Shown here: positions 1-64,000 of the stretch, piece after piece
Numbering within the stretch: position 1 is the stretch's first letter
Layout: every line of letters begins with the position of its first letter
Source: Podarcis vaucheri
Lineage: Eukaryota
Assembly (NCBI GenBank): GCA_965113315.1
Contig: OZ220368.1
Strand: one strand, 5' to 3'
DNA: 64,000 nucleotides
Program-made: the position numbers and the translations under genes
The notes under the pieces: model-generated
The model's input: only the letters and a program-made list of their open reading frames with translations
What the model was told of the DNA's origin: nothing
The model's database searches: none

Positions 1-1502
1 ATTGCCATCTAAAATAATTTACTTCTAAAAAATGCATCATCATCTTCAATACCTACACAAGCCAACAGAAATGCCAAATCATAGTAAAAATAAATTTCAA
101 TGAATTAAGCCAAGACCCTTTAGATACCACGTAAGTTGAATATGTTATTTAAAGGCAACATTATTAAATACTACTTTGTTCTGCTATAAGGTGTTTATCT
201 CTCAAGAGGCTTTCCTTTCTGCAGGCAGCGAACACAAAAGCTAGAGAACTGCTGCAAAATTAGAACTGCAGAAGGTATTCCTTTAATAGCTGCAGTTTTC
301 TACTGCAGATTTTATCCTTTATCTGCATCATGATACACAATACAGCTGCTACTTTTTGAAGAATGCATGTGATGTGGTCTGTTTGTATTAACAATTAATT
401 AGTTTGCTCTCAAGAATACGTTAAGAATATCTCCTCTTTTTGTGTGGAGCTGTAAAAAATTATTAATGATGCTTAATGCAGCTACTAAAAAGCCACATGA
501 CAGCAGAGTCATTAAGACACCATAGCAGAGGATAAACATATACACAATTTGGAGCGTAAGGTTTATCACTGGAACTATTTGAGGAATACTTTGCCAGAAT
601 ATTAGGATCCTCAGTACTAAATAATAGTGCTGAAGATAAACCACCACAACAGTTTGCAGTTCACAAAAACTAAGTAAAGAATAGCATGAATCAATCTAAT
701 TTCTACAACTGAATTCTCACTGTTTCAAGTAAAGCATTTTATCTGCAACTCATCTGACACTGAAAAGTAAAGAAAAATATCAGATGTCACAAGCAGAGTA
801 AATTACAATTTAAAGGAAAGATGATAACCAAAAAAAATGGGAGCATTTTATTTAAAAAGACCATTTATTAGGAATTTCAAAAGGAATTAATGAAAAATAC
901 AGTACCTTACCCTTTCTACTGGTGAACCATAGCATGCAATGACGAAACATAGCAGTAACAGATGGCATTGGAGTTGTAAATATGAATAAAAAGATAAAAT
1001 AGCAGGAAAATGATGTTTGGCAGACAAGAACAAAGAAATAGAGATGAAATGAATGAGAACTTGTAGATCCTGAAGCAAAAATCCACCTTTAAATCTGCTC
1101 CCTCTGGTCTCCTCACATATTCAAGCCTTTAAGTTCAATATCAACAAAAGCTGCAACCTCACGCGATCTCGTGGCTTTCTCCATGCAGAAAGGCACAACA
1201 GAACATCTTGATAATAAAGATCGGTGGTGCTTTTTTTGCAAGCAAAACCCATCAACGAAAGCCCATTATTCTCTCCCCCCGACTGATATATCCTTTAAAT
1301 TTTTAATCTCCAGATCCTGCCAAAGCTACCGTCCTTTCTAGCACATATGTATACACTGCAGATATAAATCCCTGCCTAACCCACAGTGCTCCTGACTCCA
1401 GAATGTTCCCTGTACATTGATTCATGCAGTTCTGATTATAAAATGCTTAAAATTAGCTCACTGAACTGTAATTCAATATAATTTTCTGTGATTTATTCTA
1501 AT

Positions 1503-1642
1503 NNNNNNNNNNNNNNNNNNNNNNNNNNNNNNNNNNNNNNNNNNNNNNNNNNNNNNNNNNNNNNNNNNNNNNNNNNNNNNNNNNNNNNNNNNNNNNNNNN
1601 NNNNNNNNNNNNNNNNNNNNNNNNNNNNNNNNNNNNNNNNNN
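1503..1642. other. Assembly gap (140 N)
   Basis: Run of N. Confidence 1.
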
Positions 1643-2519
1643 GAGCAGTGACATCAGCAGCATGCAGTCTATTGCTACACGACCAGAATGCAAAATTCAT
1701 GAACAAATTTTTGCAAGGCTTCCAGAGTCAATACTTAAATTAAATTAAATGAGGAATTTACAAAAACAGTTTTATTCCTTCTTTAGTGAAAGCCCCATGT
1801 GCATTGCTTTTTCATAAGAGGATAAGGAATTTTGCACTTTAAAAACTTGCATTCTATAAAGGAAACAAATTTACAATTAAAGAAAGCCTCTGGGAATTTC
1901 TGCTATTCAATCTATAAAACAGAGCTATGAGTGCCTATATAATCATCCATATCAGTGCAATGCCTTTATTAGGCCAACCAAAATATCACACAGCTTTCAT
2001 GTGCAAGCTTTTTAGTTCTCAATAGCTCTTCATAAGACTCTTCATCAGCCTGGAAAATACCAAGCTTGCACACTACTTTTGAGACATTTTGACTGGTGTA
2101 ATAAAAGTATTTATTTAAGATGGAACGTTTAATATTAGTCAACACTGTTATTGTTACCTTTTGCATAAAATCATGCAGCTCCATGTACCTGAGAACACCA
2201 TCGTGTATAAATTTCAAAAAAGAATTTACATTGCAATGTAAGGCAATTGTGCTGAGAGGTTCTACAAAGTTCTATCGTGTTCTTCCATACTATTGAACAT
2301 CTATTATAGGCTTGCAGAACTGAACCCCTCCCATCCATTAGCAGATGTCATGAGTGACATCAGCCAATTGACAAGTAGGCTTGGTTTGAGGGGAATGGCC
2401 TTACTGGCTAACCTGGAACCCCTGAGGGACCAAGACTGACCCATGGGCTGGAGGTTTCCCACTCCTGATCTATATGATGCTTCTGGGGAAGGTTATCAGC
2501 AGGGTTGAAGTGCTGTGAG

Positions 2520-4200
2520 GATGGAAGCAGTGTCAGCAATATGAAGATGACAATGCATAAGATCCCTATTTTCTAAACTAGGTGAAGTTGTACAGTTGAT
2601 GGACTATTGCCTGGAGGCAGTAATGGGCCAATAAATTGAAACTGAATCCTGACAAGATGGCGATACTATGGGTTACTTATTCTCAGGTCCAGAAATTTGG
2701 TAGATGGCCTGTTCTGGACAGGATTGTACTCCCCTTGAAAGAACAGATATAGAGTTGGTCTTGGATCTGCTTTGGCATTGGAGCTCCAAGTGTTCTCTAT
2801 AGCTAGGGGTGTTTTTCTGCAATAGTGGTTCTCAAGCTACAGCCACTCTTGGACTGTGATAGCTTTACCACAGTGCCCCACGCTCTGGTAACCTTCCAAT
2901 CAGATTACTGCAATGCACTCTATGTGCTTTAAAACCACCCTGTGATCGTCAGATGAAAGGTGGTATATAAATTTAATTAATAAATAATAATAAATAATGT
3001 GGGACTACCCTTGAAAATGGCTCGGAAGATCCGACCAGGGCTGGGTGATATCAGCTTTTCAACATTGCAGTGTATCACCAGCTAAACATTGTGAAATAAT
3101 AATACATCATCATGTTGAAAAGGAGGGAGCATTATTCTGTGCCGGGGTGAAGCCAAATCGCCTCAGCTCCTTCTGCTGCTAGCGCCCGGCGTGGAGGGAG
3201 GAGGAAGGAGCATTAGGCCCACAAAGTGCCGGGGTGAAGCCAAACTGCCACCGCTTGCTCGACCACATCACTAAAAAGGAGGCCACTTTTTGAAGGGAGA
3301 AAGGTGTTCACAAAACAATTCACCACCCACTTTACCATAAGGTATTCACTGCTCAGAGAGAAAGGAGGCAGCCAGAGAAGGTAAGGCGCCAGGCAGCAGG
3401 CAAGCCCCAACTGCAATATACCGCCAGGTATATTATGCTCTGGGCCTCAGACCTGTCCTGGATGATGTACTGATACATCACCCAGGCCTAGCTGCAACAA
3501 GTGCAGAATACAGCTGCCAGGTTGTTGAATAGTATAGCTAGTTAGAACTAGGTAAAGGTAAAGTGACCCCTGACCATTAGGTCCAGTCATGGCCGACTCT
3601 GGGGTTGCGGCGCTCATCTCGCTTTATTGGCCAAGGGAGCCAGCGTACAGCTTCCGGGTCATGTGGCCAGGATGACTAAGCTGCTTCAGACAAACCAGAG
3701 CAGTGCATGGAAACGCTGTTTACCTTTCCGCCAGAGCGGTACCTATTTATCTACTTGCACTTTGAGGTGCTTTCAAACTGCTAGGTTGGCAGGAGCAGGG
3801 ACTGAGCTACGGGAGCTCACCCCGTCATGGGGATTCGAACCGCCGACCTTCTGATCGGCAAGTCCTAGGCTCTGTGGTTTAACCCACAGCACCACTCGCA
3901 TCCCTTAGTTAGAACTACATAACACCAATTATGAAGATCCTTCTCTGGTTGCCTATACATTTCTGAGCCCAATTTAAGTTGTTGAAGCTAACATATTTGG
4001 ACTGGGAGACCAAATCTTTTCTCTCTTTTACTGCACTTTAAGATTACTGGAGGGATCCTTCCTGTTGTTCTACCATTGTGAAAGTACATCTATGGTGGAA
4101 CCCATCTCTGGAATGCCCTCCACTCAAAGGTGCATCTGGCACAAACATTACTTAGTTTTCATTTCCAGGTAAAGATGCCTCTTTGCTCTGAAGCTTTAGG
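2520..4200 (+). mobile_element. Decayed L2 LINE interrupted by a SINE and a DNA-transposon-like insert (~3036-3490)
   Basis: Remnant motifs (gattactgcaatgcactctatgt, gggactacccttgaaa, caagtgcagaatacagctgcc); the insert has inverted ends cagggctgggtgata...catcacccaggcct. Confidence 0.6.
3551..3904 (-). mobile_element. Sauria (Squam1) SINE
   Basis: tRNA-like head, (ACCTTT)n tail, 12-bp TSD tagttagaacta (3539-3550 / 3906-3917). Confidence 0.93.
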
Positions 4201-5872
4201 TGAAGGCTACTGGCTGACCAGTTATTATTTGAGTATATTTGCATGCTGTATTACAAATTGATTTAGTGAATACGATGGGTGTGGACTCGTTCTGTTTTAT
4301 GTTGGCATTTATTGTAACCCACCCAAGGATCAGTACAATGAAAGGTGGACTTATAAAAAGGAGGAACTATAAAAATAAACATCATCTCTCATTATGTACT
4401 CTAGGCTACAAATGCACAGCAGCAGAAACATCTCCTATAAAGCTATCCTTAACTCTCGGGTCCCAGAGAAGTGAAAACAGGGAATATATTTTCCATGGAA
4501 TAGGGAGGCAGAATGGGTACTATCTTCCTTGCAATTCCATGCAATAAGGTCTAAAAAAAGTTGCAACGGTGCCAAGAGGGTGGCAGGTGTAATATGACAG
4601 GTGCAAAAAAGATGAGTGACTGCCCTCTCAGTTGCAAGGCTGCTCAACCTCCAAAAGCAGGTTGAACTATCATCTGTGCCTGCAGGAAATTGATATAAAT
4701 CATTCAGTACAGGCTCACAGGCTCGACACATAACCCACATTCTGCCACAAGAGTAATGGCAATCAGTGCATGGATAGTGCATGATGCAGCTTACAGAAGG
4801 ACAGAGAAAAACGTACCCACAAGTTGTACAAGAGATGAAAGGTCCTGGTTTGTGGGTATCTCATAGGCATTTGGTTAGCCATTGTGTGAACAGGATGTTA
4901 AGACTAGATTAGCCATTGGCCTGATCCAGCAGAGATTAATGTTCTTATGTGCTTACACACTATTATGTTCTAGTTATGGAACAGTATTTATCGAGGGGGG
5001 GGGCACTTCACATTATTCAGAATGAGAAGATTTCACATCAAAATCCACTGACAATTGAAAGACTGGACTTATTTCCATTTATTTTTTCTAATATTTCCCA
5101 CATGTTTCATTTTAAATACATTAACAGTCCAGTCTGCAAGTCCATTTTTATCACTCCTGGGGCTTACTCCTAAGTGCATATAAGACTGCAGCCTAAGGCA
5201 CTTCTATACACACTTACTTGGGAATAAGCCCCACCAACGTACTTGAACTTATTTTCAAGTAAGCATGCACAAGACTGAGCCACAGAATGCTCAACATCAA
5301 AAGGCTATATTTTGATCATACTGTGTACAGATTAATTCCCTAGGGTCCAAGAGCTTTTCTTGTTATTCCCCAGTTGTGCCTTGAGAAAAAATGATCCTAC
5401 CTCCTGAATTGTTTAAGCAAAATCTCCCTTTGGATTTTAAGATCAAATTCAGTGGGTAAGATCAGATTTTTGCAAGGCACAACCATGGAAAATGAGAAAA
5501 GCTCTCAGACTCAGGGAATTAATTAGTCCACAAGACAATCAAAATATGGGTCAAATGAAAGTATGGAGAAGTCTTTGAGCTACAACTAAGGTCACTATTG
5601 TAAATTATTTAACTGTGACAACTGAATATTTTGCAGCAAGAAATTAGATCTTAAACTACAATATGGAACTGCAATATGGAATCTGTTTTATTGTATGTGA
5701 AAGGCTATTTTTACAATGTATGCACATCAGGAATTCTGAAAAGCCATATTGCAACAAATGACAAAAAAGCATTTTGCTGTTCCATTTCCAAGATACACAC
5801 AGGTGACTTACCAAATTCCAGAGATGGTTAGGCCTTAATTACATTAGCACCCAAATTACTTGCTATTTACTA

Positions 5873-5934
5873 CAGTTTCAGGTTAAGAACGGACCTCCAG
5901 AACGAATTAAGTTCTTAACCTGAGGTACCTACTG
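5873..5934. mobile_element. Truncated family B MITE end
   Basis: Reverse complement of the left end of the 26236/34806 elements. Confidence 0.7.
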
Positions 5935-7422
5935 TATACCATTGTATTTTAAAACTGCTTGAAAATATAATTATGACCTAACATGCTCTTGACAAAAATA
6001 AAAAGCTTCTACCATGTCCTTTTTGGGATTCATAATTTTACAAAAAGCTAACATATGCTCAGGACAGAGACAAAACTAATTTAATATCAGCTATAAAACA
6101 AACTGTTTAAGTAATCCACACAACTTTTCCCTTTGTTAAAAACCAACTTCCAAAATCAGACTATTTGGACCTAAGATCTTCCAATAAGCTAACATGAATT
6201 ACAAACTATTACAGTAAAGGCATGTACAAAACACAGCTATCATATATAACTTCTATCCTATAATATTGAACGAAGCTGAAACTCCCCATCCCTGAGCCCT
6301 CTAGTCTGGTGCTGCTGCTGCTGCTTATGCCAGATCACGCCATAAGAAAACCATGCTCATTCACAATTTGATTGGGACAAGCGGGCTGATCCGGCTTGCA
6401 TTACTGAGACTTAGGTGGATGAGCTAGATGGGCCTTGACCTTACCTAGGGCTGGGCAATGTATCACCCAAAACCAGCTTCAAGTCCATATGACCTGGCTA
6501 TATATCACAAATCATAATATGTGTGCGTGCGCGTGCGCGCGCTATGCAAAAATCACAATGTGGGAAAAACTGTGAAGCCAGTCAATGCTTCTCTCCATTC
6601 CTGCAGTCCCTGTTAACTCTGCCGGCTCAGCAGAGTCTGGTACAAAAAGGCAGAATGCTCAAAAGCTCTTTCTACAGTGGGAAAACCCAGTGCAGAAAGA
6701 GTTTTTAAGCTCTCAGACTTGCTAAAGACTGAGAGTTCTCAGGTTCTGGGAAGGTCTCATGTGGGCTCTGGTAGGCTGTCACAAGATCTTGGATAGCTCC
6801 ACAAGATCTTGCAGGAGCTTCCCAGAGCCTGCACGAGAGTCTGGTAAGCAAGTGTGAGAGCTTAAAAGCTCATTCCGCAATGGAAAAACCTGGCACAGAA
6901 AGTGTTTTTAAGCTCTCCACCTTGCATGTGTTTAATTTGTGTGATTTCTGCTGGCAAGTTGCAAGTCAACTGTATACGTACACGCACAAACATACATATC
7001 TTAATTCAGTCCAACATCTAGCATAAATGGCTGTCAACTACCAATAAAACCTGAAAACAGCCAATAACTCAAAGGGACAACTGTGCAGTGATGCCAAAGA
7101 CAACTTGAGAAGCCTGAAATGTCAAGCTAACATCACCACCATAGGTTTTTTAGTCGATTTTGAACAAAAACACAAACAGAACAGTCATAAAATGGGCAGC
7201 AACCTGCCTCAATTCCAATCTTAAAGGCATATAGACCTCAAAGAATTTTGTAATGAAGAAAATATAGATTGCATTTAAGATATGGAAGGAAAATATAATT
7301 TGTTCTCGTCTTTAATTGATCACTGACAGAACAAAACAAAAACCATCTCAGAGGCTAGCAAAGTGTTTGTCAAGTATATCACACAGCACACATCTAAGAG
7401 ATGTATAAAAACAGATACTTAC

Positions 7423-7473
7423 CCTCAATCTAACACAGCCTCTGCGTGATCCCCGCATCATCTTATCCTTTGA
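7423..7473 (-). CDS. OSBPL9: OSBPL9 coding exon 2
   Basis: tttcag|TCAAAGGATAAGATG...TTGAGG|gtaagt; 51 nt encoding SKDKMMRGSRRGCVRLR, phase 0 with exon 1. Exon 3 was not found in the window. Confidence 0.96.
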
Positions 7474-7546
7474 CTGAAATAGAAAAATAAGTCAGCTAAA
7501 TTAAAATTTCACCACTGCAAATGCTTCAAAATTGTTCATACTCTTT

Positions 7547-7602
7547 GGGGGTTGGACTCGATGGCCCTTGTGGTCTCTTCCAACTCTATGATTCTATGAT
7601 TC
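7547..7602 (+). mobile_element. CR1 3' terminal fragment
   Basis: ggggttggactcgatggcccttgtggtctcttccaactctatgattctatgattc matches the 3' end of the large CR1. Confidence 0.85.
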
Positions 7603-9611
7603 TTGTTATCTACACACCAACTGTCTTGTGATTCCTCACAATATGTACACATGTAAAAATGAAAGGTATCTACTTAACCCATAAGATTTACCACAGATAT
7701 GAGGCACTCAGATTGTGTATGCTACATTTTATCATGTAAGTGCCTCATAAAGATCTATTGAGCAGAAAAGTGGCTCCAAAATAGTAATTTCTTACTCTTC
7801 TCCAAGGAAAGACGTTAAGAAGAAACTAAAGAGTACAAATAAGTGGTTCCATAGCCCACTCTCGTGATAATGACTATAAACTCCTCCCAGTCCCGCTTGC
7901 ATGCATCCTTACAGAGCAGGAGTCAAGCTACCTAACACCTCACCATTATGCCTCTACTTTTTTATTAGTCCATCTGTAATCCACCCCATTTGTTGTTTAA
8001 TAATTATGGGTTCTCCTAAAACCAGATTCTGCTGCCCTATAACCCACTAGATACCATAAAAATGCCCCAAAATGACACTAGCCCAGTTCCCATGCAACTT
8101 TAAATGAATGGATTAGCAGTATGTATAAACCTTGCCTAGTAGTTTAACTATTGTTTGTTTACTGCCAACAAGCCACAATAGGAAGCCATTGTTTGCTAAA
8201 TGGCTTACAAACCTTGGTTTGCTTTAACTATGGCTTAGCATTATATGGGAACCCAGCACCATGGTTTGCTTGATGATCCCACCCCAGAAACTCACCAAAT
8301 TATAAGCGCATAAGGCATTAACAGCTGGAAAACAAATGCTGGAGAAACAATACATGGGTTGTTTGATTGTCTGTGGAACAACATGGGGTTAATTTATGGT
8401 TTGATAAACAATCCACAGCTTAAACAAACCACAGTTTATGTGTGAACTAAGCTGCTGGCTCAATTTGCATGTCACAGTAAACCACATTTAATAGTTTACC
8501 ATGAACATGCCTTTCTTAGCTGTTTGTCTCCTGTCTGCTATTGCTCAAAAGAAACCAACAGCTCAGAAAAGTTAAATCATAGTTTACTGTGATATTCTAG
8601 TAAGGCCACTCTAGTTTGAAAGCTACAGGAAAAACATTTGTCTGTCAGCGGAAAAATTAGTAATCAGCCACAGAATCCAGGACTGGGGAATAAAGATGCT
8701 TAGCAGCCTTTTGTTCTAAGTCGCAACTAGGCTAACAGACTGAAACAAAACTAGACAGAACAATATGTTCCACCACACAGAAGACTGCAAACTCAAAAGC
8801 AATAATCAAGAAGAGGGCCTCCCTTATTTGTGTTTAAGAATTCAAAAAGCAAACTAGGCTATTTAGCTCTAAGGGCAGAGGCATATGACAATCTATTCAA
8901 CAGAGGGAGTAAAAACCGAGGTAAGATGCAAGCTGCCATTTCAAACAATTTTTTCTTTACTTAAAAAGTGGTCTCAGTTATTTCCCTTCCGATTAAACCT
9001 GCAAATAAAAGTTTAAGGCTGTTCTCATAGAAGCCAGAGCTCATTTTGATAAAATGTATTCTAAGGAAGACTCATGCCTCTGTTCAAGTGTTTTGCAAGC
9101 AAGCTTGGCAACAACAGCACCATGCCATCATACATTTTATTTACTGCAAGTGTGCTAAGTTCTGTACACAACACCAGTGCTTATGCCCAGAGGATTTAGA
9201 CCTGGTTCTCACAAACAGCAGATGGAGTCATAAAACCTATAGTAAGCTGCCTCACTTCAAACTGAAGTTAAGGATTCATGTAACTGAATGCTTTTTTATC
9301 TAGTTCCCCGTCTAGCACATTGAAAAGTGGGTATCAGTGAGAAGAGTTGTAGCCTAGCCTCTTCTACATGCAGGGACCCTTTTTGTGAAGCAGCAACCCT
9401 TTTCTGCGAAGACTTACAGTCCGAAATGATATGGCTGAACACTGACCACTTCACCTGCTATCTGTCAGAACTAACTAGCCTTAGATTAATAGGATATGAG
9501 GAAGAAGCAACAAGAGGTGACCACTGATGTATAGAAATAGCTGTATTTCCTCACCTTCTGCTACCATACTATCTGTCCTCCTAGATCATATGTATTATTC
9601 TTATTACATAT

Positions 9612-10680
9612 TGAATTTATACACCGCCCTATACCCGGAGGTCTCAGGACGGTTCACAGAATAAAGTCAAAATATAAAACCATAAAATACATAAAATGAA
9701 AACAATCCAATAGCAACCCCCCCCCCAAAAAAAACACATTTTAAAAGGGCATAGGATGTAAATCAAATCAACCAAAGGCCTGGTTAAGAAGGAACGTTTT
9801 TGCCTGGTGCCTAAACGTGTATAATGAAGGTACCAGGTGAACTTCCCTGCACATTCCATAGATGGGGAGCCACTGCAGAGAAAGCACGTTCTCATGTTGC
9901 CACCCTCCTGACCTCTAGAGGAGGAGGCACACAAAGAAGGGCATCAGAAGATGATCTCAGGGTCCGGGTAGGTTCATACAGAAAGAGGCGGTCCTTGAGT
10001 TATTGCGGTCCTGAGCCATTTAAGGCTTTATAGGTCAAAACCAGCACTTTGAAATGGGTCTGAAATTGGTAGCCAGTGAAGCTGGACCAGGAGCAGCATA
10101 ATATGCGCAAACCGTCTTGCTCCAGTGAGCAACCTGGCCGCTGAATTCTGCACTAGCTGAAGTTTCCGAACCGTCTTCAGAGGCAGCCCTATGTATAATG
10201 CATTGCAGTAATCTAACCTTGAGGTTACCAGAGCATATACAACAGTAATTAGGCTATCCCTGTCCAGATAGGGGCATAGCTGGGCCACCAGCCAAAGCTG
10301 ATGGAAGGTACTCCGGGCCACTGAGGCCACCTGAGCCTTGAGCGACAGGAAAGGATCTAGGAGTACCCCCAAACTACGAACCTGCTCCTTCAGAGGAAGT
10401 GTAACCCCATCAAGAACTGGCGATCTCCCACCCATCTGGCCTAGGGAATCACCCACTAACAGTGCCTCAGTCTTATCTGGACTGAGTTTCAGTTTGTTGG
10501 CTCTCATCCAGTCCATTACTGAAGCAAGACACTGGTCCAGCACTTCCACTGTCTCACCTGCAGATTTAAAGGAGAAATAGAGCTGAGTGTCATCAGCATA
10601 CTGCTGACAACGTACTTCAAACCTCTGGATAACCCCATCCAGTGGTTTCATGTATGTTTTTCCAAACAGGCACCTTATCC
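9612..10680 (-). mobile_element. L2-clade LINE 3' fragment
   Basis: 220-aa ORF with QYADDTQLY, SRLDYCNALY and LQLVQNSAARL motifs; L2-type 3' tail. Confidence 0.88.
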
Positions 10681-11381
10681 TTACACACATACGTTAAGAA
10701 AGATAACATCTAAAATAGGTCTGTAATAGTCAATCAATGAATCTAACCAATTGTTTAAAGACGTGTAGATGGCTTTTTATAGAGCACTCAATTAACTGGG
10801 CATCATTTCAGAGGGGTGTTTATTCAAGCACGTACAGTATAGGCTCAGACCTGGCTGAACAGTTTGGGCAGTCTATGCAACTAATAAGACAGTTGCTGTG
10901 AAAGTTAGAGAACAAATACCACTCTTCTTGTGGGTGTCAGTATCCAGAATGCCTGTGGCTGACAGCAAACTGCTGCTTCTTCAGTCAACTTACACTACAT
11001 GAACTTCATTCCTTTGGTTAATGTGAGAAGCCCCAGCCTTCCCACCCTTGGAGAACCATCACTGCATTTGCACAAAGATCCTATTTAGCACCAAGGTTTG
11101 GAGGAAGGCTGGCATTATATAACCAGTGCATTGCCAAGGAACTCAGAGAACTTCAGAAGTACTATCAGGCATACAAGCCCCTGCAGTTCTTCCCACTTCC
11201 CAACTTAGAGCTGGAGAGTAGAACAAGGAATTGCTCATAAGAAGACGCTAAGTCAAGGATCAATGGAGAGGCAGGGCTCTCGCAACTAGTTTTTGACTTG
11301 ATTGCCATGATCAAATAACTGTTTGAGATGAGGTTTTAGAAATAAGAAAGAAAATATGCGAAATGAGTGAATAATCTAAAG

Positions 11382-11513
11382 CAGGCATAGGCAAACTCAG
11401 CCCTCCAGATGTTTTGGGACTACAACTCCCATCATCCCTAGCTAACAGGACCAGTGGTCAGGGATGATGGGAATTGTAGTCCCAAAACATCTGGAGGGCA
11501 GAGTTTGCCTATG
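11382..11513. mobile_element. hAT MITE (fully palindromic)
   Basis: caggcataggcaaactc...gggactacaactcccatcatccct / agggatgatgggaattgtagtccc...gagtttgcctatg. Confidence 0.85.
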
Positions 11514-12800
11514 AAAGCATTTACCAAGTAAGTGTAAATACTAGATGAAGGTTGCTATCTTGACAGAAATAAGCTAACATGGAAGCAGTTTCAGAATCTA
11601 ATCTACTGCCTGGGATTTTTCCACTGCATTGACATGAAGAGGAAACTCAAAAACCATGGGCCTAAAATTCCCAAGCCAATAAAGGAGGAGAATCTCATAT
11701 TTTGTCTCCATCTTGTGGATACTCAAAGCAATAGCAGCAGTTCTATCTAGTCCTCTTGTGCAATATATTTCTGTAAAATAGCAAATAGAATTCATAACAT
11801 CAATGAAGAGTGACTATATACTAATATAGGCATACACTGCATATTTATAAAGGCAAACCTCTTTAAAAGCTAAACCACAAAAATCCATTTTAAAAGCACA
11901 GAAGGACCTAATTCAACCCAACAGAAGGGGATCAGAGGATGGGAACAGGAAAGATTTCTCTAGAAAGAGAAAGTAAGTTGACTACTGAACTATAATACTG
12001 TATAGATCTGCAAATATGTCTTATTGAGCAACCCTTGAGAATAAATTTCAAGTAAAAACAAACCATCTTAACTTACTATGGCTGCAATGTTATATTCACT
12101 TGCCTTGAGTAAGGCCCTTCTGAACTTAGTTGACTCCCTCAGTGTTTGCCATAAATTACCAAATGATTAAAGCACTGTTTGTGAATATCTTCCCATCTGC
12201 ATTATTGAGCAATAGCAATATATTTACTGCAGTATTAACTTTTCCAGATAATGCCAGGCTTGTGAGAGGTAGAGAAAAAGATTAAGACAATATACAACTT
12301 CATGCTTAATGTCACAATCATAGGCCTGTCAGGATAGGTTTTTTTTAATTTGTTATTTTCAAGCGCACCTTTTGAGACCTGAACCAAGAGGTCAGTAAAG
12401 AATTCCCAGAACTAGCCATGTCCTAAGCTATAATTGAGAAAGAAGAGATTTCAATACAGGCACTGATAACCCACATCTCTGTTAATGATGAAGGGTTAAT
12501 TTAGCATTTTTAAATAACTGCAAACTTATCTCTGTTTTTCTGCTCACTTTTTTATCTTTCATGAGCTCATAGATCATTTGAATACATTAAAGTTTAGTTG
12601 TTTTTCAGGTCTCTGATATGACATGTTTAAGAGCCTTGCTGGATTGGGCCAAAGACTGATATAATCCAGAACTCTTTTCTCACAGTGGCCAATGTCAGGG
12701 ACTGGATAGACGCCAGAGGGCACTGAGGGATGAGCAGCTGGATGCTGCCACTGCCCAGAGCCCGAGGCCTCTTTCCTTTCTTCCCTCTTACTCGGTTGCC

Positions 12801-12805
<5 letters not shown>

Positions 12806-12836
<31 letters not shown>
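12806..12836. repeat. (CT)n microsatellite
   Basis: Direct read. Confidence 0.95.
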
Positions 12837-12842
<6 letters not shown>

Positions 12843-14012
12843 CCTCTCCCCACCCCCCCCACCTCGCTTCTCTCTTACTCCCTCAGCCTCACGGCCTCTC
12901 CCTCTTTCCCTCCCAGGGGGGATTTTGTCACACACCCCTAGGCGTGACACCTGGGGCGCACCGCCCCCCCGCCTCCCCTTGTGACGCCCCTTACAACCTC
13001 TTTTTGTTTTAACCAACTTGTTCAAATTTGGTAACATCAGCAAGCATGGCTACTGCACCCCTAAGTCAAGTAACCCTAGGGCTACTAAATTAGGTTAAAC
13101 AGCACAGATCCCCATACCAAGCATGGGACTCCACCTTCTATATCCCTGCACTGAGAACACTGTTTATTCCCACTCTCTGCTTCCTGTTTCTCAACTGGTT
13201 ACCAATCCATATAAGGACCTTTTCTCTCATTCCATGACTATTAAGCTTACTTGGGAGTCTTTGATGAGAAACTTTAACAAAAGCTTTTGAAAAGCTTTCC
13301 TAGAACAGTCATTAAGCTAATTAGCCAGTAATTTTCCAGATCCTCACTGAATATTTTTTTTAATAGAAAAGTTGATGTTACAGTGGCCTCTTTTCAATAT
13401 TCAGTAACGGAGGCTGATCTTAAGTCAAGTTACAGTTGGTGCAGAGTTATGCAGAACGTAACAAGTTTGATTCTCAGGACCAAAGTACACATTATTCAGA
13501 AGATCTATGACTGAATCTTATGCATAGGGCAGGCGATTTGATCAGAACAGTGGAGGGGGCAGGATAATGTTTAACCCTTTTCCATGCAGTTATCTGAGTT
13601 AAAGTTTCCCTGCAATATGTTCACCCCATAGGGTAAAATCACACTCACACAAGCATCAGCTTGGAGGAGCAATTTGCCTGGAACTTACATGGAGCAGGCA
13701 GTGTTGAACATACAGTAGGGCTGCTTCTATGATCATATTGGCAGTTTTCCATGGTTGTACAGTGTTTCAGTTAAAAAACAACAACACGCACACACCAGAA
13801 AAGCCAATCATAGATCTCCTACATCACATGAAATTTTATCTTCAACAGCTGGAGTTAAACAGAGACAAGAAGTCTGACCCCACCCCAATGTGCCTCTGCA
13901 TTCAGAACAGGAAACACAGACTTAGACCATGCAATCTACAAGATTCTGCAACACAAACTACCCATCATAATGACGAGCATTTCCCTATCACTGTGAACTA
14001 TCACAATAAGAG

Positions 14013-14157
14013 TATCATAGAATCATAGGAGGGTTGAAAGGGACCATGAGGGTCATCTAGTCCAACCTCCTACAATGAAGGAATATTTTGCCCACCAGGC
14101 AGTTCAAACCGACTCTGAGATTAAGAGTCTCATGCTCTCATGACTGAGCTATCCCAG
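14013..14157 (-). mobile_element. tRNA(Lys)-derived SINE with CR1-type tail
   Basis: Minus strand: tagctcagtc...gagactcttaatctcag tRNA-like head, then ggttggactagatgaccctc...attctatgat CR1 tail; degraded. Confidence 0.7.
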
Positions 14158-14366
14158 TTACACTAGTAGTTACACGGAGGCAATGTGGCCCATATGGCTA
14201 CATACAAAGGAAAAGCACGAGAGATAGGAGTTGGAAGACAGGGGGAGAGGGTATCCTCCATATACTATCCTATCAGGTCCATACTTCTCACATTTTGCAA
14301 GCAGTAGCAATAAACCTTAGCTGTCAACACTATACAGTAATTACGGTACACTACAGCACTTAATTA

Positions 14367-14726
14367 GGGATGCGGGTGGTGCTGTGGTTTAAACCACTGA
14401 GCCTTGGGCTTGCCAATCAGAAGGTCGGCGGTTCAAATCCCCACGATGGGGTGAGCTCCTGTTGTTTGGTTCCAGCTCCTGCCAACCTAGCAGTTCGAAA
14501 GCACGTCAAAGTGCAAGTAGATAAATAGATACCGCTCCGGCGGGAAGGTAAACGGCATTTTCGTGCACTGCTCTGGTTTGCCAGAAGCGGCTTAGTCATG
14601 CTGGCCACATGACCCGGAAGCTGTCTGCAGACAAATGCCGGCTCCATTGGCCAGTCAAGCGAGATGAGCGCCGCAACCCCAGAGTCGTTCGTGACTGGAC
14701 TTAATAGTGAGGGGTCCCTTTACCTT
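14367..14726 (+). mobile_element. Sauria (Squam1) SINE
   Basis: gggatgcgggtggtgctgtgg...ccctttaccttt; 15-bp TSD tacagcaYttaatta with one mismatch. Confidence 0.93.
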
Positions 14727-17348
14727 TACAGCATTTAATTACCAAAGTTCAGGCCTACACGAGCAGGAAGATACTCATCTAACCCCAGGCTCACCAGGCT
14801 CATACTACTGCATTATGAGAGAGCTTGCCAAAATGCTTATCTGCCCCCTCCCATTCAGGATTCATTTCAACCCCCAATTTGTTGAGGACTGAAAGCAAAT
14901 CACAAAGATTATCCAGTGCAGAAGTGTGCACATCTGATTTCCTAACAGGCGTTTATACTTTTGTCTGTAAAACAAGCTCACCAAGAATCTTGTTTTGAAC
15001 AGATGTGAAGTATCAGGTTACTTATTGCAAGCAGAGGGAGAGTCCAAGGTACCAAATGAGAATGGAATGCAGTTACCTCATGCAGAGGATTTATGTAAAC
15101 AGTACAGTGCTTATTTTCCTTTGTGGCAAAGTAGCATCTTGCTGAAACAGAAAGAAACTGTATCTAAAACCTGCAGTGGAGTTCTCTGTTTCCAGTTTTG
15201 TGTACAAGACATCATGAGGTTGTTGTTCTACAGCAATGTGTACAGAAGAAAGCCTAGATTGATCTTGATGTATTTCTCTTATACAATTAAATTCTTTGTA
15301 CATTTCCTGCCTGAAAATTTAGATCCATGAGACAAAAAATTAAACCAGAACTAAAAGTTACAGCTGGCAATGAAATAGAGTTTTGCTTAAGGACTCTTTC
15401 AGCCATTGGGTTTGCTCACTTTATTTTCTCAGGCATTTCCATTCTCCCTTATGAACTCATAGAAATGGCAATTTCAGTGTTCTCCAAAGTACATGGAATG
15501 GTTTAAGATGAGCTATACCTTTAACACCCTAACATCAGCAAAATTATAAAGACCAGGTGAGTTTACATTTACCCACTATGCTTGCCTGTTCTTTTGTTGA
15601 TGAAAATTTAATGTTCTGCAGAACCTGAAATTTTTGGAGAAAGAATATACGTGTAAAAGGAATAGAGAGAAGTTATTCTCTCTTTCTTGTAATACTAGAA
15701 TTCAGGATCACCCAATTAAGCTCTAACTCAAATTAATGGAGGCTAAGACTATCAATGTCTGCTGGTCAAGATGGCAATATACCACTTCCAGAGTCAGAGA
15801 CGCCATGCCTCTGCATACCAGCTGCTGGGGAACAGCAACAGGAGAGAGCTGTTACCTCATGTCCTGCTTGTGGGCATCTTGTAGGCATCTTGTTGGCCAC
15901 TGTGGGAAACAGGAAACTAAACTAAACTAGGTAGGCCTTTGGTCTACTCCTGCAGGGTTGTTCTTATGTTCTTAAGTTTCAATTGGAAAGCAATGAATTC
16001 AATTAGAAAGCAACATATTGTGAACATATCCTCACATTAAACTCTTTTTCTTTCAGAAGAGCCTTCCTATTCAAAGCTCATACACCTTAAGAAAAAAGAT
16101 ACAATAACTATGATAAAGACAATCACACTGCATCATGTTGGCAAATTCAAATTTTTAAACAGTGTATATGAGTTTGAAACATAAGCATATTTGAACTGTT
16201 TGCCTGCAAAGTGAATATATTCACAAGCCAACATCAAGGCAAGTACTTTTACAGCTTTACTTCAGGCAATGAATCACCGTGACTGCTATTTTAACCATGG
16301 TTTGTTGAAGAAACCACGAACCATCTCACAGATGAATGAACAAGTCACATCTTTTTTCTTGAAAGCTTAGTTTGTTTTCCAGTGGCTCTTGCCTCGTGCC
16401 TTTGTAGTTTGGTGAGTGTCTGAGGTGCAATGATGAAACAAACCATGATTAAGCAAGGCGGCTGGGTTTGACAGTAACACTAAAACCACAGTTAAAACAA
16501 GCCATGGCTTGTAAGCCAACAAGTTGTGTCTCCACACTGTTGTTTGCTGATAGAAAACAAATCATGGTTAGTTTGTTGGGCTGAGTTTGTGTGCTCAACA
16601 AACCATGACTTAAGAGTTATGTGCAAATTGAGCTCTGTAACGAACAGTTACTGAAACTTTGTACAGTATTAGCACAAGAGCAGAACACCAAAACACAGAT
16701 CTCCATTCTTATATAGTCTCTTATATTCATGCACCCAGAAAGGAAGCCACACAATACTACTCCATACCCACTATATTAATTGTTCCTTATAATATTCCTT
16801 CTTGGGAGGAAGAAGAGTGTAAGGGAAAGAAGCAGAGACAACATCAGTGCCTGCTCCAGTCCGACTGTCTTCTCCCCACACCCAACTTTACATTTTTGTC
16901 TTAATACTCCAAAATTATAAAAATGCCTTGAGTGTCTTGACAGATGCGGCAACTTAATTTATTATTACTACAATTTATTACCCACCCTCACTCTAAGGTC
17001 ACAAGGCATTGGTGTAAACTTTGTAAGCAAATGTACAGCGGTACATTCACATCCTGTTGGAAAAATCTGGGGAGGGGGGGAGAATAAAGGGTCATCTAAA
17101 TTAAGAAGTGATATTAATGGTTCCTGCATCCATATCGGAGAACTGCAGCCCCTCATACCTCTTGCACTACTGCAGCAGGAAGTAGTATTTAATGTTAGTC
17201 CTATTTTTAAAGTAACACCTCTTCCTAGCACAGGTTCTTTGCCCTTGTTATATAACAATAAGAATCTCTACATTTTCCCAGCAATGTATCATTCGTAAGG
17301 GCAGCTCTTACATGCTAACCTGTTGCACACTCAAAGCAGAAAGCATCT

Positions 17349-17488
17349 CATAGAATCATAGAATCATAGGGCTGGAATAGACCACAAGGGCCATCGAGTC
17401 CAACCCCCTGCCAAGCAGGAAACACCATCAGAGCACTCCTGACATATGGTTGTCAAGCCTCTGCTTAAAGACCTCCAAAGAAGGAGAC
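17349..17488 (-). mobile_element. CR1 3' fragment (same subfamily as the 40.4-43.1 kb copy)
   Basis: Near-identical to ~40375-40513, including the catagaat repeats. Confidence 0.9.
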
Positions 17489-18089
17489 AGTAAAGTTACT
17501 GACAACTCTAAGAATGCTTTTATCTTAAATATTACCCCCTAAATGGTTATCGTCCCTCTCAATATACATACTTTGAGCTCATAATTTCCCAATATAACCC
17601 CAAGGACTAGCTCATCTGCCCAAACTTCAAAATTCTACCTCAAAACGTAGCTGCTATCATCATGTTCTATTATTAAAGTATTAGGACTGGACATTCCTAC
17701 TGCTTTACCCACCCCACTTCAGTCACCAGAACTAAACCCATATGGCAATTCTATGGTGTAAGCCTTAAAATACACAGATGCCTCTATTCCAACCAAAGAC
17801 CACAATGGTAATCTCATATTTCCACATAACACTCGCATGATCAAACTTATAACATGTCAGTCTTAAATGTTACTAACCAACCCCAGTCTGCAGCTTAGTC
17901 AAGATGCCAGGCTGCCCTCAATAGGGTTTTTTTCTGTTGTGGTTGGAATTCCTTCCCACTGAAACTTTGGCAGGCACATTCTCTCTTCTCAGAGGGAGTG
18001 GTCATAAAACTTACCTTATTCACTGTAACTTCTGCAGCTAGGTTAAGTTGTTTGTATTCCTCTGTTGTTTATTCTGACACTGTTTATCC

Positions 18090-18225
18090 CAGTGTTTCCC
18101 AAACTTGGGTCTCCAACTGTTTTTGGACCTCAACTCCCATCATCCCTAGCTAGCAAGACCTGTGGTCAAGGATGGTAGGAATTGTTGACCAAAAGCAGCT
18201 GAAGACTCAAGTTTGGGAAACACTG
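18090..18225. mobile_element. hAT MITE
   Basis: TIR cagtgtttcccaaactt...aagtttgggaaacactg; perfect 8-bp TSD gtttatcc. Confidence 0.9.
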
Positions 18226-19599
18226 GTTTATCCCATGCTGCTGCTATGTGATTAGAAGTTTTCCCTGTTGGTTCTTAGACCGGAATTGGTTTTTAATAAT
18301 GAATCATTGTTATTTATTTTTATTTTAAGTCACATTGAAGTCAGTATATTTATAGATCACCTTTCAGCCATAATAAGTAAGAAGCAATAGAGTGACCTTA
18401 CAGTTACTATGGCTTATTTATTTTACTTCATTTTATTAATTTTTATACTGTCCTTCATCCATAAATCTCAGGGAAGTTCACAACATAAAAAATACATAAT
18501 AAAAAAACAAAATACATAATAAAAATAAAAACACCCTCCAGACACAAGCTAATAACCCCTGCCTCTGCCTGAAGATTGTTCAGTAAATAACGTTCACACA
18601 AAAAAAACCATATAGTATACTGTATTGGTGATTATTAAGAAAAGGTAAATGTTTCTAGTGGCAACTAAGTAAAAACAAAACAAGTGCAATTCTATACATG
18701 TCAACTCAGAACAAAATCCTATTGAGCTCAAATTACTCCCAGTTAAATGTTAAAAGACTAACCTATGACTAACCCTGAACAAGTTGCCTGTCTATAATGT
18801 TCTAATTGAAACCATAAAATAAATTTGGATTGAACAAGTTGTGTGCTAATGAGTTTTACCGCACAAAGCACCTGCTAACTTGCAAAGTTTACCACTATCA
18901 AAGACTACTACTGTACTATCCGAAGCAGCAACACTCAGTTTAACTGAATCTTAAACAATTTACTGAATTAAACTTATTCAAACTTTGTTTTAAGGCCACA
19001 ATTGTTACATAGTAAACCCCAGATTTGTGTGTTACTGTTTTTTCAAAGATACAGTGTAACTAGTGTGGTATAGACTGCAAAACAGGCAGTTTTGTCCCTA
19101 ATGTCCTGTTTGTAAGCTGCAGAAAGAGCGCCTCAGTAGTTCGACCTTGTGTCTGATCCTGCCAAACAACTCTTTACGCTTTTAATTAATCCCCTGTGCT
19201 GTGCAGATTTCAATTATCAAGATGTCTCCCCTGAAGTAGACACAGTAATGGGCAAGACCATAAGCAGAGCCTGTGTTTTGTTTGTTTACTAACGTCAATG
19301 AAACTTGCTCTCAAGTTTGGGTGCTCAGGATGGAGTCACCATCTGACAGAGAGGGGGAGAAAGTTACTGCTACTTCCCTTTTCTGGTCTATCCCTACTTC
19401 AAAAGAGGGGAATGGTTGGATTCCGCCTTCAAATGCGGCACAAAAGCAGCCTTGGCTGCCAACGTTTATCACGCGGAAGCTCTACCTCGCTTGCCAAAAG
19501 GAGTCAACCCCTCTTTCCTCAAGCAAGGAGAGTACATCTTGCCCGCCCCCAGACCCAAAACAGGCTTGTGCTTCTGAGACCCGCCTCCCCCTTTCACAA

Positions 19600-20340
19600 A
19601 GTAAAGAGCACTTAGCACCACCAGGCCCTTCGGCTCCCCCCACCCCACAAAAAACCCCACTTCAGTCGCCTCAAGTTAAAACGCGGCCCGACCCCACGCC
19701 CCCCTCCACATAAATCTCCCAACGCTACCACCCTATTGGCTAGCGCCAAAATCTCTGCCATCCCTATTGGCTTCCTCGCGACCGCGACACTCCCTCTCTC
19801 AGAAACCCCTACCCCTGGCAAGCGGGCAGCCTGGCTGTGCTCCGCTTCGCCCCCCCACCCACCCCACCCCCACAGCTCCGTCCTCCCGGTTTGCCCCCCC
19901 CTCCCTCGACACGCACCGTATAGTAGGAGAGCAGCCCCGCGTTGTAGTCGAGCACGAACCAGCGGTACTGCCAGCCTTTCATCACGTTGGTCCATTTACT
20001 CAGCGGGCCTTCCATGATGGACGCCATCTTGGGAGCCGGTAAGATGCCAAGCGGCCCCGCTGAAGCGAACGCCGGTCGCGCGGGCGGGGCTGAAGGAGAA
20101 GGAGGAGGAGCGGGGCGGGCTGGGGGGGAGGAGGAGAGAGGAGGGACGGAGAGAAAGAAAGAACGCGCGAGCGGGCGGGTGCGCGCGCACCGTCAGTGGG
20201 CTAGGCCTGACTGAGGCGGCGCGAGATTAAGAGGAGAGAGGCGACGGGCGCGGCAAGGGAAAAAAACACCGCACACACACACACACAGAGCCTACGCTGC
20301 TAACGAGAGGGAGGAGATAAAGACTGAGGGGGCGTGACTT
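19600..20340. promoter_or_regulatory. CpG island / OSBPL9 promoter
   Basis: GC- and CpG-dense; GGGCGGGG boxes; surrounds exon 1. Boundaries approximate. Confidence 0.85.
19917..20027 (-). CDS. OSBPL9: Oxysterol-binding protein-related protein 9, coding exon 1 (PH domain start)
   Basis: Translates [37 protein letters not shown], the recognisable ORP9 N-terminus; 111 nt followed by a GTGCGT donor; lies in a CpG island. Confidence 0.97.
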
Positions 20341-20427
20341 GTGTACTGAGGGACGCAAGGTGGAGGGAGGGGGCCAAAAAATAATAATCGTTATTGGAAA
20401 AGGGTTTTTGGAAAAGTCTTAGGGAAT

Positions 20428-20887
20428 TATTGTTGTTTAGTCGTGTCCGACTCTTCGTGACCCCATGGACCAGAGCACGCCAGGCCCTCCTGTCTTCCAC
20501 TGCCTCCCGCAGTTTGGTCAGACTCATGTTGGTAGCTTCGAGAACACTGTCCAACCATCTCGTCCCCTTCTCCTTGTGCCCTCCATCTTTCCCAACATCA
20601 GGGTCTTTTCCAGGGAGTCTTCTCTTCTCATGAGGTGGCCAAAGTATTGGAGCCTCAGCTTCATGATCTGTCCTTCCAGTGAGCACTCAGGGCTGATTTC
20701 CTTCAGAATGGAGAGGTTTGATCTTGCAGTCCATGGGACTCTCAAGAGTCTCCTCCAGCACCATAATTCAAAAGCATCAATTATTCGGCGATCAGCCTTC
20801 TTTATGGTCCAGGTCTCACTTCCATACATCACGACTGGGAAAACCTTTGTCGGCAAGGTGATGTCTCTGCTTTTTAAGATGCTGTCT
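20428..20887 (-). mobile_element. BovB (RTE) LINE 3' fragment
   Basis: Encodes ...WTIKKADRRIIDAFELWCWRRLLRVPWTAR...LKLQYFGHLMRR-like BovB C-terminus; 3' end gggtcacgaagagtcggacacgactaaacaacaa; small internal deletions. Confidence 0.92.
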
Positions 20888-21380
20888 TAAAGTATAGCGA
20901 AGCATTTAAGGCTGCTGCCAGTATGGGCTTAAAGGTGCCGAAAGCTGTATTTCTGCTTGCACGTAGGTGACCTGGAAGAAAGCCTCGTTGAAACTCCTTT
21001 CGAGTGCATTCGGAGTTACAGAACTTCATTTGGGTGTCACTCTGAATAAAGACGGTGCTTATTATCCTGTTCCCACTACAGATGTGGAATTCACTCAGCA
21101 CTGACAAGTTTTCTTGGAACCCTGGAGCTGTAAAGGTATTTTGCAGACACTCTAGTTCTGATTGGATTGCCCTAATCTACTATGCTTTTCGTCTGCAGGG
21201 GTGTAGGAAGGGGGGGCGGGGGACAGGCTGACCCAGGTGCCATCATCAGGTGACAAATTGTCAAGGAACAATTACTGCCCTAATAGGGCGGTTCATAAAA
21301 AACTTTTTTTTTTAAATGCCGGCTCCAAAGGTCTTACCTTACTACACTAGGGATTATATAGCTATGTATGATATTTCATA

Positions 21381-21744
21381 GGGACGCGGGTGGCGCTGTG
21401 GGCTAAAGCCTCAGCGCCTAGGGCTTGCCGATCGAAAGGTCGGCGGTTCGAATCCCCGCGGCGGGGTGCGCTCCCGCTGCTCGGTCCCAGCGCCTGCCCA
21501 CCTAGCAGTTCGAAAGCACCCCCGGGGGCAAGTAGATAAATAGGTACCGCTTACCAGCGGGAAGGTAAACGGCGTTCCGTGTGCGGCTCTGGCTCGCCAG
21601 AGCAGCGTTGTCACGCTGGCCACGTGACCCGGAAGTGTCTGCGGACAGCGCTGGCCCCCGGCCAATAGATGTGAGATGGGCGCACAAACCCCAGAGTCTG
21701 TCAAGACTGGCCCGTTCGGGCAGGGGTACCTTTACCTTTACCTT
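21381..21744 (+). mobile_element. Sauria (Squam1) SINE, CpG-rich variant
   Basis: gggacgcgggtggcgctgtgg...(taccttt)n; 13-bp TSD tatgatatttcat. Confidence 0.93.
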
Positions 21745-23517
21745 TATGATATTTCATGCATATCAGTTAATATCTTGACCCTCCTCCACGAAAATAGCTG
21801 TTTACTTGGCCGTTTTCCTATGTCATGAAGGCTGAAATTTCAATTCAGTGGAGCAGGTCAAGCCTCCTAGCCGCCTGCTTTCCTATACAGCCAGTCCAAC
21901 TGGTGGCTCTGGCTGTCTGCTTCCTTCTCCTTACTCTCGGTTGTTCCCTTGTAGAATTCAGCAGAGAGGAGGATGGAGACAAGCCTAGAAAAGTGCAAAG
22001 TTGGATTGGGGCATGTTCTTTACCATGAAGCAAACTGTGCATTTGAGCAATTTTGCGATCATGTTCACTAAACAGGAAAGGAATGGTCAGAGTTCTTCTT
22101 GGCATGTGGCAATATGCTTCAGTACTACTGTTGATAGTTTCAAAGACCTTAAGGAATTCACATGATTTCTCAGACCTTTTGCTGAGTATTCCTGGGACTG
22201 CAGAGCTGGAATGGGGGGAAATCCCTATTAAAACTTTCTACTAACACCACTCCTCCACAGCTCGATCATATTTATATTAGAGGCCAAAACAACAAAGTTT
22301 TGTGGCATGTTAAAGACTGACAAATTTTATTATGCCATAAGCTTCCATGCATTACGTGTTGTCAGAATACTTGAGAATGTAAGCCATTTGTTCCTGTTTA
22401 ACTTTAGGGTGACAATCCTGTGCACACTCAGTGATTGTTAATTCATCTCTGAGAAAGTTTGCAAAGGATCAGAATACATCTTTCCCCAATGCCAGAATAA
22501 AACATATTGTTTGGAAGCTATTTTGGAAATCAGTGACAATTAGTGAACACTAATAGGGAACTTATGGTGAAGGGCTGCTTATAAATCAAATTAATAATAA
22601 CAACCAACATAATTTTAATGTGAAATGATTAATCAGCTCCTAAGCATGCTCAATGGAATTTGGTGTTTTTTTTAATATACTAAGGCTATAATCCTAAATT
22701 TGTGACTTACCTCAGAGTAAACATGCATGAGATTGGTCTGAACATTTAGCATGACTGGAATTACTCTGGATTTATACAAATTAGAGAAATACAGTGAATA
22801 GTCACCAACTATAACAGGCCTAGGAAACCTGAGCCCCAGCCAGTATGACCAATGAGCAGCGATGATAGAAGTGGTAATTCAGAAAAATCTGGCTGTCCTC
22901 TGGTTAGCCACCTGTGTTTGGTTGCAATCTTGTTTAGAAATTATATGGTAGAGGAGTGATTCTGCATAGTGATATAAAGCTTGCATCTGCTCTAATTCCT
23001 TTAGTTCAGAGATGACTAACCTGTGGCCCTGCACACATTGCTGGACTCCACCTACCCATCAGCCTTAATCAGTATTTGTGGATGATAGAAGTTACAGATC
23101 AGCAGCACCTGAAGGAACATAGTCTAGCTACTCCTGCTTAAAGTTGCAATCCTAGCTATGTCTACACAGAATTAAGTCCCACTGAATTAAATATGGCTTA
23201 CTGCCAGGTAAGTAGAATTAGGACTGCAGCCATAGTTTCTAATCAACTTCCTGCTCTTGTAGATTACTCATGCAAGGCTTTGCAGCTTTACTCCTTTTTA
23301 TGTGAATGGGATATACACACACTGATAACTAGCTGAATATGTGGAGTAGAGACCGCAACAACGACAATGTAGTCAAATTGTCATGAGCTGTCATGACCAG
23401 CTTTTTCTTTTCTTTTCTAGAATGCTGCAAACCACTTAGTTTGTTTTCAAAAGGGAATTTAGTGTGGGAATGGTAACATTTCAGTTGGGATTGAGGCTAT
23501 TTTGACTGAGATGAATA

Positions 23518-23788
23518 CAGTGGTGCCTCGCAAGACGAAATTAATCTGTTCCGCGAGTCTCTTCGTCTTGCGAAGCACGGCTATTAGCGGATTAGCGGCT
23601 ATTAACGGCTTAGCGGCTATTAATGGCTTAGCGGCTTTAAGAAAAAGGAAACGAACTCGCAAGACGTTTCGTCTTGCGAAGCAAGCCCATAGGGAAATTC
23701 GTCTTGCGGAATGACTCAAAAAACGGAAAACTCTTTCATCTTGCGCGTTTTTCGTCTTGCAAGGCATTCGTCTTGCGAGGTACCACTG
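23518..23788. mobile_element. Tc1/mariner (Tigger-like) MITE, family A
   Basis: TA|cagtggtgcctcgcaagacgaa...ttcgtcttgcgaggtaccactg|TA; internal 18-bp ttagcggcta repeats. Confidence 0.88.
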
Positions 23789-24035
23789 TACAGTATATTT
23801 ACTTACAAAAACAAGGTGAGCTATTATGATGTACTGAATTCTAAAAAGTTCTGCTTGCTACGTTCTCAAATATATTTCAAGTGGCAGAATGCTAACAATA
23901 CTTTCAAAGAGTAGTCGAGTAGGAAGGCAATACACTTGCTGGGTGTGAATTGATCTGAATTAGATCCAGACACCTGTGTCTTCAGAATCCATTTCCTTTG
24001 AGACATTCCAGGGAGTTTCTGTGCTAGCGCAATTG

Positions 24036-24054
24036 CGTGGTCCCTTCTGATTGG
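24036..24054 (-). promoter_or_regulatory. ER stress response element (ERSE-I, CCAAT-N9-CCACG)
   Basis: Plus strand CGTGG-tcccttctg-ATTGG is the exact reverse complement of the consensus, ~204 bp upstream of the calreticulin-like ATG. Confidence 0.7.
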
Positions 24055-24257
24055 TCCTTGTAGCTCAATTATTCATGGATTCTAACCAGTGGAAAAGACC
24101 CTTCTGTTCAGTATGATTATCAGTGTGATGACTGTTGTGGTTGTAGATTAGGAGAAGTGGGACAATATTTCAGAGGGGGTGTTACTATAGTCCTCTTAGT
24201 GCAATTTATAGAAGCCTCCTACCATTTTCAGAACTCTAAGTTCCTGTGAAACCAGTA

Positions 24258-24408
24258 ATGCAGCTGATTTACTTAGGGACCTTCTTGATAGGACTGGTAT
24301 TTGGGGAACAAACTGACAATGACAATGATGATAGCCCTTCTACTATGTTAGAGACACCACAGCATACAATAATAAAGGAGTATTTTAGGGAAGAGTTTGA
24401 TGATGAAG
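24258..24408 (+). CDS. CALR4: Calreticulin paralogue (CALR4-like) exon 1: signal peptide, acidic extension, start of N-domain
   Basis: In-frame TAA at 24237, ATG at 24258: MQLIYLGTFLIGLVFG-EQTDNDNDDSPSTMLETPQHTIIKEYFREEFDDE(G)|gtaagt. YFREEFDD aligns with CALR YFKEQFLD; phase 1 matches exon 2. Gene symbol rests on OSBPL9/EPS15 synteny. Confidence 0.88.
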
Positions 24409-26235
24409 GTAAGTGATACTTTGCTGTTTCTCTGTTCTGGAAGGAAACGGTTGACTTCCAAATCTTCTTTCATTTATGTAGCCTTACTCTAAAGAGTTGC
24501 ATTCTTGTTTGATTTCATTTTTTTTTACTGTTTAATAATAAAATTAATTGATAAAATACTATGAAATATCTATTTTGTATGGTATCCCTTCTACTAAGCT
24601 ATCAGTACATTCAGTACCACTACAGAAAAAAAATAAAGAATAGAAGCATGAAAGAGAAGACTGACCTTTTGCAATTTCCCCCCAAGTTTAGGAAAACTAA
24701 TAATTAAAAGCAGTTGTCTTGCAAATTTTGTGAGGCTGCTGTCCTGTTCTGCTGTCCTACCTGGCAATATGTCTCACTGAATTCAGTGGCCGTTACATCT
24801 GAGTAGACATGCATAGGATTTCACTGTGAGTGATGCATGGAAGGAACAGAGATAAACCAGTTGAACATGAGGAGTCAGTCCTGATGCATTTGGAATCCTA
24901 GAGCACAGCTAATTTATAAAAGGATGCATCCAAAGTTAATAGTTTCATCTGTTTAAATATAAAGAAAAGGTAACCCAGATAGAAATAGTTTTTACTGTCT
25001 ATTCTGAAACATTCAGAAGCAACTGATGTCCTGATATAGTATAGTGTGTTTCCCTGCATAAGAGATTGCACAGCTTTAAAATCTCTGCTATGTATCCTAA
25101 TTTCAATATCTTTCAATATGTCTTCTTAAGAACTCCTAAGCAGACTGCAATTTTATTTATAGTGCTGCTCTATATGGAGCTAAAGGCAAATTCATTCACA
25201 GTACTAGGTTTCTGGGTTTGGTTAAAAGTTTGATTCTGGTTAATCATTCTTGAAGGTTTTTAGTGCTGTCTCCTAGGAAGAGAGAGTATTTTACATGTCC
25301 TCATCTACCTCCCATACAATTTCCTCCCTTCTTCCAATTTCTTATTTCTATCCCATGGGAAGATCAGTACAGGTGTTATTATCATTTATTATTGCGCCTG
25401 TTTGTACCCTTTCTTTAGAAGACATACTAAATGACACCAGTCTTGTACTGAAAGTCCATTACAAAATGGCTTGAAAATTAATTCAATCTGGTTTATATTA
25501 CATTTGTTTGAATTTTGAGCCCTATGTTCAGTGTTATAAACATGACATAAACCAGGCAAATCACAAACATGATTCAACATGTAGCGAGTGGTCTCTTGGG
25601 ATCATTGAGCAGTTTTCTCTAGCTCCAGATGGAGTTAAATATAGGCTTTTGTGATATTCAGCTAAGCATTCTTGAGTAAAATACTTTTTGTAGGGTTGTT
25701 TTTAACCAAATGTAATTCAAGATATATCAAGAATGCCTTTTTAGGTTTGCTGCCAGGTTTTATGCCTATGATGAAGGTTTCATCACTTGAATGATCTTTA
25801 AGAAAGACGTAGGTGCTCTAGTATGAGTGCTCTAGTATTATTCCTTGTCAGTGGCCACATTCAAATCTCACTCTAAACCACAGTATAGTATGATGAGACT
25901 GAGCAATGGTTTGCCTCTGATACATATGCTCTTTCCCTTCCTTTTCTTCCTCTGGCACAGTAGCACAAGGGGAAGTTCAGAATCTGTTTGCTTCTGCTTT
26001 TGCTTAACCACAGCTTGTTGTGTTACGCAGATTGAAAAAATGTGGTTAATGCTTTGTTTTGTTGGTTTAAAACAACTCTCCTTCAAATGATGAAGTTATT
26101 TTGTTGTTGGTTTAAACAAACCATAGTTAACATTGACCATGGTTCAGGGTTTGGATTAAATATCTGGAAAATTACTGCTTGTTATATGGCTGTTAAGTCC
26201 ATGTGTCGTGTAGCCATGAGTTAATTTGTATAGTA

Positions 26236-26461
26236 CAGTGGTACCTCAGGTTAAGAACTTAATTTGTTCTGGAGGTCCGTTCTTAACCTGAAACTGTTCT
26301 TAACCTAAAGCACCACTTTAGCTAATGGGGCCTCCTGCTGCCGCTGCGCTGCCACTGCATGATTTCTGTTCTCATCCTGAAGCAAAGTTCTTAACCCGAG
26401 GTACTATTTCTGGGTGGGGAGTGGCTGGGGAAACCCAGCCAGATGGGCGGGGTACAAATAA

Positions 26462-26508
<47 letters not shown>

Positions 26509-26558
26509 GGGTTAGCGGAGTCTGTAACCTGAAGCATCTGTAACCCGAGGTACCACTG
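26236..26558. mobile_element. Tc1/mariner MITE, family B, with nested L2 tail
   Basis: TA|cagtggtacctcaggtta...taacccgaggtaccactg|TA; insert at ~26416-26507. Confidence 0.88.
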
Positions 26559-26656
26559 TATATCCTAAAATATTAATTCTATTTTACATAACGTGAAATA
26601 ATTGTTGCATGTTATTGTTTTGCTATACCTCATTGCTACTTCTTTTGCTTTTCCAG

Positions 26657-26758
26657 ATGAATGGGAGAAACGATGGGTTCAATCTAAACATAGATCTGAT
26701 TATGGTAAATTTCGTGTTGCATCAGGAAGGTTTTATGGAGATAGAGAAAAAGATAAAG
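26657..26758 (+). CDS. CALR4: CALR4-like exon 2
   Basis: ttttccag|AT GAA TGG...GAT AAA G|gtaaaa; (D)EWEKRWVQSKHRSDYGKFRVASGRFYGDREKDK; 102 nt as in CALR exon 2. Confidence 0.95.
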
Positions 26759-28093
26759 GTAAAATAATGCATTCTCCCATCCCCCAGGTTGTGAAAAATG
26801 AGATTTGTGACTGAATGCATGCCCTCATTCACTTTTATTCCATTATTGACACAATATTGGCTAGTAATAAAACATCTGCATAACTGTCTATAAAACATCT
26901 ACATAACTAGTGGTGGGCTAGAGAGCAGGGTTTCTGCATCTGAGCAAATTTGTGTCAGTGCAAATAGATCCTACAAGTAATGTGATCCCACACATTTAGC
27001 TCTTTAAAAGTCAAACCAGCACTTTAAATTGAGCCCATAAATAGTCAGTCAATGTAACTGGTGTAGAATGAGTGTAATATGATCCAATATGCCCAAATCG
27101 CACGAGATCCTGGTAGCTGCGTTCTATACCAGTTGGATTTTCTGGGCCACATGTAAAGGCAGATCTATAGAGAGAGCATTACAGTGGCCTAGTCCAGATG
27201 TAACCAGTGAGTGTGTTACTTTTTTCCTAAGATAGGGTCAAGTTAAAATGACAAAAGGCACTCCTAGCCACCTGTGCTAGTAAAGATGATAAATTGGATC
27301 CCTGTAGATTTAAGGCAGGAGTGGGGAACTGGATCTGACCAGTAGGAGGCTACCCACCAGTTGTTTTCCCTGACATTGTTAAAAGAAGAAGCTGATCAGT
27401 AGTTAGAGCAACCACTTTTGAAGAAGCTCTTTCAGTGACTGTCAGCTGATTGGAGCTGGGAGCATGCCTTCAAAGAGACTGTTTATTGGTGGTTATAGGG
27501 AGTCCCTTCAAAGTCTCTGCAGGGGGGGGGGAAATGCTCCTAAAAACAGCATTTTCCCCTCTACCTAGAAAGTGACATGGGTTTAAAGCACTTCTTCCAG
27601 TGCTCTGAATTCAGACTGCTTCCTCTGGGGGGGGGGGGAAGCATGCTATTGCAGCGAATGCCATCTGATTCTTGGGACTGACTGCACTTTGAAGCTCCAA
27701 TGATCAGCTGATTGTCAGCTGCACAGGGCTTTCTGTTCAAGCACCAACAATCAGTGGTTATAGGTGCTTGAACTTTTGTTTTCCCTTTTTCCAGACATCT
27801 CCATTTTCTCTTTGTTTATTTCCCGATTAATGTACAGGCTCTGTAAATTGTTTCTTGACTAATATTTATGCAAGTTTCTAACTTCCCAGAGTAATCAACA
27901 GTGGTATTTTGTATATTGGTGGTCTTCTCTTGTTAACAGTATAACTGGCAAGAGGTTATTTAATATTCATATCCTACATAACGCTAGACAGTCTTTGCGG
28001 TTATATTATTATAACCATAGTAAGGACAGGATTTTGTGAAAGTACAATAAGTTGTTTAAACCATAGTTCTAGATCTTTGATTTAATTTTACAG

Positions 28094-28297
28094 GTCTGAA
28101 GGCAACTGAAGACACTAAGTATTATGCAGTGTCAGCAAGGTTTCCACCCTTCAACAATGAAGGTCAGACGTTAGTGCTTCAGTATACAGTAAAATATGAC
28201 CAACATGTTGATTGTGGTGGTGCCTATGTTAAACTTTATTCTGCAGACCTGGTTCAAGAGGTTATGAATGAAGATTCTGAATATTATATTATGTTTG
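28094..28297 (+). CDS. CALR4: CALR4-like exon 3
   Basis: tttacag|...|gtaagt; GLKATEDTKYYAVSARFPPFNNEGQTLVLQYTVKYDQHVDCGGAYVKLYSADLVQEVMNEDSEYYIMF; 204 nt; calreticulin signature motif. Confidence 0.96.
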
Positions 28298-29430
28298 GTA
28301 AGTTCTCAACATGTCTTATTAGTCAGCAGTCAAAGCATATCCATTTTTACAGTGCAATCCAAGAGAGAATTGGGCTTAGCACTATAAGGAAATTTCTGTT
28401 TTCATATTTTTTGAGTCTACATCACTGTATATATCAGTGGCTGCACACAATTCTGTGCCATGACTTATGATTTAGTCAACTATCTGGTGCAGAAAGCTCA
28501 AGAGCGCCTACCATACTCTTCCGGTAGTCAAATGAGGAAACACACAACAGAGCAGTTGGCTTATCATTACACTGGAATCAGCTCTTCTGGTTTGTTTTTC
28601 TCCAGAAAACCAAAATGTGAAGCCAAGTTCTTGACTTCCCAAACATTGTTTATTTGGAGAGAAAAACCCCAAGAATTGGTTTGGGGATAATGTTAAGCTC
28701 AATGGTTTGTTTCCCCACTCAACTAAGGAAGAAGCAGAGTGGGAGCACATGGGATGCATGCACCAGCATGCACCTTGTGCACTGGTTAGCTTACTAAACC
28801 ATAATTAATAGCTCAGTATTATGGGCAAACACAGCCAGTTTTTGCTTCCTTATGTTTTGCAAAATATATTCAATGAGCTGACAAGGTTGCTGGATCAGGG
28901 TGAAGTCTTCCAGGGAGCTTACAAGCAGGGCATGAAGTCAACAGCTCGCCTCTGCTGCCCCATTGTATGGTGCCAACATTTGATATTGTCTCTGAAGATT
29001 TAATTTAGCTATACACAGCATCAGACCATGAACATAAATCTGAACTTTTTAAAAGCTACTGAAAGTAGTAGCTATCAACCCTTTTGACATCTTTTTTTAA
29101 AACTTCCTGGCAATCAATGTGTCTAACACTTTGCTTATTACTTACAATTTTTGAAAACTGCTCTTTCATCTCCCATGTATGTTGTCTTGAGAGTTAGAAG
29201 TAGTGGGATTAAAATGGTTTTAAAATATTAAAATGTTGGTTGCAAGGGACAGGAAGTAAGTAAGTCACCTTCCACGTTTGGAGAAGAAGAAGAAGAAGAG
29301 GAAGAATAAAGTACTATTAACAGCAATTTCTAAATCAGTGGTCAAACTATCATTAAATGACTTATATTTGTGCAGGTGGAATTCTGATCCAAGTCAATTG
29401 GGTTTTTAGAGCACTGTTGTTTTCTCCTAG

Positions 29431-29525
29431 GTCCAGATATATGTGGAGAAGACAAAAAGATAGTGCAGGTTATCTTCAACTATAAAGATGATTATTATTT
29501 GATCAAAAAAAACATCACATGCGAG
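29431..29525 (+). CDS. CALR4: CALR4-like exon 4
   Basis: ctcctag|...|gtatga; GPDICGEDKKIVQVIFNYKDDYYLIKKNITCE; 95 nt. Confidence 0.95.
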
Positions 29526-29672
29526 GTATGATCAGTATTTTTTTGGTATCTGAGAAGCATTGTTGATTTCTAAACTTTGTTGCTAGTTTTCCTCTACTAA
29601 TTGCATTTTTTGTATCTTTCTGTCTTGCTAAAATTCTACTTTCCACACACAAGCAACAGTGAAAAACCCATA

Positions 29673-29951
29673 CAGTGGTGCCTTGCAAGACGAAATTAAT
29701 CCGTTCCGCGAGTCTCTTCGTCTTGCGGTTTTTTCGTCTTGCGAAGCACGGCTATTAGCGGCTTAGCGGCTATTAACAGCTTAGCGGCTTTAAGAAAAAG
29801 GAAACAAACTCGCAAGAACTCGCAAGACGTTTCATCTTGCGAAGCAAGCCCATAGGGAAATTTGTCTTGCGGAACAACTCAAAAAACGGAAAACTCTTTC
29901 GTCTTGTGCGTTTTTCATCTTGCGAGGCATTCGTCTTGCGAGGTACCACTG
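29673..29951. mobile_element. Tc1/mariner MITE, family A
   Basis: Second copy of the 23518 element; TA TSDs and TIRs. Confidence 0.88.
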
Positions 29952-30762
29952 TAGCTGAAGTCTGGGTCAAGTAGTGTTTTTGAAACTAACAGTAACATAT
30001 ATTACAATTATGTTGGCGAGTAAGGGATAGTTTAACTATGGTTTAATGTTAATGAAAAGTGCTAGTGCATGCTGCTCAAAAAGTCCTCAACTGATTCACC
30101 GCAACTCATTCACTGTTGCTCCTGACCACACTGCACCAGGACCAACAAGCTACAAGCATTGGCATGTTATATTATCTAAATCAAGATTGTAGTTTGTTTG
30201 GAGAGAACATGAGCAGCAGGTTTGTTTCAGGGAAATCAACTACAAGTCTGGATTTCACATTCCATTTCTTTTGTTGATACGTATTGTTACTGGGACCATG
30301 CAAGCATGCTGGAGCTTTGTTCTGCTTTGCTCTTCCCTGGACTGAGTGTGGTGCAGCAACTAAGCCAAAGTTTTGCTTAATGTGTCCTCTGAACCCAGGA
30401 TCATGGTTAAGCTATGAACCCAGTATCATGGTTAAGTTGTAGCCAAGAACAAACATTGGCTGATGGGCACCAATCATTATGGTTGCCACTCTTGCATCCT
30501 AGGCACCATTTACTTTTGACACACAACCCAAGAAGCAAGGGAAATAGCTCTCACCAACCAATAATAAGTACCATGGCATGTCCTCAATTTTCTGGCCTCC
30601 AAACTCTTCAAGCAGTGATTGAGTAGATAATCAGTATGCCATTTTTTTCATTTAGTTTATATTCTGTTGCAACATTTAACAAGGAAAACCATCAGTCAGT
30701 TTGGAATATGAGAAAAGAACTCTCTACTTATGTAATAATCTTTATTATTTTTCTTTTTCGAG

Positions 30763-30972
30763 ACCGATGACTTTACCCATCTCTACACTTTGATACTACG
30801 TCCAGATTTAACATATGAAGTGAAAGTTGATAATTATGTTGCTGAGGCTGGCTATCTAGAAGATGACTGGGACTTCCTTCCTCCAAGGAAGATAGTTGAT
30901 CATGAAATGGCAAAACCTGACTACTGGGATGAAAGGGAGCTTATTGAAGATCCCATGGACAAGAAACCAGAT
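30763..30972 (+). CDS. CALR4: CALR4-like exon 5 (end of N-domain, start of P-domain)
   Basis: tttttcgag|ACCGATGAC...|gtaaag; [70 protein letters not shown]; 210 nt. Confidence 0.95.
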
Positions 30973-32037
30973 GTAAAGTTTCAGTATAATGGTTTCTCTT
31001 TCTATATAGATATATATGTACATTAAAGCTGTCTACTTCCCCAGTTGCATTCTGTCCACTGACCATCTCTTGTTGTCTCAGTTGAAGTCAGTGGGTGTTG
31101 CAGCTGTGCTTATAATTCTATGATTTGCTCCAACAACAGTCTGATATCCATCATTTCCTTTCTATTATTTCTATTATTAAATAATTCTTACTTCAGTCAA
31201 TTTCACAATGGTAGCTAATTATTACTTCCATTTAGCAAATGGAGGAGCTGAGGCAATATATGATCATTTACTTGCCTGGGGCTGAGTTGGGTTAAACTCT
31301 AAAATCAATTCTGCACCTCAGTGACATTTGTCTTCGCCTTTACAGACAAATGTCTGCACCCAAGCAAACATTTATACATTCTTTATACACAAAGCAGCAT
31401 ATGTCACTTTTGCCAGGACTTCTTACTTCACCTGACCAGATGAGGGCATAGATGGCAAATACCCAAGTCTCATAGATAGTTCCCCATTCTGGACTCAAAC
31501 CCCAGCACCTCAAGCCCACAGATAAGGATAACATCAAAACAAGCCAATTAACTTATATCAAAGGAAGTGAGTATGAACATACATGAGCTCATTGTTACAT
31601 CAACTACCAATTAATTGTGGGGTTATATTGACTACCAAGATGGTGTTTGCAGTGCTTCTAGAACAGTTCACCTTTGGTTCAACACAAAGTTCAATACAGT
31701 ATATGTCTATCACGGGATTAATAAAAACAAATTTCCATGCCTGGTAGTTGTTGCAGTGAATTTTGTTGAATGCCACAGAACCTAAAAGCTTGTTAAGTGT
31801 GGTAACATATGAAATGCTAGATGATAACAGAAAACAATATAATAACCAATACTTATTTTTATGTATTTATTTACATTTATATTTTGCTACTCTTCCAGCA
31901 CGGAACTCAACTTACTAATTGGTCAATGTGATATTAAATGAGCAAGCATTTTAATAAACTGTCAGGATTATCTTGCTGCTAAAATACATGTTTGAGAAAA
32001 CAATCTTTATTGATTATATGAATGCATACTGTTTTAG

Positions 32038-32151
32038 GATTGGGATCAGCCAGAAAGAATTCCTGACCCAAATGTCACGAAGCCAGATGACTGGGATGAA
32101 GAAATGGATGGAGAGTGGGCACCACCATCGGTTCCAAACCCGGAGTACAGA
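32038..32151 (+). CDS. CALR4: CALR4-like exon 6 (P-domain tip)
   Basis: gttttag|...|gtaagc; [38 protein letters not shown]; 114 nt. Confidence 0.96.
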
Positions 32152-33891
32152 GTAAGCTTGGTATAGGTCTGCATAATAATAAATGCAGAGACTTAGATGG
32201 TAAACAGTAGGGGTCGTATACCCAGAGTAGACCCATTTAAATGGATAGATTTAAGTTAGTCAAGTCCATTGAATTCAGTAAGTCTCTGAGTATGACTTAG
32301 TCCAGGGATTGTCTACCTGGTGCCAAGTTTGTTTCCCTTGAGCATCTTTGGTTTTTGGTTTTGTTTTCAAAAAATAGGCATTTCCTTTACCCATGGAGGA
32401 ACTTTTCTAACGGGTGGGGTTTCTCAGTGATATTCTGTGTTGAGAGAGATGTATTTTTTTTGGGGGGGGAGTCACACATATGGCATTTGTGTGAGGTCCA
32501 GGGATGAGGGAGCAGCAGTGACTGCACTCTCTAATCTTGTCTTATGCCATACCGCCATAGCAGCCATTTTGTAACAGGCACCCACAGCACTTCCTCAGAA
32601 TTCAAAGTGTGCTCACTGGTCCAAAAAGGTACCATGTTTAACCTGAGGCATTTTATCTTACTACCTACTCTCCTGTTCAGTCTTTCTGAATCTACCTTCA
32701 TTTGGCTTTGCCTGTATTTCTCAAGTCCCCCATCCTTAAATGCCATCTCTTGTACCAGTATCTCCCTTCAAGCAGCTATATCCCATCACTTACTAAGCCC
32801 TCAAATAGGTACTGCTTTCTCTGTTTTTCTTGCTGCTCTCTTTTTGACCCACTGGTTTGGATTCCTCTTTCTCTTTCTCTCTCTTTCTTTACCACTTCCA
32901 AGTAGTTGCTGTCTCCAGTCTGCTTTTCATCCTCTCTACTGACTGTTGAAATCATTGTCTATGCTTTTCTTCCATTACCACAATTGTCACATAGTATTTT
33001 TAAGTCCTTGCAGAACTTTTACCCACCTTATATTATCAGTTTCAACCCTTTAGTTTTGTAGCTTTTAGTTTTGCAGCTCAAATCCGTGGTTGTGTCTCCA
33101 CTCTCACTGCTTTTTCCATCACTTCTTGCTTTCTCCATTCTATTCACACCTCATCAGCTCCCCCCGCCCTCCTGTTTCCATTCCTGTCCCCCTCTCCCAC
33201 ATGTATTCAGGGGTGTGTGGAGGGGGCGGTCTGCCCCGGGTGCCACTCTAGGGGGGGGGTGACAAGATGGCCCCTGCCTCCCCCCAACTGTAGAGCGGCC
33301 AAGGGCGTGTGCAGTCCATATGGGCTGCCGTTCTCATGCACTGTCCATATGGGCTGCTGCGCGTGCGCACGTACAGCTGCATCCCGTGCAGTCGTCACAC
33401 ACGTGCAGTCCATACAGGATGCTGCACATGCACACTCCGTACAGGCTGCCCCACCCCAGGTACCGGAGAGGGTTCCTCCGCCACTGCTTGTATTATCTTC
33501 AAATTAAGACAAAATCTGTAGCTCTCCAGTTGTTGCTAGACTCCAACTCCCATAAGCCCCAGCCAACATAGTATGGAAGGGATGTTGAGAAGTGGGAAAC
33601 CAACAACATATGGGCGGCTACTTCCCCATCCTAGTGAAATCATTGTTAAAGTACAAGTCAATGGTATATAATTAGTTTTACTTATTGTAAAATAAAGCTT
33701 CTGTTGGCATTATCACTATGAAAGGCCCACACTCAAAACTGTAAATAATGTGTCAGTACATATTTAGCAAATGATGATAATACATTCCATATTGTTATTT
33801 TTCTTTCACTAGACTTAGCAAATATTTATTTTGACTAAATTGGGTTTGGGGGGAAATAAACTTCAAGCTTGTCTCAATTGTTCTTTTTTAG

Positions 33892-34035
33892 GGAATTTGG
33901 AAGCCCCGTATAATCAAAAATCCCAATTATAATGGCATATGGGTTCAGCCATTAGTTGATAATCCAGAATACACACCTGATCCTAATCTTTACAAGTATT
34001 TCAACATCAGTGTCATTGGTTTAGAAATTTTACAG
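33892..34035 (+). CDS. CALR4: CALR4-like exon 7
   Basis: ttttttag|...|gtatgt; GIWKPRIIKNPNYNGIWVQPLVDNPEYTPDPNLYKYFNISVIGLEILQ; 144 nt. Confidence 0.96.
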
Positions 34036-34211
34036 GTATGTATTTTATAGAGTTTTCAGAAATAATTCCTTAACTGGAAAGATAATTCTTATTACAGAGT
34101 CTAGTTGTATTCTGTACCATTATGAGGGAAAAGCTGTCCAATTTTCTAATTTGAATCATTCACAGGAGAAAAATAGCATTAGCAACCCATTCATTTTGAA
34201 AATATGATATA

Positions 34212-34441
34212 CAGTGGTACCTCAGTTTACAAACTTAATCTGTTCCAGAAGTCCGTTCTTAAACCGAAACCATTCTTAAACCGAGGTGCGCTTTCGCTAA
34301 TGAGGCCTCCTGACGCCGGTGCACTTCCACCATTCGGATTCCGTTCTTAGACCGAGGTAAAGTTCATAAACCGGGACACTACTTCCGGTTTTAAACCGAA
34401 TCGTTCTTAAACAGGACTGTTCTTAAACCGAGGTACCACTG
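34212..34441. mobile_element. Tc1/mariner MITE, family B variant
   Basis: cagtggtacctcagttta...taaaccgaggtaccactg TIRs. Confidence 0.82.
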
Positions 34442-34805
34442 TGTTGTGTTTCCCATTTGCAGCATTTGCAATTAATTCAAACGACTGCATGGTCATCTAT
34501 AGAATCTGCTTCAGTGGTGATCTTCACACCATGTGCTCTAGAGTAGGATTATTGTGGAGTAGATAATTTGAGAAGAATGGCCTCTGATATTAGAAGATTA
34601 TGATATAGCTGGATTGATGGGATGACAAACCTGTGTACTGGCTTTGAGTATGAACGCAATGTTAAATCTGAATTTATTAGAATAGGAGCACGCTAAATTG
34701 GTAGGCGCAGTGGAACTTACTTTTGACTTACATGTATATTGTTGAAATGTGGGGCTTTTAATGCAAAGCCTGTGACATCTGCAATCTGAGAATCATTTTT
34801 CATTA

Positions 34806-35039
34806 CAGTGATACCTCTGGTTACGAACTTAATTCGTTCTGGAGGTCCATTCTTAACCTGAAACTGTTCTTAACCTGAGGTACCACTTCAGCTAATGGGG
34901 CCTCCCGCTGCCACCGCCGCACGATTTCTATTCTCATCCTGAGGTAAAGTTCTTAACCCGAGGTACTACTTCTGGGTTAGCGGAGTCTGTAACCTGAAGC
35001 GTATGTAACCTGAAGCGTATGTAACCCGAGGTACCACTG
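34806..35039. mobile_element. Tc1/mariner MITE, family B
   Basis: Uninterrupted copy; TIRs and TA TSDs. Confidence 0.88.
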
Positions 35040-35477
35040 TAAAAGGCTCCAGATACCGTAACTAGATAAGCCTTCCTGATACAGGGAAACAGAACCATTT
35101 TGAATCTGGCTTCTAGTCTTCAGAAAACGAGACAGTTTCCTAAAGAAGAAATGGGGGCAATCACCTAATTACGTACCCTTTGCATGTCATGGTTGAATTC
35201 CAACCCGTTTTACCTAGTCCATGGCAAATAGAAATTGAATTATTTTTTTAATCAAAATTCTACAGAATGAAAACATAAACACAGTAGAATTAATATAAAC
35301 TTAATATAGATATGAAGCAACAGCTTTGGGACTGTATATATTTGCTTTCATCACAAAATGCTGAATTTCTGGTTGAAGGAATTGGTTAATATATTATGCA
35401 TGTGTGAGCTAGGAAGTTTTCCTCAAAATAACAATGAAATATTATATAGGCACGCTGCCATTTTCTATTGCTTGTTC

Positions 35478-35551
35478 ATATTTTATATTATTTTAGTATA
35501 CAGCAGGAAATAATATTTTATATTATTATTTTAGTATACAGAAGGAAATAA
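35478..35551. repeat. Tandem duplication of a ~35-38 bp AT-rich unit
   Basis: atattttatattattttagtatacagcaggaaata occurs twice, imperfectly. Confidence 0.8.
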
Positions 35552-36165
35552 ATTATTTTAAATAAATAGATAGCCACTTAATACAGGTTTGAGAAGAAAA
35601 TAATGCAGCTTTGTACAATCTCACTTCTAGAAACCATGTATCACCCATTCTTGCAGCATTGTATTGTAGCTATAGGGCAGGATTCACATAACTAGCCCCG
35701 TCAGCAGAAGCCCTGCACAAGGACTTCAACTTGCGCAATGGGGTTCCGTCCTCCTCTCCCTGTCAGCCCCTTAAAATTGGATGGAAGGAAGTGAGGAAAA
35801 CCCCCAGAACAGCATGTGGTGGGAGAAGAGAGGAGCTTGCTCTGTCTCACATTGAATTCCACCCATAGGTTTTGGGATTTTTTTGTATCACCTTTAATCA
35901 TTGTATCCAATGTTGTGCCCAATTTATATTGTGAGCTTTTTCTGGTGAAGCACCATTCTTGTTGGTATTAAATTCAGGCAGCGGTCATAACTCCATTACC
36001 TAATAATAAATGTCTCTGAATTCAACAGGTCTTACTTCTGAGTACACATAGTTGGACTTCCATTATCACAAGTATATATGGCTCACATATATGGCTCACA
36101 AATCTAGCTATATTGTGTTTACTTCAGTAACTCATTTTTCCCTTCTACCTTTTTAATTCCAACAG

Positions 36166-36258
36166 GGAAAGTCTGGCACAATCTTTGACAATTTTCTTAT
36201 CACAAATGATGAACAATATGCTGAAGATGCTGGGAATGAAATGTGGGGTCCCACATTT
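36166..36258 (+). CDS. CALR4: CALR4-like exon 8
   Basis: ccaacag|...|gtaagt; GKSGTIFDNFLITNDEQYAEDAGNEMWGPTF; 93 nt. Confidence 0.96.
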
Positions 36259-36916
36259 GTAAGTAACGTAATCACCATACAAGAGTGGCTGCATTGAGAT
36301 GGTGCAGAAGGGCTTTTGCTAGTATACCTGCACAGCTCCAGGTGTCCAGGCATTTGTATAATTACCATAAGAGCCTTGAACCCTGCAGCAGTCTCGCCAC
36401 TACATTCTGCACTACCTGGTTCAAGACCAGGCTCAAGGACTTCCCCACATAGAGTATACTGCAGTTATCAAGTCTTGAGGTTACTTATGCATGGACTCCT
36501 GTTATCATGATCCAGTTATTGTCATAGCTGGTGTACCAGACAAAGTTGGTAAAAGGCATTCCTAGCAGAGGTCACTTAGGCCTCTAACCACAGATTTGTA
36601 TCCAGGAATACCAGTACCTGGTTCTGATTGCTTTATGAAGCACCTGAGCCCTACTGCATTGGCAGAAGAATCCTCCTGTGGATTGATCCAGGCTGTTGGT
36701 TGCTGTTATCATTAGCTCATAAGAGAATTCCTCTAGCAATACAGTAAGGCTCAGATGCTTCATAAGGTAAAACAGGACCAGGATTCAATGGGGTATCTTT
36801 GCTGGTCTGAGGTACACTAAGGAAAATGTGGGTGAACAGGGGGTAAGTTGTAAAGCAAGCATAATTTGTGAGGGTACACAATATTCCATTACTATTCAAG
36901 AAATATGCCAAGTTCC

Positions 36917-36917
<1 letters not shown>

Positions 36918-36965
<48 letters not shown>

Positions 36966-37257
36966 TTATTATTTATACCCTGCCCATCTGGCTGGGTTTC
37001 CCCAGCCACTCTGGGCGGCTTCCAAAAGAATATTAAAATACTATTATACATCAAACATTAAAAGCTTCCCTAAACAGGGCTGCCTTCAGATGTCTTCTAA
37101 AAGTCTGGTAGTTGTTGTTCTCTTTGACATCTGGTGGGAGGGCGTTCCACAGGGAGGGCGCCACTACTGAGAAGGCCCTCTGCCTGGTTCCCTGTAACTT
37201 GGCTTCTCGCAGTGAGGGAACCGCCAGAAGGCCCTCGGTGCTGGACCTCAGTGTCTG
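36918..37257 (-). mobile_element. L2-like LINE 3' fragment with (TTA)n tail
   Basis: Peptide LRSSTEGLLAVP...RAFSVVAPSLWNALP...FRRHLKAALF; tail merges into the (AAT)15 microsatellite at 36918-36963. Confidence 0.85.
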
Positions 37258-38171
37258 ATCCTTACACATATCTGCTTGATACTATATCTTGTTAAGTTCA
37301 GTCAGTCTTGTTCGAGCAAGCTGTAATCCTGTGCACCCTTACCTAGAAGTAAATCTTGTTGAACATAGTAGGATTTACTTCTGTGTAAACATGAATAGAA
37401 TTATTAGACTGCACATCCTGCAGAGTTTAGTTAACCATAACTAGCACTAACAGGATTCATAAAATCAATACTATACCTACTGTACATAATATTTTTATAC
37501 ATAGAAGTAGCCAGTAAAGAACTGTAGAAATGCATGCTTCCATTATTACAGTGTAAGAAACAAAACTGATGTAGTTCCAAACATATTAAGATCTGCTTGA
37601 AAAACACAAGCTTTAGGTGTTAAGGGAAGCTAGTTAAATTCTTTTGAAATTATGAAGAACTCACTGAAAACTAAGGAATAAATGTACAAATGTAGCTGTA
37701 CAGATTGCACAAAAATAACAAAAAGCCAAGCAAGGTATATACAACACTAAAGAAAGTGACAAAAATATCTGAGGGTGGGAAAGTTTTCAGTGTTGCATCA
37801 CGTCTGATTATTAGGAATTTTCATAGTGACTTTAGATTGGGGGGAAATACCTTCAGAGTTAAGGCTTGAACCTACATTTTCAGTGTGAGGCCCTCTTTCT
37901 CACTGACTCTTTGCCAAGAAGGAAAGGGAGGCAGATTTCAAAAACAAATCTCTTACGGAAACTTATAGAAGTAAATGTCTGCATTTCATATTCTGGCTGT
38001 GACATTTACATTTTTTAAAAATTGACTCGAGGTAATGTATTCCTATAACCTTCATTTGGTCTTAACACATGGAATACTATTGAATAAGTTATTTGCAGCT
38101 TATTTATATTAATATTTAACATGGTTTTTCATCTTGCCAACATGCTTTACAATTCTTGTTTGAATAAACAG

Positions 38172-38306
38172 GAGAGAGAATGGAAGAGAAGACAGGGACA
38201 AGATGTTGTGTATAAAAAAATTAATGAAAATGAGGAACCGAAAGGAAAAGAAGGCAAGAAAGAAAAAAGGAAGAAAAAAGATCGCAATGTTAAAGATGAG
38301 CTCTAA
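38172..38306 (+). CDS. CALR4: CALR4-like exon 9 (C-tail with KDEL, stop)
   Basis: aaacag|GAGAGAGAATGG...; EREWKRRQGQDVVYKKINENEEPKGKEGKKEKRKKKDRNVKDEL*; phase 0 with exon 8. Total CDS 1248 nt = 415 aa. Confidence 0.92.
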   Translation, partial: EREWKRRQGQDVVYKKINENEEPKGKEGKKEKRKKKDRNVKDEL

Positions 38307-40370
38307 TCAACCAAATTTTATTGCATAGTTACTGTAACTCATGGTGGAATTTTTTTCAACTTCTAAATATTGTATTTATTTTCTAAATATCTGTTACTGA
38401 AACTGAAATGCAGTGGCAGTAAAAAGTTCTGACAACAATTGTTATGCTAATAAGTGTGGGTAATGGTGGTACAAGCAAAATGGTTGGGTTTCTTATTTAA
38501 TTCCGGAGGGGACATCGACACATACAGAGACACATAGATGGATGCAACTCATGTACTGTGGGGATGTAGAAAATAGCAAAGAACCACTGGCTCAGTCAGA
38601 GGTCATATTCCTTGATACCTAAACTAGGGATAGATTGAAATGTCTATAACAGTTTACTACATCATTTGCAGGTGACAATTTGATTGCTGAAATGGTTTTA
38701 CAGGGAGGGAATTCCCACTGTGGTTGTGGGTGGCTGCTCAGCTTTCTAAAATAACTTTTTAAAACTCACCAACTTTTAGAAATTAAGCAAAATGGAAGCA
38801 AAGAAGGCCCGTTCTCATGGTAAGTTGACCCTCTATAACTACCCACCCCAAGTTAGCTAATTTTATTGTAGTGCCCCTTCTCTTTTTTTGGTTACAGGTT
38901 TCCCCTGACATCGCTTTTTTCTCCCTCCCCCCAAAGTCAGGCATATTGTAAAACAAATGGAGACTAGCTTTGCTGTAAACTAGGAATGTTGCATGGGCTG
39001 CTTTTTCCCACTTTCTCATTCATACATCTCCCCTGCCCTTCAATGGGTTCTGTAATTATACTGTAGCATTGCTTCTGCACAAAGGAGACGGTGATATCCA
39101 ACAGTTGAAACAAAATTCTGGCTGAAACTCTGCCCCTTTAAATCTCTACCTAACCTCTATTTTATACATGTTTTGGGTAGACAAGCTTAAAACATACAGG
39201 TCTGCAGATATCAGGTGTAAATGGCACCTCACATGACCATCATAGTGATTCAACCCTATACCATTATACTAATTCAACTACAACTTACAGCTGAGAATTC
39301 ACATGTGCACCTCTTACACACACTGAGGTTCCTGAACTATTGTGAATTGTTCCATTCTTTATAAGTTCCCACCACAAATGCACATGGAAGCATTATGTAG
39401 TCATATGGCACAACACTAAGAGGAGAGATAGTTGCCTGGATTTCCACCCAATATATTTCAAGTATGTAACTTTCCACTATCAATGTATAGCATAAGTAGG
39501 CAGTGACCGCTGGACTGTGTAGGGTTCCTAGGTCACAGATGCATGCCCAAGTTGTTCCTGTCTTCTGCCCATCCTCCTCTCTTAAAAAGATACTATGGTA
39601 CAGTTGTACTTAACAAAACAGAAAGGACTTATGTTGGTTCAGAAGGGCTTCCTTCTCTCACAGTTGCTTCACTGCTCTGAGAAAAGTTACGTTGCCTCCA
39701 CCTGTTCTGGTTCTCCCCGTCCTTACCCTTTGCAAAGAAAGAGTGGACACTTAAGCATTGAAGTTTTTTAATACTTAAATCAAGGTAAGGCACTTACGTG
39801 CTAAGTGCAGATTCATACCACAATAACTGCATTGCATGGGGATTGAAATGCATAGGATTGCAGCTTGAATTAGTTAAAGGTGCCACATAGGCCTTAACAA
39901 AGGACCCCATCAATTTCCAGACCTATGGGAAAATATTCTACCCTCTCCCCACTTGCTCACTTCTTTATCTTTTCCCAAGAATGTGGAATAAGGTATAGAG
40001 ATAGTAAGTGCACTAGGGCCTGAGACACCAGGGTTAAAATCACCACTTGGCCATTAAAAACTCACTGTGTGACTTTGGGCCAGTCACTGTCAGGACTAAC
40101 CTACCTCACAGGGTGGTTGTGAGGATAACATGGGGAAATGAATGAATGCATGCCACCTTGAGCTCCTTGGAGGAAAGGTGGAATGGATATAAATGCAATA
40201 CTGATAAATAAGGAATAATCATAATAAAAAGTCTACATCCAACCTGCCTGTCCCTGATTTTGAATTGGAGGGTTGGGGTCAGGTCTTGAATCATGAAAAT
40301 AAACCCAATTCAGAAATCAAATAAAAAATAATCTGGGATACAACCAGGATATTCAGGCCTATAAACATTG

Positions 40371-43120
40371 AATCATAGAATCATAGAATCATAGAGTTGG
40401 AAGAGACCACAAGGGCCATTGAGTCCAACCCCCTGCCAAGCAGGAAACACCATCAGAGCACTCCTGACATATGGTTGTCAAGCCTCTGCTTAAAGACCTC
40501 TAAAGAAGGAGACTCCACCACACTCCTTGGCAGCAAATTCCACTGTCGAACAGCTCTTACTGTCAGGAAGTTCTTCCTAATGTTTAGGTGGAATCTTCTT
40601 TCTTGTAGTTTGGATCCATTGCTCCGTGTCCGCTTCTCTGGAGCAGCAGAAAACAACCTTTCTTCCTCCTCTATGTGACATCCTTTTATATATTTGAACA
40701 TGGCTATCATATCACCCCTTAACCTCCTCTTCTGCAGGCTAAACATGCCCAGCTCCCTTAGCCGTTCCTCATAAGGCATCGTTTCCAGGCCTTTGACCAT
40801 TTTGGTTGCCCTCCTCTGGACACGTTCCAGTTTGTCAGTGTCCCTCTTGAATTGTGGTGCCCAGAACTGGACACAGTACTCCAGGTGTGGTCTGACCAGA
40901 GCAGAATACAGTGGCACTATTACTTCCCTTGATCTAGATGCTATACTCCTATTGATGCAGCCCAGAATTGCATTGGCTTTTTTAGCTGCCGCGTCACACT
41001 GTTGGCTCATGTCAAGTTTGTGGTCAACCAAGACTCCTAGATCCTTTTCACATGTACTGCTCTCAAGCCAGGTGTCACCCATCTTGTATTTGTGCCTCTC
41101 ATTTTTTTTGCCCAAGTGCAATACTTTACATTTCTCCCTGTTAAAATTCATCTTGTTTGTTTTTGCCCAGTTCTCTAATCTGTCAAGGTCGTTTTGAAGT
41201 GTGATCCTGTCCTCTGGGGTGTTAGCCACCCCTCCCAGTTTGGTGTCATCTGCAAATTTGATCAGGATGCCCTTGAGTCCATCATCCAAGTCGTTGATAA
41301 AGATGTTGAATAAGACCGGGCCCAAGACAGAACCCTGTGGCACCCCACTAGTCACTCTTCTCCAGGATGAAGAGGAACCATTGATGAGCACCCTTTGGGT
41401 TCGGTCAGTCAGCCAGTTACAAATCCACTGAGTGGTAGCATAGTCAAGACCGCATTTTACCAGCTTCTTTACAAGAATATCATGGGGCACCTTGTCAAAT
41501 GCCTTGCTGAAATCAAGGTAGGCTACATCCACTGCGTTCCCTTCATCTACCAGGCTTGTAATTCTGTCAAAAAACGAGATCAGGTTAGTCTGACATGACT
41601 TATTTTTCAGAAATCCATGCTGACTATTGGTGATCACAGCATTCCTTTCTAGGTGCTCACAGACTGTTTGCTTAATGATCTGCTCCAGAATCTTCCCTGG
41701 TATTGATGTCAGACTGACTGGGCGGTAATTATTTGGGTCCTCTCTTTTCCCCTTTTTGAAAATAGGGACAACATTTGCCCTCCTCCAGTCTGCCGGGACT
41801 TCGCCTGTTCTCCAGGAATTCTCAAAGATGACTGCCAGTGGTTCTGAGATCACATCTGCCAGTTCTTTTAATACTCTTGGATGCAGTTCATCTGGCCCTG
41901 GAGACTTGAATACATCTAAACTAGCCAAATATTCTTGTACTATCTCCTTAGTTATTCTGGGCTGTGTTTCCTTTGCTGAATCATTTGCTCCAAATTCTTC
42001 AGGTCGGGCATTGTTTTCTTTATCGGAGAAGACTGAGGCAAAGAAGGCATTGAGTAGTTCAGCCCTTTCTGTGTCCCCTGTTTGCATTTCACCATCTTCT
42101 CCTCTGAGTGACCCCACAGTTTCTTTGTTCTTCCTTTTGCTACGAACATACCCATAAAAGCCTTTTTTGTTGCTTTTAACCTCTCTAGCAAGCCTGAGTT
42201 CATTCTGTGCTTTAGCTTTTCTGACTTTGTGTCTACACGTGCTGGCTATTTGTTTGAATTCCTCTTTGGTGGTTTCCCCCCTTTTCCATTTTTTGTACAC
42301 ATCCTTTTTTAATCTTAATTCAGTTAAAAGTTCTTTAGATAGCCACCCTGGCTTCTTTAGGCACCTTCCATGTTTCCGTCTCATTGGTATTGCCTGTCGT
42401 TGTGCTTTTACTATCTCCCTCTTAACAAACTCCCAGCCATCATGAACTCCCTTTCCTTTAAGTATTGCTGTCCATGGGATCTCACCCAGCACTTCCCTAA
42501 GTTTTATGAAGTCGGCTTTCTTAAAGTCAAGAAATTGAGTCCTAGTATGCTTGGCTGCTCCTTTCCGCTGTATAGTAAACTTCAGAAGAGCATGATCACT
42601 CGCGCCTAATGATCCTTCCACATCTACCCCACTAACCAGGTCATCAACATTGGTTAGGACCAGATCTAAAATGGCTGTTCCTCTTGTTGCTTCTCCCACT
42701 TTCTGGACAATGAAGTTGTCTGCAAGGCCAGTGAGGAATCTGTTTGACCTTATGCTCTTGGCTGAGTTTGACGTCCAACAAATATCCGGGTAATTGAAGT
42801 CCCCCATTACTACTATCTCCCTTCCTTTTGCATGCTTGGCCATCTGTTCCAGGAAGGCATCATCTATGTCCTCCGTTTGGCTTGGGGATCTATAGTAAAC
42901 TCCCACAATGAGGTCTCTGTTATTCTTCTCTCCCTTAATTTTGACCCAAATGCTCTCACTTTGGCTTTGAGGTTCTAAATCTTGGATCTCTTCACAGGTA
43001 TACACATCCCTGACATATAACGCCACTCCTCCTCCTTTCTTGTCTGGTCTGTTTCTTTGAAATAGATTGTATCCCCCCAAAATAGATTGTATCCCCCCAA
43101 AATAGATTGTATCCCCCCAT
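40371..43120 (-). mobile_element. CR1 LINE, 5'-truncated, with uninterrupted ORF2 (partial APE endonuclease + reverse transcriptase)
   Basis: 875-codon ORF 40453-43080 with [26 protein letters not shown] and FADD motifs; 3' end is a (ATTCTATG)n CR1 tail. Confidence 0.96.
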
Positions 43121-46100
43121 TGGACCTTACATGTTAGGTCCTTGGCAAATCCAGTGTGTGGCTATTTGCTGGGACAGGCTTGCCTGGGTGAGGTGTGCAG
43201 GCAGTGGCAATCCATGCTCCCATACGAATATATAGGCTCTGCACACTGAGTTATCATCTGAACTATCCCAGGCACCCCTCTACTTTTTGTAATAGCATTT
43301 TAGGTTTGCCAAAGTGTTTATAGTCTCTTTAGCCTTATAAAGTAGATCACAGAGTCCGCTTAATCAAATGCATCCTTCTTGGTAATCCACACAAGCTTAT
43401 GCAATAATACATTTGCTAGGCCTTAAAATGCAATTGGACAGTTGTTTCGTTGTTTCTGTAAGCCATGGCTAACTGATCAACCCCCTTGATTGAAAGTGTA
43501 CCACAGCAATGTACCCAATGCCATACACTGAGCTGTGGCAGAGAGGATAAAATCTTAATTAGTCTCAATATCTTATGGTGGGCTATTTTTTATGGTGGCT
43601 TACTGAGAAGGTAAATGTGCAGACAATATTTAATCAAAACGTGATGCTGTCCCAAGAGGTTTACCTTGAACAAGGGAATATATGATTAAGAATTCTGAGC
43701 CTCAGAAATAAATGGCGTGTGCATGTACAGAGTGCACCTGCTTCCCCAATGAAGAATCTGTATTTAGTTCTTCCATAACAATAACTTCAGCCTGAAATAG
43801 AAATGCTTCATTGCCAGCCAGCCACTCACTGCTACTCTTACCAAAATGCCAAGTAAAAAGTAGATCTTAAAAAAAAACATACACCTCAGGAATCTAGGCC
43901 TTCAGGTAGTTGGAAGAGAGAGATTTCTGGAGACCCTTTCTCGTATGTAATGTGCATTCCAGTTTGTTTTAAATACACTGGTTTGGTCATCATCCTTTGT
44001 ACAGAGCACATCTTAAAACCACCAATCTGTTCACAGTCTCCCCACACCAAACTGGCAATAGCATTCAGTTTACTTACACAATAAATAATCCAAGGTCAAA
44101 TCAAGCTGTGAACAACCTCACACCCCTTCTCAAACTATTTTTATATGGTGTATACGTGTGTATGATACGTTTGTATGGTGTTCCTGAACATGCATTTGTG
44201 TCAGCAAGTTGCCAGGCTCACAGCATCCATTGCTAGCCAAAAATAAATGCATGTCCCAGCATGTCTTTGAAGACACACAAAGAAAGAAAGAAAGAAAAAG
44301 CCTTCCCTGAGAAGAAGGATTGAATGTTAAACTACTCTGGAAATTGTAAGAGGAATAGGGTGTCTCTTGATAACTCTCAGCACCTTAACTACCCTTCACA
44401 GGATTATTTGGAGGAAGCCACCACTATTTAAAATTGAATGATACAGCTCTAGATGGGGCCTCATCCGGTGGTCAGAAAAGTTGAGGCCTGAGCTTTACTA
44501 CTGTCTACTACATTCCCGTTCCGTCTCAGGTGACAAAATGGGAGGACATGCCACCCCTGGGCATAGCCATCACATTCAACACTATACTGTTATGCAGGTA
44601 GTACACAGAATTGCAAGGGACACTGTTCGGGAAGACACTCCTAAAAGGGCAGAATGGACAGCAAGGACATTACATGCACAGCCACAACAATTCTTTCTTC
44701 TAGTAAGTAAAATGGAAAGGTAATAGTTTCTTGTGTTAAGAGAGCTATCATGTTTCCACACACAGCTGAACACACAGATGGTCTAGGCTCATGTTTAGCT
44801 CCAGAGCTGGGGCTCATTCAGAGATACACAAGCTGGTTTCCTTCAATGTTGGACTCCAGTACCAAGCTATCTAGGGAAAACAGCAAAAGAATTAGCAGAC
44901 TTGTCAAAAGAACAATACATGACATTTTGCAGCACACATCTGCCTGTCTCGGGCAGCATGACCATTATCTGTAGTTTGAATTCTATCCTATGTTTCCTGA
45001 GAAGTAAGCTCATTAACATACACCCAAGGAGACCTTTGTTCTTGCCGTGAGTCAAATAATTAGCATGGCCATCACAGGCATTCTCATTCAATTGGACATG
45101 CAACCTATCAGATAGGACACAAATGAATCACTGAAGACACTTAAATTTTCAGCATTAAAATTCTGGTACATTCATATTATTTGTCTGAACATCATTGTGC
45201 ATTAGTGAAGTAATACTGTATTTTTAAACTTTTTTATTTATAAAACAATAGAACCAAACATTACAGAAGGAAGTTGTACATAAATGTAATTGAACAATCT
45301 AAGCTTATAAAGATCTTGCCCAGAGGGTGCTAGCCCTTTAATACCCAAAAGCACACTTAAAAAATAAAATTCATTCCAAGAAACTCCAGGGCAGGTAATT
45401 AACACAAAATGGCTTCTTTGACTGGAAAGCAAACACATCTCAGCGAGACCTTGTAGTATCCTGATGGCTTAGGGGGTCAAGGTTCTGTGAGGCTTTTCAC
45501 AATTGGATATAATGATATTTAAATCAAACAAGACGTCAGAAATTAATCCTGCTAAAAAGCGCTACCTGGTCCTGACCCTACACCATACAATGGTCATGGT
45601 GATTCAACCACCAGTTACAATTTTTAGTATATTCTAGCTATAGTTTAAAGCTAACACGGTTTAAGATGAGGTTTACATTTTATTTTGGTGCTTACAGCCA
45701 TGAGAGATCAATGGCAGCAACCTCCTGAGCATGTGAGCTTATTTTAGCGAAGTGTGCAACAGGGCTCCATGACCTTTTGGCTTTATTTTTTCTGTTTGAA
45801 ACATGGCAATGTGCTACTGGATCAACATGTGGGAGACTGGCTGCATCTATTTCCACATGGATCGTGTTGCCAGCACTGTCCCCAATTGGTAGGCTGTGGC
45901 AGAGTTTCTTGGGATGTTGTGGGCACATCTGCCATTCCTCACAATGTTCTGTTTTCATTTGTGTATTTTCTCTCCTTGCCCAGGCTGCGGACAAAAATAA
46001 AACCATAGGAAGATCCAGTCAGAGATCCCCTGTGTTGCATGTACCTTGGCCCTCCAGAGGACAGCTGGTTTGCAACCAATACTTTCTTGTACATTGCTGC

Positions 46101-46877
46101 AACAGTGTGTTGACTTTGTATGCATGTTGGAGATATCTCTCTGCCTATGTGTGCACATGTGTTGCCTAATTTGAACCTAGAGTCCATGCAACTAACTGGG
46201 GATCTTTTCCCTTTTCACTATCAGTTCCCGGCCCCCTCACTGGCGCCCCCCCCCCACCGGGACAGTTGTTTTAAAGTTCAATGTGTTACATGGGCAACTT
46301 TGTAAAATAAAGAAGAATGCCACTTCTATAATTTATGGTGTGTTTAGTGAGAAAAGGCTGTTTTCAGCAGAATGTACCAAAGATCCTTGTGCTTGTTGAA
46401 GATAAAATAAACAGTACGGCGCTAGTGTGCAGGCTGTTGCTGATTCTGAAGCGGTATCATTTCATGCTCTATTTCTGTCAGAGTACATTACAGAGTAGTG
46501 TGTGAGCATTGGCTAAACCTCTGGCAGTTATACATTGCTTGAAGGTCATATGATATTTATTTAAGTTTGTAAGTTTTGTAGTGACTTTAAATGGCAACCT
46601 TGGGGCTGAATATGTTAACCTCTGCTACTGGGCGACTTCTATTTGTTTCAGAGGAATGGAGGAATCTGCACATATGTTCCTGGCCTACGTACAGAAGTAT
46701 CACAGTCTCTCCAGCATTTCACAGATAAAAATAGGGACACTTTTGTGGACTATTACACATTGCTGAAGGCTCTTCTCTGCCTGCTGGGTGCTGTATTAAT
46801 TTGAACTGCAGTTGCCTGGCCTGCACTGGCACTGTCTCTTAATAAACTAACAGTCAGCTGCCTTTTTATTTTAATTC

Positions 46878-46929
<52 letters not shown>
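46878..46929. repeat. (TAT)n microsatellite
   Basis: Direct read. Confidence 0.95.
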
Positions 46930-47929
46930 TTCTAAATTGCTTATTAGTCCTCTTAAGATAGACAACACAGATGGACAACTTTTCTCCCACCAGATATTGT
47001 CAGACACCCACCGGCCACTGTCAGTACAGCCAGGGGTCAGGGATGATTATTAGTATTTATTAAATTTATTAAACTACTTCTCTTGTTGCAGGCAATTCAA
47101 GGCATCTTTATGAAAACAAAATGACAAAGCAAAACCCCCTACATTAATTAAACCGGTGTGTGTGGGAGGGGGAAATCATTAAAAACAACCCATCGGCTTT
47201 AAAAGGCCATGGACTGTTAACAGCCAAAGGCCTGGCTGAAAAAATGGTTTTGCCTGGTGCTGAAAGATATGTAGTGATGGCACCGGGTGAGTCTCCCTGA
47301 AGAGAGCATTCCACAATGGGGAGCCACCTCAGAAAAGGCCTGTTATCAGGTTGCCACTCTCTCGACATCTCATGGAGGGGGCACAGGGTCTGGGTCAGTT
47401 CATATGGGGAGAGGCAGTCCTTGATTATGGGAGTTGTAGTCCAGTAACCACAGGTTCCCCATCCTTGTTGTATAGATTTAGAATTTTGTTGATCCTATTT
47501 GTATTTTGTATCCAACTTAAGTCCAAAGAAGCCATTCAGGCAGCATCTGCACTTTTGAATAAAATAGGAACAAGGGAAACTGCAAAAAGCCCTCCCACGC
47601 TGTCAGAAGTAGGTTCCACGAAATTCAATGGGACTTATTTCTAAGTAAATATGCATAGGGTTTTAGGTGTTTGTTCTCAAACTGCTATCTATACTGAGGC
47701 AGGAGGAAAACAGAACCGGATAATGTGCATTCAGAATACTAGAGAAGATTGAGATACAGGCCGTCTAACTGATAAAAGAGCTTCTCTTAGGAAGAGAAGA
47801 AACGCAATTCGCTAACAATTCTTTTTGAGCTTAAGCGGATCTATCCTTGAGAAAGGATAATGCTTTGTGGCTTGCAAGGCTTACAATTTGTGCTGTCAGA
47901 TCGTTCACCAAGGAAATGGCCTGTAAGGC

Positions 47930-49200
47930 TGCCATCGTAGGGCGTGCTTACTCGGGAGCAAACAGCACCGAACACGGCGAGATCTACTTTATAGAGTATT
48001 ATATACACACACAACCGAGGTTAGCCACCACAGCGCGTACGCCCAACTAGAAAGCTCTGCCAAGTTCTCCCTCTGCACAACTCCAGTCCGCATTTTCGTA
48101 GCCGCCGAGCTTAACTGAGGTCGAGCCGAACCCTTCCTGGCCGGCTGGCTGGGAATCCGGGCCAGGCGAGCGTAATAGTATTCCTCCGAGCGGAGGCCGA
48201 ATTGAGCGGTTGCTCGGTGGTGGCTCCGCTCCAGAGGGGGCCGTGCCGGGAAGGGATCCGGGCGCCGGGCTTTGCTACGCAGCAGGGCGGGGCCTGGCTG
48301 GGGGTGGCTCGGGAAGTTGCCGAAGTTGGGCAGAGAGTGGAGGGACGGAGCCAGCGAGCGCCTGCCTGCCTGCCTGCCTGCTCGGGCCGGGCCTTCCTGG
48401 GTGCTGCTCTTCCCCCTCCCGCCCTCTCTTCCCTGCCCGGCCGGTGCATGATGGAAGCAGCATGGCCGCTCATCTTTCCTTAACGCAGGTAGGGACGGCT
48501 CGCTTTTCGTTCGGTGGGGAGGGAGTGGGCTGGTTAGCTAGGGCGGGGGAGGCAGCCGGGGGAAGCCTCGCCTCCACGCTCCCGCCGTCTCCCCTTGGAA
48601 GAGTTTCCTTTGTGACCTGGCCGCCTCCCGCTTCCATTCCTCCTCGTAGCCCTTTCCCTGACCGCGTCTCCCCTCGGGGCGCTTGTCCGCCTGCGCCCCC
48701 CTTCGCAACACCCGCCCTCCATCTCTGGGACGCCCCTTGGAACCCAGCCGGGCTTACTTCTGAGGAGGCGCCTTGTTTATGAACAGCCTCCCCTGTTTCC
48801 GTGCTCCCCAAGCTCTCTAGTCTTCCTTCCTAGTCTCCTCCTCCTCCTCCCAAGTTCTGCTGTTTGCCCCAAAGCTGCCGCCCTTCACTTCGCCGGTGGT
48901 TCCCACGGGGGACTCCGCGCCTTGTTTCGCGGAAGCGGACGACGTGGGCTGCGCCTTACGCAAAGCTCGTAACGCAGAGAACGTGTCTAGCGGGCGCCCG
49001 GAATTCCGCGGCTCTTGTCAGTCTCCAGCCGGTGTGGCGAAGAGTGACGGGCTTAGGAGCTGGGCTGACAAGGGGTCAAAGCTCCACTCACCCGGGAAAC
49101 TTTGTGTTTATTCGCTGCCTCTTCGCCTAATCTTCCTCACGGGGTTGTTGTGAGGAGAACATGGGGAGGGAAAGGGCCACGGACACCGCCTTGAACTCCC
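47930..49200. promoter_or_regulatory. CpG island / EPS15 promoter
   Basis: CpG-dense; GC box gggcggggc at ~48285; surrounds exon 1. Boundaries approximate. Confidence 0.85.
48462..48488 (+). CDS. EPS15: Epidermal growth factor receptor substrate 15, coding exon 1
   Basis: agcATGGCCGCTCATCTTTCCTTAACGCAG|gtaggg = MAAHLSLTQ (human MAAAAQLSLTQ); strong Kozak context; lies in a CpG island. Confidence 0.92.
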
Positions 49201-50298
49201 TAGAGGAAAGGTGGGCCAGAAATGTAGTAATAATAATATTGGTGGGGTGAGTGTGTTATGGCTCCCTGAGTCTTTTTCTGTTCTTTGTTGTATTCCCTAC
49301 TCCATGCATTCAGACAGACAGACAGACAGACAGACTCTTCTTCTGTAGGACTGCTTTCCAACCTAATACCTGTTATTTATTCTCCAGAGGTGCTCCCACC
49401 CATGACATGGGGTGAAGCGGCTACCTCAGGCGGCAGAAGTGCAAGAGGCGGCACTCCGCCTGCCCCACTGCTTCTGCCATCCAGAGGGAGGTGTTCCAGC
49501 GCTCAACATTGCCACTTGTCTTCCCCCGCCCGGGTGGAGACGCAGCGCGAGAGGCAATACTTTGAGGAGCGCTCTGGCTCCTGCCAAGTTCAGTCAGAGC
49601 CAGGGCATTCCTGCACACTAGTTGTGATCAGAAGTGTTAGAAACTGAGATATGAAAGCTAGGAGCTAAATGGCACCTTAAACTTAGGTTACTGCAGCTAA
49701 AATATTGTGTTCATTTTTCACATGGTCTAGTCCTTTCCCTGCCCACCCCTCTAATATTCTTAGGAGGGTCTCTTCTCCAGTCTTCAGAGAGCAGCTGGAA
49801 GTGGGGAGGCAGAAAAAGGTCCTCCTTTCCTTCCACTTGGCAGTTTTAATCTGAAATCTTAGGTGCAGCCCAGAGCTCAGAAACTGCTCACACTAATGAA
49901 ATTCCCTGTCGCAAAATGTGTCTAGAACAATGGGACTCCCAAGGAGAAAGCCGTGGCAACACTTTGAGGAGAACCTTGGCTCCCAAGTTCAGTGAGAGCC
50001 AGGGCACAGTGTTGACAAAAGTGTGTGGGGGGGGGGGAGGCAGCAATTCCCCTTTCACTGGGCTGCCCTTGTTCTTCTCTCTTTTTCCATTTTGACTTCT
50101 GTGATACACTTTTTGCAGACACCTTTTCCTTTTTTAATTTTTTTTAATTGAAACAATTTCAGTTAAACAAAATAAAGTGAAAAACCAATAGAAACAAAAG
50201 GTGCATTAGAAAATACAAAAATGAGGACCCCCCCTCCGTACATACTTATCTAATACAATGGTAAACATGTTATTTTTTCTGTGTTCCAGAACAGACTA

Positions 50299-50390
50299 GG
50301 GTTGCAGTCCTAACCCCACTTACCTGGGAGTAGGCCCCAGTGATTTCAGTGGGAGTTACTGATGTGTCAGCATGGTTAGGTTTGCGCTGT
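50299..50390. mobile_element. ~90-bp palindromic MITE; further decayed copies at ~5130-5285, 23143, 24734, 37319, 55415 and 62249
   Basis: ggttgcagtccta...cacttacctgggagtaggcccc...gggagttact...ggttaggtttgcg hairpin pattern recurs across the window. Confidence 0.6.
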
Positions 50391-51279
50391 AGGTGCTGCA
50401 AAAAGTTTTCTCCAGCACAATGGCAAGAACCCACTTCAACACGGGTTAAAATAGAGTGCTACAAATAAGCCTAATGTACTCTTAATTCAAAGATTATATA
50501 TGTAGAAATAGCCCTCTGTAATAATAAATCTCAGTTCAGTTAATATGAAATTTATTTTGGGATGGTCTTGGTTACCTCACTTCATGCTAATTGGTCTGAT
50601 ATGTGTAAACAGGAAGTACAATCATCATGAGTGTAGGTGTTGTGTGTTCATGTTCTTGTTCATACCCCCTGTACCTGGTGCAGTTCTTGGAAGTAGAACT
50701 CTATAAGTGGTAAACTATAGTGCCCAGAATTCTCTGAGGGAGAGAACGTGCTTTGAATTTGCATTAAAACTATAGTGTATACACAGCTGCAGTCTTTGGT
50801 ATGCTGAAAGAGGAATTAAGAGTTGCTGTAGCTGCACTATTTGTGGTCGGGGAACTAATAGTTGCTTAACTTCAACTATGCAGTTAGCATAGTATTTTTG
50901 CAAATGAATACAACAACGAAGTCTTTGTTTATTTGAAATATTGATGTACTGCTGCTCAATAAAATAACACCAAGGTGGTATATAATAAAGCAATTCAGTA
51001 CAAAACAGCAATTCAGAAATGAAAGCTTGAGGCTATAGTCCTATCTGAACTGAGCCCAGAACACAACTCTGTACATGTCTCATTTGCAGTCCTCTCTTGT
51101 ACATACTTACTTAGAAGTTAGTCCCACCTGGTTGGTAAGCATGTGTAGTTCAGATGTCATGGCCAACCCTTGGTTTTGCCATTGAGATCTGGAAATCCAC
51201 ACACTTGAAGCCTTAGTTTCCAGTTCTGGTTTGGATGTGAATTTGTCTGGATCTGTTTCATTCTGGGTTCAGGTGCAGT

Positions 51280-52330
51280 TTGGGAAATGATCAGTAGAGA
51301 GTGGGACAGGGAGAATGTGACTGCTTCTCAATTTCTTAGTGACTTTTGACACCATTAACCATGGTATCCTCCTGGACTGGCACTGTGGGATGAATATTAT
51401 GGGCACTGTTTTATAGTTGTTTTGCTCCTACCTGCAAAGTCTTTTCCAGAAAGTATAAATGGAAGATAGTGTTTTGGCCCCATAATGCTTGTGCTATGGT
51501 GTACTACAGGGTCCCAATCTTGTCCCTGGTGCTGTTTAACGTCTAATGACCACACCCAGTGCCTTCTTATAGGAGTTTGGAAGCAAAGTGTCATCAGTAT
51601 GCTGATGAGATGCTGCTGCAATTTCTTTATAACATCAGAATGGGGAGACACTGTGAATGAACTGGACCATTGTCTGAGTGCAACAGTGGAATGATTGAGG
51701 GCCAGTAAGATGAACTTGAACCCTGAGAAGATTGAGGCACTGTTGGCTTGTGTTCCCTTCTATTTCCTGGATGGAGTTGCACTTCCTCTGAAAGAACAGA
51801 TTTGGAGTTTGGGGTTGCTCATGGATCTGTGTTTGTCGCTAGACACTTAGGTGGCCTCAGTGGCTAGGAGTGCGTTTTAGCAGCTATGCTTGGTTCACAA
51901 ACTATGACCATTCTTGGACAGGAATAGTTGGGCCACAGTGATTCCTTGAAATGCACTTTATGTGAGGCTACCCTTTTCCTTGGTCTGGAAACTCCAGCTG
52001 GGGCAAAACTGCTGCTAGATGGTTGATGGGGACAGACTATCTCTAGCACATAACTCCAGTGTTTAAACACTTGCACTGCTACCGATGCACTACTGGGCCA
52101 GGTTCAAGGTTCTTGTATTAATGTACAAGCCTTAACAACGTGGATCAAGGAAACCTCAAGCACTTCCTGATCACTGAGGTTTTCGGCGGATTCACTTAGT
52201 GTTCCGCCATGGTTTGTATCTACTAGGAACTGTGCATTCAGTATTGTGGGACCAATTTAATGGAAAGTCCCAGTTGTGATCAGACAGGCCCCCTCCTTCT
52301 TGAACTTACAGTGCTTACTGAACACATTAT
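51280..52330 (+). mobile_element. Decayed L2 LINE
   Basis: Remnants of the AFDTINH, GSxL and QYAD RT motifs with multiple frameshifts. Confidence 0.65.
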
Positions 52331-52989
52331 TATTATTCCAGCTAGCATTTTAACTGCCTTGGACATCTTGACTAACTCTGGTTACTGCAAAAGATGGGAG
52401 AAGAAGGAGCATTTGAGCCTTAAGCATATTTTTAAGATTCAGACTGGGGTGATCAAGCCACGTATAGTAGGGCCACCTGTATTCATAGCGTACAGTTCCA
52501 TCAAAATAACTTGATAGTTTTGTCAGAGAAGAACCTGTAAGTGGCTAAAATTCTGAGTGTAGGTGTTGAAATCCCAGTTTAGGATTTTTGCTCAGCTTTG
52601 AAGTTCCCTAAAGAGAAGACAGACATAAGAGTGTGGTGCAAAAGAGTGTGGTCCTGAAAACAAGTCCCTTTGAATGTACTGAAAGTGTAATTGCAACACT
52701 TAACACAACATTTAGATATATAATATGGGTCCACTGCGTTATAGTGTATTTCTTCCCCAGTGAGAGAATCTTTGTTCTTTCACTACACTCAGTTCTGCAT
52801 AATTCTTCCTCAGGTTGAGGTGGCAAGGCAAGGAGAGTTAAGTTCTGCAAAAGCAATGTCTTTGATCAACTAACTGATACACTGGGTGAATTGTATATAG
52901 TATTTATGTATTTAATTTTCATGCTGCCCTTCATCCAAAGATCACAGGGTAGTTGACAATATAAAAACACAACAACACATAACAACATT

Positions 52990-53570
52990 TTGTTGTTGTT
53001 GTTGTTTAGTCGTTTAGTCGTGTCCGACTCTTCGTGACCCCATGGACCAGAGCACGCCAGGCACTTCTGTCTTCCACTGCCTCCCGCAGTTTGGTCAGAC
53101 TCATGCTGGTAGCTTCGAAGACACTATTCAACTATCTCGTCCTCTGTCATCCCCTTCTCCTTGTGCCCTCCATCTTTCCCAACATCAGGGTCTTTTCCAG
53201 GGAGTCTTCTCTTCTCATGAGGTGGCCAAAGTATTGGAGCCTCAGCTTCACGATCTGTCCTTCCAGTGAGCACTCAGGGCTGATTTCCTTCAGAATGGAT
53301 AGGTTTGATCTTCTTGCAGTCCATGGGACTCTCAAGAGTCTCCTCCAGCACCATAATTCAAAAGCATCAATTCTTCGGCGATCAGCCTTCTTGATGGTCC
53401 AACTCTTACTTCCATACATTACTACTGGAAAAACCTTTGCTTTTACTATACGGACCTTGGTTGGCAAGGTGATGTCTACTTTTTAAGATGCTGTCTAGGT
53501 TTGTCATTGCTTTCCTCCCAAGAAGCAGGCATCTCTTAATTTTGTGGCTGCTGTCACCATCTGCAGTGAT
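52990..53570 (-). mobile_element. BovB (RTE) LINE 3' fragment
   Basis: Same BovB C-terminal peptide, (CAA)n tail, probable TSD cacataacaa; in EPS15 intron 1. Confidence 0.92.
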
Positions 53571-56500
53571 CACATAACAATATAATAACAAACAAAAGAA
53601 TAGTAATTATATGGCACTATTTATTCAACTTCCAGTGGAAGTGGCTTGCTCTTCATTTTCCACCTTTTTCTTTTTTTTTCTTTTTGTCTCCAGTGCTAAG
53701 TTCAGGCTGCCTTTCCATTTGTTTTGGTATTCTAAGCTGACTGGGTTTTAATTATCTGCTACTCCACTTCTGTTTTTTGGCTTTGTTTTAATTGTTTTGT
53801 ATTTTGAATGTTAACCGCCTTGATCACTCCTTGTTAAGCAGGAAGCTGGGATGTAAACATATGCAGAAGCATGTGTGGTGTTGTAATCCTATTTTCATTA
53901 ATTGCCTATATCATCTGAACAGAGAATTTCCATTTAAAATAAAATTTCAGCCTGTTTGTTTGAAAGGCATACCCTGGAAATCTGACCTTGTGGCACTTAA
54001 TTAGGCATGTTTTCCTATATTCTCTCATGGTAAGGGATTTTGGTGTGTATTACTAAAAAGTAGACCCCCTTAATCATTGATCAACATGCTAGTTTCTGAG
54101 TGTAGAATATATTGTCACAATGTTGTCAACCTTTACTTTGATAGAAAGTTAGAAATTCTTGATTCTTTAAGGATTAGAACATGTATTTTTATGAATTGGC
54201 CAATGAAACTTGGCTTAGTTGTTGTCCTAAAGGGCTTGGCCTTGTCGGCAGTTAAAAGTTTTGAACTTTTCCTTTTGTATTCAAAGGTATAATATGCAAT
54301 TTTTATTCTCAGTATAGATGTATGCTTCATGGGACTTTTGTGCATACAGAGCTTTCCCACCATTTTCTTTTTTTTCCGTGGATGTAAGATTGTATGCAAG
54401 TGTATAAACACACTGACATAAATTTGGAAAGCTATTTGTCTGGAGTTTTGTTCTTCATAAGTAATGTGTATACACTGGAGCTGCTGTACTAAGGCAGTTG
54501 TACCATGGGACTTGGTTTTCCTGGCTGTTAACAATACATCTGCAGTAAGAATGTGAATGCAGGCATTTCAATAATACTGTTCAGATGCTTTCATACTTTT
54601 TTTTAAAAAAAATATCTTGCCTTTCTACACCCACGTGTTTGTTTTTCAATGAAATATATTGGCGCTTGTCATTTTAACCATGTCTCTGTGTGTGCAGGTC
54701 ACATCTGCTTGCTACTAAAATGAGCTAAACTGAATGAGTATTAGTTAAAGCAAAATGGCCCTTTATAATATATAAGCAGCTCAGGTTTAGGGGTAAGTTG
54801 GACCGCATCCTAATTTAACTAGCAAATTGGATGTCTCCTACAGTTTGAACACTATGACATCTGGTATAGTCAGCTGATCTTGACATAAATCTCAATGAAA
54901 GTTAAATACTTCTCTGCAATAAAATAACAGGATGTAGTTTTAATTTTGCATGTAGAGTGGCTGGCATGCTTGCACTATAATTGAAAACAGAAGTTATGTT
55001 GTAAATATACTGTTATGAAGCATGCAAGAAACTCTGAAAAATGACAGTCTTCCTAAAATGTTGCTTAGCATCATATCATTTAATTTCCATTTTATATATA
55101 GTGCACTGACTGCCTTATATGCACCTTTCCCCTCCATTTTTGTTCAGCTGTGGGAATACTGTATATTGTGCCTGATCAGTTGGTGGTGGCTGTTTGTATG
55201 GAGAGACCATACAAAATGTACTTCTTCTAGCATATTGAGAACCTCAGTTTTCTCTGTAAAACTGAGTTCTTAAGGTTGTGGTGTTGGATTAAAGCAATGC
55301 TTGTGAAAACAAAGGGTAAGCGGAAAGGCTAAGAAGACATTTTTGGAAGTAAGAAGTGGGATGTCAGTGCCCTGCAGAACCCTCTATCCTTCATGACAAC
55401 ACAATCAGGCATCAATCCTGTACCAGCATACCTGAGTGAGAGTAAACTTCATTGGACCCAACGTGGCTTAACTTCTTCTGAGTTGACATAGGGTTGCTCT
55501 AGCTAGTACTGTACAATAAATTGCAAAACAAGTAAATAGATGCATGCTGATATCTGCATAGCTGATAACAGGGTGTGGAATTCAGATTCTCTTAGTGCAT
55601 ACATTTAAGTGCAGGGCACATGGAGACTTTTCTATACATGGTTTCTGTATGAAGTAAATAGGGAGCAGCAGCATACAGAAAAGTTTTGCAATCCAAGATC
55701 CCTAAATACTTTCTCACAAAGTTTAGAAACATGTTAACAAAATCAGGACTGAGAGAACTAGATTTTCACATTTAAAACCAAAGTTCATTTGGTACACTGT
55801 GTAGTGGAGAGAGATACTCTGTTTTGTTAGATCAAGGGTTTTTTATGGTGCTAAGCTAAAATCCTTCCTTGTTCACTCTCCTTCACTTTTTTTTGGAGTG
55901 AATCACCATTAAAATTCTTGATTTCTTGTAAGGTTGAATTGCAAGTATAGTAGTGCTTTTCTTTTAAAGAGAAGAAAACAGCAAGTTTGAACCAGTAGAT
56001 TATCTTAAGTAAGGAATTGAACTTCACATTTCTTCTGGCACACTTTTTAAATATAAAAATAATAATCTACAATTGGCAGAGATGCTGATCTGGTTGGAGT
56101 AGAATTAAAACCAAAACCTTATTTTATACAAGTAACTAGAAAGCTAATAAGGTTTGGTCCTGCTTAGTGATTTATAGACCATCTTAAATCGCTGAATCAT
56201 TAACTTATTTTTTTTTGCCATTCTTTATATCTTTCATTTGCCATGAAAGTGTCTGCTTAGAAACACTTTATGTTTCTGGAATTCTTGTCACATAGAAAGA
56301 GAACCCTGGGCAAACATCCATAAAGGAAATACCTGCAAATGTTGCCTTAGTGAAAGCAACAGAAGTGTATGGAAGAGAAGAGTTGTTGGGCCAAGTAGGG
56401 CTCCCTTGAAATGAAAAGGCAGGTGAATACATTGCATTTTCAGCTGTTGTTTAAGAATCTGAATTAATATTTGTTGTTTTTGTTTTGCTGTGCCATAAAA

Positions 56501-56844
56501 ATTAGCTCTTCAAGCAAGTGGTGAAAACTTGTATACTGTGTCAGAAAACTCTCTTACTTGCTCTTTGACTTTGTGCCACTGAAACCGTAGCTTTGTCATG
56601 GTCTTCAGCACTTGAAAATGATGACAAATGTGCCCGGGCACTGAAGGTCATGGTAAACTTGGAAACGAAGGGAGGTCCTGAAAGGCCCCAATAAAATTAG
56701 GATTGCAATAAAATGGACTCCTTTGAAAGGGAGTTAAAGACTAGAATACTATTTGTAAGATACCCATTAAACACTGTTGATCATGCACTAATATTTCCCT
56801 GGTTTTGCTTCTCCTTAGTTTAGAATCAGTGTTAGAAACGCATA

Positions 56845-57460
56845 TATATACCTTACCTCTCTCGCCCTGACCTAGCCACTGTGATCCACACAATGGTCAC
56901 CTGCAGACTTGATTATTGTAACTCACTCTATGTGGGGCTGCCCTTGAGACTGACTCAGAAACTCCAGCGGGTGCAGAATGCCGTGGCAAGTCTCCTTACG
57001 GGGTCCTCGCCATGGGATCACATTCACCCGGTGCTTTACCAGCTGCACTGGCTCCTGGTGGAGTACAGGATCAGGTTTAAGGGCTGGTTTTAACCTTTAA
57101 AGCCCTATACGGCCTAGGACCCTCGTACCTACGGGACCGCCTCTCCTTCTTTGTCCCACGGAGGACCTTACGGTCTTCAAACAAAAACATCTTGGAGGTC
57201 CCAGGCCACAGGGAGATTAGTCTGGCCTCAACCAGAGCCAGGGCTTTTTCGGCTGTGGCCCCGATCTGGTGTCACAAGAGACTAGGGCCATGTGGGACTT
57301 GACATCTTTCTGCAGGGCCTGCAAGACAGAGCTGTTCCACCAGGCCTTTGGCCAAGGTACAGTCTGACCCCCTCCTTTAGTAATCCTCACAGAACTGTAG
57401 CCCAATGGTTGCCATTAATTTGATTTTGAATTGATTTTAAAATGAATTGATTTTAACCTT
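56845..57460 (+). mobile_element. L2 LINE 3' fragment
   Basis: CRLDYCNSLYVGLPLRLTQKLQRVQNAVASLL...LHWL peptide. Confidence 0.8.
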
Positions 57461-57515
57461 GTAGGTTACAGTCACCACAATCGGATGTCTAGGCACTATT
57501 CCCTGCAATGCAGTT

Positions 57516-57562
<47 letters not shown>
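57516..57562. repeat. (TTG)n microsatellite
   Basis: Direct read. Confidence 0.95.
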
Positions 57563-57563
<1 letters not shown>

Positions 57564-58423
57564 TCATTTGCTTTATATTTTAAAGGGGGGAAAGTCAAAG
57601 TTGCTTACAACACATTAAAACATCAAATAAAACAATCCAGAATCAAATAAATAATAATCAAATAAATTCAAGCTTCATTCAAGGAAACTATTTCACGTCC
57701 TTCTCCAAGTGACATTTTGCTTTCCCCATATTTATTTACCTACTTAATTTAGTATAGCTGCCCCATAGCAGAAGTACTCTAGGAAGTAGACTAGGACCTG
57801 GGAGGCCAGGGTTCAAATCACCACTTATTCATGAATCTCACTGGGTGACCTTGGGCCAGTCACAGGCTCTTAACGTATCTCTCAGGGTTGTTGTAGGGAT
57901 TAACTGAGCAGGGGAGTGAACCATGTACTCCTTGGAGAAAAAGGTGGGATATAAATGCAGTAAATAAGCTCTTCTGCTTACTTGCTTAAGAAAGTTGGAG
58001 GGACCAGCCGGATGGAGATGGCAGTCACCAACCTGGAATACAGAGATCACTATGTGGTCACAATTGGGCCTGCGCCAGTCTCAAAATGTGCCTGGCTAAT
58101 TTCTAACACTGTTTAGAATGGGTACCGTTCGTTACCCTAGCAATAATCACAAATGCCTATATTGAATCTTGCACTGCTAGAATTCATTATGCAAGTGAAA
58201 TTCAGTTATAATATCCACTTACCCGAATACATTTTATACACTATAGTGATCTTCTAAGTGAGAGATGAATTGTGGATAAGGCAATATGCAGAACTTTGGG
58301 TTGAGTCCATAAATTTGTTCTGGTTATGCAAGGACTTGTGCTTTTTAGAAAAACATTCCCTCTTCCTGTGTGTTCCCCAAATCTGTTTTGGGAGGGAAAT
58401 CTTGAAGGTACACGGGGGCAGGA

Positions 58424-58659
58424 GAAGAAGAAGAAGAAGAAGAGTTTGGATTTGATATCCCGCCTTTCACTCCTTTTAAGGAGTCTCAAAGCGGCTAACA
58501 TTCTCCTTTCCCTTCCTCCCCCACAACAAACACTCTGTGAGGTGAGTGGGGCTGAGAGACTTCAAAGAAGTGTGACTGGCCCAAGGTCACCCAGCAGCTG
58601 CAGGTGGAGGAGCGGGGAATCGAACCCGGCTCACCAGATTACGAGTCCACCGCTCTTAA
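58424..58659 (-). mobile_element. Squam3 / CORE-type SINE
   Basis: B-box (ggttcgattcc on the minus strand), CORE ctgggtgaccttgggccagtcac, (TTC)n tail. Older relatives lie at ~40000-40200 and ~57780-57965. Confidence 0.8.
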
Positions 58660-60634
58660 GCAAAAGTCATTGTGTGAATACAGCAACTTTGCTGGATACA
58701 ACCCTTTCTCTTGGGTTACATACTTGAACTATTCAGCAGCTGCCAGCCCTGAATATTCTAAGCCAAATAGTAGGTCTTGAAATTTTCTAGTACATAGTCC
58801 TGACATAAAGCTGTAAAACAAATATATTCATTTTTAGCAATGTATGTATATATCATGAAAAGTTCATCTAGGTCCTGGGTGTTTTGCCCTGCACGTTGCT
58901 AGATTGCAGCATCTGATGTAATGTAGTTCTCCCACCCCTGATATAGAGGGAAATGTCCAAGTAGCCATTCTTTGCTAAAGACAGGGTAGATAAGTGTATT
59001 TCTGTCCTGCTCCTTTTGTAAGTACAATTTCGTACCAACACTTTCGAAAGATGAACTTCTGGAAGAACTAAAAGAGGAGTTAGAGGATGAGTGAGTTGGC
59101 ATTTGAAGGGGAAATTAAAGTTGAATATCCAGTTTCAGCAGTGTGTTCACTCTGGTTAGTGGAATTCCTTCCTCAATATGTTTGAAAGCTTAATTGGAAA
59201 AAGGAAGTCTGAGCTATTCTGTGTTTCAAAGATCAACAAGATGTCTTTTGCAGCATATGTGCTACAAATTCTGATGCTACCAGATGGCTGGAAGAACTTT
59301 CGTTGAAGGCGAGTCAGCAGTTGCTTGTGGGGCTGGGGTGTGGGTGGATTTGTGTTTGTAGTAAGGAGAATATAAGGATATTGAAATAAGATGGTGGAGG
59401 GGTGATGTCTTTCTATCTGGGTGCTTACCTGGGTGGGAAAACAGGGCCTAGGTGGGAGGGGAGGTGTAGTATGGCTAAGATGTCTTGATAGACACAAGTT
59501 TATAGTTAGATTCTCTGAATGCATTGCAAATGGATTGAGGAGACCCTGAATTACAGTATTCAGGAAGGTGGTATAGCAGCAAAGGGCTTGTGCTTGGCCT
59601 TGCAGTTTAAATAGTGACAGTGTAAACTGTACAAGAATTTTTGGAACAGCTGAGGTCTAAAGGGAAAACATATATTAAGAGACAGCTTTGTTACACCACG
59701 TACTTGGTGTTTGGAGGGCGCTTGCAGTTTAACTCATCCTTGTGTAAGAAATAAAGAAACTTACCAGTCTTAATTCCAATAATTTTATTTTAGGTATATA
59801 ATATTTCTTTACCTGTGATTTCCAGAAAAATCTTATATTGCTGTGCGAACAATTGTATTCACTGTAAGAGAAATCTGATTGTCTTGTTGCCCAGTTTGAC
59901 TTTTATCATAAAATGGGTCTCTTGCCAGTGAAAGCAGAAGACCTTCCAAGCTTTCGTCATTATGCAGAAAATGTAATTTGCATCTGTTGTTCAGATGTTA
60001 AACTGCATAGGAGAGACTGGATGGAGAGACTGCTTTGGAATTTGAGAGTGGTGAAGGCACAGGATGTGAACCAGCATATGTTTCCTATTCAAGAGTAACA
60101 ATAGGTTTGGCTTAGTAATGTTTTGCTAACAAAATGATGACATTGCTATAGTTGAACGAAGATGTGAGATTACTAATTGCTCTGTTGGGGAAAAGACGGG
60201 GTGCTGAACATTGACTTAATGGCTCAACTTCCACAGTGGTTTAAGCAAAACTATTTTCCCTTCCTAGTATTTGTGGATATCTGTTAATGTATTAATCCTG
60301 AGCAACACTTAACAAATTTGAGTGGATTTTGGAAGAGCAGCGTCCGATTATTATAGAATATACTGCCTAATTACTGCACAAATTCAACCTAATGTTCCAA
60401 GTAGACTTAAGGGGTTGTTTTGTGTTACAAGCAGAAAGCAAATTCTGAGAGTTGCACAAGTACAGCATTACTTCTTTAAAAAACAGAAGGGGACAAATGC
60501 ACACCCACTCAGGCTTTGGTGTTGGGTCAGTTGTTCATCTACTAACTGGCTGTTCACAGCAATGATCAATGGATGATCTTCTTCTCTCCAACTCCCTGCC
60601 CCTACTGTGTCTTTGTTCCTGAAACATCTTAATA

Positions 60635-60893
60635 CCGTATTTTTCGCTCTATAAGACGCACCAGACCACAAGACGCAACTAGTTTTTGGAGGAGGAAAAC
60701 AAGAAAAAATATATTCTGAATCTCAGAAGCCAAAACAGCAAGAGGGATCGCTGCGCAGTGAAAGTAGCAATCCCTCTTGCTGTTCTGGCTTCTGGGATAG
60801 CTGCGCAGCCTGCATTCGCTCCATAAGACACACACACATTTCCCCTTACTTTTTAGGAGGGAAAAAATGAGTTTTATAGAGCAAAAAATAGGG
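60635..60893. mobile_element. Tc1/mariner (pogo/Tc2-like) MITE
   Basis: TA|ccgtatttttcgctctataagac...gttttatagagcaaaaaataggg|TA. Confidence 0.82.
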
Positions 60894-60987
60894 TATGTTT
60901 TAGAAAATAATTGTGCTAAAAAGAAAATAATTCCTGTTTAAAGCTGGCACCTTTTATTTTTTAAAAGACAATCAATTTGTGCAGCAT

Positions 60988-61500
60988 TCTTCTTAGGCGA
61001 TCACTCGTAGCCGAGTAAGATCTTCCACGAACACAGTCTTAAAACAGTGAACCTGTAAGTGACTGTGGAGGCCAATTCTGGATCCACACAATGGAGACAT
61101 AGGTTTACAGGCGGGAACTGATAATGGTGAGGGTTTGACAAGCATGCCTTCCTCTTAGCACGTTTCTCCATTTCATCCTGAGTTTGAGCTTCTTCAAAGT
61201 CTATGACACCTTTGCTAAAGGCTGTTCTCCAATTGGCCAGTGTTTCCTAATTGTCAGTGTTTATACTACATTTTTTAAGATTTGCCTTGAGAGAGCCTTT
61301 AAACCTCTTTTGTTGACTAACGTTACGCTTTCCATTTTTAAGTTCAGAATAGAGTAGTTGCTTTGGAAGATGATAATCAGGCATCCAAACAACATGACCA
61401 GTCCAACAAAGTTGATGTTGAGGAATCATTGCTTCGACACTGGTGATCATTGCTTCTTCCAGTTTACGTACTGGCATTAGTTCGCCTGTCTTCCCAAGTG
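60988..61500 (-). mobile_element. RTE-clade LINE 3' fragment (non-BovB)
   Basis: Peptide QLCWTGHVVWMPDYHLPKQLLYSELKNGKRN is typical of an RTE ORF C-terminus; (GAA)-type tail. Confidence 0.75.
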
Positions 61501-63552
61501 ATATGTAAATTTTTTCAGAGACACTGTTGGTGGAATCTTTTGAGGAGTTGGAGATTTGTATGTTGCTGCCAGCTGGTCGAAGTTGCTGTGTAAGCTTGTT
61601 CTGCTGTAGAACCAATTTCTTCTGGGGAATTTCTGTCAATGTGCTGAGTAGAGTCACTGTTTTCTGGAAATGCAATTTCCCTCTAAGCTCTTGAGTAGTT
61701 AAGAATGTTAGTAACTGTGGTGTTACTATTTATTTATTTATTTCATTTATCATTTCATTTCATTTATGTCTTTCCTTTCTCCCAGTGCAGCAACCAAGGC
61801 AGATCGCAACATGAATTAAAAACAGATACAGCTAAAACTCACACAAGTTTTAAATATTTTTAAAAAAACAAAATAAATTGCCATATTAAAAACAGCACTG
61901 AATAAAAGCAGCTGAAAACCATTTCAGTTTTTATCCCACATTTTTGTATCTTCACCCACCCAAAATGTAATAAAATATGAAGATAAAGTGGCACCAGCAA
62001 AAAGAGTAGCAGCAACTTGTACATCAATTCTAATCTGCTGTAGACCCTCCGGGTGGGGAATATGTGCCAAAAATGCTGAATTTTGAATGTGTTTCAGGTA
62101 ATCCAGATTTGCATTTCAGTGATCTTAGAAAATGATAGAATTATGCCACAGAGCTATGTTAGATCTAGGACTAGTTCAACCCAATCAGTTTATATTATAA
62201 AAAAATTTAAAATTTAAGGCACAGCTGTCTTTTTAAATAGTCATTTTAAAGCTGTAATCCTAAACCCCACTGAACACCATGAGACTTGCTTTTGAGTAAA
62301 TGCATATAGGATTGTTCTGCATATAAGGAATACCATGGCAATACAGAATCATTTACTGTAATTTCTGTCTGAATATCTTCGACCAAAACTGCTTTGAAGT
62401 TTGGAAGCTGCAATACTTGATCCTTCAACCTTGGGTCCTGTGGTGCTGTTGCATTTGCAAACTCCACAGCCAGTTTAGCCAGTGATCAGGGTTATTGGAA
62501 GCTCTAGTCCAACAATATCTAAGGACCTGAGGTTGAAGATTGCTGATCTCCTTCATTTGTTTGCTTCATTGATAGGTAACATTGTGTTAAGGGAATTCAT
62601 CTTATTTCAAAGCACATTAACCAATCTTTTCTCAAACACAATGTGTAAAATAAGGGAGGAAAATAGAGGGGATGTAGGGGGGAGTCAGCTTTTAAATTTG
62701 TATAAAATTTGTATTAATTTGGTGACAAATTGTTAACAATTATGGAGGGGGGAATCGCAAATGCAGTGTGTATACAGTGCTGTGAAATTGGCTAGCTGTT
62801 GATATGACCTGAAGTTATGTGCCATTTGTTTTTCCACTCTGAAACATTATATAAACCGAACACTTGCAGGCTTTGGGGCTAGCAGCATTCCACATGTATA
62901 ACAATAACTGTGAATCACAAAATCCCACTGACTGAAGCCAGGACTGATGCTCCCATTCCACAAATTCTGCTATGTAAGAGTTGAAAAAACACGTACAAAC
63001 TAGGTCAAACAGCAAGCTTGTGTGTCTTGATGAATGACACGCCTATTTTACTTGAATTCCATGCCAGACCAATGAATAATCAAATCTAAGGTTTGCATTC
63101 AAAGACACCATGATAACCACATGCTTCAGAACATACAGCCAAACCTTAAATGTAACTGCAGCAAATTCCAGAGTCTGTTTTAGCAAAAATAGTCTTATGA
63201 GTCTTCAAAATGCCACCAGTGTACTGTGACATGAAGTTTCATGGACAAGAAGATGCATCTGAAAAAGTAGGTTTCATGCCTGTAAAAGTTTGTGCCTCAG
63301 TACATTGGTGAGCCTGCTTGAGTGGTTTCCTATGAATGCGAATCTCTAGCCACATAAGACTTTGTAATGTATTGTATATTGCTCTTCTATGCAATAATGG
63401 ATAGTCTCTGTTTCTGAACGCTTACCTAATGCCATTCTTGAAGTCTAATCTTTGATATTGACAGAAAAAGCTAATGTATTCCCTGTTTAATTACAATCTT
63501 TAAAATCGAGCAGTATTTTAAAAACTTTTTCTCTCTCTTCCCTCCGACAAAG

Positions 63553-63594
63553 CTGTCAAGTGCAAATCCTGTGTACGAGAAGTTCTATCGACAG
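63553..63594 (+). CDS. EPS15: EPS15 coding exon 2
   Basis: Polypyrimidine tract, aag|CTGTCAAGTGCAAATCCT...CGACAG|gtaagt = LSSANPVYEKFYRQ (human LSSGNPVYEKYYRQ); 42 nt, phase 0. Confidence 0.94.
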
Positions 63595-64000
63595 GTAAGT
63601 GTGCCTGGCTTCCTGGGCTTATACAGTACTTGCTTTTAAAATATCTCCTCCTTGGGTAGTTATGGATGGACATATTAAAGAGGAGAATAAAACAGATAAT
63701 TTCTTCTTGTCTTTAGGCAATAGAATGAAATAAATATTTTGGGTGTAAAGTTAATTCTTAGGATATTTCAGTAGCTTTGCAGTACAATGGACTATTTATG
63801 ACATTCATATTTATACAATCACTTGTACCAGTACAAATCAGCAATTATTGCAAAAGCTAATTGCTCTAGGCCCCACCAACCTCTCGTACCAGACAGTAAT
63901 GGATTTATACCATTACAAGAGGAATATACTGTGGCTCATTATGTCTCCTTGTTGAAGCAACCAAGCATATCTTCAGTAAAAATTCTGTCCAGTAGCTTCT

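Follow-up and report, generated by a model that had tools for sequence, protein, structure and literature searches.

An exact ERSE-I match ahead of the signal exon of a lizard CALR4 gene, a probable UPR-responsive promoter element

Does CALR4 of a lizard, Podarcis vaucheri, have a UPR-inducible promoter of its own? The question is raised by 19 nucleotides in the stretch of DNA analysed here (hereafter the window; 64,000 bases). On the minus strand, positions 24036-24054 read exactly CCAAT-N9-CCACG (ERSE-I), with both half-sites exact and a spacer of exactly 9 nt; the element is inverted relative to CALR4, the plus strand reading CGTGG-N9-ATTGG. An earlier note, made from the letters of this DNA, had claimed a perfect ERSE about 204 bp before the ATG of a CALR4-like gene, outside any CpG island. 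This description is confirmed: the element is separated by 203 nt from the ATG of exon 1b (24258), and the surroundings (23800-24300) have a GC content of 0.40 and a CpG o/e of 0.20. The two halves are as follows.

24050-24054 (with flanks, 24047-24056), minus strand: CCAAT half, predicted NF-Y site
24036-24040, minus strand: CCACG half, predicted ATF6(N) site, containing a CpG amid CpG-poor DNA

Counting both strands, the window holds this one exact match in its 64,000 bases and, even with up to one mismatch allowed, no further ERSE-I site. From its 121 CCAAT and 28 CCACG half-sites, 0.026 matches would be expected per window, or 1.2e-4 per 300 bp. Dinucleotide-shuffled windows (n = 100) carried a mean of 0.06 matches, with at least one match in 6 of the 100, and Markov simulations of orders 1 to 3 gave 2, 2 and 3 matches per 6 Mb (1-1.5e-4 per 300 bp). 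When spacers of 0 to 60 were considered, just one CCAAT/CCACG pair besides the ERSE was present in the window. At about 1e-4 per 300 bp, and with the window's sole match at one mismatch or fewer, the view that such a match is unlikely by chance stands; multiple testing costs little here because an ERSE is the first motif to look for before a calreticulin gene. The CCAAT half also has extended flanks of the NF-Y type, found at 4 of the 121 CCAAT sites in the window. There were no matches in the window to ERSE-II (ATTGG-N-CCACG), UPRE (TGACGTG(G/A)) or ERSE-26 (CCAAT-N26-CCACG), no AP-2 motif in 23790-24410 and no Rfam match over 18000-40000. An XRE-like 7-mer on the plus strand (24033-24039) overlaps the CCACG half and, with seven such 7-mers in the window, is unremarkable.

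Three other features lie close to the element.

24028-24037: palindrome of 10 bp that shares 2 nt with the ERSE, at chance level
24207-24214, plus strand: TATA-like box, 7/8 match, at chance level
23515-23790: MITE-like insertion with 24-bp terminal inverted repeats and an 87% copy at 29670-29953

The palindrome and the TATA-like sequence, which had been pointed out previously (the latter at about 24205), are both there, but neither carries weight as evidence. The palindrome is one of 198 perfect 10-bp palindromes in the window (9 of them with a CpG), and 3% of all 19-mers overlap one; for the TATA-like box, 1.07 matches at 7/8 are expected per 200 bp. Its third base probably differs in two snakes (Crotalus tigris and Python), going by model extensions that map weakly.

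A transposon origin of the ERSE was considered and rejected within the reach of self-BLAST, as the element lies outside every repeat that it detected; the MITE-like insertion, the nearest repeat, ends 246 nt upstream. Repeats found by self-BLAST make up 11% of the window (20432-20887, 21379-21743, 23515-23790, 26234-26560, 29670-29953, 34192-34442 and 34804-35041) and presumably include an RTE/Bov-B-like fragment, a Sauria-SINE-like element and several MITE-like elements with terminal inverted repeats. Elsewhere, an open frame of 902 codons on the minus strand (40453-43161) contains endonuclease- and reverse-transcriptase-like text, which we take to be that of a young CR1-type LINE.

The gene downstream of the ERSE has nine exons (24258-38306), bounded by GT donors and AG acceptors, which join into an uninterrupted ORF of 415 aa ending in KDEL. 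Its exons and the first exons of its neighbours are listed here.

24258-24408, plus strand: CALR4 exon 1b, with the ATG and a signal-peptide-like hydrophobic stretch
26657-26758, plus strand: CALR4 exon 2
28094-28297, plus strand: CALR4 exon 3
29431-29525, plus strand: CALR4 exon 4
30763-30972, plus strand: CALR4 exon 5, with an unusual GAG acceptor
32038-32151, plus strand: CALR4 exon 6
33892-34035, plus strand: CALR4 exon 7, carrying D317E and W319L
36166-36258, plus strand: CALR4 exon 8
38172-38306, plus strand: coding part of CALR4 exon 9, ending in KDEL-stop
19917-20027, minus strand: OSBPL9 coding exon 1, in a CpG island
48462-48488, plus strand: EPS15 coding exon 1, in a second CpG island, a synteny marker

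Exon 1b matches the models of P. lilfordi, Lacerta and Zootoca. All 365 residues encoded by exons 2-9 are identical to RefSeq XP_028589341.2 of Podarcis muralis (the same protein is found in P. raffonei), the whole product is identical to the P. lilfordi model at 413 of 414 positions, and PF00262 was found on all CALR4 protein matches. The Lacerta and Zootoca models begin four codons earlier (MIPV; region 24246-24260), and because the window has GTG at that start, translation is taken to begin at the second ATG. Three further ATGs lie upstream (24075, 24113 and 24128), each at the head of a short frame that has ended by 24151. The GAG acceptor of exon 5 (30760-30763) is of a rare type, and four annotated isoforms in Podarcis, Lacerta and Anolis skip this exon. 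The earlier note had taken the ERSE as support for a functional gene; this conclusion is better founded on the intact ORF and its conservation in squamates, for which the motif is a far weaker basis.

That the gene is CALR4, and not simply CALR4-like, is supported by both its tree position and its neighbours. It sits between the first exons of OSBPL9 and EPS15, each within a CpG island; these two names were assigned from the N-terminal peptides, and the gene order in mammals is OSBPL9-CALR4-EPS15. Mouse Calr4 and Osbpl9 are reported to share a 3.3-Mb interval (PMC7561370), and human CALR4 is described as a unitary pseudogene (PMC2864566). Trees were computed from 76, 42 and 41 named proteins selected from 120 + 120 matches or cluster members listed, with unnamed and redundant rows excluded. 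In the 41-protein tree, the squamate genes join a clade (99/97) that contains the named mouse CALR4 and related mammalian and amphibian proteins, and they stand separate from CALR and from the CALR3 of fish and lungfish; forcing them together with tetrapod CALR was rejected (AU p 0.002). The 42- and 41-protein trees were inferred under LG+G4, a model with greater susceptibility to long-branch error; a quick tree of 76 proteins under the C20 mixture model recovered the same grouping of squamates with CALR4 (99). Since the stem branch of squamate CALR4 is long (0.79-0.96) and the trees are without amniote CALR3, synteny bears part of the CALR4 assignment. Ray-finned fish ‘calr’ falls on the CALR4 side (93/93 in the 41-protein tree; SH-aLRT 90 in the 76-protein tree), but this link is insecure, an alternative placement still being allowed (AU p 0.19). 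A correct placement would make the calr genes of zebrafish and medaka orthologous to CALR4; the trees are without a medaka sequence, and we equate medaka CRT1 with ‘calr’ from its naming.

The main weakness of the ERSE finding is the location of the transcription start, for which the locus offers a second first exon.

20014-20038, plus strand: distal first exon, coding portion (MMDAILGA), followed by a GT donor at 20039 and running antisense over OSBPL9 exon 1

All RefSeq models seen for P. muralis and P. raffonei start at MMDAILGA about 4 kb upstream and splice directly to exon 2, so that exon 1b is skipped and the ERSE is intronic in these distal-start models. The product of the distal exon joined to exon 2 has a hydropathy of 0.48 and no signal peptide, compared with 2.42 for exon 1b. 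Among the 40 squamate species with models, 28 have the signal exon, 15 the distal start, 9 both and 6 neither, and in 19 of the 40 exon 1b is present with no distal model seen, all of these being automatic gene models in which read support and source tissues are not visible. A start far from the element, which had been named beforehand as a finding that would speak against it, is thus what the P. muralis and P. raffonei models give, but signal-exon models are annotated in 28 of the 40 species. In mouse, a signal-exon isoform likewise exists alongside isoforms with other first exons.

The two first exons may also be joined in one transcript. Because there are acceptors at 24231, 24255, 24276 and 24291, transcripts that start at the distal promoter could include exon 1b as an internal exon. 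The last three are in frame with the distal exon, and the product obtained through 24276 retains the hydrophobic stretch (2.22 versus 2.42 for exon 1b); the plausible acceptor at 24231 would leave a short upstream ORF ahead of the ATG. Splicing of the distal exon into exon 1b is annotated in three models (Salvator, Thamnophis X1 and Crotalus horridus). As separate observations, the distal start is annotated from geckos to snakes, giving sense-antisense overlapping first exons at the OSBPL9 start codon, and inverted CCAAT boxes occur behind the distal exon at 19739 and 19770, 31 nt from each other. In the interval that leads from the distal exon to the ERSE, 23395-23482 contains a strong pyrimidine tract, an AG at 23420 and a GT donor at 23473 and resembles a 52-nt cassette exon, whose match to the extra exon of Thamnophis is weak.

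How old the DNA between the ERSE and exon 1b is was read indirectly, from the spurious N-terminal extensions of 19 squamate models and 15 exact-segment tests. One extension maps clearly.

24079-24171, plus strand: non-coding DNA, 25 nt past the ERSE, with a homologous counterpart ahead of the gene in Phrynosoma

Residues 1-31 of the Phrynosoma model align here ungapped with a minimum of 23 base changes in 93 nt; the next best of 127,816 positions requires 34 changes (mean 53.1, sd 3.9). The Crotalus tigris extension maps weakly (17 vs 19 changes) and falls, together with that of Python (one weak segment, 11 vs 12, three other segments being missed), within 24185-24244. A Lerista extension maps weakly to intron 1 (20 vs 22), those of Phrynocephalus, Thamnophis X3, Crotalus X2 and Rhineura X2 gave no mapping and that of Tiliqua was tied. 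The Phrynosoma and weak snake mappings indicate that the interval which begins 25 nt beyond the ERSE and runs up to the ATG, the part covered by mapped extensions and clear of the ERSE itself, is old and collinear with that of other squamates. Alignability is no proof of function, nor is it specific to promoters, given the weak mapping of Lerista to intron 1.

Taking these observations together with the literature, we consider it probable that the ERSE serves a proximal promoter as its NF-Y/ATF6 element and increases full-length CALR4 when the ER is loaded, with vomeronasal neurons as the probable setting. By analogy with established ERSE biology, NF-Y would occupy the CCAAT half, and cleaved ATF6 or XBP1s would bind CCACG solely with NF-Y nine bases away. 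With the UPR on, the exon 1b promoter would then produce more full-length, ER-targeted CALR4. To judge from mouse, the main site of use would likely be V2R vomeronasal neurons, where physiological ER stress is high; outside them the CpG-poor promoter may be mostly closed, and transcripts would come from the OSBPL9 island with the signal exon skipped. As reported, NF-Y binds CCAAT and ATF6(N) binds CCACG just jointly with NF-Y (PMC5890977, PMC1475745), mutation of both ERSEs abolishes the activity of the human CALR promoter (bioRxiv 10.1101/2021.02.01.429116) and all three medaka calreticulins are lowered in ATF6 double knockouts (PMC3639050, PMC12702678). Because the three medaka calreticulins are ATF6-dependent and fish calr falls in the CALR4 clade, the ‘own’ promoter of the lizard gene would be inherited rather than new, and the ERSE was probably kept from an ancestral vertebrate calreticulin promoter, not newly gained.

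For the vomeronasal setting, Calr4 is reported to replace Calr in mouse V2R neurons, with V2Rs not retained (PMC4194052). Mouse Gnao1/V2R neurons are enriched in Calr4 (log2FC 1.97) and Hspa5 (log2FC 2.14) in the data of PMC11643622, but only slightly in Atf6 mRNA (log2FC 0.11), which counts against the promoter reading; a further report has Atf6, Xbp1 and Hspa5 higher in V2R neurons (PMC13354959). In stressed PC12 cells, rat Calr4 is listed as differentially expressed, with no direction given, along with classic ATF6 targets (Hspa5, Hsp90b1, Calr, Sel1l and Herpud1; PMC12115778). Squamates are described as having many V2Rs and few V1Rs (PMC3590772). The literature also holds evidence against the promoter reading. 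The lizard ERSE is a single copy, whereas well-studied targets are reported to use several (PMC5890977). Motif presence also predicts poorly, as the human genome is reported to contain 535 ERSE-I, with most ERSE matches away from ER genes (PMC5890977), and of 652 zebrafish genes in which half-sites are conserved, under a looser motif definition, 475 were unmoved by nAtf6 (bioRxiv 10.1101/2021.03.10.434889). Finally, mouse Calr4 is not a plain UPR target, since AP-2epsilon is reported to drive it while Calr goes down (bioRxiv 10.1101/2022.01.14.476379).

Three other accounts of the element have to be weighed against a proximal promoter. The ERSE might be an intronic enhancer for the CpG-island promoter 4 kb away, serving the distal CALR4 exon, OSBPL9 or both, with exon 1b internal. 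The distal start in 15 of 40 species from geckos to snakes would fit this account, as would the frame of the distal exon with 24255, 24276 and 24291 (including the hydrophobic product through 24276), the three models that join it to exon 1b and the CCAAT boxes at 19739 and 19770. We nevertheless regard it as unlikely: most distal models omit exon 1b and have no signal peptide (hydropathy 0.48), 19 of 40 species show exon 1b with no distal model, MMDAILGA simply reads the conserved OSBPL9 start in antisense, and the improbability of the ERSE by chance rests on its proximity to the ATG of exon 1b.

An ERSE that acts for the most part as an NF-Y site, tissue-specific or constitutive, under the control of a lineage factor of the AP-2epsilon kind or of another bZIP and with little acute stress induction, is quite unlikely in our estimate. 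Good NF-Y flanks, the single copy and the non-island promoter would all suit such a site, as would the tracking of AP-2epsilon by mouse Calr4, opposite to Calr (bioRxiv 10.1101/2022.01.14.476379), and the small induction of CALR by thapsigargin reported in HepG2 (PMC1475745), but it leaves unexplained why CCACG should be perfect, keep its CpG and stand at exactly N9, when spacers of 0-60 yield one other pair, and the AP-2 motif is absent from 23790-24410. A match that arose by chance, or a relic no longer in use, is likewise quite unlikely. Matches did occur in 6 of 100 shuffled windows, and most genomic ERSE matches are reported not to lie near ER genes (PMC5890977); against this stand the approximately 1e-4 for the 300 bp ahead of a named ATG and the expectation that a decayed element should have lost its CpG where the o/e is 0.2-0.3. 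We thus retain the NF-Y/ATF6 promoter element as the preferred reading.

The product that such a promoter would raise differs from mouse CALR4 at its glycan site and tail. We checked 12 glycan-site, disulphide and P-domain positions, chosen partly after PMC4194052; squamates keep 10 and change D317 to E and W319 to L. Of 37 squamate proteins, 35 carry L at W319 and the remaining two are without this region, whereas all 37 non-squamate tree rows have W. E238, D241, W244 and W302 (mature numbering) are reported as chaperone-critical residues (PMC4194052), and this set, kept by mouse Calr4, is not fully kept in squamates, where the P-domain tip is retained and the W302/W319 position is L. The tail is short and charge-neutral, with 16 acidic and 17 basic residues in the last 61. 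These residues suggest that squamate CALR4 may have altered glycan binding, through W319L and D317E, and little capacity for calcium storage.

A more elaborate scheme, which we hold to be doubtful as a whole, would combine these observations into a UPR promoter switch. At rest, the locus would give signal-less transcripts from the OSBPL9 island; ER stress caused by V2R expression in a vomeronasal neuron would then, through ATF6 or XBP1s acting on the ERSE promoter, bring in the signal exon; the product, a squamate-specific calreticulin without the glycan-site tryptophan and the acidic tail, would fold the large V2R repertoire of squamates rather than retain it; and CALR4 would be the orthologue of fish ‘calr’, its ERSE kept since the early vertebrate duplications.

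We found no report of an ERSE at a CALR4/Calr4 promoter in the open-access literature. If functional, the element would be the first direct cis-regulatory link between the UPR and CALR4 within the open-access literature searched. It would concern a chaperone reported to let V2R pheromone receptors exit the ER, in animals whose vomeronasal repertoire is V2R-dominated. It would also show that the current Podarcis annotation misses the productive first exon (exon 1b). The test is simple, requiring one 19-bp element and one reporter.

Both the ERSE and CALR4 are of already-known kinds, and a textbook element before a member of its textbook target family is plausible rather than surprising. The mammalian ERSE-I of CALR, HSPA5 (GRP78) and HSP90B1 (GRP94) is likewise an exact CCAAT-N9-CCACG upstream of an ER chaperone gene. 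In comparison with these promoters, the lizard ERSE is a single copy in GC-poor, non-island DNA, is intronic in the annotated P. muralis and P. raffonei transcripts and is inverted relative to its gene, a comparison that does not extend to the positions and orientation of the human CALR ERSEs. Another close counterpart is mouse Calr4 (NP_001272824.1), the V2R-compatible calreticulin of basal vomeronasal neurons, which belongs to the same clade, lies in the same neighbourhood so far as seen and, as in squamates, has a signal-exon isoform beside other first exons. The two proteins are 57% identical over 364 aa, with a long squamate stem between them; squamates have W319L and D317E where mouse keeps both residues, and the squamate tail is shorter and charge-neutral. 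Ray-finned fish ‘calr’ (medaka CRT1) is placed with CALR4 by our trees, though not securely as an orthologue (AU p 0.19), and is reported to be lowered in ATF6 double knockouts (PMC3639050, PMC12702678); unlike squamate CALR4, it retains W319, D317 and the acidic tail.

Follow-up and report, generated by a model that had tools for sequence, protein, structure and literature searches.

A squamate calreticulin-like gene, likely the orthologue of mouse Calr4, lacks a tryptophan tied to client holding by calreticulin

Introduction

The V2R receptors for pheromones and prey are hard to express outside their own neurons because calreticulin retains them. In the mouse, basal V2R neurons of the vomeronasal organ are enriched for the calreticulin paralogue Calr4, which can partially substitute for calreticulin without retaining V2Rs; a review describes the molecular reason for this as undetermined (PMC4194052). 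Calr4 is thus a known chaperone of V2R neurons, and an earlier reading of the DNA described here, made from sequence only, was wrong to call CALR4 essentially uncharacterised. That reading was right that CALR4 is pseudogenised in human (CALR4P, a unitary pseudogene; PMC2864566). The loss of Calr4 was already tied to the loss of V2Rs in earlier literature. Squamates have large V2R repertoires (PMC3590772), turtles have 0–3 V2Rs, and birds and crocodiles have none (PMC10869828).

In calreticulin (CALR), the glucose of the client's glycan is read by Y109, K111, Y128, and D317, while W319 is the centre of the peptide-binding edge and is required for chaperone activity (PMC3057994). Both W319 and H145 belong to a set of 14 residues whose conservation extends from protozoa to calnexin (PMC9744295, Table 2).

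Here we describe a calreticulin-like gene at 24258..38306 (plus strand) of a 64,000-nt window of the lizard Podarcis vaucheri (contig OZ220368.1, assembly GCA_965113315.1). The gene's presence in databases, its membership in the calreticulin family, and the link to V2Rs were already known. What is new is that the squamate protein has W319L, H145Q, and a short basic tail, none of which we found in print. It is a natural variant, conserved over 40 species, without the residue that is most tied to holding by calreticulin. A lizard Calr4 may already feature in the genome survey of Dey and Matsunami (2011) or its supplements. One supplementary file of the rattlesnake chemoreceptor paper had no matches to calr or calreticulin.

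Results

An intact nine-exon gene

The exons and nearby features are as follows (residues in CALR numbering).

19917..20027, minus strand: OSBPL9-like coding exon 1, the upstream neighbour, head to head with the calreticulin-like gene
24036..24054, minus strand: perfect ER-stress response element (ERSE), CCAAT-N9-CCACG, lying 204 nt ahead of the ATG
24258..24408, plus strand: exon 1, signal peptide (about residues 1–16), acidic 20-residue extension, and first beta strand
26657..26758, plus strand: exon 2, lectin domain
28094..28297, plus strand: exon 3, with C105, Y109, K111, Y128, and M131 kept and F74Y, G108A, and G124E
29431..29525, plus strand: exon 4, with D135 and C137 kept and K143I and H145Q
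30763..30972, plus strand: exon 5, with the D166-H170-D187 triad kept, the start of the P-arm, and a weak GAG acceptor
32038..32151, plus strand: exon 6, the tip of the P-arm, with the equivalents of E255, D258, and W261 kept
33892..34035, plus strand: exon 7, type-2 repeats, with D317E and W319L
36166..36258, plus strand: exon 8, with V321G and with D328 and W347 kept
38172..38306, plus strand: exon 9, short basic tail, KDEL, and stop
48462..48488, plus strand: EPS15-like coding exon 1 (9 codons only) in a CpG island, the downstream neighbour

The nine exon lengths of the sequence-only reading (151/102/204/95/210/114/144/93/135 nt) are exact, and all eight introns are GT-AG. Joining the exons gives 1248 nt, which encode the claimed 415 amino acids and a stop. 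When chains of segments of the same lengths were drawn at random from the region, none of 20,000 were free of stops. The translated product has the signal peptide, the full P-arm (three type-1 and three type-2 repeats), the KDEL end, and the other motifs that had been listed. No transmembrane stretch was found by hydropathy (the highest 19-residue value was 0.92). The protein has the signal peptide, soluble body, and KDEL of the calreticulin family; the signal peptide and membrane-helix calls are both from hydropathy. The Pfam Calreticulin family matched four of the eight exons scanned. A full-length scan and a structural model were made on the 99.7% identical protein of P. lilfordi, which has PF00262 and the lectin beta-sandwich with its P-arm; in its AlphaFold model (pLDDT 84), the best Foldseek match is calreticulin (rmsd 1.2 Å to 3o0w).

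Gene models from related lizards agree with this structure. A RefSeq Podarcis model is identical over exons 2–9 (365/365 residues). The P. lilfordi model agrees over the entire protein, including the signal peptide, with a single gap, and the same N-terminus from exon 1 is found in the P. lilfordi, Lacerta, and Zootoca models. We also noticed that the acceptor of intron 4, in front of exon 5, is a weak GAG, which the sequence-only reading does not mention; one Podarcis model skips exon 5 (P0089).

Neighbourhood and promoter

We take the neighbouring exon at 19917..20027 to be from OSBPL9 and that at 48462..48488 to be from EPS15 and not EPS15L1. With these names, the gene lies between OSBPL9 and EPS15, as proposed earlier and as in the mouse interval. 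The second OSBPL9-like exon is near 7423–7473; we did not find EPS15 exons beyond the first within the 64-kb window. The calreticulin-like gene has an alternative first exon, which lacks the signal peptide and is antisense to OSBPL9-like coding exon 1. This exon starts 24 of the 83 squamate records (12 species). In RefSeq, P. muralis, P. raffonei, and both anoles examined have models that begin with it.

The ERSE at 24036..24054 (consensus from PMC5890977) is a candidate site for control by ER stress. It is the sole match in the window, with 0.06 expected per window, and 6 of 100 shuffled sequences had a match anywhere. A scan for the olfactory EBF/Olf-1 motif gave two matches versus 1.5 expected, with none near the promoter, so we rejected this site.

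Orthology and distribution

The gene is likely the squamate orthologue of mouse Calr4. In a mixture-model tree, the squamate, mammalian CALR4, and amphibian sequences form one clade (support of 100/99), and the mammalian cluster includes the mouse protein named "calreticulin 4." The same clade is recovered, again with 100/99, if the amniote CALR3 sequences are dropped. Conversely, if the squamate sequences are dropped, then CALR3 clusters with the calr3 sequences of fish (93/96), which separates the squamate gene from CALR3; an AU test does not reject a placement with CALR3 (p = 0.12). A grouping of squamates with mammals is neither supported nor rejected (p = 0.44). Vertebrate calnexin and calmegin were not among the matches and hence are outside the trees; we ruled out these identities from the architecture (no type I transmembrane anchor, a KDEL end, and 3+3 repeats).

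The squamate gene's stem branch is long, with 0.50 changes per site, and is followed by strong conservation: the Podarcis protein is 82–86% identical to those of gecko, rattlesnake, and anole. Geckos have a separate CALR3 gene and anoles have a separate CALR gene.

The squamate gene was found in 83 records from 40 named species, with the database label "calreticulin-like," which bears out its proposed retention in squamates. But retention is not specific to squamates, as CALR4 is also found in rodents, marsupials, monotremes, and amphibians. Among the best 120 matches per search, neither the mammalian or amphibian CALR4 sequences nor the squamate set included any from birds, crocodiles, turtles, or tuatara. 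Among the matches listed, the spread of CALR4 tracks the V2R-rich lineages.

Changes in the client-binding site and the tail

The position of W319 is leucine in all 78 squamate records that cover it (5 of the 83 lack the segment). Among 198 non-squamate records, 190 cover the site, with tryptophan in 188 and phenylalanine in two, and the other eight have gaps. The position of H145 is glutamine in 83/83 squamate records and in 21/28 eutherian CALR4 records, versus histidine in 9/9 marsupial or monotreme records and 15/15 amphibian records; H145Q of the squamate gene is shared only with eutherian CALR4. No squamate record that covers these positions has the lectin patch of W319 and H145 (the GxxxW motif).

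The glucose pocket is otherwise kept (C105, Y109, K111, Y128, M131, D135, and C137), with D317 replaced by glutamate, as are the residues of the arm tip that would contact ERp57 (E255, D258, and W261). C105, C137, G106, G107, Y109, K111, Y128, M131, D135, and I147 show no variation among the squamate records covering them. At 47 alignment columns, the squamate consensus is unlike CALR and all other groups. The C-terminal tail of 44 amino acids has 11 D/E versus 17 K/R and is not an acidic calcium-storing tail. The changes at W319, H145, and the tail were absent from the sequence-only reading.

Proposed function

By analogy to mouse Calr4, we propose, with somewhat better than even confidence, that the squamate protein is a lectin chaperone of the ER lumen that serves vomeronasal V2Rs and holds its clients loosely. 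The gene would be transcribed from its own promoter, with input from ATF6/NF-Y via the ERSE. The protein would bind monoglucosylated N-glycans and recruit ERp57 with the tip of its arm. Because W319, at the peptide/mannose edge of the site, is absent, unfolded clients would be bound weakly and released rather than retained. It would store little calcium. It would act in V2R neurons, like mouse Calr4; this vomeronasal role is borrowed from the mouse protein. Counting against the V2R role, mouse Calr4 has just 60% identity in the core, its tail is acidic, and W319 is retained. Counting against a role in one tissue, the ERSE suggests general control by stress.

A bolder reading, which we offer tentatively and consider rather unlikely, is that CALR4 was rebuilt on the squamate stem into a dedicated release-type chaperone as V2Rs became the dominant vomeronasal repertoire. 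The glucose pocket and the ERp57 arm would have been kept, the holding site at Trp319 and the calcium store would have been dropped, and H145Q, which would have converged with eutherian CALR4, would be the missing determinant of V2R exit from the ER. If so, the lizard protein could better aid the expression of orphan V2Rs in cell lines. More broadly, the squamate protein could become a tool for work on the large repertoires of orphan V2Rs in lizards and snakes, and W319 and H145 are two specific positions to test for V2R release.

Alternative explanations

The CALR4 orthologue could instead be a general chaperone in squamates, induced by stress or working in secretory tissues or testis, without a special link to V2Rs. 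We think this is unlikely: it would fit with the perfect ERSE, with identity within squamates that is tighter than that between mouse and platypus (76%), and with the short basic tail, which is like that of gecko CALR3 (CALR3 is described as testis-specific in mammals; PMC9744295). However, mouse Calr4 is enriched in the vomeronasal organ and was not detected in islets, the distribution among the matches listed follows V2R-rich lineages, and squamates still have an intact CALR (P0104). It is less probable still that W319L, H145Q, K143I, and G124E jointly abolish glycan binding and leave only an adaptor that recruits ERp57 or serves a specific client. Several of the 47 squamate-distinct columns are on the lectin face, and both W319 and H145 belong to the 14 deeply conserved residues (PMC9744295), but the ten residues listed above from C105 to I147 are invariant in the squamate records covering them, and glutamate at position 317 is also found in calnexin and CALR3.

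We also considered that this position might be occupied not by CALR4 at all, but by a copy of CALR3 or CALR that was duplicated in squamates. A 274-sequence FastTree unites the long branches of the squamate gene and amniote CALR3 (support 0.89), a grouping that the AU test does not reject (p = 0.123), and the raw identity to CALR exceeds that to mouse Calr4 (65% to anole CALR in the core). This seems very unlikely given the mixture-model trees and the long-branch extraction, which separate the gene from CALR3, and the AU test, which rejects placement with tetrapod CALR (p = 0.011). The locus between OSBPL9-like and EPS15-like exons also argues against it; calr of sole adjoins eps15l1-klf2, in a separate paralogous block (PMC6579814). 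Finally, decay or silencing, with most transcripts reading through from the OSBPL9 promoter and lacking the signal peptide, would fit the records that begin with the antisense exon as well as the weak GAG acceptor and the exon-skipping models. We consider it highly improbable, as the frames are open in 40 species with 79–99% identity, the signal-peptide exon is conserved in geckos, iguanians, anguimorphs, lacertids, and snakes, and the ERSE precedes exon 1.

Comparison with known systems

The closest known counterpart is mouse Calr4 (NP_001272824.1, P0305), which shares the squamate protein's clade, gene neighbourhood, soluble N/P/C layout, KDEL, E/D/W of the P-arm tip, glucose pocket, and H145Q. 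Mouse Calr4 has W319, D317, V321, a long acidic tail, and D166N, whereas the squamate protein has W319L, D317E, V321G, K143I, G124E, an intact D166, the acidic 20-residue N-terminal extension, and the basic 44-residue tail.

CALR (PF00262; PDB 3o0w, 3pos, and 7qpd) is alike in its fold, 3+3 P repeats, disulfide, D-H-D triad, and D328. In contrast to CALR, the squamate protein has lost W319 and H145, and its tail has a net charge of +6 instead of about −26. The sizes of exons 2–8 are those of human CALR. CALR3 (calsperin) resembles the squamate protein in E317 (in mammals), a short and less acidic tail (8 acidic and 15 basic residues in gecko CALR3), and a long branch; but CALR3 keeps W319 and H145, has a gene of its own in the gecko genomes that carry the squamate gene, and groups with fish calr3. 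Calnexin and calmegin share the lectin fold and glutamate at position 317, but the squamate protein has KDEL and no transmembrane segment, and its structural and sequence matches to them are weaker.

Gene structure and predicted protein

The sequence-only reading described nine spliced exons, and we recovered the same nine, at the same positions and lengths (24258..38306, + strand). Each of the eight introns has GT-AG ends, and the joined exons encode 415 amino acids followed by a stop codon; when 20,000 chains of the same exon lengths were drawn at random, none was free of stops. Four of the eight exons that we scanned (1–3 and 5–9) match the Pfam Calreticulin domain singly. The protein has a hydrophobic N-terminus, three type-1 and three type-2 P repeats, and a KDEL end; we saw no membrane anchor in it. 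Exons 2–9 are identical to the RefSeq model of Podarcis muralis/raffonei (365/365 residues), and the P. lilfordi model matches the P. vaucheri protein end to end, one gap excepted. The gene is real and is already in the databases as "calreticulin-like". The P. lilfordi protein, modelled with AlphaFold from a 70-row alignment (pLDDT 84), has the predicted fold of a normal calreticulin and fits the glycan-bound lectin domain 3o0w with an rmsd of 1.2 Å.

Models from Lacerta and Zootoca start at an ATG four codons earlier. This codon is GTG in P. vaucheri (window 24246-24257), so the P. vaucheri protein begins at the second methionine. The intron 4 acceptor (30760-30762) is GAG, a weak form; the sole other in-frame AG nearby, at 30717, runs into stop codons. 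Exon 5 is missing from one Podarcis model.

Neighbourhood, promoter and repeats

Features around the gene (window coordinates)
20027 (start), -, upstream flanking coding exon; its second exon is near 7470
20014, +, ATG of an alternative first exon, which splices to 26657
24036-24054, perfect ER-stress element; sole match in the window, 0.06 expected (spotted by eye and counted afterwards, a post hoc test)
48462, +, downstream flanking coding exon of nine codons
23517-23790 and 29675-29952, short inverted-end element copies, first set, by eye
26237-26560, 34211-34442 and 34805-35040, short inverted-end element copies, second set, by eye

We take the minus-strand neighbour to be OSBPL9 and the plus-strand neighbour to be EPS15. 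The sequence-only reading placed human CALR4P and mouse Calr4 between these genes, and putative OSBPL9 and EPS15 coding exons flank the P. vaucheri gene on both sides. In mouse, Osbpl9 and Calr4 lie within one interval (PMC7561370). The putative ER-stress element (consensus in PMC5890977) is the motif expected before an ER chaperone gene.

In 24 of 83 squamate records (12 species), the first exon is antisense to the first OSBPL9-like exon. These records lack the signal peptide and the model's first beta strand, and coding sequence on the opposite strand dictates where they start, so we read the alternative starts as by-products of a two-way promoter. The signal-less exon is likely to arise by read-through from it. 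That exon-skipping and alternative-start models were annotated suggests that spliced reads exist.

The two short element types have several copies in and around the gene, with inverted ends of the CAGTGGT...ACCACTG type, and are likely MITEs. A 902-aa open frame at 40453-43161 (-) has endonuclease and reverse transcriptase domains and looks like a recently inserted LINE, presumably CR1-like. An assembly gap of 140 N (1503-1642) lies outside the gene.

Probable assignment to CALR4

Sequence searches and cluster look-ups gave 354 related proteins. With a Zootoca query, squamate records matched at 71–99% and the next matches at about 62%. The squamate rows group with an amphibian set and with mammalian CALR4, including the named mouse calreticulin 4, in a 70-row FastTree (support 98) and in a 42-row IQ-TREE mixture tree with rows hand-picked for taxon spread (100/99).

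The sequence-only reading set a grouping with CALR or CALR3 against a CALR4 identity. Forcing the squamates with tetrapod CALR was rejected (AU test, p = 0.011). We also considered that the gene might be a CALR3 duplicate. Forcing it with amniote CALR3 was not rejected (p = 0.123), a 274-row FastTree joined the two (0.89), and by raw identity the protein is closer to anole CALR (65%) than to mouse Calr4 (60%), all of which count against CALR4. However, with the other long branch (amniote CALR3) taken out, the squamates stay with CALR4 (100/99), and with the squamate branch taken out, CALR3 goes with fish calr3 (93/96). Such a separation when either branch is removed is expected under long-branch attraction. 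In geckos CALR3 is present as a gene of its own, and so is CALR in anoles. We consider a CALR3 duplicate very improbable; from the trees and synteny, the squamate gene is very probably the CALR4 orthologue, as first proposed.

Ray-finned fish "calreticulin" (records P0098, P0105 and P0146) and a third shark paralogue (P0153 and P0168) group with tetrapod CALR4, not CALR (95/81 and 95/93 in the 42-row tree; in the two long-branch-removal trees the fish branch has 89/80 and 87/81). Judging from these placements, fish "calr", which PMC5824609 files with human CALR, may be a CALR4 orthologue. In two fish models (P0043 and P0049), a calreticulin of the calr3 type is fused to a UBL/UBA protein, probably RAD23-like, which suggests that these genes adjoin, as human CALR and RAD23A do.

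Residue and tail changes in squamates

We aligned 281 of 289 proteins, leaving out eight fragment, fusion, duplicated-domain or calnexin-like rows (CALR numbering). In the squamate records that cover them, C105, G106, G107, Y109, K111, Y128, M131, D135, C137, I147, the D166-H170-D187 triad, and E255, D258 and W261 of the P-arm tip are invariant. At W319, 78 of the 83 squamate records have L and the other five do not include the segment, which leaves 39 of the 40 species covered; the 198 remaining records have W in 188 cases, F in 2 and a gap in 8. All 83 squamate records have Q at H145; eutherian CALR4 has Q (21/28), K (6) or R (1), and H is kept in marsupials and monotremes (9/9), amphibians (15/15) and 140 of 146 other records. 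Both residues are conserved from protozoa through calnexin (PMC9744295, Table 2). The tryptophan is still present in mouse Calr4. Accompanying changes are D317E, V321G, K143I/V, G124E, G108A and, mostly, F74Y. Squamates carry a short, basic tail (76 records; median 43 aa, net +4), versus a net charge of -17 to -26 in other groups.

Among the inner branches of the 42-row mixture tree, the squamate stem is the longest (0.50), and core identity across gecko, anole and rattlesnake is 82–86%, versus 76% for mouse/platypus. As read from these sequences, the history is a burst of change with constraint afterwards. Among the literature listings that we searched, no paper dealt with the gene in squamates or with its changes (the original Calr4 study may mention a lizard copy), and the rebuilt binding edge and tail shared across squamates seem to be undescribed so far.

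Proposed role

The sequence-only reading called CALR4 essentially uncharacterised, but a vomeronasal role is in print: according to PMC4194052, mouse vomeronasal organ expresses Calr4 in place of calreticulin, Calr4 partly rescues calreticulin loss and does not retain V2Rs (the molecular basis is called undetermined there), and pseudogenisation is found mainly in species without V2Rs. The description of human CALR4 as a pseudogene in the sequence-only reading agrees with a table in PMC2864566 (unitary pseudogene). Basal V2R neurons are enriched for Calr4 (10.1101/2022.01.14.476379, PMC13354959, 10.1101/2024.01.08.574704). In squamates V1Rs are few and V2Rs numerous (PMC3590772); V2Rs are absent from birds and crocodiles and number 0–3 in turtles (PMC10869828). 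We found no bird, crocodile, turtle or tuatara records among the CALR4 rows in the best 120 rows per search. The manatee, dugong and Glossophaga CALR4 models (P0185, P0188 and P0303) are flagged LOW QUALITY PROTEIN, which would fit decay of the gene in some mammals.

Our direct results are the gene's anatomy and the residue pattern. By analogy with established calreticulin biology, the protein would enter the ER, be retrieved through KDEL, recognise glucose, and recruit ERp57 via the arm tip. Loss of W319 would weaken its hold on unfolded clients, it would store little calcium, and, by homology to mouse, it would act in V2R neurons. We lean modestly towards this whole chain. A general or testis chaperone seems unlikely but deserves some weight; a non-lectin adaptor is distinctly improbable, and a silent gene is the least credible reading of all.

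The gene is intact and very probably a CALR4 orthologue, already listed in databases, from a family whose vomeronasal role was known before. Its rebuilt binding edge and tail offer a test of why Calr4 spares V2Rs.

Follow-up and report, generated by a model that had tools for sequence, protein, structure and literature searches.

A short, mildly basic calreticulin tail shared by squamates in a gene assigned to CALR4

The calreticulin gene CALR consists of nine exons, and Calr4 is a pseudogene in human. The tails of the 10 CALR proteins compared here span 64–69 residues and carry 34–43 D/E and 9–14 K/R (net −25 to −29)—the long acidic calcium store of the canonical protein. This acidity sits in the last ~40 residues: in three CALRs, the first 27 tail residues have a net charge of −1 to −2 and the remainder one of −24 to −26. 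Plant CRT3 features a less acidic C-domain, a retrieval signal, and a client-specific role, and its basic cluster is reportedly essential, as the title of one study has it. In the mouse, the vomeronasal organ expresses Calr4, which does not hold back V2R vomeronasal receptors; the gene has decayed to a pseudogene where V2Rs are absent (PMC4194052, PMC11643622). V2R pheromone receptors are hard to express in cell lines because they are retained by calreticulin, and the reason for their release by Calr4 is described as unresolved (PMC4194052). CALR3, or calsperin, is a paralogue reported to be devoid of broad lectin activity (PMC10078156), and human CALR3 keeps the lectin Trp, which is common to all seven family lectins tabulated, calnexin and calsperin included (PMC9744295). 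By eye, the 45-residue tail of the human Del52 mutant counts 18 K/R, 2 acids, 7 Met, and 2 Cys (PMC8085772).

The locus described here lies in a window of 64,000 nucleotides of Podarcis vaucheri DNA (contig OZ220368.1, assembly GCA_965113315.1). Its nine CALR4 exons, at 24258–38306, form a single 1248-nt frame with one stop, which is terminal, and encode an intact calreticulin of 415 residues (Table 1). From exon 2 onward, the protein is identical to the RefSeq protein of Podarcis muralis/raffonei; its N terminus from exon 1 matches database proteins of Lacerta, Zootoca, and P. lilfordi, and 2 of the 415 positions differ from Lacerta agilis. A match to human CALR covers residues 46–418 (E = 3e-151), and the Lacerta protein matches the calreticulin domain of Pfam (PF00262) with E = 3e-73 and 247 bits against a cut-off of 25. 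The AlphaFold model of the near-identical Lacerta protein, used for the helix/coil split of the tail and for the fold match, has a mean pLDDT of 62, with values below 50 for residues 9–100; its top Foldseek match is human calreticulin (E = 1e-32), the lectin fold with a P-domain arm. The lacertid protein carries three N-glycosylation sequons at residues 184, 270, and 334.

Table 1. Features of the CALR4 locus and its surroundings in the window
Feature	Position	Strand	Basis or remark
First coding exon of a PH-domain gene, oxysterol-binding-protein type	19917..20027	−	head to head with CALR4
Alternative first coding segment MMDAILGA, phase-1 GT donor	20014..20038	+	in frame with exon 2
ERSE-type motif CCAAT-N9-CCACG	24036..24054	−	~200 bases upstream of start codon
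Exon 1: signal peptide, 21-aa acidic leader, first β-strand	24258..24408	+	frame; RNA depth 0 in 4 runs
Exon 2	26657..26758	+	frame, run joints
Exon 3; Cys105, Tyr109, Lys111, Tyr128, Met131 kept	28094..28297	+	joints, alignment
Exon 4; Asp135, Cys137 kept; Lys143 to Ile, His145 to Gln	29431..29525	+	alignment
Exon 5	30763..30972	+	frame, run joints
Exon 6; P-domain tip; Glu255, Asp258, Trp261 kept	32038..32151	+	joints, alignment
Exon 7; Asp317 to Glu, Trp319 to Leu (human numbering)	33892..34035	+	alignment to human CALR
Exon 8; first codons finish the altered lectin strand (Val321 to Gly)	36166..36258	+	joints, alignment
Exon 9, coding part: 44-aa tail, KDEL and stop	38172..38306	+	translation, splice joint, model
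3′ UTR, running on from exon 9 as far as 39600 or beyond	38307..39600	+	contigs 38172–39598 in runs X1 and X3

The hydrophobic N terminus (mean hydropathy of 2.2 over 11 residues) has the character of a signal peptide, complementing the C-terminal KDEL. The leader that follows contains six D/E and no K/R in 21 residues; the acidity noted for it in the first-pass annotation is strongest in lacertids, but geckos have a Ser/Gly-rich leader instead. The ERSE reported there is present as well, and the motif, which we take to be the ERSE consensus, has its sole match in the window at this site, with 0.095 matches expected.

Two quick trees of 64 and 37 rows, built from the core with leader and tail excluded and computed without bootstrap or AU test, group the squamate proteins with caecilian, axolotl, frog, and mammalian sequences, mouse Calr4 being present in the second tree. 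In both, this CALR4 group is split from CALR and CALR3 by a branch with an SH-aLRT of 98, and the squamate stem is long (0.47–0.49). Pairwise core identity amounts to 63–64% to CALR and is thus higher than the 60% to mouse Calr4, so that orthology rests on the quick trees together with the gene arrangement; fast evolution on both branches would explain the higher identity to CALR. The head-to-head neighbor, presumably OSBPL9, has a first coding exon that matches the PH domain of ORP11 (E = 1.2e-7) and, short of the cut-off, the Pfam PH domain (E = 1.8e-4). In the mouse, Calr4 and Osbpl9 are found within a single interval of 3.3 Mb. A rat model belonging to the mouse Calr4 cluster opens with the antisense-exon peptide also seen in squamates, which points to the same gene arrangement. 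Judged by these trees and this arrangement, the gene is the squamate orthologue of mouse Calr4. The two share the tree clade, the head-to-head upstream exon, the signal peptide, the N-, P-, and C-domains, and KDEL; the mouse protein differs in a tail of 83 residues with a net charge of −20 and in Asp317 and Trp319, where squamates have 41–44 residues, Glu317, Leu319, and Gly321. With CALR, the lizard gene shares the PF00262 domain, the fold, and the nine exons; unlike CALR, squamate CALR4 lacks the distal acidic block, has an extra N-terminal leader, and is altered at lectin positions.

Squamate CALR4 is, by its sequences, a real squamate-wide variant of a known gene. The view that this locus is the best candidate in the window for an undescribed system is accordingly not supported: the gene is assigned to the Calr4 of mouse, and two stork CALR3 proteins have mildly basic tails as well (55 residues, net +1 and +3, KEEL). 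Turtles, crocodiles, birds, and tuatara contributed no recognized member of the clade to the best 120 matches in either of two lists, which does not count as evidence of absence. A literature search, which left subscription papers mostly uncovered, found nothing on squamate CALR4, although the vertebrate survey of the mouse Calr4 paper may mention reptiles; the supplement of one rattlesnake chemoreceptor paper holds no calreticulin entry. Marsupial CALR4 proteins measure 546–558 residues, and the two inspected have a long insert after the signal peptide. Further along the window, a CpG island contains a short first coding exon at 48462–48489 (+), which we take to resemble EPS15, a gene that neighbors CALR4 orthologues along with OSBPL9.

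Translation of exon 9 yields K12, R5, D3, and E8 (net +6), in agreement with the composition first reported, namely 17 K/R versus 11 D/E with a lysine cluster adjoining NVKDEL. An AG acceptor precedes the exon, which continues exon 8 in phase 0. The exon 8–9 junction 36258>38172 (GT..AG), for which confirmation had been sought, is present in 4 of 4 runs examined, each from a different study: X1, X3, and X12, which are guessed to be RNA, each contribute one contig, and X23, a stranded RNA run whose exon reads indicate the plus strand, contributes one raw read. The first-pass annotation had envisaged transcripts with a different, acidic terminal exon; no such exon ending in KDEL was found in the 169 candidate frames that lie downstream of exon 8 as far as base 48000. 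Neither of the remaining frames of exon 9 is acidic, and a hidden frameshift as the origin of the tail is rejected. A motif scan locates AATAAA-type words at 40053–40320.

What sets this tail apart from CALR is how few acids it has. The fraction of acidic residues differs from that of CALR (11/44 versus 38/66, Fisher p = 0.0009), whereas the excess of bases is marginal (p = 0.048). The sign of the charge by itself shows no departure from neutrality (17 basic and 11 acidic residues, binomial p = 0.17), and shuffles of the 53%-A exon, 148 of 5000 of which stayed open, have a mean net charge of +9. In the model, the first ~19 tail residues form a helix (375–394), followed by 25 disordered residues with pLDDT below 50 (396–419).

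Across squamates, the tail was compared in 35 rows, one isoform per species. All 35 tails have 41–44 residues, 14–17 K/R, 9–14 D/E, and a net charge of +1 to +6 (median +5), and all end in KDEL; the nonacidic character thus extends to every squamate in the set, and a calreticulin tail devoid of the acidic block has persisted throughout the squamate radiation. The longest acidic run measures 2–3 residues in squamates, 2 in the window tail, and 7–12 in CALR, and the segment matching residues 340–349 of mature CALR contains 1–2 acids instead of 4–5. In a listing of squamate database proteins that covers two clusters in part, the tail is present in 72 of 78 entries and closes with KDEL in 71; the partial king cobra model breaks off before KDEL. 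The six models that end otherwise—five Podarcis muralis UniRef entries and one of Gekko kuhli—contain neither an acidic run nor KDEL. From ordinary CALR to squamates, D/E fall from ~39 to 11 and K/R rise merely from ~12 to 15. Since the acidity of CALR is distal, the squamate change is mainly the loss of the distal acidic block, and the description of the tail as charge-reversed stands for the lost acids and the net positive charge but overstates a small gain of bases.

Outside squamates, 14 mammalian CALR4 tails have net charges of −14 to −27 and four caecilian/axolotl tails of the CALR4 clade −17 to −33, the lacertid tail being the most basic of all those compared; BLASTP of the 44-residue tail against mouse Calr4 gave no meaningful alignment. 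In frogs, CALR4 tails are, as far as sequences tell, independently remodeled—very long in spadefoot-type members of the clade and near neutral in three pipids (net −2 to −7). The spadefoot-type tails are of mixed charge and span 165–307 residues. The word K[KR]x[KR] is found in the distal tail of all 35 squamates. The NLS-like word is not distinctive, as 8 of 10 CALR tails and 7 of 14 tails of mammalian CALR4 contain it too. Removal of KDEL by cleavage at a dibasic site had been proposed too and finds little to act on, as distal KR/RR occurs in 4 of 35 species only, all of them lacertids, and the window tail is devoid of a furin-type RxxR. Furin/dibasic processing is rejected on the grounds of this confinement.

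The altered lectin site, likewise part of the first-pass annotation, is borne out and consistent throughout. Residue 319, in the numbering of a 417-residue CALR that was compared with the human protein, is Leu in all 35 squamates and Trp in each of the 37 rows from CALR, mammalian CALR4, and the amphibian CALR4 clade. All 35 squamates also have Glu for Asp317, Ile or Val for Lys143, and Gln for His145, and the 34 aligning at Val321 have Gly there. Of 14 tabulated lectin positions, three are changed nonconservatively (Lys143, His145, Trp319) and three conservatively (Arg73, Phe74, Asp317). Cys105, Tyr109, Lys111, Tyr128, Met131, Asp135, and Cys137 are retained wherever present, as are Asp258 and Trp261 of the P-domain; the motifs CGGxYxK and YxxMFGPDxCG are kept, and GxxxW has Leu for Trp in every squamate. 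As judged by alignment, the loss of Trp319 is a sharper squamate-specific change than the tail.

Spliced transcripts of exons 2–9 are found in all 4 runs, which were chosen without regard to vomeronasal tissue. The depth of the exon 1 bin is 0 in each, a value that is weak for X1, whose contigs miss exons 2–3, and for the thinly covered X23. A contig of X3 has another 991 bases ahead of exon 2, none of them from exon 1, and its four bases beside exon 2 match neither exon 1 nor the 20014–20038 segment. The same four bases precede a strong GTAAGT donor at 23207, the end of a candidate untranslated exon; joined to exon 2, this donor leaves no open frame. The 20014–20038 segment is antisense to the start of the neighboring gene and would give a predicted 373-aa form without signal peptide; its joint lies outside the region compared with the runs. 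Database models of 10 squamate species start in this antisense segment, joined to exon 2 or 3, and starts of this type are seen in models of geckos, anoles, lacertids, a boa, and rat. Phase-1 AG sites lie inside exon 1 at 24277 and 24292, and a Crotalus horridus model joins the antisense start inside exon 1, which would restore the hydrophobic leader. The observed/expected ratio of CpG is 0.84 at the island of the neighbor versus 0.17 at exon 1. The transcripts without exon 1 may represent spill-over from this CpG-island promoter, with the ER form made in a tissue outside those sampled.

The explanation we prefer, which we regard as evenly balanced, is that exon 9 ends a Calr4 orthologue acting as a low-calcium, weakly gripping ER chaperone for special clients, most plausibly V2Rs. 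Exon 1 would provide entry into the ER and KDEL retrieval. With 11 acids instead of ~39, acidic runs of at most 3, and fewer acids at CALR 340–349, little calcium would be stored—the poor buffering already supposed in the first-pass annotation is a reasonable expectation from the loss of acids. The loss of Trp319 and the changes of Lys143 and His145 would weaken the grip on monoglucosylated glycans; the remaining disulfide, glucose-side residues, and P-domain tip may allow the protein to aid folding and to release clients instead of retaining them. What remains of the tail would comprise the conserved helix of the C-domain and a short spacer of mixed charge leading to KDEL, its slight positive charge probably being mostly what was left once the acids were removed. 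V2Rs are the leading candidate clients because of the orthology to mouse Calr4 and the large V2R repertoires of squamates (PMC3590772). Mouse Calr4, however, releases V2Rs with both its acidic tail and Trp319 kept, so that this task can be performed without the squamate changes. Nor does a less acidic tail have to mean a loss of calcium function: calreticulin-null fibroblasts regained ER calcium holding with Arabidopsis CRT3 (PMC2893204), and low-affinity binding persisted in the human Del52 mutant (PMC12262281). For these reasons, neither the calcium step nor the release step is certain. CRT3 also differs in that it retains its client, and its likeness to squamate CALR4 would be of independent origin. 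Against the preferred explanation stand the zero depth of exon 1, in runs whose tissue is not stated and weakly so for X1 and X23, and the conservation of the tail over 32 squamate sequences (helix 78%, distal tail 71%, core 87%), which might exceed the need of a bare spacer. Lizards and snakes rely on V2Rs, and their CALR4 lost both of the features to which the hold of calreticulin on clients and calcium is attributed—a ready variant with which glycan binding, calcium storage, and ER retention could be told apart, and a candidate helper for the expression of reptile V2Rs.

The basic cluster could instead be an active surface that binds acidic patches of clients in place of the glycan grip and may weaken KDEL retrieval, which we consider unlikely; that a client is escorted out of the ER or the chaperone partly secreted is similarly doubtful. 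The positive net charge and the K[KR]x[KR] word in all 35 squamates fit such a surface, as does the alteration of tail and lectin site on the same long stem, and the C-terminal part of AtCRT3 is needed for the retention of BRI1-9 (PMC2893204). Gecko tails, however, reach net charges of just +1 to +3, the best 10-residue window across squamates ranges from +2 to +7, and mouse Calr4 has a similar window of +5 within its acidic tail; the distal part is moreover the least conserved and predicted to be disordered. One result favors weakened retrieval, and with it the first-pass annotation: KDEL placed right after the human mutant tail failed to stop secretion. The authors ascribe this leak to the multimer-forming mutant sequence (PMC13040144), which is absent from the lizard tail. 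A fuller form, in which the squamate ancestor dropped sugar grip and acidic store together and the basic tail took over client binding, loosened KDEL, and came to escort V2Rs from the ER, is rather improbable; if true, this escort would be a natural, benign counterpart of the cancer mutants that repurpose the calreticulin tail. Also unlikely is a specialized chaperone unrelated to V2Rs, with a different client or tissue such as testis, as for calsperin. The similarly short, mildly basic stork CALR3 tails and the precedent of calsperin as a nongeneral, lectin-poor paralogue with a dedicated client (PMC10078156) speak for it, and so do the transcripts in runs not picked for vomeronasal tissue; these transcripts, seen without exon 1, would however not make the ER form, and the tree places the gene with Calr4 and not in the separate CALR3 clade.

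The same transcripts allow for a main product without signal peptide, driven by the CpG-island promoter of the neighbor and cytosolic, with the lysine cluster as a possible NLS. The antisense starts of the 10 species, the zero depth of exon 1, and the X3 contig agree with this, and the antisense segment is in frame, its second ATG having A at −3 and G at +4. Yet it is the coding exon of the other strand that determines its peptide, the X3 upstream bases fit neither candidate start, and the donor at 23207 yields no open frame; rodent and sloth Calr4 models share upstream starts and have acidic tails. The product would also lack the first β-strand of the globular domain (strand 42–48 in the model), and signal peptide, cysteines, and KDEL are conserved in squamates, all of which makes this reading very unlikely. 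Extremely unlikely is a natural equivalent of the human myeloproliferative CALR mutants, dimerizing and activating a cytokine receptor after secretion or KDEL cleavage. Like Del52/Ins5, the squamate protein lost the acidic tail and has a net positive end, and the mutant tail needs its basic residues to activate the thrombopoietin receptor (PMC10076285). The mutant tails, however, are in a shifted frame, rich in Arg and Met, and equipped with Cys but not KDEL, whereas the lizard tail mixes Lys and Glu in the ancestral frame, keeps 11 acids and KDEL, and has neither Met nor Cys; it is the unused +1 frame of exon 9 that encodes a Met-rich peptide of +15. The analogy drawn in the first-pass annotation also falls short in charge (+0.14 per residue versus ~+0.36, by-eye count). 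The mutant relies on the glycan pocket including Trp319 (PMC10076285), absent here, and a distal dibasic site is limited to 4 of 35 species.

Two short interspersed, highly transcribed repeats sit inside the introns and upstream of CALR4—the first at 26234–26560, 34210–34440, and 34804–35040, the second at 23480–23790 and 29670–29950. Downstream, an open frame of 902 codons at 40456–43161 (−) resembles a LINE endonuclease/reverse transcriptase.
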